A DNA stretch of 64,000 nt, from assembly GCA_963575745.1 (NCBI GenBank), contig CAUYUJ010000114.1, forward strand, positions 930,001 through 994,000, in the 5' to 3' direction. Positions 1 to 64,000 of the stretch are shown one piece after another. The notes beneath the pieces were generated by a model. It saw only the letters and a program-made list of their open reading frames with translations. It was not told the DNA's origin and did not search any database. A program made the translations under genes and the position numbers. Source of the stretch: Prorocentrum cordatum. Lineage: Eukaryota. Numbering within the stretch: position 1 is the first letter of the stretch; each line of letters opens with the position of its first letter.

Positions 1-2754
1 TGGACAAGACAGGACAAACAGGTCAACAATTTCCGTACTACTACATCAGGCGGACCCACCTGGAATACTGTGGAACGACGGATTACATACGACACTGACA
101 ATGGCGACGTCGTCCGCGACGAGAACGTCAAAGGCGTGACAAACAAAGAAATACTGTATGCCAAATTACCTGGTGGGCCACGTGACATTACTACGGTACT
201 ATACTACCGTCAACTACCACAACAGCATGATGGAGAAGAACGTGCTTCGGTGTTTGTGGATAATGAGGGAACCGACTTTGGGACTTTGAACCCGCTTATA
301 CGCAAGTTCACCCAGTCGGTAGCAATACCAACCATGCCACGTGAGACCAGCTACACGCCGGCACACAGAGATAAAATACCAGATTCGGCATGGTCACGCC
401 CAGCACTAGTTACCAGAAACCTGAGTAAGAAAGAAGTTGCCGCAGAACCACGTGCACAAGAAGCCCTGCGAAAAGAATACGAGAGATAGGAAAAGAAACA
501 AACATGGATGTTGGAGACTGTTGCAGAAAAAGCTGATATTGAGTCACAAGCTATCCGCAAGGGAACAAAGGTGCATGTCTTCAATATCTTGGAGTTATCT
601 TCAGTCAAACATGAGGAACTTCCTCCTGATCTACGTAAATTCAAGGGCAGAGTGGTGGTTCAGGGCAATACAGGCAAAGATGAAACTGGTTTGGCCGCCA
701 TATTCGCCGACGCCGCTTCCAGTGCTTCGCATATAGAGGCTTCCAAACTTTGCGATGCTACTGCGTTATTGCCGCAATATGCGGGAGAGCAAAGTGACGC
801 ACCTGGAGCCTACACGCAGGCATTACTATACGGCGACGGACGAATTGATCCAGTTGATACTTGGATTACTATACCTAAATGGCGACAACCGACATCATGG
901 TCAAAATACAAGAACCCAGTGTGCCGATTGCGATTGGCACTATACGGACACCCTCTCGCAGGTGTCTTTTGGGAACGAAAATGCCGCACATGCTTGGAAA
1001 GCGTCGGTTTCGAGCCTATTTCAGGATGGGAATGCGTATGGAGACACAACAAACTGGGACTGATACTTTCAGTATATGTGGACGATTTTAAATTGGCCGG
1101 CCCAGCTCATAATCTACAGACTGGCTGGGATTATATTCGCAAAAGCGGTATCGATTTGGATCCACCTACCCCATACTCACAATATTTGGGTTGTGGACAA
1201 CAAGCATATGATGTACCGCAGAACATCTTCGACAAAAGAATGTCCACAATACGCCCTATGCTACCTGCACACAATGAGAAAGATTACAATACGGCCAAAC
1301 ACGTTCGTGGTATTCGACATGATTTGCTTGGTTTTACAGATCAGTGTATTGAGCGATACCTGGAATGCGCCTCCAAGCGCGCCCAGGGAGCAGGGTCGCG
1401 TCGGAAACGATCCGACTCGCCGAGGGCTTCGCGATCCAAATCGCCATCCTCCTCCGGGTCGGTCGCCAGACCTACCAGTGTGCTCAATGCACGGCCGCGA
1501 TCATCCAGTCCAGCAAAATCGGTCGACACGACATCTACCAATACCATGCCCGCCACATACCATGACCTACCCGACGCAGAGACCCCTGGCATCGGGGACA
1601 CCTCCTTCACTGAGTCCGACTATTCAGACGAGGGCATCCTCGGCCAGGACGCGGCAAGTGTACTAATGAAGATCCTGTACTTGGCACGTTGCTGTCGCTT
1701 CGATCTTCTACATCCGGTATGTATGTTGGCCAGAGAAATTACCAAATGGAATGCTACATGTGACAAACGTCTACATCGGTTGATATGCTACATCAAAACG
1801 ACGCGTACACATTGCTTACACGGATGGATAGGCGATTCGTCAGACAAGTTATCCATCATGCTCTTTACTGACGCCTCGTTCGCTGGTTGCATTACATCAT
1901 CCAAATCCACTACCGGTGTTTTTGCTGCGCTTGTTGGACCCAATACATTCTTTCCAGTCAACGCTGTATGTAAGAAACAAACGGTTGTTTCACATTCATC
2001 TACTGAATCTGAGATCGTTGCTCTCGATTCCGCACTACGACTGGAAGGGTTACCACTACTATCATTCTGGGAAGCCGTGGTGGGAGTTGCCAAAACACGC
2101 AAAGAGAAGAATGCATGCCTGAGCTGCCATCGACACGTCGACCCGGCGATGTGTCCCACATTGGCAGCCAAAAAGAAGCGTAAACCATCGCCTCGCAAGG
2201 CACCCCCTACACGGGGATCTTCTCCTAGCCGTAGGCAACTACCGCTAAATACGGATTTACCTACGACTCCAAAGAGACGTACGATATCCCATGAAGGTAC
2301 TGTACTACACGTGGATCCAGAGCCAGCTCCAGAGATCAGTGCACCCAAAGTACGTCTTATCGTCCTGGAGGATAACCAGGCCGTTATCAAAATTGTCCAA
2401 CAGGGACGTACACCAGCTTTTCGTCATCTTCATCGTACTCATCGTATCAATCTGGATTGGATATGCGAAACATGCCACTTTGAACATATCGAGCTTAAAT
2501 ACGTAGGAACAAAAGAGCAGATCGCAGATATGATGACCAAACATTTCGAGACAAAGAAAGCAGACCTTTGGAAGGATCTCTTGGAACACTCGCTTATCTT
2601 TCCCGTAACTCCGATACAATGTCCTCCGATACGAGGGCCTCGGAGGCCCGACGGCTTACCTCATGAAGCGGAACCTCCTAAATTGAATGGATGCCCAGAC
2701 ATATGCAAGATATTGTTGGCGGAAAAAGAAAGATGGGGCGAGGTAGGATCATAA
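1..2754 (+). pseudogene. pol: Copia pol: reverse transcriptase (RVT_2-type) + RNase H, interrupted by an in-frame TAG at 487-489
   Basis: RT motifs KFKGRVVVQGN, QSDAPGAYTQA, RLRLALYGHPLAGVFWE and SVYVDDFKLAG (YVDD 1075-1086). RNase H motifs FTDASFAG (1864), HSSTESEIVAL, EDNQAVIK, RHLHRTHRI and TKEQIADMMTK. Frame +1 is open from base 1 and reads EYER*EKKQTW across the stop, where a Leu is expected. Confidence 0.93.
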
Positions 2755-3885
2755 TGCGGATTTCAGTGTGTTGGGCAAGCTAACCACGAGGGACTATGTG
2801 CATGCATGTACCACATTGGCGTACCAGCCGCAGATATTGCGTCGCGCACACCTCGTTCACGCGCACGTTCACCGCGCGGTAGACATCCCCGCCATCCTCC
2901 CTCACCTCCACGAGATGCAGAGAGAGTTAGGACATTGATTATTCGTTCATACCGCAGCAATTTTACGACTCGAGCTGCAAAGCTTACAAGCATCCTGTTC
3001 GCCGCTTGCGAGGCGAATATAAGTGAGATCGGTTCTAATCCCGACCCCCCCATCCACGAGATGGATCAGGCACAGCCGCTCAACCTCGTTGGCTGGCCCA
3101 TCGGCTACGACAAGGAGTACGACCCGAACGCCAGGGACGATGACCGCGTGGGCTTCGCGTACCACGCTCAAACTGGTCGTCCTCGTGATCCCGAAGATGG
3201 TTACATATACATACATCAACGGCGTGCCGATCGAAGCGGAGAGTTCGATCTTCGTGTACCCGACGAATCTTCTATTCGTGAACTTGCCCGCTTCGCGTCC
3301 GTCGAGGCTAAGAAATGGGCCAATGCCGAGAGTGGATCCGTCGGCGGCAACGCCAACTACGAGTACAACGCGTTCACAGCTACGCCGTGGCTATCATGCA
3401 TGCGTGCTATGTGTATGATTTCCAGCCTTTTCAATCGTAATCCTTCAGTACAAGAAAGTGTTCGTGGACTACATGATCACTTGAACGCGGTGATCCCAGG
3501 ATCGCACCGCAAACGTCCACCAGAAAACTTCACGACAATGATACTGAAGACGGAGCGGATGATGATTCACAACGATTGGTCCAAAATTGGCAGTGCAGTA
3601 CTGGGACAATACACCGAGGACAGCGTTACGGATACGCAAAGATACTACAACAATGGTCTGTGTGCACCATCCGATGTATACCAGAATGGATTGGTAACGC
3701 CATGCTATGCTCCTAAAATTGATCGTGCAATGGCCAAGCTACCTACTCGTCCACCTGGCATCGCCAGGACATCGGGTACATCTGGACACATCGGCCATAT
3801 TGTTGAAGATAACTTGGTCACCAACATGAGAGCATTTTCCGACCTTAGCCAAACAAACAAATTCCGCCGCAAGCTTACTACATAG
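2755..3885 (+). CDS. Cargo segment 1 of the copia extension; unknown function, Cys/His cluster at its start
   Basis: In frame with pol directly after TAA 2752-2754 (ORF track 2806..3885). Complex, protein-like composition. No family recognised. Confidence 0.6.
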   Translation, partial: CGFQCVGQANHEGLCACMYHIGVPAADIASRTPRSRARSPRGRHPRHPPSPPRDAERVRTLIIRSYRSNFTTRAAKLTSILFAACEANISEIGSNPDPPIHEMDQAQPLNLVGWPIGYDKEYDPNARDDDRVGFAYHAQTGRPRDPEDGYIYIHQRRADRSGEFDLRVPDESSIRELARFASVEAKKWANAESGSVGGNANYEYNAFTATPWLSCMRAMCMISSLFNRNPSVQESVRGLHDHLNAVIPGSHRKRPPENFTTMILKTERMMIHNDWSKIGSAVLGQYTEDSVTDTQRYYNNGLCAPSDVYQNGLVTPCYAPKIDRAMAKLPTRPPGIARTSGTSGHIGHIVEDNLVTNMRAFSDLSQTNKFRRKLTT

Positions 3886-5553
3886 CTGACTGCGCGCGGA
3901 GGCTTTGGAAGTATCGGATCAAACACCAAGACGGTGGCAACACCATCCGACCATCCGAATGGTTGGGTGGCGATAGTGGACGATCCACATGATACAGAAC
4001 GTACCTATCGTTGGACACCATACAACGAGGGCAACGACTTCTTCGGCGAAGCCGCTGACCAGATCGGTTCGAATGACCCTGGCCTTACTCCTGGTAATGA
4101 TGTTGACCCATTTGAGCTGGACCACGCAAAATACAGTGCCTTCTGTGGTGGTCGCTTGGTGTCTACCCTACTATCAGACAATGGGTGGCACTCCCTCATA
4201 CAAGAGGACTTGGGACTACTATTGCATCATGCGTTTGGGCCATCGGGTCACGCGTACAAATGGACCAACTTGTATACTGACTCAGCATGGATCATGCAGC
4301 CCAAGAAAGGGGCCAAGAGTGCAAAACACAAGAAGTATCCTACTTTCGGCATCGACGAGCTCAACGCTGCCCAGAAGAGAATCGACCTCGCCAATGCATC
4401 AAATACTGCTCTTGTACCTCTATTTATGCCGTGCCTCAACCGCGCGGAATACATGGGCGGCGCTACTCTTGAGCATTTGTCGACCATTATCCGCGACGAC
4501 ACCATGATGTGGGCATTCTCCTTTGGCAATTATAGGGAATGGTTCAGACAAAATGACACGCCGATCGGTCAAGATTGCGTTCTCTTGCCTGAAGCTGGTT
4601 ATGAAGACATACGCTATGGTATGGAAGAACTACGCAAGCAACGTTTCGAGAAAGAAGATAGCCGTACCAACGCTATTCTCAACAATCAGTTTGAGAACAC
4701 TCTCGAGCAGCGCAATATGATCAGGAAGATCCGCGAAGCCAGAGGCCTCATGTTCCAAAGCGACAACGCTTCCACCAAGAAGTGGCGCGAGTTGAATGAG
4801 ACTATCTGGGATTATTGGGCCAATGATTTCCCATCATACGTAAAACAAAGACACTATTGCAGGGGACTCAATGCCATGGTAGTATGGAGCGCGAACGACA
4901 TCGCATGTGCCAATCATGGACAACACACCATCGACATGCGCCGACATCAGAATCGTGCTCCTACTAACGTATACGAGCTCCAAAATATGGAATGTGAGGG
5001 CGGCGTCCCGACGCTCATGCCCGTGCACGTGCTCGTGGACGTGTCACGTTTTGTCGACGTGATGCAGCATTTCCGCTGCCCCACGGTCATGGGACCTGGA
5101 AAAGCAGCGCAATGGGGCGCACATCCGAATTTTGATCACCACACGAGCGACCTGATCAATATCATGCAGAACCGTGGTATCACTGTTCTTCCATCCGACC
5201 ATTGGGTGGATACGTACGACAGGATTACCCCACAGGCTTGGCACGCCAAGCAGAATAACCATAACATGGCAATGTTTACAACGCAATTCTGCGACGCAGT
5301 ATGCTATCGCAATTTCTGCGCTTTGACACAGTCCCTGCCTTCTCAGCCATATCCATTCAGGCCACCATTGCTGACTGCTGTCACGGATGATCAAGCCTAC
5401 ACGCAGGCCAAAGAAATCATGGCAGCCTTCGATTTCAGAGAAAAGTTGACAAACGAATGGAAAAGAGACCTCAGCCTCACAACGTTGATGACACAGACGG
5501 CAAACGAGATGGCTCATTGTGCGTGGATGGCGTCATGTGCCGAGGGCACATAG
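3886..5553 (+). CDS. Cargo segment 2: SGNH/GDSL hydrolase (esterase)-like domain
   Basis: Four SGNH blocks appear in the correct order: LYTDSAW (Ser, 4276-4284), MGGATL (Gly, 4456-4467), VVWSANDI (Asn, 4885-4899) and QAWH (His, 5242-5244). The canonical block V Asp of DxxH is not in its usual position. Confidence 0.6.
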   Translation: MTARGGFGSIGSNTKTVATPSDHPNGWVAIVDDPHDTERTYRWTPYNEGNDFFGEAADQIGSNDPGLTPGNDVDPFELDHAKYSAFCGGRLVSTLLSDNGWHSLIQEDLGLLLHHAFGPSGHAYKWTNLYTDSAWIMQPKKGAKSAKHKKYPTFGIDELNAAQKRIDLANASNTALVPLFMPCLNRAEYMGGATLEHLSTIIRDDTMMWAFSFGNYREWFRQNDTPIGQDCVLLPEAGYEDIRYGMEELRKQRFEKEDSRTNAILNNQFENTLEQRNMIRKIREARGLMFQSDNASTKKWRELNETIWDYWANDFPSYVKQRHYCRGLNAMVVWSANDIACANHGQHTIDMRRHQNRAPTNVYELQNMECEGGVPTLMPVHVLVDVSRFVDVMQHFRCPTVMGPGKAAQWGAHPNFDHHTSDLINIMQNRGITVLPSDHWVDTYDRITPQAWHAKQNNHNMAMFTTQFCDAVCYRNFCALTQSLPSQPYPFRPPLLTAVTDDQAYTQAKEIMAAFDFREKLTNEWKRDLSLTTLMTQTANEMAHCAWMASCAEGT

Positions 5554-8500
5554 CCGGCATCACTGCCTGCCGAGACAGGCGACACCACTGAGCCTACTCC
5601 TGGAATGTCGACACGTACGCCAGCACCTGACCCTGGCGATCCTGACCAAACCCTTCCTGATAATGATCCATGGGTTATCGCATGCAACGACTTATTCCAG
5701 TACCTCATGCTGTTGATCAAAGAATACCCTGGGGCTTGGGCATCTTGGCATTCTCTTGAGAAAGATGAACTCCTACATCCCAAGATCGTCAAAACGGTTG
5801 AAGATGCACATGCAGTTACTTGGGTTGTATTCGAGCAATTCTTACATCAGATCAAAGATTTGGATGGAGATGATAATGCGACCAAAGCAAGAATCACTGC
5901 AGAAGATAACAGATTGTCTTCTCACCGCATCGGCCCAGCTGCCGAGAACGAGAAGAACATCGAGGCATGCAAAACATTCTTCAAGCAGAATGCACTGGAT
6001 CGAGTTGCTTTGGGTCATGACCCTGATGTTCCTACATCCGTATGGAAGGCAGCTGCCGACACAGCACAGCCAGCCCCACCAGGCCCATTGCCTGATCCAC
6101 TGCAACCTGGACCGCAATCGATAAAAGTGTCGCAACCAGCGACTCCAGAACCCAAAGCAGAACAACAACCAGCAGATCAGCTCCCAAAAGCTGAGGCGGT
6201 ATCGATCCCTGACGACGGCACCGGCCTTGAGGCCATGGAGCTGGAGGCAACTCCTGCCGAGGAGGAGCCTTCTCCACATGAGATGAATATATTGCCATGG
6301 CAGGACAGCTGTGAGCGTTCCATGCACGAGGATACCAGCAAGATCGGGATCTTCCACAACTCATGCATTATTCGCGAGTGGAAGCTACAAGCAGACGTCA
6401 AAGATGACCATCCATACATGTGCCCAATGTTGCGGGGCACGCGTGCGACCAATGGATTAACCTGCATGGGAGACCATGAATGGTACGAGCAGCGATTGCA
6501 TGATGATAGTGCGATTGCTCATGCGCCTGACATTGCACAGTCTGGTTGCTTCCCAGAGTGGAAATGGATATCATTACCACATTACGACGATGTACGTTAT
6601 GGTCCCGAGCTAATTGAGGATGAGTGGCTGGGAACAAACAAATACATGAGCAAAGACATTACGACCATGTTACGCCATGAGATTCACTACAAAAAGTTTT
6701 GGATCAACCAATTTCATGACAGACGTATCAATATCTGGGAGAAAGCAACAAAGAATGAATGGAAGATTCCAAGCAATTGGAAATCCTTTAAAGAGATGGT
6801 CGAATGGAAATTCAGAGATCGCAAAGACAAACACAATGGACCATCCATGGAAGCGGCAGTGGCACATTTTAAGAAAGATGGTGACAATGATGGATATACC
6901 GATTGGAACGACTGCTATCCGATATTCATTATTCGCGCGTTCCAGAAGCATATTGATTCGCAGAAAAACAGAATCGAGATATATGCCAAGCCGATCCCTG
7001 AGGGAAGTGACCCCAGCTCTTTTGACTGGAACAGCGTCATTGCTATTCGGTGCGTTGGTGGTCACAGCTGTGTCAATCCATCTTCCAAGCCATGGAATAT
7101 GGGATGGGAGAGCCTACAGTGGACAGATATTAAATATCTTCATCACGGCACAGCATCCCGCGCTTGGAAGAACATATTGGGGACAGGGATCATTCCTGGA
7201 TACGTTGATCCAACTTCTCAGAGAGACAAATATCATAAACCATCACAGCGATCTGAGGCATTCTTTAGTTCTAGCACATATTTGAACAATGTTCAAAATA
7301 ATCCACACACTTCAGTGGAATCGTACAAGTTCAATAACTACAAGAACGAGGTCGAGCTGGTGATCAACATGGAAATCGCCACAAAAGCAGGTTGCAGATG
7401 TTGGTTGGGTGCTCAGGGCGCTATCATGACAGAGGACGTGGTACCCGCTGCGGCAATTATTGCAGTTCGCCGCCTCAAACCACACCACATGCATGGCCAG
7501 CAGTTATGGCCAGATGGCGACCCATGGGACTACCCGCCATTGGCAGCAAGAGAGCCATTGAGCAAGTACGAGATGTGCGCCTGTCTTCCTGGAGAGCTCA
7601 TCGACGACCCTCCTGGATTAGCACCTATCGACCCCGACCAGAACATGGAGCCTCCAAGGACGACGCCAGCGTCAGCACCTTCGGTCAAGCTGGGGGAAAC
7701 CCCTGCTGGCCGTACATCTGCAGAAGACGCCTTGGATGAACAAATAGTCCGCGCTATGATTCGGGAGACCAATCACAAAGCAGATGATAAAGAATGGTTA
7801 ATTGCATTGTCATGCTGTCGCGAAGCTCTTCGACCGATCACATCGAAGATCATGCAAAAAGATTGGGACCGTCGCCCTGCATTTAATGATGTTCGAATGG
7901 GAGACTTCATTGTGGTCAAGAATTGGGGTTCTACCAAATGCTTTCATTGCGACAACCACTGGCCCAAAGGCAATCACAATACCAAGATTGCCTTGACCAA
8001 GGGACACATATATGGTCCAACCATCCATTTCGGCATCTTCGACAAGTTCTTTGCGGTACAAGTACCTATTCTCAACTACGGTTTACGATGGGTAAACATA
8101 TGGTATAATGACAAAAGCATGCCCCTCAAGGGCGTTGTCTTTGCATTACCGATTCGTACCGAAGAACACGCCATTGACCCAACGTGGATGGAGACCGTCC
8201 TGAAAGGTCCGACATCATGCAGCGAAAAGATACTCCAGCACAAGACTGATGGCAGTTCACCATACCTTGGCATGCCGAGCATTCATAGACCACGTATTCC
8301 GCGTACACCGCCCAGAAGGCCCGCTCCTCGGACACCCGATCCAGACGAGCTGGTGGCCACACCTGCCGAGGACAACGCTCAGACGGGCGACAATCCTCGA
8401 CAGACTGCAGCATCATCGCGTGATCCTTTGATCACCATAATCGTGGACATATCGAACATAACGCTCACCGCTGATGAGAAAGCTGCGAACGACAACATGA

Positions 8501-10731
8501 GAGCAGACCTCTCGGCAGACATCCAAGCAGATGAGCAGATTGAGGCAAGCATCCTCGACAACATCATTGACCCGCCATCGGACTTCCTTAACCATCCAGA
8601 TTACGACCCCGACGAGGATTCAAGAAGGATTAAACAGTCTGATGACTGCCGTGTGTATTGTTGGACATCGGAGCTGCTGGTGGATTTGCCTATGATCAAG
8701 ATGAAACAGATCATCGAGATACACAGTGGCGCAGACAGAATTGTAATGGACAAAACTCAGTCACATTTACAAATTGAAATTCGATTTGGATCGAAAGCAT
8801 GGAATGCGGAGTCATACCAATTGAACTACAATCATACCCACAAATGGGCACGTGACTTACCAAATTGCAGTGCAGATCGTTTCTTCAAAAAGTTGGTACA
8901 CTACCTCGACCCAGAGACTATCGAGGAGTCGACCAAAGGCATCTTTCAATGGATCTCCAAAGTATACCAGAACATCTTGAAAGATAGTATTGCGGAGCTT
9001 CCAGATTTCGCCAAAGAGGCCATCCATGAGAACCATCCTGCACTTCAGGCATTGCGTGACCTATTCAAAAATTGTACTGCGACATACGGTAATCCAGATT
9101 TTCCTGTATGGGAAGAGCTGGTGGAAACACCTGCTGCGCCTCGTGAGCAGGGCGCTGAGCAGGATATTCCCCAGGATCCAGGCAGCGTTGCGTCTGCAGC
9201 TCCCGATCAGGAAACTATGGTACGTATCATAGCCGAGCAGACGGGACTCAAGCGCGAGGAGGGCGACAACGAGGCTACCTTGCAGGAGAAAGCTCGCCGT
9301 CTTCGTGAGGAGAACGCATGCCATGGCGGTGCCGAGGATACCGACAATGCCAAGATAGAGTACAAAGGACTGCCAGGGGAAAGATTGTCTAGGATCGAGA
9401 TCGAGGGTTTAAGTAGATCGATCGCTTCCCGACCGAACACCGAGACCAATCGTGAGGCGATCAATCAGATCTGTCAGAGCCTCGCTCGCGGTCAGGACAC
9501 CCGCTGGGGATCCCGCGATCACCTCACTTCGGAAGGGGCCCCCGAGACGATCCTGCATCCCATGCCGCTCTGTCAGAATTGCGGTCGAGATCTGTCCCTC
9601 GGGATTGTCACAGGTGACGGCGCACTTTGTGATATCTGTTGGCAGTTTACCGTGGCCGTAGGCGCCACGGGTAAGAGCACCGCCACACAGAGCGATCTTG
9701 CGTACCTCCAGAAGCTGACGAATTGGATCAAGACGACACTCTCGGAGGACCACATCGCGAGATACATGAAGGACGGTGCGCACGTCATTATGACGGGTGC
9801 GCGATCGCATGCAGACAAGAGAAAGATCAGTTGCGGAGATTGGCCAATGTGTCCAAAAAGAGGCATCAGAAGTGGGTCGAAGCAGGTAGCCCTCCTGCAC
9901 ATGAGTGCAGACCTGATGGGCGAAGCCGACGACGACCGACCTCTGTATTACCCATTCGCCAATCTCGTACAACGCTTTCTCAACGACCTCAAGTTCCACC
10001 ACCAAATGACAGGTGCCCGCGTGAAAGTCGGCAAGAAGCCCTGGACAGTGGAGGACATGCGCGATGCGTGGGACATCCTCGACATCAGCATTAGGACAGG
10101 ACAGGCTGGTCGGAGGAAACGGTGGCTGAACGAGGGGCGCATCGACAGGCAGACGCGGCAGGCCCGCGGACTGGTCACGGTTTCTCCCCCTAGAAGGGAC
10201 GGAACCCGTGAACAGCTCACTCAGCGTAAGCTTGCCGCGATTGCCAATGAGTTGTTAGGCTCCCTCGATCCGGCACATATCGACCAGAGGGGGGTTGATA
10301 CAGGGATGAGAGCCGATCCCGATACACAATCCCACCAGTCCGATGATGCCATGGAGCCGCCGCGCCATCCGCGGCCGCCGCCGCGCCCTGCTCCTGGCGA
10401 TGCTGCTGCGTCCAGCGCCTCAGGCGCGACGGACTACACGCCCGCGGGGCCGCGTGCCAAGAGAGCGCGTACATCAGATTACGCCGCGTACTGGCGTGAT
10501 GACCTTGAGGACAGCTACTGGGGCCTCAGGTACTGGAGTTACTACATCAACTGTTGGATCTACATTGCGATCATCAACGATGAGTACGTTTACATCCAGG
10601 ACATCACGTACAACGATTGGTTTCGCAACTGGATCCCGAGAACGGCTTGGGAGACATTCACGACGAGCTACGCGACGTACAACGGCCAGAGGATGTGGGA
10701 CCGCAGGTTCTACAAGAACGGCAACGCGTAG
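5554..10731 (+). CDS. Cargo segment 3 (1708-aa ORF from ATG 5605): multidomain protein with a Tpt1/KptA RNA 2'-phosphotransferase domain, a C4 zinc finger and a W/Y-rich C-terminus
   Basis: Long uninterrupted ORF in frame with pol, ending in a tandem TAG TGA (10729-10734). Globular blocks are separated by Pro/acidic linkers. Confidence 0.85.
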   Translation, partial: PASLPAETGDTTEPTPGMSTRTPAPDPGDPDQTLPDNDPWVIACNDLFQYLMLLIKEYPGAWASWHSLEKDELLHPKIVKTVEDAHAVTWVVFEQFLHQIKDLDGDDNATKARITAEDNRLSSHRIGPAAENEKNIEACKTFFKQNALDRVALGHDPDVPTSVWKAAADTAQPAPPGPLPDPLQPGPQSIKVSQPATPEPKAEQQPADQLPKAEAVSIPDDGTGLEAMELEATPAEEEPSPHEMNILPWQDSCERSMHEDTSKIGIFHNSCIIREWKLQADVKDDHPYMCPMLRGTRATNGLTCMGDHEWYEQRLHDDSAIAHAPDIAQSGCFPEWKWISLPHYDDVRYGPELIEDEWLGTNKYMSKDITTMLRHEIHYKKFWINQFHDRRINIWEKATKNEWKIPSNWKSFKEMVEWKFRDRKDKHNGPSMEAAVAHFKKDGDNDGYTDWNDCYPIFIIRAFQKHIDSQKNRIEIYAKPIPEGSDPSSFDWNSVIAIRCVGGHSCVNPSSKPWNMGWESLQWTDIKYLHHGTASRAWKNILGTGIIPGYVDPTSQRDKYHKPSQRSEAFFSSSTYLNNVQNNPHTSVESYKFNNYKNEVELVINMEIATKAGCRCWLGAQGAIMTEDVVPAAAIIAVRRLKPHHMHGQQLWPDGDPWDYPPLAAREPLSKYEMCACLPGELIDDPPGLAPIDPDQNMEPPRTTPASAPSVKLGETPAGRTSAEDALDEQIVRAMIRETNHKADDKEWLIALSCCREALRPITSKIMQKDWDRRPAFNDVRMGDFIVVKNWGSTKCFHCDNHWPKGNHNTKIALTKGHIYGPTIHFGIFDKFFAVQVPILNYGLRWVNIWYNDKSMPLKGVVFALPIRTEEHAIDPTWMETVLKGPTSCSEKILQHKTDGSSPYLGMPSIHRPRIPRTPPRRPAPRTPDPDELVATPAEDNAQTGDNPRQTAASSRDPLITIIVDISNITLTADEKAANDNMRADLSADIQADEQIEASILDNIIDPPSDFLNHPDYDPDEDSRRIKQSDDCRVYCWTSELLVDLPMIKMKQIIEIHSGADRIVMDKTQSHLQIEIRFGSKAWNAESYQLNYNHTHKWARDLPNCSADRFFKKLVHYLDPETIEESTKGIFQWISKVYQNILKDSIAELPDFAKEAIHENHPALQALRDLFKNCTATYGNPDFPVWEELVETPAAPREQGAEQDIPQDPGSVASAAPDQETMVRIIAEQTGLKREEGDNEATLQEKARRLREENACHGGAEDTDNAKIEYKGLPGERLSRIEIEGLSRSIASRPNTETNREAINQICQSLARGQDTRWGSRDHLTSEGAPETILHPMPLCQNCGRDLSLGIVTGDGALCDICWQFTVAVGATGKSTATQSDLAYLQKLTNWIKTTLSEDHIARYMKDGAHVIMTGARSHADKRKISCGDWPMCPKRGIRSGSKQVALLHMSADLMGEADDDRPLYYPFANLVQRFLNDLKFHHQMTGARVKVGKKPWTVEDMRDAWDILDISIRTGQAGRRKRWLNEGRIDRQTRQARGLVTVSPPRRDGTREQLTQRKLAAIANELLGSLDPAHIDQRGVDTGMRADPDTQSHQSDDAMEPPRHPRPPPRPAPGDAAASSASGATDYTPAGPRAKRARTSDYAAYWRDDLEDSYWGLRYWSYYINCWIYIAIINDEYVYIQDITYNDWFRNWIPRTAWETFTTSYATYNGQRMWDRRFYKNGNA
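6646..7473 (+). CDS. kptA: Tpt1/KptA-family NAD+-dependent RNA 2'-phosphotransferase domain (PTS_2-RNA-like)
   Basis: Family motifs in order: SKDITTMLRH (R 6673, H 6676), DG-Y, KNRIE (R 6970), IRCVGGHS (R 7048; consensus IRAxQGHS), YLHHGT (7141-7152), NILGTGIIPG, RSEAFFS (consensus RxxxHLS), LVINM, and CWLGAQGAIMTEDVVPAAAI (consensus FxxSxNGVxLTxxxPPxYI). Confidence 0.88.
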
Positions 10732-10734
10732 TGA

Positions 10735-11120
10735 GTCGGCCGCAAGGCCCACCGCTCAAGGCACGAACTTCAATATAACCAAAGTTCGTCTTGAGCGGTG
10801 GCTATTTCATATTTTAGGCCACTTCATTATATAACAAAAGTGGCCACACACACTAATACCTTTTGCGATCACCGAGGCAGCCTCCTAAGGAGCAACGCCA
10901 ACGGGAGTCGCCAAACCGAATTTTTACACATGATTTTCGTGTTCATCAACACGACATTTTGTCTGGCCAGACATTCGCTTTCACACAATGATGTGTTTCA
11001 TTTCAAGATCGTGTTCGTCAACACGATCTTAGCATGCATATTGTAACAGTTTAAACCTGATTGCGTCGAGAATAATCTGATAGCTGGTGGCAACACCTGC
11101 CTCGCAGAAGCGAGGCAGTT
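10735..11120 (+). promoter_or_regulatory. Structured 3'UTR of the retroelement: series of stem-loops
   Basis: GGCC-GCAA-GGCC at 10738-10749; long stem at 10750-10800; stem at 10817-10845; TCGTGTT-CATC-AACACGA at 10937-10954; palindrome at 10960-10973; 11-bp stem at 11005-11030; 9-bp stem at 11097-11118. Confidence 0.7.
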
Positions 11121-11237
11121 TGCATGTTGCTTTAACGCTCAGATCTTCTTTCTCCGCCCACCCTTGTCTCATTCTTCTCCGCCCTCGAGTGCCGAAGCGT
11201 TTTGGGGGGCGCACCGAGGGGGCACCAATGCGTGCTT

Positions 11238-11253
11238 GGAGAAGAAAGGGGGA
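11238..11253 (+). other. Polypurine tract (plus-strand primer) candidate
   Basis: GGAGAAGAAAGGGGGA: 16 consecutive purines, ~500 nt after the final stop, at the position expected for an LTR element PPT. Confidence 0.7.
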
Positions 11254-11600
11254 CTTAGGGTGCTCGTTCTAACTTCACTTTGCAGCTGTGGCTTCGCTGA
11301 TTTCAAGCCCAGCTGCCTCCTGACTTAAGGACTAAAGGAGTTCAGAGGTTACGGATTCCCTTCCTCTGTCCCCGAGTCCTGCCTTCAAGGGCGGGATTCG
11401 GGACGGGGGGCGTGAATGGAACCCGTGTAATACCCTCATATTTACTCCTTATCCTTACCTCTCCTGCGCCTGGCCGTTTGGGCTCAGGCACTGAGATAGA
11501 TCGATCAGACCTTGATCGTGCGGGAGGGAAAGATATCCATCTATCCCTCCTTCTCTCTACCAACGGATCAGGGGTTCTGTACCCTTGTACTTCAACCCCA
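11254..11600 (+). repeat. Probable 3' LTR (boundaries approximate)
   Basis: Follows the PPT directly, and host-type MITE sequence resumes at ~11655. The 5' LTR is outside the window, so it cannot be confirmed. No clean TG...CA termini were seen. Confidence 0.45.
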
Positions 11601-11654
11601 TACACACCGGGAGGCGGGTCGATGGCACTCGACGGCGCGCACGTTCTGCACGAA

Positions 11655-11850
11655 CGAGATGGGCACGGAAAGAATGGGTACAATGCCCAACAGCAGTTCC
11701 TGTTCATTTTGAACAGGACTCGCTGTCCGCGCCGCCGCGGCCTGTGTCCATTTGAGACAGAAGGCCGCCAAACCAACAGCGGCCGCTGTTGGTTTTGGAC
11801 AACATTTGTTGTTGGGCGTTGTACCCATTCTTTCGGTACCCATTTCGGGT
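11655..11850. mobile_element. MITE-like inverted-repeat element
   Basis: Imperfect TIRs: cgagatgggcacggaaagaatgggtacaatgcccaaca ... tgttgggcgttgtacccattctttcggtacccatttcg. Confidence 0.6.
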
Positions 11851-12406
11851 GTCCACACGTGGAGTTGGCGCGAGGGGGGAGTCCTTCTGAGAAGGCGGGG
11901 GGCTTCTTAGAAGACAGGGGTTTTCTAAGAAGGCTTTCTCCCAATTCGGCTTTGCCCAGCGATTCTGTTGGTGGAGAAACCCGTGGATGCCGGACCCGCT
12001 TGGGCGGGGGTTCTCCGCGGGGGAACCCGGCTTTGTTTCCTTACGCGGCGGTGCCCTGGGATTCCCCAGTCCTGTTTCTTTACAGTGGCGTTCTTCGGGA
12101 TTCCCTGTGTTCCCCGGGCCCCTGGCAGCGCTCCTTCTGGGCGCCCCACGTTGCCTCGATGCGGCGCCCTCCGCTGACGCGTGCCAGCGCCCGTGTGCGG
12201 AGCGCTCAGGGGGGAAGGCCTTCTCAGACGACTCAGAAGGCCCCCGGAAGGCCTTGGAATCGCATGGCGGTTTCGAGGACGTGCAGTGTGAAGTTCAGGC
12301 GCTTGTGCGGACAGAAAAAGGCTCAAGAGGCTTCCAGCCTTCGGGTCGCCTCTCGGAAGGCCAGAGGGCTTCTGAGAAGCCCCACCGCCTGAGATGCCCT
12401 GGGGGC

Positions 12407-12788
12407 AGGAGGAGGAGGAGGAGGAGGAGGAGGAGGAGGAGGAGGAGGAGGAGGAGGAGGAGGAGGAGGAGGAGGAGGAGGAGGAGGAGGAGGAGGAGGA
12501 GGAGGAGGAGGAGAGGAGGAGGAGGAGGAGGAGGAGGAGGAGGAAGAGGAGGAGGAGGAGGAGAGGAGGAGGAGGAGGAGGAGGAGGAGGAGGAGGAGGA
12601 GGAGGAGGAGGAGGAGGAGGAGGAGGAGGAGGAGGAGGAGGAGGAGGAGAGGAGGAGGAGGGAGGAGGAGGAGGAGGAGGAGGAGGAGGAGGAGGAGGAG
12701 GAGGAGGAGGAGGAGGAGGAGGAGGAGGAGGGAGGAGGAGGAGGAGGAGGAGGGAGGAGGAGGAGGAGGAGGGAGGAGGAGGAGGAGA
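12407..12788. repeat. (GAG)n trinucleotide tract; similar (GAG)n/(CCT)n tracts at ~14178-14582, 17220-17363, 21805-22080, 24590-24780, 29930-30158, 45170-45566
   Basis: Directly visible. Source of the poly-E/G/R/P/S/L ORFs in the track. Confidence 0.95.
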
Positions 12789-13753
12789 CGCCTCGCCCCC
12801 TCTCACTTCGCCCCTCGGCGCGCCGCCGAGGTCTGGGCTCTCGAGGCACAGCTCGGGCCCGAGGCGGGAATTTACCCATATCCACCGCCTGGAGGGTCAG
12901 CTTTCGGAGCCTCGGCAGGCGGTGGATGTGGACATATTTCACCACCCACCAAACCACCCCAACCCAACCCGAAGGCTCAGATTTACCCTCGATTTCCAGT
13001 GGGGGGGGGGTCGGGAAACATCGAAAAAACACATGTGGAACCCTTACCCCTCCCAACCCGAAATTCGGGTCTTCGGGTTGGGTTGGGGTGGTCTGGTAGG
13101 TAGTCAATGTTCGGGCCCCCAGGGGCCGAAATATATCCACATCCACCGCCCGCTGGGGCACCAGGACGTCGGTTCCCAGGCGGTGGATATGGATCAATCC
13201 CCGCCTCGCATCCTTGAGGCCCCGGGGCGGGGTCTTTCATCTATGCTCCCCTCCAGAGCCTCCGCTCGGTCTCCGCCTGCGCTCCGAGGAAGCAAGTCGG
13301 GGCCAGGAACACGCCCAGCATGCTTCAGGTGGGAAAAGAAACACACAGACACAAATGATCGTCGACTCCCAGGAGAATATGGGAAAATACGGTAGAGGGA
13401 AACAATTACTGACCACTCCCTCTCCCCCCCAAACTCGATGTTGGCACGCGCGCGGGAGACTGCGGTCGAAGTGCATCTCATCAGACCCACCGCCAACTTT
13501 GAACACTGGGGGGAGGGGGAGGCGTTGACGGATGAATGTGGCAGGTGTTCGCTAATTTGTTCCGAGGCCTGCATGGATGTGGACAGAGCCCCTCCTCGCA
13601 TCGGGCCTCTGGCGAGCGCTCGGGGCGGCCCGGGCGGCATCCCCGGGAGGCCCACGCCGCGGCGAGGCGCAGAGCTGCGGGGCCCGAGGCCTGCAAGCCC
13701 GCCGAGCGCCGCCGAAGACGCCCAACAAGACCTCCAAGCTCCAGCCGATAGGC

Positions 13754-14050
13754 TTAAGTCGGGTCTGTCCCTCTACGGGGGGAATGTTCAAAAATAATCA
13801 CACACAAAAAAAAGAGTCCAGGGACGATTATTTGGTCATTTTTGAGTATTGTAGGCTACTTGTTTCGCTATTTTTTATTTTTCGTCCAAAATCCCTCTGT
13901 AGGGGGACTGGAGGAAAATTCAAAAATAGTCAAAAAAGAGGTTAGGGACGATTTTTGTTTATCATGTTTGAGTATTGTACGGTACCTTGTTTCGCTATGT
14001 TTTAGATATTTCGTCCAACATCCCTCTGTAGGGGGACAGGCCCGACTGAA
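13754..14050. mobile_element. MITE family B (TIR ttaagtcgggyctgtccctctac); further copies at ~29117-29259, 29585-29743, 40685-40877
   Basis: TIRs, an AT-rich interior, and flanking direct repeat ctccagccgataggc (13739-13753 and 14051-14065). Confidence 0.8.
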
Positions 14051-17000
14051 CTCCAGCCGATAGGCCTCTCACCTCCACCCTCGGCGCGCCGCCGATCCGC
14101 ATGTACCCCTGCAAGGGGCACTCATCGAGCGGGGGGGGATCAACCTTCCGGCTGAGCTTGCCCAATCCCGCCCCCTTCCCTCCTCCTCCTCCTCCTCTCA
14201 TCCTCCTCCTCCCTCCTCCCCCTCCTCCCCCTCCTCCTCCTCCTCCTCCTCCTCCTCCTCCTCCTCCCCCTCCTCCCCCCCCTCCTCCTCCTCTCTCCCC
14301 TCCTTTTCCCCTCCTCCTCCTCCTCCTCCCTCCTCCCCCCTCCTCCTCCTCCTCCTCCTCCCCCTCCTCCTCCCCCTCCTCCCCCTCCTCCTCCTCCCCC
14401 TCGTCCTCCCCTCCTCCTCCTCCTCCTCCTCCTCCTCCTCCTCCTCCTCCTCCTCCTCCCTCCTCCTCCTCCTCCTCCTCCTCCTCCTCCTCCTCCTCCT
14501 CCTCCTCCTCCTCCTCCTCCCCTCCTCCTCCCCCTCCTCCTCCTCCTCCTCCTCCCCCTCCTCCTCCCCCTCCTCCTCCTCTTCTTCCAGCCCCTCCTCC
14601 ACCAGCTCCGACGGCACATGCCCAGCCCGCCCCTGGCGGATCCCAGTTGGGGGGCGGCGATGGCCCCAGCCAGAGCAGCCCCGCAGCCGTTCTGGCCCCC
14701 AGCCGCGCCCGGGCCGCTCAACGGCCACCGCCCGCCCGCGCGCGCGGCCCCGGCCCCCGCCGCCAGCTCGGACGGGGTCGGGCCGGATCGGGTCGACAAA
14801 GATCGAGGCTCGAGGGAGGCTCGAGGGAGGATCGAGGGAGGATCGAGGAAGGCTCGAGGCAGGACGATCGAGGGACAGCGATCGAGGGGCGAGGGAGGAT
14901 GATCGAGGGAGGATGATCGAGGGAGATCTCGGGAGGAGGATCAAGGGAGGATGGTCGATCGAGGATCGAGGGAGGATCGCGAATCGAGGGGGGCGTCGAG
15001 GGCCGAGATCGCACCGGGGCGGATCGGCAGGCGGCCCCGCCCCGCAAGGCGCGCGGGCAGGAGGCCCTGTTGCCGATCCGGCCCCATATGCGATTCGATC
15101 TGTCGGGCCCCCAGAGACCAGGACACAGATAAACCAGGACACGGGAAAGCAAGGAAACGGTTTCTTTTTCTGCAAATTCACATGTTTCAGCACCCGTGCA
15201 TGTTTTCTTTGCTGCGCTGCAGGATTCGGGTTTGTGTCCTGGCTTAGCGGGGTTTCTACAGGCTTTAAGGGCCTGTGTCCGGATTTATTATGGAAGCGTT
15301 GCAGTGCCTTGTTTTGTTCGTGCCGCCGTCTGGAAAAGTTGGCTTCGCAGCCAGTGCTTGCACTGAAGGGGTCCTATAGCGGAGGTTGCAAGATTTGCCG
15401 GAAGTTTCCCGCCGATTTTGGTGGCAGGCTGGGTTCCCGGGATCCCGGGTTCCCGGCTATTGGTTCCGGGCGGGTTCCCGGGCTCCCGGGTTCCCGGTCG
15501 ATCTTCTCAGCAAAAGCCATCCATTGATTGGGTTTTTTCTCTGGTGTGATTTGTTTCAACATTTGCATTTCTCAGCGTTTCGGCCTCTGGGGCCCGTCGT
15601 CGGAGAAGCTCTTATGCGATCCTGGCACTTTTTCCGTCGGGCCCCAGTGAGAAGAGGTTGTTTCTCAATCCTGGCAGGCTTTCCACACTGTTGGCCTCGG
15701 GTCCCAACACGTGCTCGACAGGTGCATGTGTCTCCCCCTCCCCCCCATCTCTCGCTCCCTTTAGCATAGGCGCCGGCGGGAGAGCTCACATCGTGGGCGA
15801 GCTGGGTCTGCGACATCGGCTACACGTAAGAGTGACCTTTCGCCGGAGTGGCCTTTGGTGCAGGCACAATGGGGTCTCCCGATCACCGATTGCGATGCGA
15901 TAGTACCGTCTTGCGCGCTTATGCTTGGCCCCCCCGCGGTCCCCAGAAAGCCGCGCACCAAAGGTCATTCTTACCCAGCATAGCTGCCTCGATACGCATA
16001 TTTTGATACGCAACACGTACCGTACTCAAGACGTCCGTGCCAATACGTTGCGTGTCGGCTCCACGTATTGGACCACGTTTTGGCGAACGTATCGCGTCGG
16101 ACCCACGTATTCAGGATACGTGTTGAGCTCCGTATCAATACGCTACGTCTTGCGTGTGGCGTATCGGGGCGGCTAAGTTACCCAGGGTCACTCTTGCGTG
16201 TAGTCTCATGATGCTCCAACCTACTGTAGCCTTGATCACCAGAAAGAATTTCGAGCGCCAGAAACTCGAGAGTTTTCACGTGTCGGGCCCTGGGAGACAC
16301 TCGCCCGACACTGCTTCGACACTCTGTCGGCACTCTTTTGACACTCTTCCGGGTGCTCGAAATCATTTCTGGGATGTGGTCCTTACTTGACGATCGAACA
16401 ACACGCACCCATACCCATAGGGGGGACGGAGGAGGCTATGGGCGCGTGTTGTCGGATGGGGGTCCCCGCTCGAACGGGAGCTTCCCCCAGGGTCCGACAG
16501 CTCGCACCCATACCCATAGCCAGTTCCCCTCCTTTCGACCCTCCTATGGGTGTGGGTGTGAGGTGTCGCACCCATACCCATAGCCAGTTCCCCTCCTTTC
16601 GACCCTCCTATGGGTATGGGTGTGAGGTGTTCGCTCGTCATTACTTAGGATGGGAACAGCATGAGTGTAGCCGATGCGATCCGCTGCAGGTCGGGCCCGG
16701 CAGGGGCGCGCGCGCCCCCGTCGCCGCCGCCGGAGATGCCGCCGGCCTGCGCCGCGGAGGAGCCCGGGGGGGCCCTCTCTGCGGGGAGGCCCCCGTCCAG
16801 GGGCAGAGTCCGGCGGGGCAGGCTCTGAGGAGGGAAGTTTGGGCCTGTCCCTCCACAGGGGGAGTATGCAAAAATGGTCAGGAAAAAGTCTGGGGACTAC
16901 TTTTTGAGTCTTTTGGGCCATCTTTTGAGCATTTCTCGAGTATGGTTTTTGTTTGCTGCCTGCAGCTGGTTTCGGACCCACCGAGGGGCCCATTCCTCGA

Positions 17001-17879
17001 TACATAGCCGCCTCCGGCGCCGGGAGGCGCCGGGAAAATCAGCTACGTGAGCTGATTCTCCCCCCCCACCCCTTTGTTATCCCCCCCTTTCGCCCGGCCC
17101 GAGACGTGCATAGGTTGCGAAGGCCTTATGTACGGCTGGTGCCGCCGACCCTGCAGACGGAGACGACGAGCAGGGCAAGGACGGTGAGAAGCAGGAAGCG
17201 GAGGACGTCAGGGAGCAGGAGGGGGGAGGAGGAGGAGGAGGAGGAGGAGGAGGAGGAGGAGGAGGAGGAGGAGGAGGACGGGAGCAGGAGGAGGAGGAGG
17301 AGGAGGAGGGGGAGCGGAGGGAGGAGGAGGAGGAGGAGGAGGAAAAGGAGGAGGAGGAGGAGGTGCATAGAGTTTCTCGGGGTCGAGGTTCGCGGCTCTC
17401 GCACCTGCTCGTCAGTTCTCGGCGGTCTCCCCGGTCTCGGGGCGCGCTCCAGAGAGGCGGCGCCTCGCCGGGAGCGTCCCCGGGGGGTGCCCGAGTCGTC
17501 CCGAGCCCGGAGGGGCCGCGCGATAGCCAGACAGCCTCGGGGCAGCGACGGGGGTGGGGGATACCCATTGCTCATGTCTAAGTCTTCGAAAGTTCTTTGA
17601 TTTTTGGGGAGGCCAAGATGCTCTCATTTCTGATAACTTTGGGGTGGGGGAACAACATCTCGGTACCAGGGGCCCTGGCGGCACGATCTCTCGCGGCGTG
17701 ATGCCGACGAGCCCGAGCGCAACATACGCGCGACATTCGGGCCGAGCGAAAGGGGGTGGGATAGGGAAGGGGGGATAGGGAAGGGGGGGGGCAAGTTAGG
17801 TGCGCTCGCGTCAACATCTGACATCCTACCCCTCCCTCCCATCCCTTACCATGGCGCTGATTTTCTCTATCCGCGGACG

Positions 17880-18480
<601 letters not shown>

Positions 18481-19797
18481 GAGAAAGAGGCCCGCGCTGG
18501 GGCGAGAACGCCATCCTGAACGACGGAGGCAAAACACCGATCCGAAAATGAGGCCCACGCTGCAGCGGGAGCACGATTCGGAACGATTCGGGAGCAGAAA
18601 TGAGGCCGGCGCCTCAGCGAGAGCAGCATTTTGAAAAAAAACGCAGGCGAAAACCCATTTCCCGGGAATCCTGTGTGTAAAAAAACATTACGCGGGGGGG
18701 CGGTCGAATATTCCCCGGACGCCATCAGGGGAAGAGGGAGAGTAGTATTCAGATTGAGTAATTGTATAGGGAAGGGGGGGGGGGTCGGAGGGCCCCAAAT
18801 GGTTCGGTGACCACACCGTGCGGTGAGCCAGTGGGTATTCGGGGTCACCGCACGGTTTTGGGACTCGCGGGTCGTTCTCCGAGGATGTCTCGGGCGACAG
18901 GGGCCTCTGGGGTCCCAAGACCGTGCGGTGACGGACCGTGCGGTGAGGTTTTGGGGGATTTCGAGGTCACCGCACGGTCAGTCACCGCACCGTTTCGGGA
19001 CTCCCAACAGAGCCTCGGAGCAACGATGGGGGTGGGGGTGGGGGATACACATTGCTGACCTCTAAGTCTTCGAAAGTTCTTTGATCTTTTGGGGGGCCAA
19101 GATGCTTTCATTTCTAATACCTTTGTGGGCCCCCGAAGCGGCAGGGCCGTTTTTTCACCGTTTCCAGAAACATGTCCCTTAAACATGAAAGCGACAAAAA
19201 ACGGCGACCGGGGGGATTGGGAAAGGGGGGGGTACGAAATTTGTTGCATGCAGCTGGTTTCGGCCTCGCCGAGTGGCTCAGTCCTCGATGCATAGCCGCC
19301 TCAGGCGTCAGGAGGCGCCGGGAAAATCAGCTACGTGAGCTGATGCCCGAGTCGTCCCGATCCCGGAGGGGCCGCGTGATAGCCAGACAGCCTCGGGGCA
19401 ACGACGGGGGTGGGGGATACACATTGCTCATGTCTAAGTATTCGAAAGTTCTTTGATTTTTGGGGAGGCCAATATCCTTTCACTTCTAATTGTTCTATCC
19501 TGGGCCTCTTCCTGGCTCCCCAGTTCGATTTGCCTAAGGGGTTCTTTCTTGGTTAAAGGTTGGCGCCTCGGAGTGGTACGTTGCCCGTTCCTCGGAGATT
19601 CCACGGATTCCTCGGGTTCCCCGCCCCTGGTGCCTTTTATTGTTACGTCGCCCGTTTCCTGGAGGTTCTTCGGGTTCCCCTGGTTCCTCGGGATCCCCGC
19701 CCCCCGTGCCTCCTATTGTTACGTTGCCCGTTCCTCGCAGGTTCCTCGGGTTCCTCGGGTTCCCCGGGTTCCTCGGGTTCACCGCCCCCGGTGGCCC

Positions 19798-20062
19798 CAA
19801 GCAATGCCAAGCAATGCTTAGCAATGCCAAGCAAATCCATCCCATGCCACGCAATAGCAAGCAATTCCAAGCAATGCCAAGCAATTTCAAGCAATACCAA
19901 GCAATACCGAGCAATGCCAACCCATGCCAAGCCATGCCAAGCAATGCCAAGCAATGCCAAGCCATGTCAAGCACTGCCAAGCAATGCCAACCCATAAAAA
20001 GCAACGCCAAGCAATGCCAAGCAGTGCGAAGCCATGCCAAGCGATGCGCCCAGCGATGCGCC
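19798..20062. repeat. Degenerate 10-bp minisatellite (GCAATGCCAA)n
   Basis: About 25 tandem variants of gcaatgccaa. Confidence 0.9.
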
Positions 20063-21024
20063 CACGCAATACGCTTTCCCCTAATTGGGGTCGCGCCAGG
20101 TCCATCCGAAAAGACAGCTGTCGGTGCCACCAAACGAGCGAACTGCTAGAGACATGTCCACCAGTTTGGCGCGAACGGGTACATGCGATACCCCTGAGCG
20201 GCTCCTGCCTGGAGTGATCAAACGCTAGGCCTGCTGCATCGCGATGGTCACGAGCGAATAGGAGTATGAGGATCGAGCATCAGCGATTCAATGTACCAGT
20301 GGCAGAGTGTGGGTGGGTCTGACTGTGATTGATCAGGGTGTGAGTGGTCTTGGTGTATGGGTCTGAGTCTGTATCAGCTGAGTACGAGTAGATCTGAGAG
20401 TGAGCGGTCTGAGTATGAGGGAGTCTGAGTGGGTCTGAGTACCAGTTGGTCTTAGTGTGTGCGTGTGTGTAACATGAATATGAGTGGGTCTGAGTGTGAG
20501 TGAGTCTCAGTATGAGTGAGTCTGGATATGAGAGGGTGGGTCAGTGAGTCTGGGTATGAGGGAGTCTGAGTGTGAGGGATTCTGGGTGTCAGTAATTCTG
20601 ACGATGCATGGGATGAGACGGAAGTGAGGAGGCGAAATCGTCACAGGGATAACAAAGACACCACACTTGCGATATGGGGAGGGAAGCGGCGGCTCGGATA
20701 TTTCGAGCGACGCTCGGAGATGCGAGTTGAGAGGGTGGTCGAGGCCGATGGGTCCCTTGGCGAAGGAAAGGAACACAGCTCCCCTGGGTTGTGGCCGCCC
20801 TGCATGGGAAGCGTGCTTGCACAAGGCAGGAGGGAGCGGGGGACGGTCGGCCAGCGAGGGAACGGGAGGAGGAGCAGGAGGAAGAGCAGGAGGAGGAAGG
20901 AGAGGAAGAGGAAGAGGAGGGAGTGGTGGACAGGCGGCCAGAGAGGGGAGAAGAGGGAAGACTTCGGGCGCCACGGGCAGATCGCCGCGCCCCGCTCTCC
21001 CGTGATCGGCTTCTCGAGCTAAGG

Positions 21025-21560
21025 ACGATGATGTTGCTGGTGGTGATGAGTACGGTAATTCTGCTGCTGATGATGCTGATGATGCTGATGCTGGTGATGA
21101 CCAGCATGACGATACTAATGATCACGGTCACGATCCTGATGATCCTGATGCTGATGCTGTTGATGATGGTTATGATGTTGATGATGATGATGCTGACGAT
21201 GATAATGCTGCTGCTGATGATGATTGTGACACTGATGATGCTGATGATGATGAGGAGGAGGATGAGTATGAAGATGATGACGATGATGACGAGGATGAGG
21301 ATGATGAGGATGATGAGGATGAGGATGAGGATGAGGATGAGGATGAGGATGAGGATGAGGATGATGATGATGATGAGGATGAGGATGATGGATGATGATG
21401 ATGATGATGATGAGATGATGATGATGATGATGATGATGATGGATGAGGATGAGGATGAGGATGATGAGGATGAGGAGGAGGAGGAGGAGGAGGAGGAGGA
21501 GGAGGATGAGGATGATGAGGATGATGAGGATGATTGTGACAATGAGGATGATTATGATGA
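21025..21560. repeat. Degenerate (GAT)n/(GATGAG)n tract
   Basis: Directly visible. Gives poly-M/D/I ORFs. Confidence 0.9.
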
Positions 21561-23381
21561 GGAGGGTGGCGATGTTGGCGGTGACGAGGGATATTCGTGT
21601 CCTTGAAAGGGCCTGCCTGATGTATCCTCGTCTTCGTCTGTCCTCACCTCGCCTTCTTCTCGCCTCCTCCTGCCTCGTCCCTCCGAAGCCGCGGTGGCCG
21701 CAGTCCCAGCTCCCCGAGCGCCGCCTGTGCTCCTCCGCCCCCCCCCCCCCCCCCCCGCCCCTCCGCCGCTCGGCCTTCGCGCGACCATCGGGCGAGCAGA
21801 TCTGCTCTCCTCCTCCTCCTCCTCCCTCCTACTCCTCCTCCTCCTCCCCTCCTCCTCCTCCTCCTCCTCCTCTCCATCCTCCTCCTCCTCCTCCTCCTCC
21901 TTCCTCCTCCTCCTCCTCCTCCTCCTCCTCCTCCCCTCCTCCTCCTCCTCCTCCCTCCTCCTCCTCTCCTCCTCCTCCTCCTCCTCCTCCTCCTCCTCCT
22001 CCTCCTCCTCCTCCTCCTCCTCCTCCTCCTCCTCCTCCTCCTCCTCCTCCTCCCCCTCCCCTCCCCCTCCCTCTCCTCCGCCGCCCCTGGTCTTGCCCAT
22101 CCTGCGCCGCGATTGACAGAAATCGGGTCGTTCGGGTCTCTCGAGGGCCCTTCGGCCTCCGCCGTGCGTGCCCTCCCCGCGGGCCGCCGCCGAACAACCC
22201 AGACCCGGGCGCGGGGGGGCCGGCGGCGACCAAGAGCCCGCCGTCTGTGCGTCGCCGGGATCTGAGCCCAGACGTGCTCGCGTCGTGAGGCAGGGCTGGA
22301 CCTAAACGGTGTTTTGGCGGTTTCGTGGGCCGTTTTTGTTTCGATCTTTGTTTTGCGGTGGAGGTGGATGGAAGACAGAACGAGGGAAAACGAGAACAGA
22401 ACGAAAACGAAAAGCACCGTTCAGGTGCAGCCCTGTCGTGAGGGTCATCGGGGATAGGGTCGGGGCCTCTCGGGATCCCGCATGGAATAAGAAGAAGAAA
22501 AGAAAATAAGAAAAACAAATAATAAAAAAAACATATAGTTGGGAGGAGAAGGCGCGGGAGAAGGAGGTCGAGGGGGGCGTCGGAGGCGTGGAGGTTGGCA
22601 CCATGGACCAGTACCGGCGGTCGCCTCCACCGAGGGGAGATGATCCTGTGGTGGTGCGAAGTGTCGGGCTTCCCGGGTGGCCGAAAGGTTACAGTGGATA
22701 CCCATGCCAAGAAGCACCCTGCTGGCCCCCAGGGTGCCCTGGGTTTCTTGGGCTTCGAGGGTTCTGCGATGGAAAGCGAGACGTGCCCACGCCAAAAAGT
22801 GAATGGGCGCCCTGGGGTCTCAGGGTTGGGTTTCTTGCGGCAGGTTTCTTGTGGTCGAGCCCCTACTGCACCGCAAACACCAAGCCCTAGGATCATCCCG
22901 CCCCTGTTCAAACCGCACCCTGCGATGGCGCTGGTGCCTGTTTTCAAGCCTCCACGGGGGGCACCCGCCACTCGAAGGACAAGCAGCGCCACGAACACCA
23001 TTTGCCCTACGTCCGCGCGGATCTCTTGCATCGGCGCAGGGCCCCCCTCCATCGCCGCTCCAAGGCAAATCCGCTCCGGGCCCCACCCCGGAGAAATTCT
23101 GCTTCTGCCGCTGCGTGTTCCTCCGCTCCGCGCCTGCAAGGGTCGGGTATAGCCAGGGCCCCGGGTAAGGGGACCCGGTGAGTGGTAGGGCCCTGGGGCC
23201 CCTCAATTGGCCAGATCCGCTAAACCAGGTTTGCCGCAACTCGTGCTTTCTGGGGGACGGCAGCTCCGGTCAGCGGAACAGGGCGGGCGGGTGGGGGGAG
23301 GCGCCCCCTTGGTACGCATCGCTAAACCAGGCTCCACTAAACCCAGTTCTGCTCCACGCCTGCAAGGGGGCGGCGCCCGCC

Positions 23382-26300
23382 ATGCCCGCTCCTCGCAGCC
23401 CGCGCCTCGCCGCCGAGCTGGAGCCCTGCCGGCTGGAGCCCGGCGCCCCGTCCGACGAGGAGGCCGGCACCGCCGACGCCGGGCTGCTGGCCGGCGGGGC
23501 GGCGCAGCGGCCTGCCGCCGGCAGGGGCCGCAGGTGCTCCCGCGCCGCGCAGTGGCCCGGCTCCGCGCGTTCCCTGATCAGGGGCAACTCGGGGGCGGCA
23601 GAGAGGGGGGGGATGACTAGGGGGGGGGGATATCATGGCGGGGGCCATGATCTTTCCGCAGATTTCATGGCGCCTCTTCTTATTCCATTGCGTCCCTGGC
23701 CCCCCCGCTGGGCCGCGCACATGCTGCCGGTCATGATTTGCACCCCCCCCTCTTGGACACCCCCCCCCTTGGCCGCTCACGGGCAACGAGTACACCGTCT
23801 CTCATAAAAATGAAAGAGTGCAAATCATTATTTGGTTGCAGCTCTGGTAGCAGACCGACTTCAGGCGTATAGATACTTTCTACTGATGCCGCTCATCATT
23901 CCCTGTCGACTGGTGTGAATCTCAGCTCCGCAGCTGGCCTAGAGCAGGGGCAACGATGGGGGGGGGGACAGGCCCAGGGGGGAACGCATCGACCCCCGAC
24001 CGCCCATCGGTCGCCGGCATGGGCCTGATGGCCCCACCCCCCGCCTCTCGGAGGAATGCTCGGGCTTGCCATCGAGCGCACAACGCTGATCTTCGGGCGA
24101 TGCCTCGCCGATGCCGGGTCCACGTTTCTCTCGGCAACGCGCAGAGGGGGGTAGGGGGAGGGGGGAAGGCTTCTTAGGAGCACCCCTGCTTCTTAGAAGG
24201 CGCGGGCTTTCTCTATCGACGTAAAGCCGAGGCCTTCTAAGAAGCAGGGTGCTTCTAAGAAGCCTTCCCCTCCCCCTACCCCCCTCTGCGCGCCGCCAAT
24301 TCTCGCCCTGAGCCAGGCCCTGCCGACTCATCACTGCCCCTCCGCGGAGGCCCCGGCGTGGCCACGTCCTCACGCGGGGCGTCTTCGCCCGGCTTCGGGC
24401 CCCGGGGCCCTCGCAGAGCGGTCTGGCCGGGCGAAAGGGGGGGATTGGGAAAGGGGGGGTTACGAAATCTGCTGCATGCAGCTGGTTTCGGCCTCACCGA
24501 GGGGCCCATTCCTCGATCGAGGAATGGGCCCCTTGGTGAGGCCGCCTCCGGCGCCGGGAGGCGCCGGGAAAATCAGCTACGTGAGCTGAAGGAGGAGGAG
24601 GAGGAGGAAGAGGAGGAGAGGAGGAGGAGGAGGAGGAGAGGAGGAGGAGGAGAGGAGGAGGAGGAGGAGGAGGAGGAGGAGGAGGAGGGAGGAGGAGGAG
24701 GAGGGAGGAGGAGAGGGAGGAGGAGGAGGAGGAGGAGGAAGAGGAGGAGGAGGAGGAGGAGGGAGGAGGAGGAGGAGGATCGCCGATAGGGGGCCGGATG
24801 CCCCGCCCCCGCCGCTGGGGGCCCGAGAGCCCGCCGCGCCCAGGGGCGTTGCCTCGCTCGAGCCGCCCCGGCGTCGGGCCGTGCGCGCCGCCCGCGCAGG
24901 TGGCCGCGGGCGGCCGCGGCCGCGTGCGCCGCCGCGGCGGCGGCCGCCGCCCTGCTCGCCGCTCGCGGGGCCGCGCCCCGCGGGCGGCCGGCGGCCGCCC
25001 GCGCGAGCGCCGCGGTGGGCGAGCAGTGGCGAAGCGTCCTGGCTCGCCTATAGCCCTAGCAAACAGTGTTCTGAGAACCTCTCGTGGTTCCCACGGAATG
25101 GTCTTGGAGCAGTTCTGGCGGAGCCTGTCTTGTTGTGTCACATCGGGCTTCTGTTATAAGAACATTGTTTTTGTTCTTAGAACATTGTTGGGGTTCTAGG
25201 AACATGTCGTGGTGGGACTATAGGAATGCCGGGACGGTCGGTCCCTGCTCAAGGTGGGCGAGGCGGGACTGCTGGAGGCCCGGCTCGGACCCAGACCCCC
25301 TCGATCGGGGCCGAAGAGACGGGGCCCTGAAGAGGGAACCCTTGTCGTTGGGGAGGGGCTCGGTGTTCCTTGATTGTTCTGCAGTTTGCCTTTTTGTTTT
25401 CCTGAGGTTTTCAATGGGAAATCGAAGTTCAACTTTTGGGAGACAGGGGCCCCGTTCCTTATTTACGGTTCCTTAGGTCAACGCCTCGACTGTAAGAGAC
25501 GAGGGTCAGTGCAAACGGGGGTCAGCCAGGGCGCCAGATCCTGCAAAATTCTGCGAGGACCCCCTCTGGCTGACCCGGGTTAGCGAGCCGCTCGTGGCCG
25601 CGAGGCGGCCGCGCATATTGGCCGCAGATTGGCCGGACTTATGATGTTCCAACCTGCTTTCGCCTTGACCACCAGGAAGAATTTCGAGCACCAGAAGAAA
25701 AGTACCTAAGCTCCGAGGGTTTTTCACGTGTCGGGCCCTGGGAGACACTCGCCCGACACTGTTTCGACACTCTTTTGACACTTTTCTGGGTGCTCGACAT
25801 TATTTCTGAGATGTGGTTCTTAAGTACGACGGGAGCAACATAAACCCAGACCCCCTGGAGTTGCGGGAAAAAACGCGAGGGGAGGTTTTGCACAATTTTC
25901 GACTGTCGGGGGCCCTCACCAGGCCCCGGGACCGTCGAAGAACGGCTCAGGATGAGGAACCCGTACCGGAGAAGGGGTCCAGACCTCTGGGGGTCGGCGC
26001 TGTTAAAGAACACGACGTCGGGGGTTCGGGGAGGGGTGTCGAGGTGGCGGCGCGCACGGGAGGCTGTTTCTCTCATCCTTTGGCGCGGGAGGGTCCGTCA
26101 AGAAGTGGCGAGACGTGGCAGTCGCGCGTGGTCGAGGGAAGCCGTGATCTTGGGAAGTTTTCGAATACGTTGCGCGTTTGCCTCCAGAGCGGTGGGCGCA
26201 GAGATCCTTGGATTAGACACCGCCAGGGTCGCGCTCACAGGGGCGTCCTCTTTTGTAGGGGGATGCGAAGATTGCGCTTGCCTTGCGAACAGGTCCCCGG

Positions 26301-29300
26301 GAAGTGGTCCAGAGTTCCGGGGGACCTCGTTTGGGTTTGGAAAGGGGGTACAGTCGGGGCGCTGAAGAAGGAACCCTTTTCGTTTGGGAGGGGTTCGGTG
26401 CTCCTTGATTGTTTCAAAGTTTGCCTCGGGTTTTCCTGAGGTCTTCCATGGGAAATCGAGGTTGAACCTATGGGAAAAAGGGGCCTCGTTCCTGACTTTG
26501 GGTTCCTTAGGTCAACGCCCCGGCTGTACCCCTAGAGGAGGATCAGAGACCACCGTTACCGAGAACCCCATCGGGGGGCAACCCGACCCCTGGGGGCGGT
26601 GGCACGCCCGAGACCCGTCGGGTACTTTGACGACGCGTAATTAGGCGTGCCACCGCCCAGGGGTCGGCCCTCCCCCCGAGGAATGTTCGGTACCAGTGGT
26701 CCTTGCTCCTCCTCTGAGGTACAGTCGGGGCACTGAAGAAGGAACCCTTTTCGTTGGGGAGGGGCTCGGTGTTCCTCGAATATTTCTGAGTTCGTCTCGG
26801 GTTTTCCTGAGGTTTTCCATGGAAAATCGAGGTTGAACGTATGGGAAACAGGGGCCTCGTTCCATGTTTGGGGTTCCTTAGGTCAACGCCTCGACTGTAC
26901 AGTCGGCCCAGATAGTAGGTCGACCCTGCCAAATCAAGGGTGCTCTTGTGTCCTGTGTCTCGCGACCCATGCCTCTTACATACAGTCCTGTGGCAATGTG
27001 GCCCCCGGAAGGGTCTTGTGTCCTCTCGCGTGTCCTGTCCAACCAAGTCCGGCTGTACGGGAAGCACGGGGAGAAAGGCCGACAGGGCCTCCAGGACCCC
27101 CGAGATGGGATCGGAGTAAGTGGGCACGGAGGGTCGCGCCGCATCGCCGGCGCATCGGCGGCGCGGCTCGGTGCGGAGCCCGATGTTCTCTCCACGCCGA
27201 CGGTGGCGATGCTCGGCGATGTGGCCCGCTCCTCCTCCGGCCCCATCTGCTCGGAGCCCGTGTCCTGGCATCGCTCGGACGCGTGCATTTTCCTTTCGGC
27301 GAGGACCATCGAGGAGCATCCTTGATCCTTCGGCAAAAAAAACCACGCACGAAGCCGAAAGAAACACAGGAAATGGACGTCCGAGCGACGGCAAGGTGTG
27401 GGAGGCCTCCAGCATGGGGGCGAGGGCCGACAGCAGCGGAGGTCGAAGGAAGCCCCCAGCCTGCCGGGTCGAGCCGCGGAGCTCCCTGTTTTGCGTTTTA
27501 CTTCAGAGGCCGCGGCGGCCGCCGCAGCTTTGTCGGAGAGAGTGATCGGCCTCCTACCCGGACGCGTCGATCAGTGAATCGGCCGTTTTCGCTTCGCGAG
27601 GGGGCCTCGCGGCCGTCATGTTTGCGGGCCCAGGCGCGTCGCTTCTGGTCCCAGGCCGGTTTCACTAGAGGGTGGTCTACCAAAGGGAGGCTTGTCCACC
27701 GTCGACTCTGGCGGGCCTGCGCCCGCCGGGTCTGGTCCCGGGTGAGTTTCTTTCTTCATGGTGTTCGCGACAGGAAATTCTGTCCACCCCGGCAGTCGCT
27801 CCCGCGCTCCTGCCCACTTTGAGCAGGACTCGCTGTCGCTGTCGCCACGGAGGTTGCTCCCTTCCGACACAGGGTCGCCTGCTCACACAGCGGCCCGTTG
27901 CCGCTTCGGGGCAGCGTATCATTTCTTCCTTCACCCGCTGCGGGCGTCCCAAGAGGCGATGGGGGGCGGCGATCTGGCGAAGGACGCGACGGACATCTCG
28001 AAGAGGGTCCGGCAGCTGGAGGACGAGCTCGAGCAGGCGGCCGACAGATCAGTAACCGGCACAGGCATGCTTTTTGGGGGAGGTCCGCGCGGATGTCCCG
28101 GGTCGGCAGAGGGGGCCCTCGGCGACGCCTCCGGCGCCGCCCCTGGCGGGCTCCGCGCGCCAGCGAGGGGGGGCTCAGCGCCGACGCGAAGGAGTCCGCG
28201 CCGCCCCAGGGCAGTTTCTGTCTGCAGTGCCGTTTTTAATGCATGCTCCGCGTGCGGACCATGTGTTGAAAATAAAGGGTTCACTCATAAATACAAGGAT
28301 GAGTTCATGCATAAATTTATTCATACATTTAATCATGTATTAAAAATCCGATATTTTTAGAAATCCCATGTCTTAAAATCTGCCCTGTACAGTCGGCACG
28401 GGAGCAAGGACCAGCCTGCCAGCAGGCGCCCCGCGGAAATGTCCTGTGCTCCCCGATGGCCGTGGGGGCCCTGCGGCGGTCCTGGGGGACTGCATGGCGT
28501 TTCAAGCCAGACGACAGACGCGCTGCTGGGGCCCGAGCGTGCCGGGCACGCCTGGTGCGCCAGATTCGGGCCGGACGAACGGGGGGGATTGGGAAAGGGG
28601 GGGGTACGAAATTTGCTGCATGCAGCTGGTTTCGGCCTCACCGAGGGGCCCATTCCTCAATACATAGCCGCCTCCGGCGCCGGAAGGCGCCGGGAAAATC
28701 AGCAACGTGAGCTGATTCTCACCCCCCCCCTTTGCTATCCCCCCCTTTCGCCCGACCCGACAGATGTGCCACGTGCTCCGCGTGCGCCAGGTGTGCCGAG
28801 CACACATCGGGAGGCATGTCCCCTCCCCCGAGCAGGGGAAGGAGGGGCTGTGGAGAGAGAGAAGGCGAAGCTCGTGAAACCGCTTACGCCCAGAGGGCTG
28901 GTGGGACATCATGAAGCTAAAAGCTAGACGACAAACGTGCCCTTGGACTTCGTGTAGCAAGGTTTCTCATCGTAGGTGCCTGCTGTGCACCTGCACCGCT
29001 CCTGGCCAGCACCGTCTTGGTCCCAGGATCGGTGTGTACGCCCTCCTGGCTTCGGCAGGAAGGCATATACACCGATGCTAGGTCCAGCATCGGCCTGGCC
29101 AGGATCGACATAGGTGTAAGTCGGACATGTCCCTCTACAGGAGGAATTTTCATAATTAGACAACACATAGTCTGTGGACGATTTTTGATTTTGTTGTATT
29201 TTTTGACTACTTTCATCGTTCTCCCAAAATCCGCCTGTAGGAGGAAATGCGCGACCTAAACATAGGTGTATATTTTGAGCCCTCCGAGGCCCGATTCGAC

Positions 29301-32300
29301 CCGATCCGATCTCCAGACTTCGGTTCCAGTTCCGATCCGGTCCTAGGGAAAGGCAGCGGATCCTACAGTCCTTGTCGACACACAAATGGACACGCTGTTC
29401 AACATCGTGGAACTCGATCGTTCGGACACTTGTCACAAAGCTCGTTTTTCAATGCCGGCCGGGGCTTGCCGGGTTTCGGACACCCTGCCAGCGGTGCGGC
29501 AGCGCCGAGCACACGAGCACCGAGAACAACAACGGTCAGTTTACGTGTTGACGAGTCTTGTAGGCCCCAGGTTCTGTGCTTGTGTTAAGTCGGGCGTGTC
29601 CCTCTACAGGAGGAAGATTTGAAAATAGTCGAACGATAGTCTGGGGACGAATGTTTGATTATTTTTTGGCTATCTGGGCGTATGTTCTGAGTATGTTTTA
29701 TTTCTCCTCCAAAACACGCCTCTAGGGGGACATGCCCGACCTCGTGCTTGTGCCGTCTTCTGCTCTTCCAGGTGCGGGGCGAGCTGTTCGGCCCCGCGGC
29801 GGGCGCGCCCCAAGGCGACGGGCCGCTGAGGCAGCTGCTCCGGAACGGCACCTGGAGCCGCTGGGCCCAGGACAGCGCCAACCAGGAGAAGATGCGGCTG
29901 CTCCTCAGCAGGCCGGCGGCGCGCGCCATCCTCCTCCTCCTCCTCCTCCCTCCTCCTCCTCCTCCTCCTCCTCCTCCTCCTCCTCCTCCTCCTCCCCTCC
30001 TCCTCCTCCTCCTCCTCCTCCTCCTCCTCCTCCTCCTCCTCCTCCTCCTCCTCCTCCTCCTCCTCCTCCTCCTCCTCCTCCTCCTCCTCCCCTCCCTCTC
30101 CTCCTCCTCCTCCTCCTCGTCCTCCTCCTCCTCCTCCTCCTGCTCCTCCTCCTCCTCCCCACGGGGTGCGGTTGGGCCGGGGCGCGGTTTTTGCGGTCGG
30201 CGCTGTTGGGGCCCACGGTCAGGTCACGAGTTTCGGCTCAGCGTATCGCGCCGCCGGTGTTGGCCCACCACGCCTCAGAGCGGCACGCTTTCCGCTTTCT
30301 GGTCCCCGGGCGTCCACGTGCCAGGCTTTTCGCAGCCTCCTGCCCCGCGAAGAGGAGCGACACGCTATCTGCTTGCAAGGGGTAGCGTATCGCTGGGGCC
30401 GCCGCCGCGACACGCTATCCAAAAGTTCTTGATTGTAGAGGCCACCACATTGCGCTAAAAGTTTGGTGAGCCCTCGTCGGGGCATACCGCACAGATCTCA
30501 GCCGAGATCCTCGCCCGCCCCCCTACAGGCGCGCGGTTCCAAACCCCACCCTTTGCAAACCACACCCTTCGGAGTCGCCGACACTGGGGGGAAGCGCGAG
30601 AGAAGGGCGAGTTGAAACAACGGTAATTGGCTTTCGGGGGCCCTCGTCGCCACATGTTGGACGCAGCTCGGGAGATTGGTGCGTCTGGACCCGGGGAGTA
30701 GTCCCGCCGGATCCAGGGACCGAATTTTAGCTGCCGTTGTCTGAATTGGCTTTTCTCCGAGCGCCCTCCATCTGCGATCCGCGAAGCGCCCCCACCTTCT
30801 AAGAAGAGCTCGGCCTCCGGAGAAGCCCCTCGCGTTCTTAGAAGGCCACGCCCCCGTGCGCCCCGCCAAGCAGGGCCAACGACTTGCACGACGGGAACAC
30901 GTGTCCAGACGACGAAGAGGAGCACGCAGGCCTCGGCAGCGCGCAGTGGGATAATTCACGTCGGCCACGGCCTCGGCGAAGCTAGTCACAAAAACAATGA
31001 AGTCGGCACCGCCCAAACATACGTATACTGCGGTCTGGCGAACTTCGCTGGTGGAGTTTGCCTTCATTATTTGCGCGACTAGCTTCGCCAAGGCCGTCGC
31101 CGACGTAAGTTGCCGCATCGCATGCCGCCGCAGGCCTCTGCTACAAGAAGTGCAGCCTGCTGACGGGCGACCACCCGATCCGCACCAGCGCCTTCTCCTG
31201 CTGCAAGGATCTGAATCAAGAGGAAAAGAAGCACACAGACACAATGAATCCTCGGTTCCCCAGAAAAGATGGGAAACTATGGGAAGTGGGGGGGAAGATA
31301 GAAGCCCAGAACATATGGGAAACTATGGGGAATAGGTTTCTTTGTGTGTATTTTTACGTGTGTGTCCTGGGACCCCTTCACGGAAGGGGAACAGAGCCAA
31401 ACAAACGCTTGCGCGCTGCCAGACGTCTTGATCGATTGCATTCCATTTGGAGGATGCCGAGGTCGGCGCTTCAGGCGGGGGCCCGAGAGCTATGTATGCG
31501 TTCCCGAGCTGTGCGTTCCCCGTCTCTTCGGCCTGGCAAGCAGCGCCCACGTCGAGAACCGCGCTGGCCGAAAACGCTGTTTTACATGAAAAACATGTTG
31601 TTTCGTTCTTTGATTTCTGCCCGAACGCGTTTTGCTTTGGTGTCACACGATTGCGTAAACCGATGTGCGCGGGTATGCGTTCTCGAACAGCGCTGGTCGA
31701 AAACGCCTTTTTTACATGACAAAACTGTTGTTTTGTTATTTGATCTGTTTCTCGCTCCGAACGCGTTCTGTTTTGGTGCCACACGATTGCGTAAACCGAT
31801 GCGCGCGGGTATGCGTTCTCGACTCGAGAACGCATAAGTTACAGTCGGGGCGTCGACCTAAGGAACCCTAAATAAGGAACGCGGCCCCTTTTGCTCCACA
31901 AGTTAACCTTCGACTTCCTGTCGGAAACATACGGACAGCCCGCGGCAAGCCGTGAAACACTTCAGGAACACCGAGCCCCTCCCCCACGAAAAGGGTTCCC
32001 TTCTTCAGGGCCCCGACTGTGCCCGCGCGCCTCGAAGAGTCCGCGCTGCTTTTGTTGGGTCGGCGGTGCACCCCCTTGTCGGCGCCGCGGGCGCCGCCCT
32101 CGGCCCTTCTCCTGCGCGCCGGGGAGAGGGGGGGCAGCGCCGAGCCGAGACATCTGCGCAGACTCCCGGAGAGGTCGTGGCGAGCATCGTTCCTTTGTCA
32201 TGCAGTAGATCGGGGGCGGAAAAGAGGGGGCTGGTGACTAGGGGGGGGGGGATATCATGGCGCGGGCCATGATGTTTCCCCAGATCTCATGGCGCCTCTT

Positions 32301-33378
32301 CTTATTTCGTTACGTCCCTGGCCCCCCCGCTGGGGCGCGCACATGCCGCCGGTCATGATTTGCACCCCCCCCTCTTGGACACCCCCCTCTTTGCCGCTCC
32401 CGAGTAGAGGGGACGTGTACTGCTCGAGTTTGCCAGGGTTCGGGCTGGCCGTCGTTTTTGTTGACGGCCCCTTCTTCCGCGAGATGTGTGCAGCGGGAGT
32501 TCGTTGCACATTTCTGATTCGGCCCCGTCCTTGTTCGTGCGGCCCCGCCAAGCGATTTCGACACATCCGAACTCGGGGGTTACGCCTCCCCGACGAAGGA
32601 GGCCCCGTGCACCCTCCTCAACCAGAAGGTCAAGTTCCGGATCTGCAGCGGCTTCGACGTGGCGGGGGACAGCCAGGGAGGGGGCTGCCCACATGGCAGG
32701 GGCGCCTGCTATGTGGACGAGGAGCTGCACGCGGACCGCTGCTACAAGCGGTGCAGCTTGCTGACGAGCGGGGAGATCCGGGGCAGCGACAGGGGGAACT
32801 GACCCGGGGGAGAAGGCATCGGCCCCCCGTCGCCCGTCCCGGGCGCCCAAGCCCGCCCGGGAGCGAGCGGTCTTGCTGGCAGGGGCGGATGGCCGATCCA
32901 CCGGCGGTGTGCCACCGATCCCGAGCCCATGTTGCCCCCCATGGAGCCAGTCCCCCTGGCATCGCCATCGCTCAACCGATGCCCATCCCCACCGGAGCAT
33001 GGCATCTCGGCCCCACCTGCCCCCCCCCCCCCCTCCCCAGGTGGGGGTCGGCCCCTCGAAGCCTGAAGGGGGAGCAGCATGCGTCCCCACCTAGAGGGTT
33101 AAGTTGGCCATTGGGACCAAGGCCATGCCAGTGGGGATGGGGATCGGTTCAACGATGCTCATATCCTTCCCCCTCAGGACTACATGTTCCGCTCGGCCGC
33201 CGAGACGTGCTGCAAATACGACCCTCACAAGAGCGTCGTCCCGTGCCTGGACCCGCGGCACACCAACACGAGCCAGGCGTTCGCGGCCGGCGGGGGCGAG
33301 CTCGAGTTTCCGCGCGTAGCGCCCGAGGGCACGGTGCCGTCGCACTACCCGCGGCTCAGCGCGGCGGAGGCTATGTGA
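23382..33378 (+). CDS. 9-exon host gene, 340-aa predicted type II membrane-anchored protein with two Cys-rich repeats; exons 23382-23533, 24900-25018, 27827-27852, 27956-28036, 29772-29911, 30874-30929, 31134-31207, 32599-32772, 33178-33378
   Basis: Exons sum to 1023 nt in one open frame from ATG to TGA. Every acceptor is AG|G; donors are GT, GC, GT, GC, GC, GC, GA, GA. The joins rebuild two paralogous repeats: CPDDEEEHAG|LCYKKCSLLTGDHPIRTSAFSCCK and CYVDEELHADRCYKRCSLLTSG|DYMFRSAAETCCK. Exons 5-9 are well supported; exons 1-4 less so. Confidence 0.75.
26350..26528. mobile_element. MITE family D (TIR tacagtcggggc...gccycgactgta); copies at ~25320-25494, 26720-26899, 31840-32020 (reverse), 49748-49926
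   Basis: Shared interior (gaaggaacccttttcgttggggaggggctcggtg...gggttccttaggtcaacgcc) and terminal inverted repeats. Confidence 0.75.
28566..28760. mobile_element. MITE family A (~195 bp, TIR tcgggccggacgaaaggggg...ccccctttcgcccgacccga); copies at 39510-39699, 42516-42709, ~43432-43621, partial at ~16960-17101, 19210-19345, 24425-24590
   Basis: Near-identical interior (gcagctggtttcggcctcaccgaggggcccattcctcgatacatagccgcctccggcgcc). Flanking direct repeats are cagat, atttcgtcgtt and ctcga. Confidence 0.85.
30874..30929 (+). CDS. Exon 6 of Cys-repeat gene (ANDLHDGNTCPDDEEEHAG)
   Basis: cag|G acceptor and GC donor. Joins in frame to LCYKKC. Confidence 0.85.
31134..31207 (+). CDS. Exon 7 of Cys-repeat gene (LCYKKCSLLTGDHPIRTSAFSCCK)
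   Basis: cag|G acceptor, GA donor, strong GC3 codon bias. Confidence 0.88.
32210..32403. mobile_element. MITE family C (TIR tcgggggcgg...ccgctcccga); second copy at 23589-23782
   Basis: Two homologous copies, flanked by direct repeats gtaga and gcaac respectively. Confidence 0.8.
32599..32772 (+). CDS. Exon 8 of Cys-repeat gene (EAPCTLLNQKVKFRICSGFDVAGDSQGGGCPHGRGACYVDEELHADRCYKRCSLLTSG)
   Basis: aag|G acceptor and GA donor. Carries the second repeat copy. Confidence 0.88.
33178..33378 (+). CDS. Terminal exon 9 of Cys-repeat gene (DYMFRSAAETCCKYDPHKSVVPCLDP...EAM*)
   Basis: Pyrimidine-rich cag|G acceptor. Completes repeat 2. Matches ORF 33184..33378. Confidence 0.88.
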   Translation, partial: DYMFRSAAETCCKYDPHKSVVPCLDPRHTNTSQAFAAGGGELEFPRVAPEGTVPSHYPRLSAAEAM

Positions 33379-33549
33379 CGTAGCTTGCCTCGGAGGGAAC
33401 TCCCGATCATCGTGCCGGCAAGCTGGATGCGCATGACGTGGCCGGCCTGGGCGGGAGCCGGGTGCACGCGTGGCCGGCTGTTTTTCCAGCGCGCAGCCCT
33501 CTTATGGCCATGCAGGCCAGCTTCCTGGCACTTCTCTGGTGTTGGCGAC

Positions 33550-33702
33550 TAGGGGGCCACTTGCGAACCCTACCCCTACCCCCCACGATTTCTGAGGGGG
33601 AGGGTGGGGTTCGCTTCGTGCGGGAGCTCCCGAGCGAAGTGAACCCCACCCTCCCCCTCAGAAATCGTGGGGGTAGGGGTAGGGTTCGCAGGTGGCCCCC
33701 TA
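33550..33702. mobile_element. Near-perfect 153-bp palindromic (foldback) element; partial copies at ~44118-44238 and ~50263-50395
   Basis: tagggggccacttgcgaaccctacccctacccccacgatttctgagggggag...cgggagctcccg...ctccccctcagaaatcgtgggggtaggggtagggttcgcaggtggcccccta, flanked by gcgac on both sides. Confidence 0.85.
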
Positions 33703-36700
33703 GCGACGCGCACAGGGGGTGGGCCATTGGGGCTCATGAGAGAGGCGGGGAGGCTTCTGACAAGCTCCATGCCTCCTTAGACTCAGGAGGGGCAAAAACA
33801 CACAGACACGATGAAGCGTCGACTCCCAGGAAAGTATAGGAACATATGGGAAGTTGGGGGGGAAGACGAAGACCAGAAAACATGGAAAAACATGCGGAAT
33901 CGTGGGAGTTGTGCCTATTTATTTGTGTGTCCCATGGCCCCTTGATAGACGGCCACCCCCTTCGCTCCACCCCCTGGCGCGCGCTTCCAATGGCGGCCAT
34001 CCTTCGGAGTCTGCATGCGTGGAGTCAGAAGGATTCCACGGTAGGCGAGAATTCATCCTGGTCACGCCGTGGCGTTTCGCTCCTGTGTGGTGCCTTGCCT
34101 GCGGTGACCCTCGCCCTCCTCTTCCCAGCAAGATCTGGGCAGCACCATGCTGGGCCAATGTGCTCCGCAGGGGGCGATCTACACGAGTGAGGACAGGCTT
34201 GACGTTGACCAGATTTCAGTAGTTTGGCCTTCGGCCCATCCGCCACCGCTCTTGGGTTGTAGGTCAGAGGCCTCTTGGATGCGTGTTGGAATCTCTTGGG
34301 AGGCCTCTCAAAAGTCTCTTGGAGGTGGTTGTTGGGTGTGTCTTGGGGCCTCTCGGGGACCTCCTTGGGATCTCTTGGGGCATCCTAGGGTTTCAGCTGG
34401 GTCTTCAGGTGGTCTCTCGGGGGCCTGCTGGCGGTCCCAGGGGCCATCTTGGGGCGGAGGGCGCGAAATGTCAGTTTGAATTTGGTCCTCTTGGGGCCGT
34501 CTTGGGCCGGTCTTTGTGGCCTCTTGGGCCGTCTTGGGGCTTCTTGGGCCGTCTGGGCCTCTTGGGGTGATCTTGGGGGCCATTTGGGCCGTCTTGGAGC
34601 GTCGAAAAGCCCGGAAAGGCGAGAACGCCCAAATGTGCAGAAGATTAACTGGCAATAAATGGTTTTGGCATCTCGGGGCCGTCTTGGGGGGCCTCTTGGA
34701 GAACTCTTGGGGCGTCTTTGGGGCCTTTTGGATTGAGCGTCTTCGAGCGGTCTTCGGGGGACTCGGGACCCTCTTGCTCTTGGGAGCCCCTTGGGACCGC
34801 TTTGCCCCGTCGTTGGCCACTCTTGGAATTGTTATGACTTCACTCAGACCTGGCCTGGTGCACGCCGACACGTTCCATGAGCGCCCAAGAATGTCCCGCA
34901 CAGGTCCAGGAGCGCCCAAGAATCTGTAGCACACGTGTGGTGGGGTTTTTTAGAATCTTTCAAGCCGGCAGAGTCTTTTTTTACGTCTGTCGACTACACT
35001 TAAGAGTGACCCTGGACTAGAATGACTTTTGGTGCGCGGCTTCAGGAGCGCCCCTGGGGGCCCAACGCAGCTGCGCAAGCCGCTGCTGTCGCGCCGCATC
35101 ACCGATCGGCGGAAAGCGCCTCGAAAGATCTTTAGCGCCAGCGGGCAACCGCGAACGCCCCGCATGGCACCCCGATGGCGCTGCTAAAGCAAACGCTGCT
35201 GGGCGTCGCCACGATCAGGTCAGGTATTGCCGGGCCGCTTCGCGATGACATGTGCCACGGCGGCGCAGCTCCTTCGGCTGCTGGGCCACTCGAGTCGGAC
35301 TTCGATTCGGGCGATCACCAGGGGTTGTCCTGATGGCCCGGCGACTCCACTCGCCGTCGGCTCCAGCGCCACGGCGTGCAATCAGCGGCATCATTAACTA
35401 TATTCTGGGGCGAGCCACTGGTGGCAGCGCAGCTGCTCATGGGTTTCACCGTGGTTCTGAGGAGCTGGGGAGTTTTTGGCGGCTCGTCGTCGTGTGACCT
35501 CTCGCCGCCATGCGATCGCTTTGATTCCAGCGGCGGCGCCTTCCTTCCGATGCCTGCGCCGAAGACCCGTCGCACCTTCCCCGGCCCAGCATGCTCGCTG
35601 TTCCGGCAGCTCTGCACGGAGGCCGTTGTAACAGGTGCTTCAGCCTCCGTGTCTCGCCGATCCACTCACGACCTCGGGGCACAGCGGTCTCCGCACTCGG
35701 CGGAACCACTCGTTCTCGGCTCCGGGCGTCGCGCCTGCCAAGGCGGCCTCAGAGTTGGATCTTGCGCCCGCCTGCCAGCGCACTGCTTCCCACGTCGCGA
35801 CGGGTGACTGCCTGGCCGCTTCCTCTTTTCCTCGTCGGCCGTTCTGCGTGGTCAGCTCGCTGTGCGGTCGCCCACCGAGGCCATGTCACCGCGGCAGGAC
35901 TATGGGCATGGGTATGGCTGTTTCGCCGGCGGCGGCGCTCTGGCGGACTCCACCACCTGAGCGGCGCCGTTCGGCCCGCGCGGCGCTGGGCGGGCCCCCA
36001 CCCCTGGGTTTCCCGACGCGCGCGCGCCGCGGCGGCCGCGCGTAGATGGCTCGTTTGCGCCGGCGCGGGGGAAGGACCTTTTTTATTCTCTTCGCCTCCT
36101 GCGCCCTTGCTGTCTCTGCAGCTCCTCGGCCCCCCTCTTCCTTTACCAAGGCTGACCTGCGGCGCTGCTGTTTCGACGACGTCGGCGAGCGGGTGGGCTC
36201 CACCACCTGAGCGGCGCCGCGCAGCCCGCGCGCGAGAGGCGGGGCCGCCCCATGCTGGGCCTCTCGCCGCACGCGCGCCGCGATGATTATGATGACAACG
36301 CTGGTGATCATGGTGGCGATGATGATGATTGGGCGACGAACAGTAGCAGGGCCTCTATCATGCTACATCGCCCGCTGCACTTAGGGGCTTCAAGTGCAGC
36401 AGCCTTTCGCGGCTGTTTGTCGAAAGCATCGCGGGCTCTCTTGATCATTTTCGTTTTGGGTTTTTCTTGAAAAAGCGCGGGTGGAGAATTGCATCGGTTG
36501 TTTGCGGAGGAGGGGAGGGAAGACGGTCAAGGAAACACTGTCCCCGGACCACAAATTATTGCCCCAGTGCTACTGCTGAGCAGCAGGCCTTTCGCCTGAG
36601 ACATCCTCAAACATGCAGTCGGGCTGACGTTTGAAGTTTCAAGCTGGAGTGAAGATGCGGGTGATGAGGGTCATTGTGGTGATGGCCGTGGTGATGATGG

Positions 36701-39700
36701 TGGTGGTGAACACGATGGCAGTTGTGGTGGTGATGGTGCTGACGACGTCGCCGATGCCGATCAGGACGATGGCGAGAAACTCGCGTGACCACAGCACGTT
36801 TCGCACTCGCGCAAATCCGCGGGCCTCCTCCCGGGATGAGGACGAGGTGCCTCCGTGGGCCAGGAACACTTTGCGACCTCCGCCAGTCCTGCGCCACGTG
36901 TGAACTTACGTGGGTAGCGAGCTCCACTCCACTTGATACACCCTGTGTGCGTTCGGGAGGAGCGCCCATGCGAATTACCGTTGATTTCGGTGTTGGTACG
37001 CGCTGCAGCCATGTTCGGATTCTCGCGCTTTCCACTCACGTCAAGAAGCGTTCCATGCAATTCGGTCGATTTGATTCGCCGGCTGGAACGGCGATTCCGA
37101 TTCGATTCGATTACGTTTGATTCCCAGGCGCCGGCCAGAGCCAGCCGGTTCCGATCTCGATTCGGTTCGGGACCATGCGTTCACGTTCCGATTCGTTTCC
37201 CATTCCGATTTCGCAAATGCTACCCAGGTCAGGTTTGCCAGGAACTCTCCGCGGGCAGGTTTTCTAGCGCGGTCGTTTTTGTAAGAGCAGCAAATGACAT
37301 AAACATAACGTGGATCGGCGCTGGAGCTCTTTGGCGGCGCCTCGGGCGCCACCCATGGCGCCCTCCGCGCGCAAGGAAGGGATGCCCAGCGCCGATCCCC
37401 AAAATTTGTGGACCTCCGACAGTTTGTGCTGACGTATGTGATTTGTTTGTTCTTCTATTGGTGAGACGTAAGTTTCGAGTTAGCCAAAACCCGGGTTCGC
37501 CGACGTGTTTTGACGAGCGCATCCTGGATTTTGACGGTCCAGTTTCCGTGGGATGCCTGCAGCGGGAGCCCGCGTCAAATTTCAGATTGGGTCCCGTCAT
37601 TTTTTCGGATGGCCCCGTTGGGCCAGCCCGAGTCCCCCGTACGCAAGCCTTACGTCTCCCCGCCTCTATCTTGGAGCCCCGACTGGAGAACCAGCCCGCG
37701 CCGTGGGCTGCTCGCCCCCCCCCCCCCCCCCCACGGGGGCCGCGGGAGCTCCCGCCCCAGGTGGCCCGGGAAGCCGACCCGGCGCGGTGGGAGGGGGGAA
37801 AATCACACAGACACCATTAACCGTCGATGTCCCAGAAAGTATGGGAAGATATGGGAAGTGGGGGGGAAGACAAAAACACAGAAAATATGGGAAACACATG
37901 GGGAATCTTGTTATTTGTGTCTACTTGTTTGTGTGTCCCGGGGCCCCTTCAGAAAACCCAGGCGCGCAAGCCGCTGCGATCGCATCGCATCCAGCGCTTC
38001 GTGGCCCCCCGTGGGCCCGCACCGAAGGCCACCCCGGCGAGGAGCCACTCTTGCGTGCAGCCGACTGGGCGCGGTCTGTGTTGGCGCTCCCCTTCTGCTC
38101 GCAGGGCCCCCCGCTTGCTGCTCGTCTCACCAAGGGGCCGAGCTGCAGGGAGGGTTGGCCAGAACATGGGAGAGGCAATCATGCAAAGAGCGCTGCGCCG
38201 CCGCTGCCTAGCCCTCCCCCTCCACCTCCGCCTCCTGCCCCCTCCTCCCTCCTCGTCCTGCCCACCCCTCCTGCTCCTCGGCTGTGTGAATTCCTGGCCG
38301 TGCCCTGAGATTGGGGCGATGCAGCTTCTTCATTCCGCGAGTTTTCGCCCAAACTTCAGGCCCTCGGGCCCTCACGGATCGATCCAGCTTGAGAGAGGCC
38401 GCAGGAAGATGGGACGGAGGTTTCCAGTTGTGTTTTTCCACGGTGGTGCAATGTGTGGAGCATGTCAGATCTCAAGGTCGATGCCGTCGTCGTTGTCGTG
38501 CAGTCGCCGCCGTCTTCGCCGACGCCAGCGTCGTCGTGGACGTCAACGTCGACGTCGACGTCTTCGTCGTTGTCGTCGTTGTCGTTGCTGTCGTCGTCGT
38601 CGCCGTCGTCGTCGTTGCTGTCGTCGTCGTCGTCGTCGTCGTAAACGTCGTCCGACCACAATCCGCTCACGGTCGGACCCCAGGCCCCCTCCTGGGGTCC
38701 GTCCTCGACAGCTTCTCGGGAGGTGACTGGCTGCGGCGACGGTCTGGAGACGCCCAAAGATCTCCGAAACAAAGACGCCGTCGCCCCCATCGCCGTCACC
38801 GCCGCCGCCGTCGTGCAAGGAGACGTGGTCGCCGCCGCCGTCTTCTCCTTCCCTCGTCGTCGATCTCGTCGGGGATCTGAGACCGAGGGACTTCGGGCGT
38901 TCTTGGGACTTCTTGGGCATCCTGGGGGCGCCCTGGCCGCATCGGCTGGATCCGCTTCGAAATCCCAGTGATATTGCGCTCCGGGACCGCGCGGAGGTCG
39001 ATGGTTGTGGCTTGGAGTTCTCGCCGTCGCCGCTGTCGCCGCCGCCGTGCAAAAGAAGCATCGCTTCCGCCGCCATCGTGCAATGAGGTGCGGCTGCCAC
39101 CGCCGCCGCCGTCGCCATCGTCGTCGGCGCCGCCGTCGTCGTCAGCGCCTTCTTCGCCGTTGCCGTCGTCATCGCCGTCGGCGCCGCCGCGCCGCAGGAC
39201 TTGGCATCGCTCGGACGTGTGCATTTTTCCTTCGGCGAGGACCATCGAGGAGCATCCTTGATCATTTCGCGAAAAAAAACACAGGAAATGGACGTCCGAG
39301 CGATGGCCAGAGGATCCACTTCGATCCGACCGATCCGCGATTCAATACCGATTGCGGTCAGCTCGATCCGACTCGCTTCCAGTAACATGCTCCGACGATC
39401 CGACGCATGGGCGCCGCTGCTCGTCCTGGCGCAGCCGAGCCTGCCCGATTCCGGCTGCGTGCCGGCGCCGACTTCGACGCGCGGTCCGACCCGATTCGAT
39501 TTCGTCGTTTCGGGCCAGACGAAAGGGGAGGATTGTGAAAGGGGGGGTTACGAAATTTGCTTAGCTGGTTTCGGCCTCACCGAGGGGCCCATTCCTCGAT
39601 ACATAGCCGCCTCCGGCGCCGGGAGGCGCCGGGGAAGTCAGCTACGTGAGCTGATTCTCAAACCCCCCCTTTGCTATCCCCTCCTTTCGCCCGACCCGAA

Positions 39701-42346
39701 TTTCGTCGTTGTGGGTGCTTTGGGGGAGCAAGACGTGGCATGAGCCTGCATCTTCGGAGGTCCGCGCCAGCTTCTTGGATGTGCGCTGGGTCCTTCCCTG
39801 GCGCGAGGAGCGCGCAAGAGGCGGCCCTAGAGGCGCGCGAGGATCCGAGAAACCCGTGCGGACCGGCACGGCACGCGCGTGGGTGCATTCCAGCACGCGT
39901 GGGCAGTGGGTGGCAGCGCTGGGGGCGGCTTGCGGGAGCCGCTGCACTGGGTGGTGCCCCCCCCCCCCCCCCCACGGGGCCGGCCGGCGTCTGCCCGCGT
40001 GGCCTCGGAGAGACCGCGCGCTGCGGGGCAGACGGGCCGGGCCCGTCGGGTCCGCACCCGTCGCTCCCGGGAGAGACTCCCTCCTCCCCTCCGTAAGAAC
40101 GGTTTTTTGAAGGCAGATCTGCCTTCAAGAACGGTTTTTTGAAGGCAGATCTGCCTTCAAGAAACCGTTCTTACAGGGCGCCGTGCCGAGGTCGGAGTAG
40201 CGAAGTTGCTGCCAGGCGCAAATTCGCCGCCCCCGCGGCGAGCTCGCCGACGCGCGGGCGCCCTCGCTCGGCTGGTCGCCGCGCTGCCGTCGCTCGCTCG
40301 CGTCGTGCGCTGTGGCGCCGTGCCGGGCGTCTTCCGCCCGGCGCTGGGCCGGCCGCCCTTGCCCCAGTGCCGAGCGTTTCCCTGATGGTCCGCTACCGAA
40401 AATTTCCGGTAGCGCTCCGCAGAGATCGGTCGCTACCGAAATTCCGAAATGTAGCGCCCAATACCGGTATCAGACCGTTCTGAAATCCGCTGTTTCAACG
40501 CCCTCAAACGAAGATCCGGTCGCTACCGAAATTCGGGGTGCGTCGAAATCGCTACCGAAAGTTTCCGGTACCAGACCATCTGGGTTGTGTCAGTGCCGCT
40601 GTCTCTTCGCTTGTCGATGGCGCGGTCGTCGTGGACGTCGTTGCCGTCGTGGGCGTCGTCGTCTTGGTGGATGTCGTCGTAGCCTGAAGTCCGGCCTGTC
40701 CCCCTGCAGGGGGATTTTCGACGAAAAATAGAAAATACTCAAAACATAGTTAAAAAATACTCCAAAAATAGTCTGTGGACTATTTTTTGAGTACCTGTTT
40801 GACCTTTTTGGGGAATTGTTTGGGTATTTGTAATTTTTCGTCGAAAATCCCCCTGTAGGGGGACGGGCCCAACTTACTCGTAGCCGTTGGCGCCGCCACC
40901 CTCCCCAAAGGATGTGCGCGCGGCAGAGGCGCCTGGGATGAGGTCTGGAGTTCAGCCGGCCCTATCCCTCTAGAGGAGGAGTGCTCAGAAGTAGTCAAAA
41001 CAGGTAGTCCGGGGACGATGTTTGGACTACTGTAGCCTGTTTATGATCATTGTTTGACTATTTTTCATGCTTCGTCCAAAATCCGCCTGTAGTCAAGCAG
41101 TGGCGAAGCGTCCTGGCGTGCCCATAGTCCTACCAAACAATGGTCTAAGAACCTTTTGTGGCTCCCACGAAAGGTTCTTCTGAGAACATGTCTGGCTGGG
41201 ACTGTCTTGTTTTATCACATCGGGTTCATGTTCGAAGAACCGTGTTTTTGTTCTTAGAACATTTCTGGGTTCTAAGAACACTTCGTGGTAGGACTATTAG
41301 GAATGGATGGTCGGTCCCTCCTCAGTGTAGGAGGACGCGCCCGACCGAAGTTCGGAGTCTGGAGGTGAGCACGCGAGGCGATGGGAAGAGGCAGCGCCAG
41401 CTCTGCCGCCGCGGATGCGGCCCAATCGACCTGAGATCAAGATGGCGGGCGGGAATAAGATCCGGGTGCTCCGCAATAATTTTGACAGCTCTAACGAATG
41501 TTTCAACCGACCCAAAGTCACCAAAACTTCCGTCGAGATGTTTCGAGCCCCGGGCACCCCGCCGCGGGTACGGCCCAGCCCGTCTGGAAGAGGCCTTCCA
41601 GAGCCGGCCCAAGACCTCGTGGGTGCCGACGTCGTGGTCGTCGACGCCTTCGGCGTCGTGCACGTCGTCGGCGTCGTCGTCGTCGCCGTCGGGCACGTCG
41701 TCGGCGTTGTCGTCGTCGCCGTCGTCTTGTTATCGCTCGGACGTGTGCCCTTCTTCTCTGCGGGGACGATGAAGGCGCATCCTGGACCACCCTGCGAAAA
41801 AATGCCGCGCACGAGACCGAAAAAAAAAGCACGGGGCACGGACGTCCGCGCGAGGGCCAGCCGTGGGCGTCGGCGCAGCCGCTGGCGCCGCCCTCCCCCG
41901 CAGAGGAAGCGCCGCTGTTCCCCGGCGAGGACGGCGACGCCGCGGCCGCTCCGGCGGCGGCGGCGCCGCGGCTGCCGGCGGGGCGCGCGGCGGTGGCGTG
42001 CCTGGCCGCGGGGGGCTGGGCGGCCGCAGGGGGCAGGAGGGAGTGACTCCCTCCTGCCCCCTGCGGCCGCCCAGCCTGACTCCGAGTCAGGAGGGGAAAA
42101 AACACACAGGCACAATGAATCGTCGAGTCCCAGGAAAAAATATGGGAGAATAAGTATGGGAGGTGGGGGGGGCGACAAGAGCCCAGAGAATATAGGACAA
42201 TATGGGGACTCTTTTTTTATGTGTGTGTGTGTGTTTATTTGTGTGTCCTGGGGCCCCTTCAGGGAGGCAGGGCCGCCATGACAGGAGGAGGTGGGTTACT
42301 CGGCGCCTCGGGCGCCCGAGGGTGGGTCGGAGGGGCCCGTCGCAGA

Positions 42347-42397
<51 letters not shown>

Positions 42398-45300
42398 GTG
42401 GGGGCGCGTGCCAAGAGACCAGTTGGATTTTGCCAGGGTGCCCTGGGTTTCTTGGATTTCGATGGGCCCCAAATGAGATCTTGACGATTTTCGATCGACA
42501 AATGGGGTTACTCGATCGGGCCGGACGAAAGGGGGGGATTGGGAAAGGGGGGGTACGAAATTTGCTGCATGCAGCTCGTTTCGGCCTCACCGAGGGGCCC
42601 ATTCCTCGATACATAGCCGCCTCCGGCGCCGGGAGGCGCCGGGAAAATCAGCTACGTGAGCTGATGCTCAAACCCCCCCTTTGCTATCCCCCCCTTTCGC
42701 CCGACCCGACTCGAGGCCTCCCAGATGGGGTCCGAGTAGATGGGTCGGAGGATCGCGCCGCATCGCCGATGCATGGGCGATGCATCGGCCACACGTCGGC
42801 GATGTATCGGCGACGTTTGCAACGCATCGGCGTCGTCGGCGTGGAGAAGGTCGGGCTCCACATCGAGCCGCGTCGCCGATGCATCGGCGATGCGGCGCAA
42901 TCCTCCGACCCCATCAACTCGGACCCCCGTCTGGGGGCCTCTGTCCATCCTGGAAAGAGCTTGTCGCCACGACTGGACTCGCATCGAAACTCCCGTCAGA
43001 ACGCACCAAAGAAGAGGTTTGAGGAGCAGCAGCATCGGTTTCTTCTGGTTTTCCCGGGGGAGTCCTGAGGGAAACGGGTCCCGTGTCTTTTCGTGTTTGG
43101 TTGTTTAACCTCTCGGGGCCCTCCCGGGTCCTTGGAAGAGATCTTGGGGATGAAGAGTGCGTCTTGGGGGGAGGTCCCGGGGTCCAGGACCCGTTTCCCT
43201 CATGCCGAAGAGAGGGAGGGGGAGGAATGTCGACGTCGTCGTTGCCGTGACTTCAATGGGTGGAAGCTTCGTCGCCACAGTCGGGCGCGGCTTGAGAGCC
43301 AGGTCAGGATAGTGCCCGCGCGGGATCAAGGAAACCAGTCTCTCTTGAAGGTACCTCGAAGGTCGATGCTCACAGGAGTGAGACGAAGAGGGAGTCAGCC
43401 CAGGCGATGGAATTTCTCTGCTGATAAAGGTTCGGGCCGAACGCAGGGGGGGATAGGGAAAGGGGGGGGTACGAATTCTGCTGCATGTAGCTGGTTTCGG
43501 CCCCACCGCTGGGCCCATTCCTCGACACCTGGGCGCCTCCCGGCGCCGCGAGGCGCTGGGCAAACATGTGAGCTGATTCTCAACCCTCTCCTTTGCTGTC
43601 CCCCCCTGTCGCCCGGCCCGAGGGGCGCCAGGGAGCGAGCGGCTCCGCACCCAGCGCTTCCCCCTGGGGACCTCGCGAGGCCGCGTTGCGGCGCACACCG
43701 ACGGCCGGGCACGCTCTGCAGGCGGGGGCGGAGCGCCCACCGCGGTGGCCGAAGCTCGAGGCTCGAAGGGCGGCGAGGCCGAAGCCGCACCCGACCCTCG
43801 AGAGGCCAGGCTTCCAGGGCAGCCACTCGTTGGAGACTTCGTCCCGGCTAGGGGGCCACATGCGAACTGGCGGCGCAGGCGCTGGCGCCGGCGGCGGCGG
43901 CGGCGGCGTGGCGGCGGCGGCGGCGGGCGGCGGCGGCGGCGGCGGCGGCGGCGGAGGCGGCGGTGGCGGAGGCGGATTGGCCCCCAGTAGTTAGCTACCC
44001 ATCCAAAGACGACTGCTGAATATGCTGAGGCTCGGGCCAGACTCGGGTGCTACGTATGTGTTGGGAGGGCGGGTGGGAGTGAGCGAGACAGCTTGCGGGC
44101 GGGGAGGGTTTCTTGACCCTACCCCCCCCCCGATTTCTGAGGGGGAGGGTGGGGTTCACTTCGCTCGGGAGCTCCCGAGCGAGGTGAGCCTCACCCTCCC
44201 CTTCAGAAATCGTGGGGGGTCGGGGTAGGGTTCGCATCTGGTCTCCTGCTGGCGGTTCCGTGTCTCCTTTGACGGGCTCCAGAGCGAGCAGACGTTGGCA
44301 CTGTGTTCTGGCGTTCCCATGCTCGAGCTCCTTTCACTTGTTCCTTTTTCATGTTGCAAATTGCACAGCAGTGGTGCTCATTCTAGTAAGCTTACCTAGC
44401 CTTGCGGTCCCAATAACGGACTTGAGAGCTCTTCGCCGTTCGCAGGTCACGGTAGACACTTTTGAATTGATATCATTGTCGTCAGTGCGGTTTGAGCTGT
44501 GTGTTATTTCTCGCGTCTCGAGTTGGAGCCTGCATTGTCTGAAGCACGGCCGCTGCTGAGGAGGAGGAGGAGGAGGAAGAGGAGGAGGACAGAGGAGAGA
44601 TCAGAGAGGAGAGGAAGGAGAGAGGAGAGAGGAGGATGAGGAGGACGAGAAGGAGGAGGAGGAGGAGGAGGAGGAGACGCAGGAGGAGGCGGAGGAGGAG
44701 GAGGAGGAGGAGTTCTGGGCGGCGGAGGAGCAACATCAATAAATCTGAGCGTCGGGCCCCCCTCCGAGGTGGGTCGGCCGGTCCTTGAGCTGGCCTTTCC
44801 CGGCGTGATCTTGGACCTTTCGCGATCCCTCTATCCTGGACCCCCTCGAACCATCGACGCGATCCTCGATCTCTTGATCCTCGTTCCCTCGACCCAAACA
44901 CGTCGACCCCCTTGATTCGCGAACCTCGATCTCTTGAGCTTCGATCCCTCGATCTGGAAACCTCGCTCTCTTGATCTTCGTTCCCTCGATCCTGAAAATT
45001 TCCACCCTGGACAGGTGAGCCTGGCGGCCCTGGGGCTGGCCTGTCTCGGCGTAATACTAGACCCTTCCATCCCTCGGTCCTGGATCCCATCGACCTCTTG
45101 ACCCTCGAAGCCTCGATCTCTTGATCCTCGGCCCCTCGTTCCCTCGACCCTGGAGGAGGCGGCGGAGAAGAGGAGGAGGAGGAGGAGGAGGAGGAGGAGG
45201 AGGAGGAGGAGGAGGACGTGGAGGAGGAGGAGGACGTGGAGGAGGAGGAGGAGGAGCAGGAGGAGGAGGACGTGGAGGAGGAGGAGGAGGAGGAGGAGAT

Positions 45301-45959
45301 GTGGAGGAGGATGTGGAGGAGGAGGAGCAGAGGAGCAGGAGGAGCAGGAGAGGAGGAGTGGAGAGGAGCAGAGAGGGGGAGGGAAGGGAGGGAGGGGGGA
45401 GGGAGGGGGGGAGGGAGGGAGGGAGGGAGGGGAGGGAGGAGGGGGGAGGGAGGGAGGGAGGGGGAGGGAGGGAGGGAGGAGGGAGGAGGAGAGGAGGGGA
45501 GGAGGAGGAGGGAGGAGGAGGAGGAGGAGGAGGAGGAGGAGGAGGAGGAGGAGGAGGAGGAGGAGGTCTGGGCGTCGGGCATTCTCCGAGGTGGGCCTGG
45601 CCGCCCTCGGGCTGGCATCCCTCGGCGCGGCAGCTGCCAGCGGGCTCCCTGCGCGGGCGGCGCCTGGCCGCGCGGCCGGCGCGGGCGCCGGGCTGAGGCC
45701 GCCTCCCCACCCTCGGGGCCCAACAGACGGGGGTCAGTGCAAACGGGGGTCAGCCAGAGCGCCAGATCCTGCAGGATCCTGCGAAGGCCCCCTCTGGCTG
45801 ACCCGGGTTAGCGAGCCGCTCGTGGCCGCTAACCCGGGTCAGCCAGAGGGGTCCTTCGCAGTGCGCGACCGCCCCGCCCGTGGTCAACTTAGGGATTGAC
45901 GACAGTGGAGGGAAGGACAGGAAGGTGCGTGGCAGGAACAACAAAAACAAAGCCACGGT

Positions 45960-47950
45960 TGCTAAGGCGGCCCGTCGTGGCCGAAGGACGCGCAGGATTC
46001 CTGCCGCGGGGGATTTTTGCTTTGCAGCATGTCTGCTGGGTCCATGGTTTCTCGAATGGGGAGTTGGCCAAAGTTCGTCGCCTTGCTGGTTCGTCTCTCA
46101 AGCCTTCCGCAGGAGGCCCCCCCCTGGTCTCGCTTCTGAGACTCGAGGGCGATCCGGCGCGTTTCGGCGCGGTTGCCCCTATCTTCCGCTACGCGCGCGA
46201 AGTGTGGTTCCGGCGTACATCCGCCACCCTCAAAGGCTTTGGAAGTTCTTGAGGGACTCCTGGAACCAGGCCTTCAGCGGGCCTTGCTCGATGCTTGTCG
46301 ATGGCCAGGCTTAGCTGGGCCATGTGTCAGCCTTTCGGGTTCGTGGACGGCCTTGGGATTCCCTTGTCTTTTCCCCCCGCCTCCCATGCTTGGCTCAGAA
46401 AGGCACCTCCCGCGCGAGTGTTCTTGCAGGCTTCTGGCGCGTGAGGTGGGGGCCAAGTGCGCCTTGGACAACGGGTTGTGCTTCGTCATTGTTTTGGAGG
46501 GTCTGGCGTCCAAAAAGTTTTCGGCTTTGGACAAGGGCGCCATCCGCGCCGTCAGCTGCAATGATACCTGGCCTATGTCTCGCGTTGAAGACGCGCGCGC
46601 GCCAGGTGGGCGCGGAGAACCAGGCGACGCAGTGCTCCACCGCTTGTGGGCTTGCAAGTCCTGCGAGGATTTGGGTGCCGAGCTCGTCCCTGCCCAAGTA
46701 GTGGAGTGTGCACAGCCAGACCTTTCGGAAGGTGAACGGTTTCAGTTCGAGACAGGTCTACGCCCTCACCCTGGTGTTGGGTGGCCTAGATCCCCTGGAC
46801 AGGACGACGCTTTCGCCTCTCAAGTTTGTAGAGTTTTTGAGGCTGCTGGGCCAGCCGCCTCTTTCAGCACATCGAGTGGCTTCGCCACGCACGCGGACGA
46901 GAGTGACGAGCTGGTGGTGGTGGGGGTCTCTTTTGGGATGGCTGGTGTCAGAAGTCTCCGATCAAGGAGCTTTGGAGGGCGGGATGGGGAACGGCCAAGC
47001 TCTCGCCTGACGGGGAGCTCGGGGCTCTCCCGCATGGTCCCCCCTCCTCCAGTTACGTATCCCCAGACTAGCCAAGCAACTGAGACCGGGGCCCCAGCTT
47101 GCACGGCGGCTTACCTCTCGCCCCATCCCGTGATTTCAAGAATGGCTGTGAGAATGTTGTGAGGTTGCGGTCCCCTTCCAGGTCCGAGCGTCATTCGCAT
47201 CGGCGCATGTGCGCGGGCCTTTTTTTGCACGCGGACGCTTGGTCCGACGGAGTGATCTCAGGCATGGACAGGGTTGTAGCTCTTCAAGAATCAGACCCCC
47301 CCTGGACTCTGACGAGCTCACTCGGGGGAAGGGGAACGATTGGGCCGATCGGGCCGCCAAGTTGAGGTCAAGCTGGCCGCTCGTGTTATGCCCCTTCGGC
47401 CACGGACCGACCTGGACGGTGTCCAACAGGCGCCGAGGCCGAAGGTAGCCCAAGGACAGCTTTCTGGCCACGAGTGGTCTCTCGTGGGCCACCCCCCTCG
47501 GATCTTTTGACAGCGCATTCACTGCCGCAGGGGCTCGCGCACCAAGACGCAGCCCCCAGAGGGCAGGTGCACCCGTCACCTCAAGGTCAGCCCCCTCCCT
47601 GAGAACGCTTGACCATCGTTGCGTGCTCATTGATTGCAGCGACGCGTCGATCGCTCTTGTGTTTGTCAGCGGCGCAGCTGCTACACGTCAGGTGAGCGGC
47701 TTGCAAAGCTCGGCAAACATGCGAGCCCCTCGCGGAGCCGCATACGAGTGAGATGTGGAGGATGTTCGGCAAGGGTCTTCATCCCACGAGGAATGGGGTC
47801 ACAGTCGACCTCTCCGCCTCTCTACCCATCCAACTGGGCCTTTGACCATGAATGTCAAGGAACAACGTAACGTATATTTGCAGCGTTCTGGTTCAGTAGG
47901 TGCACGTTGCAGCGGCATCGGCATACCAGCCTGGCGGTTAATGTAGCAGT
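45960..47950 (+). mobile_element. Decayed non-LTR retrotransposon (LINE) 3' fragment: post-RT zinc-knuckle region and C-terminal RNase H remnants
   Basis: DKGAIRAVSCNDTWPMSR, GEPGDAVLHRLWAC (His ~46638; zf-RVT-like), CENVV and GNDWADRAAK (47332-47361; RNase H GNxxADxxAK). The motifs are split across frames. Confidence 0.6.
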
Positions 47951-48424
47951 ATCGTAAACGATCGGCACTTCAAAACAATCTGAGTGAGGTACCGTTGTGT
48001 CCATCACGACCTAGATGTCCTCCTATGTAAGCTCCCCACTCGCCCGTTTGGTCTGGCCGTGGAGCATCTGTGGAGGCCCGCGTTTGCTGTGGGGCCCAGG
48101 CGGGGGGTAGGCCAAGGGTATCGTAGCACTCGAATGTAATCGGGTTGCTGTCCTGGCCCAGCAGGTCGATGAAATATCCGCAAGGGTTTCTTTCTCTGCC
48201 GCTGGCTCCTTCTCTATCGTAATGGGATCTATTGAATCGCTTCGCTCATTCCGCCGGCCCGTGATATGGCATCGCTGGTTTTTGTCTGTGTATTCGTTGC
48301 CCATGTTGCGCTCTTGGGGGCGGGTGTCGTTCGGACGCGTTGCGTGGGGAGTTTTGATGGTGAAGCAGTTCCCTGGGGGTCGTCTCTCGATGGGGCGAAA
48401 TAGAGTCGTCGTCAAGATGCTTCT

Positions 48425-49060
48425 TTGGGGGGCCTCTTGGGGTCTGTTGAGAGGCCGTTCGGGGGCGCCTGGGAGACATGTTTGAAGCCTTCTGGGGCTT
48501 CTTTTGGGCCTCCTGGGAGTCTCCTGGGGCCTCTTGGCGACATCTTGGGGCCTCTTGGAGGCCTCTTGGGGCCTCTTTGGGACCTCCTGGGCGCCTTCTG
48601 GGACGGAGGGCTCCATTTTTGAGTTCTCGGTATCCCTCCTGAGTCCCTCTTGGGCCCGTCTTGGGGCCTCTTGGTCCGTCTTGGGCGGCACTTGGGCCGT
48701 CTTGAGGGCTCTCTTGGGTCGTTTCGGCGCCGTCTTGGGAGCTTCGTGGGCCGTCTTGGAGCGGTCTTGGGGGCCTCTTGGGCCGTCTTGGAGCGTCCGG
48801 AAGCCGAAAAAGCCAGAACACAAAAAACATAGAAAAAACCAATGAAAATCAACGATTTTGGCCTCTTGGGGCTCTCTTCGGAGGCCTCTTGGAAGGCTCT
48901 TGGGGCGTCTTGGAGGCCTCTTGGGCTGTCTTGGGGGCCTTTTGGGCCGTCTTGGGGTCATCTTCGGCGTCTTCGAGCGCTCTTTGGGCGTCTCGGGGGC
49001 CTCTTGGGCAGTCTTGGGGGCCTCTTGGGGCACTCTGAGCGCGCTCTGGGGAGCCTGAGA
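48425..49060. repeat. Degenerate 10-11-bp minisatellite (GGGCCTCTT/GGGCCGTCTT); related tracts at ~34270-34800 and, reversed, 57418-57650
   Basis: Directly visible periodicity. Confidence 0.85.
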
Positions 49061-52000
49061 GGCCGCACCCAGAAGGAAAACCATCTCTGAGTAGACTTGG
49101 TCGGGCGGCGGTGGTCGGGCGGCGACCGGGCGTTGGTCGGGGTACTTTTCGCCGGGGGACCCCCAGGGGCCGCCCCGCGCGCGCGAACTAGAAATACTGT
49201 TAATACTGTTAACCAGTTACCGGAGATCTTAGCACGCCCTGGCCCGTTGGGCCGGCGAATTATTCATCAGAGCTACGTTGGGGTGTCTGGGCGCCGCGCC
49301 TTGAAGACGTTTGAAAGCAATATGCGAGGGCAGACAGGAATCATCAAATCATATTGATGTGTTGCAGTTCGTACTCAGCGCTATGTGGCCTAATTCGAGC
49401 GCCCCCGTCGTGCTACGCACTAGAAGCCCTCTCGGTACGATTGGGGGCTGCTGGAGGCCATCTGGGGCCACGCCCGAGCATCGGGAGCACGGCTCTGCCG
49501 CATCTTGCGAGGGTTGTTGGTCCAAGGAGGCGGCCTCTTGCCTCGAATGGACAAGGCCCGCGGCGGCACCGACTGGAAGAGGAGGAGGAGGAGGAGGAGG
49601 AGGAGGAGGAGGAGAGGAAGAGGAGGAGAAAGAGGAGGAGGAGGAGGAGGAGGAGGAGGAGGAGGAGGAGAGCGAGGAGAGCGAGGAGCGAGGCGCTGGC
49701 ATGCCCAGCCTGGTCGCTTGTTCAAATTGGATAGGGGCGTTCGTCCCTACAGTCGGGGCCCTGAAGAACGAACCCTTTTCGTTGGGGAGGGGCTCCGTGT
49801 CCCCTGATTGCTTCACAGTTTGCCCTGGGTTTTGCTCTGGTCTCCGATGGGAAGTCGAAGTCCAGCTTCTGGATCTGAGGGGCCTCGTTCCTCATTCAGG
49901 GTTCCTTGGGTCAACGCTCCGACTGTCTTCCTTCCGTGCCTAAGTCGATCGCACTGGTCCCTCTTTGCGCGGCGACGGTCGCGACGGCGTCGGCGGTGCC
50001 GGCGGCCTCGGCCGCCCGCAGGGCCGCCGTCGCGCTCGCGGAGGACGCGCCCGCAGCGGACGGCGAGGACGGCGGCGCCGCCGAGGTGGCCGGCGGCGTA
50101 TCATCCCTGGCCCGTCGCCCCTGCCCCTTGGCATCGTTCGGACGTGTGCACTTTTTTCCTCGGCGAGGACCTCCGAGGAGCGTCCTCGACCATCCGGCGA
50201 AAAAAAAAGACGCACGAAACCGAACAAAAACACAGGGAATGGACGTCCGAGCGATGGCCAGGCCCCTACCCCCCACGATTTCTGAGGGGGAGGGGGGGGG
50301 TTCACTTCGCTCGGGAGCTCCCGAGCGAAGGGAGCCCCACCCTCCCCCTCAGAAGTCGTGGGGGGTGGGGGTAGGGTTCGCATGTGGCCCCCCTTAGGCC
50401 AGCGCAACTCCGGGGCCACGTTAGGGGAGTGATGGGCTCAGGGGGGGCGGGACACATCCGACCCCCCATCGCCAATTCATCGCCGATATAGAGCACCGAT
50501 AGCCCAGGCCGCCCAGGAGCGCGCGGATTCGCTGTCGGGGGCCTGTCGCTGATCTATCGGCGTTGCGTCGCCGCCGATTCCAGGTCGATGCTTCTCCCCC
50601 TGAGTCTATCCCTGTTGCAGGATTCAGGGCCATGGCCATACATACATGGTGAGTTCTCAGGCGAAACGGACGGCCCGCCTGACCGACTTGTCTCGGAGCG
50701 CGGCGGGAAGGAGTTTCTTGCAAGGAAGAGGCATGGAGGAGGAGGAGGAGGAGGAGGAGATGGAGGAGGAGGAGGAGGAGGAGGAGGAGGCCTGCGCTCA
50801 CGGCCGCCCACGTTTCCCCTTGGTCCCCATCCTGCTCCTGGGTATGCCGAGACGTTTCGTTTCGTTGTCGGATCACCACGAGTTTTGAGATTTCGAGAAA
50901 GCCGTATAGAGCTTGATTGGAAAGCGTTGGGACTTGCGCGCGGAACCATCTCCTTGTCCTCCTTGTCATCGTCATGATTTCCCTCCTCCTCCTCCTCATC
51001 CCCCTCCTCCTCCTCTTCCTCCTCCCCACGAGGAGTGAGGGGAGTGAAAGGGGGAGGAGGACAGGAGGAAGAGAAGGGGGAGGAGGAGGAGCAGGAGGAG
51101 GAGGCGTACGGGCCGTACTACAGCCCCTTAGGATCCAGCAGTGCAGTCCCCAACTCCTACACCCGCTCCTTACACAGGTTCATCAGCAGTTCCTACCACA
51201 GCCACGCGCATAGCTCTCACTACAAGTCTTCGTGCAGGTCATCATACAGGTGACGGCACACGTGCAATTCCATGTCCTAGTGCAGTTCTTATTGCAATTC
51301 CAAGTACAGCCAGTAGCACGGCGTTCATTTGTGTTCCGACCGAAGTGTCTATTACACGTCCAATTGCCAACAGTCGCACATACTCCAATCGCAAGGCTGT
51401 TTCCGTTACATGTCTTGCTCGAGTTCCGAGCGCAGGTTTTAGTACAACACAGTTTACAGTTATCACCACAGTGTCTACCAATTGGCATGCGGCACATCAA
51501 GATAGAGTTCTTACCACAGTCCTTTGGGCACTTACACAGCTCCTGTTACGCTCCTTACGGCCTTTGTACAGCTCTCATTGCAGCTCTTAATATTGCCCAC
51601 CTCTGCAGCTCATACACCAGGCCGTACTACAGCTCTTACTACACCCAGCACTACGACTCTCACAGCTGTCCCTCGACAGCTCCCACTACAACTCCGACTA
51701 GAACTCCACACAACAGATATTACGACAGCCTCATTTAACAGTTTCTACTGTCGCTGGCCGCACAACTCTCACCACAACTCTTGCTACACTTTCTGTTACG
51801 GGTGATGGCCCAATCCTAACACATATGCCAGCGCAGCTATGTTTGCAAGTGTTGCCACAGCCAGTAGCACAGCCTTCAGGACTGGTTTCGCTAAAGCCCG
51901 CACAGAACTTCGAACCGATACCTTATTACTGATCATGACTCTCCCGAAACAGCTCCTGGCATAGCATCCCGTGAAAACAACGTTCCAGCCCTACTTGCAG

Positions 52001-52503
52001 CTTGCATTAGCATGTCTACTACGTACCTTAGTCCAGCTCTTCCTACAGTTCCCCGACATGGCTTCTGGTACAGCTCCTATGCCTCCGTCCCTGGATTGGG
52101 GATTCCCGTGCCAGGGGCGGGGGAGGAGGAGGAGGAGGAGGAGGAGGAGGAGGAGGAGGAGGAGGAGGAGGGCCCGCCCCGAGTCCGGGCCCGCTGCCCT
52201 CCCGTCAGGGCGGCGCCGACGACGGCTCTGCCTCTTTGCCCTTCGACTGCGAGGCGCGCCGTCCGCCGTCCAGTCTGCCGTTTCTTTGCTTGGTGCGTCT
52301 CTTCTACGATCGAGGACGAGGAAGAGGAGGAGGATGAGAAAGAGGAGGATGAGGAGGAGAGAAGGAGGGGGAGGGAGAGGGGGAAAGGGAGGGGGTGAGG
52401 GAGGAGGAGGAGCTCATTGCGGCAGTCCCGACACCGTGCCACCCCAGCATTCTGGGTTGCGACTGTTCGAGGGGGCACGGGAGGCCGGCTCGTGTGGCAC
52501 CTC

Positions 52504-53273
52504 GTGTGTGTGTGTGTGTGTGCGCGTGTGCGGGTGTGCGCGTGTGCGCGTGTGCGCGCGTGCGTGCGTGCGCGTGTGCGCGCGTGTGTGTGTGTGTGTG
52601 TGTGCGTGCGTGCGTGTGTGTGTGTGTGTGTGCGTGTGTGTGTAGGGGTGTGTGCGTGTGTGTGTGTGTGTCGGTGTGTGTGTGTGTGGGTGCGTGGGTG
52701 CGTGGGTGTGTGGATGTGCGGGTGTGTGGGTGTGTGGGTGTGTGGGGGTGTGGGTGTGTGGGTGTGGGGGTGTGGGGTGTGGTGGTGTGCGTGGGTGTGG
52801 GGGTGTGAGGGTATGGGGGCGTGTGGGGGTGTGTGTGGGGGGTGTGGGGGTGTGTGGGGGTATGTGTGTGTGTGTGTGTGTGGGGGTGTGTGGGGGTGTG
52901 TTGTGTGTGTGGGGGTGTGTGGGGGTGTGGGGGGTGTGGGGGTGTGGGTGTGTGTGTGGGGGTGTGGGGTTTGTGGGGTGTGTTGGGTGTGTGGGGTGTG
53001 TGGGTGTGTGTGCGGGTGTGTGGGTGAATTGGGGGTGATTGGGGGTGTTTGCGGTGTTGTGCGGTGTGTGCGGTGTGTGCGGTGGGGTGGGTGTGTGGGT
53101 GTGTGTGGGTGTGTGGGTGTGTGGGGTGTGTGGGTGTGTGTGGGGGTGTGTGGGGGTGTGTGGGGGTGTGTGGGGGAGTGGGGGTGTGTGGGGGTGTGGG
53201 GGTGTGTCTGTGCGTGTGCGTGTGGGTGTGCGCGTGCGTGTGTGCCTGTGTGCATGTGCGTGTGCATGTGGGT

Positions 53274-53318
<45 letters not shown>

Positions 53319-53637
53319 AGTATGTGTGAGTGCGTGTGTGTGTGTGTCTTGTCTTGTCTTGTCTTGTCTTGTCTTGTCTTGTCTTGTGTTGTGTTGTGTT
53401 GTGTTGTGTTGTGTTGTGTTGTGTTGTGTTGTGTTGTGTTGTGTTGTGTTGTGTTGTGTTGTGTTGTGTTGTGTGTGTTGTGGTGTGGTGTGTTGTGTTG
53501 TGTTGTGTTTGTGTTGTGTTGTGTTTGTTGTGTTGTGTGTGTTGTGTTGTGTGTTGTGTGTTGTGTGTTGAGTGTGTTGTGTGTTGTGTGTGCTGTGTGT
53601 GTTGTGTGTGCGTGTGTTGTGTGTGTGCGCGTGTGTG

Positions 53638-53673
<36 letters not shown>

Positions 53674-55975
53674 TGTGTGCGTGCGTGTGTGTAGTGGGTG
53701 TGGTGCCTGTGTGTGGGTGTGTGTGGTGTGTGTGCGTGATGTGGTGTATGTGTGTGCGTTGTGCGCGTGGGCGCGTGACGATAATGGTGCTGAATGAGTG
53801 TGTGTGTGTGGTGTGGCGTGTGCGCGTGTGAGGCCCCAGGTTTGTGAGCGTTGTGCGTGTGCGCGCTGTGTGCGTGACTGTGTGCTGTGTGCTGTGTGCA
53901 AACTGTGTGCTGTTTGCTTGTGTGCTGCTTTGGGTTGTGTGCTGCGGGTGTTGTGTTTGTGTATGGGGGGGGGGTGGTTCGTGGTGGTGGTGTGTGGTTG
54001 TGTGTGCGTTGCGCGTGCGCGTGGCGCGTGCGCGTGCGCGTGCGCGAATGGGTGTGCGGTGGTGTGGTGTGTGTGGTGTGTGGTGTGTGTCGTGCGTGTC
54101 GCGTTAGTGCGCGTGTGTGCGTGCGTGCGTGCGTGTGCGTGTGCGTCGTGTGCGTGTGCAGTAAGTTGACGTGGTTGTGTGCGCATTGGCGGTGTGGTTG
54201 TGTGGGTGTGTGTGGCGTGTGTGTGCGTAGTGCGTGGTTCGTGTGCGTTTGTGCGGTGTGTGGGTGTGTGAGTGTGCATTGTGGCGTCGTCGTGAGTTGG
54301 CGTGTCGTTGCTTGTGGTTGTTTGCGTGTGTGCGTGTGCGTGTGTGCGTGGTGTGTGTGTGTGTTGTGCGTGTGCGTGTTCGCGTGTGCGTGTGTGCGTG
54401 TGCGTGTGTGCTGTGCGTGTGCGTTGTGCGTGCGTGTTGTGCGTGTGTGTTGTGCGTGTGTGTTGCTCGTGTGTGGTGTGCTTGTGTGTGTGTGCGTATG
54501 TGACTGCGTGTGTGTTGTGCGTGTGCGTGTGTGCGTGTGCGCGCGCGTGTGCGTATGCTTGTCCCGTGTGCTTGTGCGGGTGCGTGTGGCGTGTGCTGTG
54601 CGCTTGTGTGCGTGTGGTGTTGTGTGTGTATTGTGTGTTGTGTGCGTGCGTGTGTTGTGCGTGGTGGTGTGTGTGTGTGCGTGTGGTGTTGTGTAGTGTG
54701 CGTGTGTGTGTGTGGTGTGTGTGTGTGTGTCGTGTTTGTGTGTGTGGGTGTGTTTGTGTGTGTGGGTGTGTGCGGGTGTGCGGGTGTGCGGGTGTGGCGG
54801 TGTGCGGTGTGCAGGTGCGTCCGTGCGGCGTGCGTGTGTGCGTGCGTGCGTGGGTGCGTGTGTGCGCGTGTGCGCGTGTGCGCGTGTGTGCGTGTGTGCG
54901 TGTGCGCGTGTGTGTGGGTGTGGGTGTGTGGGAATGGGTGTGTGTGTGGGTGGGTGCGTGTGCGTGGGTGTGTGCGTGCGTGCGTGCGTGCGGGTGCGGG
55001 TGCGTTGTGTGTGTGTGCGTGTGCGTTGTGTGTGTGTGCGTGTGCGGCTGTGCGGCTGTGCGGCTGTGCGGCTGTGCGTGTGTGCGTGTGTGCGTGTGTG
55101 CGTGTGTGCGTGCGTGTAAGCGTGTAAGCGTGTAAGCGTGTAAGCGTGTAAACGTGTGAGCGTGTGAGCGTGTGAGCGTGTGAGCGTGTGCGCGTGTGCG
55201 CGTGTGCGCGTGTGCGCGTGTGCGCGTGTGCGCGTGTGCGCGTGTGCGCGTGTGCGCGTGTGCGCGTGTGTGCGTGTGTGCGTGTGCGCGTGCGCGTGTG
55301 CGCGTGTGCGCGTGCGCGCGCGCGTGCGCGTGTGCGTGTGTGCGCGTGTTCGCGTGTGCGCGTGTGCGCGTGTGCGCGTGTGCGCGTGTAAGCGTGTGCG
55401 CGTCTGCGCGTGTGCGCGTGTGCGCGTGTGCGCGTGCGTGCGTGCGTGCGTGCGTGTGTGCGGCTGTGCGTGTGTGCGTGTGTGCGTGTGTGCGTGTGTG
55501 CGTGTGTGCGTGTGTGCGTGTGTGCGTGTGTGCGTGTGCGCGTGTGTGCGTGTGTGCGTGTGTGCACGTTTGTGCGTGTGAGCGTGTGCGTGTGTGCGTG
55601 GGTGTGTGTGTGTGTGCGTGTGCGTATGCGTGTGCGTGAACTGGGCGTGGGGCGTGGGGCGTGTGGCGTGTGGCATGTGGCGTGTGGCGTGTGTGTGTGT
55701 GTGTGTGTGGGTGTGGGTGTGTCCGAACGGGTGTGGGTGTGTGGGTGGGTGGGTGGGTTGGTGCGTGCGCGTGTGCGCGTGCGTGCGTGCGTGCGTGCGT
55801 GCGTGTGTGCGTGTTTAAGTGTGCGCGAATGCGGTGTGTGTGGTGTGCGCGTGTGCGCGTGTGCGCGTGTGCGCGTGAGCGCGTTCGTGCGTGTGCGCGT
55901 GTGCGTGTGCGTCTGCGTGTGCGTGTGCGTTGTGCGTGTGCGTGTGTGCGTGTGTGTGTGTTGTGTGTTGTTTGT
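52504..55975. repeat. 3.5-kb GT-rich compound microsatellite field ((GT)n, (GTGC)n, (GTGTT)n, (GTCTT)n, (GCGTGTGC)n)
   Basis: Directly visible. Source of the >1000-aa His/Thr and Cys/Val ORFs. Confidence 0.97.
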
Positions 55976-56064
55976 TCCCCATATCCTAAGATGGGGTTCT
56001 TGTTATTACTTGGACGCCTCCTACTCCTTCTTCTTCTCCTCCTCCCCTCTTCTCGCCTCCTCCT

Positions 56065-56312
56065 ACTTAGACTCACTCATACTCAGATTCGCTCATACAC
56101 AGACTTACTCATACACAGACTTACTCATACACAGACTCACTCATACTCAGACCTGATCACATTAACTTACTCATACTCAGACCTACTCATACCCAGACCT
56201 ACTCATACTCAGACTTACTCATACTCAGACTTCCTCCTTCTCCTCCTCCTTTTACTCAGAGTTCCTCATACACAGACTTACTCATACTCAGAATTACTCA
56301 TACTCAGACCTT
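56065..56312. repeat. Degenerate ~16-bp minisatellite (ACTCATACTCAGACTT); reverse-orientation relative at ~20330-20590
   Basis: Directly visible. Confidence 0.85.
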
Positions 56313-56349
56313 CTCATTGTCTGACTTATTCGATAAACAGCAGATTGCG

Positions 56350-57417
56350 AGGATGTCTCAGGCGGGGCGCTGTTTCAGCACCCCTAAGGGGAGCCGCCGA
56401 GGGGTGTTGCACGGTCCCGTTCGCGGCCGTTTTGTGGGGATGTCTCAGGCGGTTTGCCTGTTTGTCTTGCCAACATCCTTCGCTTTCGGAGCAGATTTGG
56501 AGGATGTCTCGAGCGATGCGCTCATTTTCACCCCCCAGGTGGGCCAGATTTTGAGGATGTCTCGATCGGTTTGCTTGTTTTGGTGGCCAGGCTCGTGGCC
56601 CTAAGGGGAGCCGCCAGGGGTGTTTGCACGGGCTCGTTCGCGGCCATTTTGTGGGGATGTCTCAGGCGGTTTGCTTGTTTCTGGGCCCAACATCCTTCGC
56701 TTTCGGAGCATATTTGGAGGATGTCTCGAGCGAGGCGCTCATTTTCACCCCCCAGGTGGGCCAGATTTTGAGGATGTCTCGATCGGTTTGCTTGTTTTGG
56801 TGGCCAGTCTCGTGGCCCTAAGGGGAGCCGCCAGGGGTGGTTGCACGGGCTCGTTCGCGGCCATTTTGCGGGGATGTCTCAGGCGGTTTGCTTGTTTCTG
56901 GGCTCAACATCCTTCGCTTTCGGAGCAGATTTGGAGGATGTCTCGAGCGAGGCGCTCATTCTCACCCCCCAGGTGGGCCAGATTTTGAGGATGTCTCGAT
57001 CGGTTTGCTTGTTTTGGTGGCCAGGCTCGTGGCCCTAAGGGGAGCCGCCTTGGGGTGTTGCACGGGCACGTTCGCGGCCATTTTGTGGGGATGTCTCAGG
57101 CGGTTTGCTTGTTTCTGTGCCCAACATCCTTCGCTTTCGGAGCAGATTTGGAGGATGTCTCGAGCGAGGCGCTCATTTTCACCCCCCAGGTGGGCCAGAC
57201 TTTGAGGAGGTCTCGATCGGTTTGCTTGTTTTGGTGGCCAGGCTCGTGGCCCTAAGGGGAGCCGCCAGGGGTGGTTGCACGGGCTCGTTCGCGGCCATTT
57301 TGTGGGGATGTCTCAGGCGGTTTGCTTGTTTCTGGGCCCAAAATCCTTCGCTTTCGGAGCAGATTTGGAGGATGTCTCGAGCGAGGCGTTAATTTTCACC
57401 CCCCAGGTGGGCCAGAC
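56350..57417. repeat. 217-bp tandem repeat, ~5 copies
   Basis: ccctaaggggagccgcc recurs at 56382, 56599, 56816, 57033 and 57250. Confidence 0.95.
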
Positions 57418-58206
57418 TCCAGGAGGCCCCAGGAGACCACATGAGGTACCAGGAGGCTTCAGGAGGCCACAGAAAGACTCAAGAGGCCACAGGATGTCCC
57501 AAGAGGCTCCAGGAGGCCCCAGGAAGCTCCAGAAGGCCTCAGGAAACCACAGGAGGCCCCAGGAGGCAACAGGAAGCGCCAGGAGGCCTCGGAAGGCAAC
57601 AGGAGGCCCGAGAGGCCCCATGAGCAGGAGGCCTCAGAAGGCAACAGGAGTGGCTCCAATCCCATGTGTTTTACGTATGCTCCTATCGATTGGGCCTCAC
57701 CTGGAGCACGATTCTTTGATGTTCACGTATGTTTCTATATATGGTCCTTCTCCTGTGTACACAATCCTAAATGTTTTACTCATGTTCCTATATATTGGGC
57801 CTCTCCTGGGGCACGAGTCCTTGGTGTTTTACGCGTGTTCCTATATATTGCCCTTCTCCTGTGGCTCTAATCCGCAATGTTTTATGTACGTCTGTTGCTA
57901 TAGATTGCGCCTCCCCTGGGGCACGAAACCTTCCTAGGAGGTCCCAGGAGGTCCCAAGAGACTCCTGGAGACCCCAGGAAGCCCCAGTAGGTTTCAGGAG
58001 GCCCCAGGAGGCCCCATGCTCATGCACAGAGACGCGCTCGTACCACTGAGGCTCATTCACACTCCAATTCATTCGCAGTTAGATTGATGTCCAGACCGTC
58101 ACAACTGAAGCCCGTTAATATTCGAAAGCTCTTGCGCCTAGACATTCACGGCGGACAGGTCCATGCGAGTAGATGCACATATGGGGAGCTCCACGCAGTG
58201 AATAAT

Positions 58207-59670
58207 TGTGTGTTGTGTGTTGTCTGTTGTCTGTTGTGTGTGGTGTTTGGTGTGTGGTGTGTGGTGTGTGTGTGGTGTGTGGTGTGTGGTGTGTGGTGTG
58301 TGGTGTGTGGTGTGGGTGGTGTGTGGTGTGTGGTGTGTGGTGCGTGTTGTATGTTGTGTGCTGTGTGTTGTGTGTTGTGTGTTGTGTGTGCGTGTGCGTG
58401 CGCGTCTGCGTGTGCGTGTGCGTGTGCGCGTGCGTGTGCGTGTGCGTGTGCGTGTGCGTGTGCGTGTGCGTGAGCATGTGTGTGTGCGTGTGTCTGTGTG
58501 CGTGGGTGTGTGCGTGGGTGTGTGTGTGTGTGTGCGTGTGTGCGTGTGTGGTGGTGTGATTGTGTGGTGTGTGTGTGTGGTGTGGGCCTGAGTGGTAGGT
58601 GTGTGGTGTGTGTGGTTGTGTGTGGTGTGTGTGGGTGTGTGGAATGTGTGTGCGTGTGCGTGTGCGTGGTGCGTGTGCGTGTGCGTGCGTTTGTGTGTGT
58701 GTGTGCTGAGTGTGTGTGTGTGTGTGCGTGTGTGTGTTGTGTGCGCCCCGGGTGTGTGTGCGTGTGTGTGTGTGAGTGTGCGTGTGCGTGTGTGGTGTGT
58801 GTGGAGTGTGTGCGTGTGCGTGTGGCGCGTGCCGTGTGCGTGTGCGCGTGGGGCATGTGCGTGTGCGCGTGCGTGTGCGTGTGCGCGTTGGCATGTGCGT
58901 GTGCGTGTGCGCTGCGTCTGCGTGTGCGTGGCGTGTGCGTGTGCGTTGGGGTGTGTGTGTGTTGTGTGTGGTGTGTGTGTGTGGTGTGTGTGGTGTGTGT
59001 GTGGTGTGTGTGGGGTGTTGTGTGTGTGTGTGTGTGCGGTGGTGTGTGGGTGTGTTGTTGTGTGTGTGTGATTTTGTGTGTGTGTGCGTGTGTGTGTGTG
59101 TGCGTGTGCTTGTGCGTGTGCGTGTGCGTTTTTGCGTGGGCGTGTGCGTGGGCGTGTGCCAGTGCTGTGCGCTTGCGTGTGCGTGTGCGGGTGCGGGTGC
59201 GGGTGCGGGTGCGGTGCGAATGCGGTGTGGTGATCGGTGCGGTGTTCGTGTGCGTGGCGCGTGCGGCGGGCGCGTGCGCGTTCGCGTGCGTGTGCGTGTG
59301 CGTGGGCGGGTGCGTGTGCGTGTGTTGTGTGTGTGGGTGCGGGTGCGGGTGCGGATGCGGGTGCGTATGCGTGTGCGTGTGCGTGTGCGTGTGCGTCTGC
59401 GTGTGCGCGTGCGTGTGCGTGTAAGCGTGCGCGTGCGCGTGCGTGTGCGTATGCGTGTGCGTGTGCGGGTGAGCGTGCGTGTGCGCGTGCGTGTTGCGCG
59501 TGCGCGTGCGCGTGCGCGTGCGCGTGCGTGTGCGCGTGCGCGTGTGCGCGTGTGTGGGTGTGTGGGTGTGTGGGTGTGTGTGTGTGTGTGTGCGTGTGCG
59601 TGTGCGTGTGCGTGTGCGTGCGTGTGCGTGTGTGCGTGTGTGCGTGTGTGCGTGTGTGTGTGTGTGTGTG
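58207..59670. repeat. GT-rich compound microsatellite field
   Basis: Directly visible. Confidence 0.97.
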
Positions 59671-59707
59671 TCCGTAGCCAGTTTGGCTCAAGCCATTTTG
59701 GCTCAAG
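59671..59707 (+). other. Genomic dinoflagellate spliced leader (DinoSL) copy followed by a relict SL
   Basis: TCCGTAGCCAGTTTGGCTCAAG (1 mismatch to DCCGTAGCCATTTTGGCTCAAG) is immediately followed by CCATTTTGGCTCAAG. Confidence 0.93.
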
Positions 59708-59803
59708 GTGGCTGAGGTGCTGCGAGGGCCGGGCGGCGCCGCGTCCCCCCCGCCCTTGGCCGCGCGGGGCGCGGCGGATGGGGCAGCGCGGGCGGGCCGA
59801 GCC

Positions 59804-60611
59804 ATGTCAGGCTTGCCCTGCGGGGCGGGCGCCGGCGCCCTGGCGCCGCCGCTCCCCCCCGTGTGGACCTTGGGCTGGCTGGCGGTGCCCATCCCCCCCG
59901 CCCCGGGGTGGTGGGGGCCGCCCGGCCCTGGAGGGCCAGTGGCAGCAGCGGCAGCGGCGGCAGCGGGCGGAGCGGCCGCTCTCCAGGCGGAGCGGCGGCG
60001 GCAGCGCCTGGCGGCTGTGCAGGGGCGGTGCTCGCGGAGCCCGCGGGCGTGGCCGGGCCCGGCGCTCGCGGAGCCCTCGGCGCCAGGCGACCTCGCCGGC
60101 CTGGCATCGGCGCCAGGCGACCTCGCCGGCCTGGCATCGGCGCCCGCGGCGCAGCCGGAGCCCGCACCGCCGCGCACGGCAGCAGGAGGCGCCGCCGGCG
60201 CCTGCGACGCCGCGCCTCCCGCCGTGGCTTCGGCGGGCGCGCGCGGCGGCGCCCCCCCGCCTGCATCCACCGCCTCCGCCGGCTGGGGGAGGAGAGGAGA
60301 GGAGGCCCTCGAGGCGCTGGGGGGGGGGCGAAGGGTACAGCTACGAGTGCAGCGAGGAGGAGGCGGCTGGCGCTCCGGCTCCTCCGGTGCCGGGGGGAGC
60401 GGACGGCGCTCCAGCTCCTCCGGCGCCCGAGGCGGCGACTCCAGCGCCCCCCGAGAAGGCGCCGCAGGCCCGAGAAGGCGCCGCAGGCAGCGGCGCCAGA
60501 GACCGGGGCCTCCGCCGGCGGCGGCGCAGGCGAGACCGTCGAGAGCGGCCGCAGATGCGCGCAGAGCTGGTAGCGGCGGCTCGGCGGGTCACCGGGCTGA
60601 GGGGCTACTGA
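59804..60611 (+). pseudogene. Apparently intronless retrocopy downstream of the SL pair; Ala/Pro/Gly-rich hypothetical protein with a probable frameshift in a G homopolymer near 60320-60328
   Basis: gccATG lies ~100 nt after the SL. It reads MSGLPCG...EEALEALGGG, then another frame gives EGYSYECSEEE...RAELVAAARRVTGLRGY*. Confidence 0.45.
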
Positions 60612-61267
60612 GCCGAGGTGGTCCCAGAGGGGGTCCACCTGAGTGGGTTCCGCGCCTGCGCGGCGGCTCCCAGGGAGCCGCGGGGGGCACATGTTGAAGA
60701 GGAGCCGGCCTCCATCCGTGAAACCGATTGCGAAGATATAAGACGAAGGCACGCGGCGCTGAGGCGAGAGCCACGCGTTGAAAACGAGCCGCCCTCCCGT
60801 CCGTACCGCTGCAAAGTTCAAGCTTCAGGATCAAAACTGGCACGGAAGGCTCAGGCGAAACGCCCGGCATGCCCTATACCCCTCTGGGGGCGCGACGGGG
60901 AGCAGTCCTCTGGAGGAAGGGAAGGGGTGAAGGAAAAGGGATGCAGGAGGAAGAGCAGGAGGAGGTGCAGGAGGAGGAGGAGGAGGAGGAACATCGAAGA
61001 ACTACATATCTGGACCTTCGGGGAGGAGGGGGGAATATCGAGGAGCTGTATCTCTGAACTTTCGGGGAGGAGGGGGGGTGCAGGAGGAGGAGGAGGAGGA
61101 GGAGGAAGATCGAGGAGCCACACATCTGGGCTTTCGGGGAGGAGGGGGAGGGGGAGGCTCGAGGTCGTGGGGCGTTCCCGGCCCATCCTCGGGCGCCCGA
61201 GCGCATGCGGCGATCCGGGGCCCCTGCTCCTGGGGATCCCCCCCTCGAGGTTTTTGCGCGCTGGCCT

Positions 61268-64000
61268 CCGCCGCCCGGAGCCCACCAGAGGCCGCTCCAG
61301 TCAAAAAACAAAACACTCGTACGATCCCAGACGCGATCGGGGGAGGGGGAGGGGGAGGGGGAGGAAGGGGTGGTGTATTATTTTTGGGCCCCCCCCACCG
61401 TCGGGGACGGAGGGACGGAAGGGCGTCGGCACCTCCCTGGGCCGCGTCTTGGTAGACAACACGCCGACGGACGTCTGGGGAGGGCCTCGCCGTCGCCGCC
61501 GTTGCTGCCACTGACGTCGCCACTATCGTCGTTCAGGAGGGAAAAACATGATGGACCCACGAACCCGGAAAGGGATATAGACATGTGGAGCACGGTCACG
61601 TTTTCACGATACCCAACTGGGCGACACCTCAAGAAACATCCCACGAGACACCCCGCGAAACATCCCACGAGACACCTCACGAAACATTCCACGAGACACC
61701 TCACGAAACATTCCACGCGACACCCCCGCCGCCCGGAGCCCACCAGAGGCCGCTCCAGTCAAAAAACAAAACACTCGTACGATCCCAGACGCGATCGGGG
61801 GAGGGGGAGGGGGAGGGGGAGGTGGTGGTGGTGTATTATTTTTGGGCCCCCCCCACCGTCGGGGACGGAGGGACGGAAGGGCGTCGGTACCTCCCTGGGC
61901 CGCGTCTTGGTAGACAACACGCCGACGGACGTCTGGGGAGGGCCTCGCCGTCGCCGCCGTTGCTGCCACTGACGTCGCCACCATCGTCGTTCAGGAGGGA
62001 AAAACATGATGGACCCACGAACCCGGAAAGGGATATAGACATGTGGAGCACGGTCACGTTTTCACGATACCCAACTGGGCGACACCTCAAGAAACATCCC
62101 ACGAGACACCCCGCGAAACATCCCACGAGACACCTCACGAAACATTCCACGAGACACCTCACGAAACATTCCACGCGACACCCCCGCCGCCCGGAGCCCA
62201 CCAGAGGCCGCTCCAGTCAAAAAACAAAGTCAAAAAACAAATATAATCGTACGATCCCAGCGCGATCGGGGGAGGGGGAGGGGGTAGGGGGAGGGTGGTG
62301 GTGGTGTATTATTTTGGGACCCCCCCACCGTTGGGGACGGAGGGGACGGAAGGGAGTCGGCACCTCCTGGGCCGCGTCTTGGCTAGACAACTCGCCGACG
62401 GAGTCTGGGGAGGGCCCCTCCCATCGCCCGCCGCGTTGCTTGCCACTGACGTCGCCACCATCGTCGTTCAGGAGGGAAAAACATGATGGACCCACGAACC
62501 CGGAAAGGGATATAGACATGTGGAGCACGGTCACGTTTTCACGATACCCAACTGGGCGACACTTCAAGAAACATCCCACGAGACACCCCGCGAAACATCC
62601 CACGAGACACCTCACGAAACATTCCACGAGACACCTCACGAAACATTCCACGCGACACCCCCGCCGCCCGGAGCCCACCAGAGGCCGCTCCAGTCAAAAA
62701 ACAAAACACTCGTACGATCCCAGACGCGATCGGGGGGGGGGGGGGGGGGGGAGGGGGAGGAGGTGGTGGTGGTTTTATTATTTTGGGCCCCCCCACCGTC
62801 GGACGGAGGACGGAAGGGCGTCTGGCACCTCCTGGGCGCGTCTTGGTAGACAACACGGACGCCGACGGGACGTCTTGGGGGTGGGGGAAGGGCATCGCCG
62901 TCCGCCGCCGCTTGCTGCCACTGACAGTCTCACCATCGTCGTTCGGAGGGAAAACATGATGACCACGATCCGAACCCGGAAAGGGGTCTACATGAAGCTG
63001 GAGCTCTGTCACGTTTCTCGATACCAACTGGGCAACACCTCATGAAACATCCCACGTGACACCCAGCGGAAACATCCACGAGGACACCTCACTCGAAACC
63101 ATTCCACGAGGACCCTTCACGAAACATTCCACGCGACACCCCCGCCGCCCGGAGCCCACCAGAGGCCGCTCCAGTCAAAAAACAAAACACTCGTACGATC
63201 CCAGACGCGATCGGGGGAGGGGGAGGGGGAGGGGGAGGTGGTGGTGGTGTATTAGTTTTGGGCCCCCCCCACCGTCGGGGACGGAGGGACGGAAGGGCGT
63301 CGGCACCTCCATGGGCCGCGTCTTGGTAGACAACACGCCGACGGACGTCTGGGGAGGGCCTCGCCATCGCCGCCGTTGCTGCCACTGACGTCGCCACCAT
63401 CGTCGTTCAGGAGGGAAAAACATGATGGACCCACGAACCCAGAAAGGGATATAGACATGTGGAGCACGGTCACGTTTTCACGATACCCAACTGGGCGACA
63501 CCTCAAGAAACATCCCACGAGACACCCCGCGAAACATCCCACGAGACACCTCACGAAACATTCCACGAGACACCTCACGAAACATTCCACGCGACACCCC
63601 CGCCGCCCGGAGCCCACCAGAGGCCCGCCCTACAGTCAACAAAAAAAACACTCGTACGATCCCCGCCGCGATGGGGGGTGGGGGTGGGGGTGGGGGAGGT
63701 GGTGGTGGTGTATTATTTTTGGGCCCCCCCCACCGTCGGGGACGGAGGGACGGAAGGGCGGTCGGCACCTCCTGAGGCCGCGTCTGGTAGACATACGCGA
63801 CGGAGTTGGGGATGAGGGCCTCGCCGTCGCCGACGTTGCTGCCACTGACGTCGCACCATCGTCGTTCAGGACGGGAAAAAATCTATTTGGACACACGAAA
63901 CCCGGGGAAAAGGGATATAGACATGTGGAGAGCCGGTCAGTCTTTTCACGATACCAACTGGGACACCTCAAGAACATTCCAACGAGAACCCCGCGCGAAA
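61268..64000. repeat. ~458-bp tandem repeat, at least 6 copies, running off the window; contains internal ~21-bp subrepeats (gaaacattccacgagacacctcac)
   Basis: ccgccgcccggagcccaccagaggcc recurs at ~61268, 61726, 62184, 62661, 63142 and 63600. Confidence 0.95.

What the first reader, a model, noticed from the sequence alone, without database searches (positions are those of the whole stretch)
1..10734. Five 'separate' ORFs are one 10.7-kb reading frame: a giant pol-cargo polyprotein
Seen: ORFs 70, 508, 2806, 3934 and 5605 are all in frame +1. Translating through, frame +1 is open from base 1 to 10731 (3577 codons) except for single stops at 487 (TAG), 2752 (TAA), 3883 (TAG) and 5551 (TAG). There is no frameshift and no second stop in any gap, and the true end is a tandem TAG TGA. 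About 2650 codons lie after RNase H, where copia pol normally ends. Inference: the ancestral element encoded RT-RH-Zn-unknown-SGNH-Tpt1-unknown-C4 Zn-W/Y tail as one polyprotein (or a readthrough product), probably cut by the element's protease at the Pro/acidic linkers. This would be a giant, enzyme-laden copia architecture.
Basis: partly seen in the sequence, partly recalled or inferred. Interest (0 to 1): 0.85.

Follow-up and report, generated by a model that had tools for sequence, protein, structure and literature searches.

The report
Giant copia retrotransposon reading frame
The five neighbouring reading frames are one very long gene of a jumping element from a marine alga, broken in this dead copy by four stop mutations, and it carries about 2,600 extra codons behind the usual copying enzymes.

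Summary
Frame +1 of 1-10734 has four internal stops (487 TAG, 2752 TAA, 3883 TAG, 5551 TAG) and ends in TAG TGA; the other five frames have 85-184 stops.

The stops look like private damage to this copy, not signals.
- Stop 1 aligns with Leu in 13 of 13 relatives.
- Stop 2 aligns with a sense residue in 3 of 3 aligned relatives, and seemingly in a fourth read by eye. It sits just before a Cys motif that relatives carry inside pol.
- Stop 3 is Trp or Phe in 4 of 4 relatives. Contigs of 4 of 4 public runs read G instead of A at 3884, giving TGG.
- Stop 4 is Leu in 6 of 6 fragments, which run on into the last segment.

The element is a Ty1/copia-type retrotransposon. Contig depth in those runs is in the hundreds to thousands. 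Its closest protein fragments are labelled Pyramimonas sp. CCMP1952.

Full-length relatives end about 25 residues after the Cys motif. This lineage runs on for about 2,640 codons: Pro-rich linkers, a weak SGNH-like fold, a marginal Tpt1/KptA domain, a C4 zinc motif and an aromatic tail.

Still open: family evidence for the RNase H-extension joint, processing, expression, and the 5' half of the element. I rate it a new variant of a known kind, of moderate interest.

The parts
1..486 (+). Integrase-to-RT linker of pol. The window starts inside the element.
   Evidence: Aligns with the stretch between the integrase core and RT of P0012, P0013 and P0015 (A1). No Pfam family.
487..489 (+). Stop 1 (TAG). 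Inferred nonsense mutation of a Leu codon inside the conserved 'EW.KL...W' motif just before RT.
   Evidence: Leu in 11 of 11 relatives in A1 and in P0113 and P0112. TTG>TAG is inferred, not seen in DNA.
490..2751 (+). Reverse transcriptase (YVDD at 1075-1086) and RNase H (about 1759-2550; DAS, ESE and EDN motifs at 1867, 1999, 2365).
   Evidence: Pfam RVT_2 E 1.5e-6, 28.4 bits (cut-off 31.6). 236 homologues, best E 1e-147, many carrying PF07727. Motif places.
2752..2754 (+). Stop 2 (TAA), directly before the Cys motif that ends pol in relatives.
   Evidence: The column holds S, E and L in P0001, P0005 and P0006. By eye, P0017 (68% identical in RNase H) appears to have R there. No DNA-level evidence.
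2755..2805 (+). Cys motif C-x3-C-x9-C-x-C. This is the C-terminal zinc-knuckle-like motif of pol in relatives.
   Evidence: Regex hit. It aligns with CxxCGF...CxC of P0001, P0005 and P0006, which end 2-3 residues later.
2806..3882 (+). Extension module A (rest of segment 3): Pro-rich linker, then a conserved region of unknown function.
   Evidence: P0121 residues 1-295 align with it and continue into segment 4. No Pfam or NCBIfam family.
3883..3885 (+). Stop 3 (TAG). A private TGG>TAG nonsense mutation.
   Evidence: W in P0173, P0195 and P0190, F in P0121. At 3884 the contigs read G in 637.5 of 649.5, 1370.7 of 1370.7, 14 of 14 and 151.9 of 151.9 depth in runs X1, X2, X9 and X3.
3886..5550 (+). 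Extension module B (segment 4): N-terminal part with a conserved QED...HAxGPxGHA motif, an alpha/beta domain with SGNH-like fold (about 4408-5325, conserved WSxND at 4885-4899), and a long C-terminal helix (5377-5550).
5551..5553 (+). Stop 4 (TAG). Inferred nonsense mutation of a Leu codon at the start of a Pro-rich linker.
   Evidence: Leu in 6 of 6 fragments that cross it (P0132, P0153, P0161, P0162, P0185, P0194). P0162 continues 65 residues into segment 5.
5554..10728 (+). Extension segment 5 (1725 codons): several modules separated by Pro-rich linkers.
   Evidence: Linkers at aa 1847-1903, 2000-2075, 2490-2574, 2742-2803, 3031-3061 and 3431-3489. No homologue of 948-3019 aa. All bins covered at 85% identity or more in 4 of 4 runs.
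6646..7480 (+). Tpt1/KptA-like NAD+-dependent 2'-phosphotransferase / ADP-ribosyltransferase domain. LRH is at 6670-6678, IRxxGHS at about 7039, HHGT at 7141-7152. There are about 75 extra residues between the first two motifs.
   Evidence: Pfam PF01885 E 6.9e-6, 26.7 bits (cut-off 26) on slice 6601-7500; 22.7 and 19.1 bits on longer slices. The Atlas top 3 clusters carry PF01885 at scores 0.82-0.84, which is a lead only. Motif places.
9571..9639 (+). C4 zinc-ribbon-like motif CxxC-x16-CxxC.
   Evidence: Regex hit. Sequence pattern only.
10480..10728 (+). Aromatic-rich C-terminal tail: 29% W/Y/F against 8% for the whole frame.
10729..10734 (+). True end of the frame: tandem TAG TGA.
10735..11045 (+). 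Structured 3' untranslated region with four or five hairpins.
   Evidence: MFE -102.7 kcal/mol against -66.5 +/- 5.5 for shuffles, z -6.6.
11238..11253 (+). Candidate polypurine tract (GGAGAAGAAAGGGGGA), followed by a candidate 3' LTR (about 11255 to about 12100). Boundaries are not established.
   Evidence: Purine run. Contig depth rises from 926 to 3828 and then 25,942 in X1 behind it, and drops to 469 after 12093. Inference only: the 5' LTR lies outside the window, and there is no second copy in the window.

Best explanation
Window 1-11250 is the 3' two-thirds of a dead copy of a Ty1/copia-type LTR retrotransposon. The family has high contig depth in public runs of marine samples. Its closest known protein fragments are labelled Pyramimonas sp. 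CCMP1952, a green alga.

In the functional ancestor, pol did not stop after RNase H and its small Cys motif. It ran on in the same frame for about 2,640 more codons to a TAG TGA end. That gives at least 3,576 codons in the window, and by inference about 4,900 if gag-PR-INT lie upstream in the same frame, as they do in the 2,117-aa relative P0216.

The extension is a chain of modules joined by Pro-rich linkers:
- two conserved modules of unknown function;
- an alpha/beta domain with an SGNH-hydrolase-like fold;
- a Tpt1/KptA-like NAD+-dependent phosphotransferase / ADP-ribosyltransferase domain;
- a C4 zinc motif;
- an aromatic tail.

This copy acquired four nonsense substitutions (Leu>TAG, sense>TAA, Trp>TAG, Leu>TAG) along with many other private changes spread evenly over codon positions. 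Gene finders therefore see five ORFs.

Shown: the frame; sense residues in relatives at all four places; DNA proof for stop 3; the copia-type RT-RNase H; continuity across two of the three extension joints in relatives.

Inferred: that the whole product is made as one polyprotein and cut by the element's protease; that the Tpt1-like module acts on the element's own RNA, tRNA primer or cDNA ends (removing a 2'-phosphate or capping a 5'-phosphate with ADP-ribose); and that the SGNH-like module plays an esterase or membrane role like the GDSL esterases of other retroelements.
For: Frame: 4 internal stops against 85-184 in the other frames.

Stop 1: Leu in 11 of 11 relatives, plus P0113 and P0112.

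Stop 2: S, E and L in 3 of 3 aligned relatives whose pol includes the Cys motif that follows the stop.

Stop 3: W, W, W and F in 4 of 4 relatives, and 3884 A>G in 98-100% of contig depth in 4 of 4 runs.

Stop 4: Leu in 6 of 6 fragments, which continue into segment 5.

Dead copy: of the 38 listed coding-region sites where a large share, mostly nearly all, of the other contigs differ from the window, codon positions split 13/12/13, and 27 are non-synonymous against 11 synonymous. About 4% of random substitutions in this frame create a stop, so four stops fit roughly 100 private changes.

Family keeps the frame: of the 12 indel rows shown, 9 lie in the 630 bases behind the stop and only 3 in the 10.7-kb frame. 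Two of those three are multiples of 3 and lie in a Pro-rich linker.

High contig depth and many near-identical contigs: 17,035 contigs of run X1 were laid, 4,733 of them 99% or more alike, and all 30 bins were covered in 4 of 4 runs.

Copia type: RVT_2; integrase core upstream of RT in relatives (rve in P0015; alignment).

Relatives without the extension: P0001, P0005 and P0006 end 2-3 residues after the Cys motif. P0216 and P0213 (2117 and 2030 aa) end about 420 aa after RT.

Tpt1: (26.7 bits against a cut-off of 26).

SGNH-like fold.
Against: No relative was found that clearly spans the RNase H-extension joint. The search with 2452-3051 found nothing among proteins of 110-350 aa, and shorter fragments were not searched.

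By my own reading of P0017's tail, the closest relative near that joint appears to have R at the stop's place, but it then diverges and ends 21 residues later without the Cys motif. It is either a broken copy or a lineage whose pol ends there.

Contig depth over RT-RNase H is roughly twice that over the extension. Some related copies may therefore lack the extension, or other copia families may cross-map.

Rows for 488, 2752-2754 and 5552 were not among the 40 shown of 1,451 'other letter' rows. Three stops are thus called private from protein relatives only.

One contig per run lacks a base at 9912.

Tpt1: the domain passes Pfam's cut-off only on one slice. The AF2 model of it failed (pLDDT 28.9).

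No 5' LTR, gag, PR or INT can be seen, because the window starts inside the element.
Confidence: 0.8

Rival explanations
1. The stops are functional. The element makes a nested set of products by programmed stop-codon readthrough, or it has five separate cistrons that happen to share a frame.
For: All five pieces are in one frame with single stops and no frameshift. Three of four stops are TAG. An ATG or GTG follows each stop within 21-54 bases. Rows for three of the four stop places were not shown by read laying, so their state in sister copies is known only from protein relatives.
Against: At all four places relatives have sense residues, and not the same one: L, then S/E/L, then W/F, then L. 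Stop 3 is absent from 98-100% of contig depth in 4 of 4 runs. Stops 1 and 3 lie inside conserved motifs, not between domains. The copy carries many other private, mostly non-synonymous changes.
Confidence: 0.04
2. The host reads TAG and TAA as sense codons (a variant nuclear code), so the frame is intact as it stands.
For: Only TAG and TAA occur inside the frame. The frame's final pair includes TGA.
Against: The three TAG places correspond to different residues in relatives (L, W/F, L), which a single reassignment cannot give. The DNA of other copies reads TGG at 3883-3885. The frame itself ends on TAG before TGA. Only 4 such codons occur in 3,576, although a reassigned codon would be expected more often.
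Confidence: 0.01
3. The piece behind RNase H is not part of the copia element's own gene. It would be a different repeat (another mobile element or an endogenous viral gene) lying next to a truncated copia pol, in frame by accident or by a recent fusion present only in a sub-lineage.
For: No relative clearly spanning the joint was found. Relatives with full pol end right after the Cys motif. P0017 ends 21 residues past the joint. Depth over RT-RNase H is about twice that over the extension. Segment 5 has no homologue of comparable length.
Against: The pol Cys motif lies downstream of stop 2, and the frame then stays open for 359 codons up to a stop shown to be private. No LTR, polypurine tract or composition break lies between RNase H and the extension: GC is 49-52% throughout 1-10000 against 57-70% in the bins from 12 kb onward. 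The candidate polypurine tract and the depth jump come only after 11238. Cover at 85% identity or more is continuous across 2503-2919 in all four runs. Indel rows are rare in the frame up to 10734 and frequent right behind it.
Confidence: 0.12

Closest known systems
Ty1/copia (Pseudoviridae-type) LTR retrotransposons of marine protists, e.g. the copia elements reported as the most abundant retrotransposons of Symbiodinium (PMC5890265, passages read)
   Same: RT of the RVT_2 type followed by RNase H; integrase upstream of RT in relatives. 236 homologues at 30-68% identity, one named 'Symbiodinium sp. CCMP2592' and one 'polyprotein of Ty1/Copia retrotransposon'.
   Different: Relatives' pol ends 2-3 residues after the Cys motif (P0001, P0005, P0006; the 2,117-aa P0216 ends about 420 aa after RT). 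Here about 2,640 further codons follow in frame.
Burro, the giant gypsy-like LTR retrotransposons of planarians, with a 4,873-aa (S. mediterranea) or 5,140-aa (D. tigrina) ORF1 polyprotein (Arkhipova & Yushenova 2019, PMC6431247, passages read)
   Same: Many accessory domains integrated into one very long polyprotein of an LTR retrotransposon. Decaying copies carry stop codons. The size is comparable if the 5' half is in frame (inferred to be about 4,900 aa).
   Different: Burro is gypsy-type and animal-borne, and its extra domains (MATH/TRAF, BIR, ankyrin, BCL2-like, env-like) lie between gag and PR. Here the element is copia-type and alga-borne, the extra modules lie behind RNase H, and they are of other kinds (Tpt1-like, SGNH-like).
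GDSL/SGNH esterases of retroelements: ORF3 of bdelloid rotifer LTR retrotransposons and Athena/Terminon elements (PMC5408684, abstract; PMC6431247, passages) and ORF1 esterase of non-LTR elements (PMC3905857, search listing and start of abstract only)
   Same: An esterase-type alpha/beta domain carried downstream of pol by a retroelement. A membrane-related role has been proposed for it.
Retrotransposons that took up a nucleic-acid-modifying enzyme into Pol: SymbioDIRS-Dnmt3 and SymbioLINE-Dnmt of Symbiodinium (de Mendoza et al. 2018, PMC5890265, passages read)
   Same: A host-type enzyme that acts on nucleic acids, sharing an ORF with RT. It was proposed to modify the element's own cDNA.
   Different: Those elements are DIRS and LINE, and the enzyme is a cytosine methyltransferase. 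That paper states that the copia elements lack it. Here a copia-type element carries a Tpt1-like domain.
Tpt1/KptA/TRPT1 RNA 2'-phosphotransferases (PMC6333775, passages read; PMC12678800 and PMC10415124, abstracts in the search listing)
   Same: Pfam PF01885 match over profile positions 70-176. An R-H dipeptide, an Arg in an IRxxGHS context, and the HGT motif are present.
   Different: It is embedded in a polyprotein of at least 3,576 aa rather than being a free protein of about 180-230 aa. About 75 extra residues sit in the RNA lobe. The fourth Arg of the Arg-His-Arg-Arg tetrad could not be placed. No activity or structure evidence.

Membership tests
Ty1/copia LTR retrotransposon | Reverse transcriptase of the RVT_2 (PF07727) type followed by RNase H | tested here: met
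   The window scores 28.4 bits, E 1.5e-6, just under the 31.6 cut-off. Its homologues (best E 1e-147) carry PF07727, and P0207 and P0008 pass the cut-off at 33.4 and 33.3 bits. The YVDD and RNase H D/E/D motifs are present.
Ty1/copia LTR retrotransposon | Domain order PR-INT-RT-RNase H (integrase before RT) | tested here: inconclusive
   The window starts behind the integrase. In relatives the integrase core lies upstream of RT: rve E 3.2e-4 at 38-106 of P0015, weak rve_3 at 802-827 of P0216, and the alignment.
Ty1/copia LTR retrotransposon | Two LTRs, primer-binding site, polypurine tract, target-site duplication | not testable with these tools
   The 5' end is outside the window and no second LTR copy lies in the window. 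There is only a candidate polypurine tract at 11238-11253 and a depth jump behind it.
Tpt1/KptA RNA 2'-phosphotransferase (PF01885) | Profile match at or above Pfam's gathering score | tested here: met
   26.7 bits against a cut-off of 26, E 6.9e-6, on slice 6601-7500. This is marginal: 22.7 and 19.1 bits on longer slices, and only profile positions 70-176 are matched.
Tpt1/KptA RNA 2'-phosphotransferase (PF01885) | Arg-His-Arg-Arg tetrad and HGT motif (PMC6333775) | tested here: inconclusive
   LRH at aa 2224-2226, an Arg in IAIRCVGGHS at about aa 2350, and HHGT at aa 2381-2384. The fourth Arg could not be placed without a reliable alignment or model.
Tpt1/KptA RNA 2'-phosphotransferase (PF01885) | Two-lobed Tpt1 fold | tested here: inconclusive
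   The single-sequence AF2 model of 6277-7500 failed (mean pLDDT 28.9). No PDB sequence match.
SGNH/GDSL hydrolase | SGNH alpha/beta/alpha fold | tested here: inconclusive
SGNH/GDSL hydrolase | Conserved blocks with catalytic Ser (GDS), Gly, Asn (GxND) and His (DxxH) | tested here: inconclusive
   WSxND is conserved (S 7 of 7, N 7 of 7, D 6 of 7). No conserved GDS-type Ser or standard DxxH was recognised. No Pfam lipase/GDSL hit in 24 of 24 family members at E up to 1.
Programmed stop-codon readthrough (retroviral gag-pol type) | The stop codon is conserved among functional relatives | tested here: not met
   Sense residues at all four places in every aligned relative that covers them (13 of 13, 3 of 3, 4 of 4, 6 of 6). 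TGG instead of TAG in 98-100% of contig depth at 3883-3885.

The most novel reading that the evidence does not exclude
A recently active lineage of Ty1/copia elements in marine green algae has roughly doubled its polyprotein, to about 4,900 residues, by fusing a train of accessory modules behind RNase H. One module would be a working Tpt1-type NAD+-dependent enzyme that modifies the element's own nucleic acids: removing a 2'-phosphate from the template or tRNA primer, or capping 5'-phosphate ends of RNA or cDNA with ADP-ribose to shield them from host nucleases or sensors. That would be a replication or counter-defence chemistry not described for any retroelement. Searches listed no paper linking Tpt1/KptA to a retrotransposon.
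Probability: 0.2. Interest if true: 0.8.

Novelty: new variant of a known kind. Interest (0 to 1): 0.55.

Why it matters
Copia elements are usually given as compact, with pol ending at RNase H. A copia lineage carrying about 8 kb of conserved extra coding sequence fused to pol would rival the giant gypsy-like Burro polyprotein. It would show that the domain-accretion route to giant retroelements is open to the copia superfamily and to algae.

The Tpt1-like domain suggests NAD+-dependent chemistry on RNA or DNA ends as a retroelement function. This can be tested with a recombinant domain.

There is also a practical side. The family reaches high contig depth in public marine runs, and its pieces sit in protein databases as dozens of unnamed short 'hypothetical proteins' (79 hits). 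Recognising them as one transposon gene cleans up the annotation of algal genomes and marine metagenomes.

Tried and rejected
Whole genome of the window: none is held, so sister copies could not be collected directly.

Homologues of segment 5 (1725 aa): none among proteins of 948-3019 aa. This is no evidence that segment 5 stands alone.

Joint-2 query 2452-3051: nothing among proteins of 110-350 aa.

DNA loci:
- Metagenome contigs with the joint-2 protein: nothing.
- Metagenome contigs with alignment A3: one 1,551-bp locus, L001, 39% identical and broken by frameshifts. It was of no use for the stops.
- Viral contigs: nothing.
- Genome contigs: nothing, twice.
- Alignment A2 was too patchy for a scan.

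Sequencing runs: 18 rows in 13 studies hold part of the stretch. No RNA holder is listed, so nothing can be said on expression.

Read laying showed only 40 of 1,451 'other letter' rows and 12 of 58 indel rows. Places 488, 2752-2754 and 5552 were not among them.

Second Atlas call, on residues 60-270 of 7501-10728: no usable hit.

NCBIfam: only chance-level rows. PDB sequence searches: nothing relevant.

The weak Pfam row Tox-ART-HYE1 (E 0.088) in segment 4 was seen in only 1 of 24 family members and was dropped.

Hydropathy: no 19-residue window above 1.4, so there is no env-like membrane segment.

Rfam and tRNA scans of the window: nothing.

A tblastn of P0017's tail against the window was swamped by Pro-rich matches.

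Getting a Tpt1 reference through the genome search failed.

Earlier findings of the scan: nothing on this genome or family.


Full report
OBSERVATION

Translating 1-10734 gives 3,576 sense codons. They are interrupted only by TAG at 487, TAA at 2752, TAG at 3883 and TAG at 5551, and they end with TAG TGA at 10729-10734. The other five frames of the same stretch hold 85-184 stops, and base composition predicts about 164. Behind 10734, stops return to frame +1 at once.

WHAT THE FIRST 2.7 KB IS

Segment 2 (490-2751) matches Pfam RVT_2 weakly: 28.4 bits, E 1.5e-6, against a cut-off of 31.6. It has 236 database homologues with E down to 1e-147. Many carry PF07727. One is named from Symbiodinium sp. 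CCMP2592 and one is named 'polyprotein of Ty1/Copia retrotransposon'.

The alignment shows RT (YVDD at 1075-1086) and RNase H. It also shows that window 1-486 is the linker between integrase and RT. Relatives have an integrase core upstream of RT (rve in P0015), which is the copia order. The full-length relatives P0216 and P0213 (2,117 and 2,030 aa) have RT at about residue 1,600 and end about 420 residues later. P0001, P0005 and P0006 end 2-3 residues after a small CxxC...CxC motif.

THE FOUR STOPS

Stop 1 falls on a column that is Leu in 11 of 11 aligned relatives and in P0113 and P0112. It lies inside the conserved 'EW.KL....W' motif.

Stop 2 falls one residue before the first Cys of the Cys motif. 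That column is S, E and L in the 3 of 3 aligned relatives that reach it. The frame then stays open. By my own reading of its sequence, the closest relative, P0017 (68% identical over RNase H), appears to have R there, but it then diverges and ends 21 residues later. P0017 also differs upstream of RNase H, so it may be a broken copy. I could not decide this.

Stop 3 is W in three fragments and F in P0121, so 4 of 4 are sense. Contigs of four public runs laid on the window read G instead of A at 3884, giving TGG, in these shares of depth:
- X1: 637.5 of 649.5
- X2: 1370.7 of 1370.7
- X9: 14 of 14
- X3: 151.9 of 151.9

Stop 4 is Leu in 6 of 6 fragments that cross it. These continue into segment 5, and P0162 does so for 65 residues.

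The stops are therefore not conserved. They correspond to different residues, and two of them sit inside conserved motifs. This rules out readthrough signals and a variant code. It makes them nonsense mutations of this copy.

THIS COPY IS DECAYING

Consider the 38 coding-region sites that one search lists as places where a large share, mostly nearly all, of the other contigs differ from the window. Codon positions split 13/12/13, and 27 changes are non-synonymous against 11 synonymous. This is the pattern of neutral decay. One of these changes replaces an Asp that relatives conserve in RNase H ('FAGD').

About 4% of random substitutions in this frame create a stop. Four stops therefore fit roughly 100 private changes, which is under 1% divergence.

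THE FAMILY

Parts of the stretch are held by 18 rows of runs from 13 studies. They include three labelled organisms and marine, estuary and freshwater metagenomes. None is on record as RNA.

Laid at 85% identity or more, all 30 bins of 1-12500 are covered in 4 of 4 runs. 17,035 contigs of X1 were laid, 4,733 of them 99% or more alike. Summed contig depth is in the hundreds to thousands, so the family looks abundant and young. The tool warns that depth is not a copy number.

Depth over RT-RNase H is about twice that over the extension. Either some relatives lack the extension, or other copia families cross-map.

Of the 12 indel rows shown (46 more were not), 9 lie in the 630 bases behind the stop. 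Only 3 lie in the 10.7-kb frame, and two of those are -3 and -12 in a Pro-rich linker. This is what selection for an open frame up to 10728 would give. One contig per run lacks a base at 9912, which I cannot explain.

The closest protein fragments (P0122, P0162, P0173, P0190; 32-85% identical) are labelled Pyramimonas sp. CCMP1952 in EukProt.

THE EXTENSION

Behind the Cys motif (2755-2805) the frame continues for about 2,640 codons. Pro-rich linkers divide it into modules.

Segments 3 and 4 have homologues. There are 79 hits, mostly short fragments, and P0121 (749 aa, 42% identical) spans the seg3/seg4 joint.

In segment 5, the slice 6601-7500 matches Pfam Tpt1/KptA at 26.7 bits, E 6.9e-6, against a cut-off of 26. 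Longer slices give 22.7 and 19.1 bits. The three best Atlas clusters also carry PF01885, at 0.82-0.84, which is a lead only.

The sequence shows an R-H dipeptide (LRH, aa 2224-2226), an Arg in IAIRCVGGHS, and HHGT. These correspond to three members of the Arg-His-Arg-Arg tetrad and to the HGT motif described for Tpt1 (PMC6333775, passages read). The fourth Arg could not be placed. The single-sequence model failed, with pLDDT 28.9.

A CxxC-x16-CxxC motif lies at 9571-9639. The last 83 residues are 29% W/Y/F. There is no membrane-like segment. Segment 5 had no homologue of 948-3019 aa, and other lengths were not searched.

THE 3' END

The 311 bases behind the stop fold into several hairpins (z -6.6). 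A 16-base purine run at 11238-11253 is followed by a rise in contig depth, from 926 to 3,828 and then 25,942 in X1, and a drop after 12093. I read this as a candidate polypurine tract and 3' LTR. It is possibly overlain by a much more abundant palindromic repeat at 11655-11847. With the 5' LTR outside the window, this stays an inference.

HOW IT MOST LIKELY WORKS

By analogy with copia elements and with the relatives' single long ORFs, the functional element makes one polyprotein. If the roughly 1,300 residues that P0216 has upstream of the window's first codon are in frame, the product would be about 4,900 residues (inference).

The Pro-rich linkers are plausible protease or flexible-tether sites. 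This is inferred and untested.

The Tpt1-like module would use NAD+ either to remove a 2'-phosphate or to ADP-ribosylate a 5'-phosphate on RNA or DNA. Those are the activities described for the family (PMC6333775 passages; PMC12678800 and PMC10415124 abstracts). Its targets could be the element's template, tRNA primer or cDNA ends.

The SGNH-like module may parallel the GDSL esterases of other retroelements, for which membrane roles were proposed (PMC5408684 abstract; PMC6431247 passages).

COMPARISON AND NOVELTY

Several things are already known:
- giant LTR-retrotransposon polyproteins with many accessory domains, such as Burro (gypsy-type, 4,873 or 5,140 aa; PMC6431247);
- GDSL esterase ORFs in LTR and Penelope-like elements (PMC5408684);
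- enzymes fused into Pol (SymbioDIRS-Dnmt3; PMC5890265, which states that Symbiodinium copia elements lack such a domain).

A copia-type element with about 8 kb of extra coding sequence fused behind RNase H, including a Tpt1-like domain, did not turn up in my searches. In search 56, none of the 12 papers listed, of 78 holding two of the terms Tpt1, KptA and retrotransposon, links them by title or abstract. Searches did not turn it up either. These searches cover open-access text only.

I therefore rate it a new variant of a known kind.

VERDICT

The weakest link is the RNase H-extension joint, which is seen only in this copy. Interest is moderate, 0.55.

Noticed in passing
window 11655-11847 (bin 11677-12093): An inverted repeat with 72-nt arms (74% complementary; a perfect 26-nt palindrome at 11770-11795) lies in a bin whose contig depth is 25,942 in X1 and 17,427 in X2. 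The element's last coding bins are at a few hundred to about 1,300. A far more abundant short repeat sits here. It may be MITE-like, or part of the LTR that is also scattered as solo copies.
   Followed up: partly
window 10735-11045: The 3' untranslated region directly behind TAG TGA folds into four or five strong hairpins: MFE -102.7 against -66.5 kcal/mol for shuffles, z -6.6. The indel rows shown for sister contigs cluster here.
   Followed up: partly
window 12350-64000: The rest of the window is 55-70% GC and crowded with simple repeats:
- (GGA)n/(CCT)n arrays at about 12.4-12.8, 14.1-14.6, 17.2, 21.2-21.6, 24.6-24.8 and 45.1-45.5 kb;
- (GT)n/(GCGT)n arrays at 17.9-18.5, 52.4-55.9 and 58.1-59.7 kb, with GC skew up to 0.6;
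- a 217-bp tandem repeat at 56382-57549;
- 10-bp periodic arrays at 19767-20067 and 57401-58022;
- copies of a 300-nt repeat 458-939 bp apart at 61494-63667.
No tRNA or Rfam family was found.
   Followed up: no
window 9912: One contig in each of the four runs lacks one base here. It accounts for 387 of 468 depth in X2 and 45.5 of 52.4 in X3, but only 11.3 of 33.7 in X1. The window's frame stays open for 270 more codons. This is either a frameshifted sub-lineage or half of a compensated pair of indels.
   Followed up: no
L001 1-1551: A metagenome contig encodes a 39%-identical relative of segment 4 and the start of segment 5, split over three frames (3-251, 412-1302, 1061-1549). It is a decayed or mis-assembled distant copy of the same extension.
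   Followed up: partly
window 2746-2754: The residue that aligns with the first Cys of the relatives' CxxC is Gly in the window (G-S-stop-C). The Cys motif of this copy may itself be damaged, or the lineage uses CGFQC as its first Cys pair.
   Followed up: no
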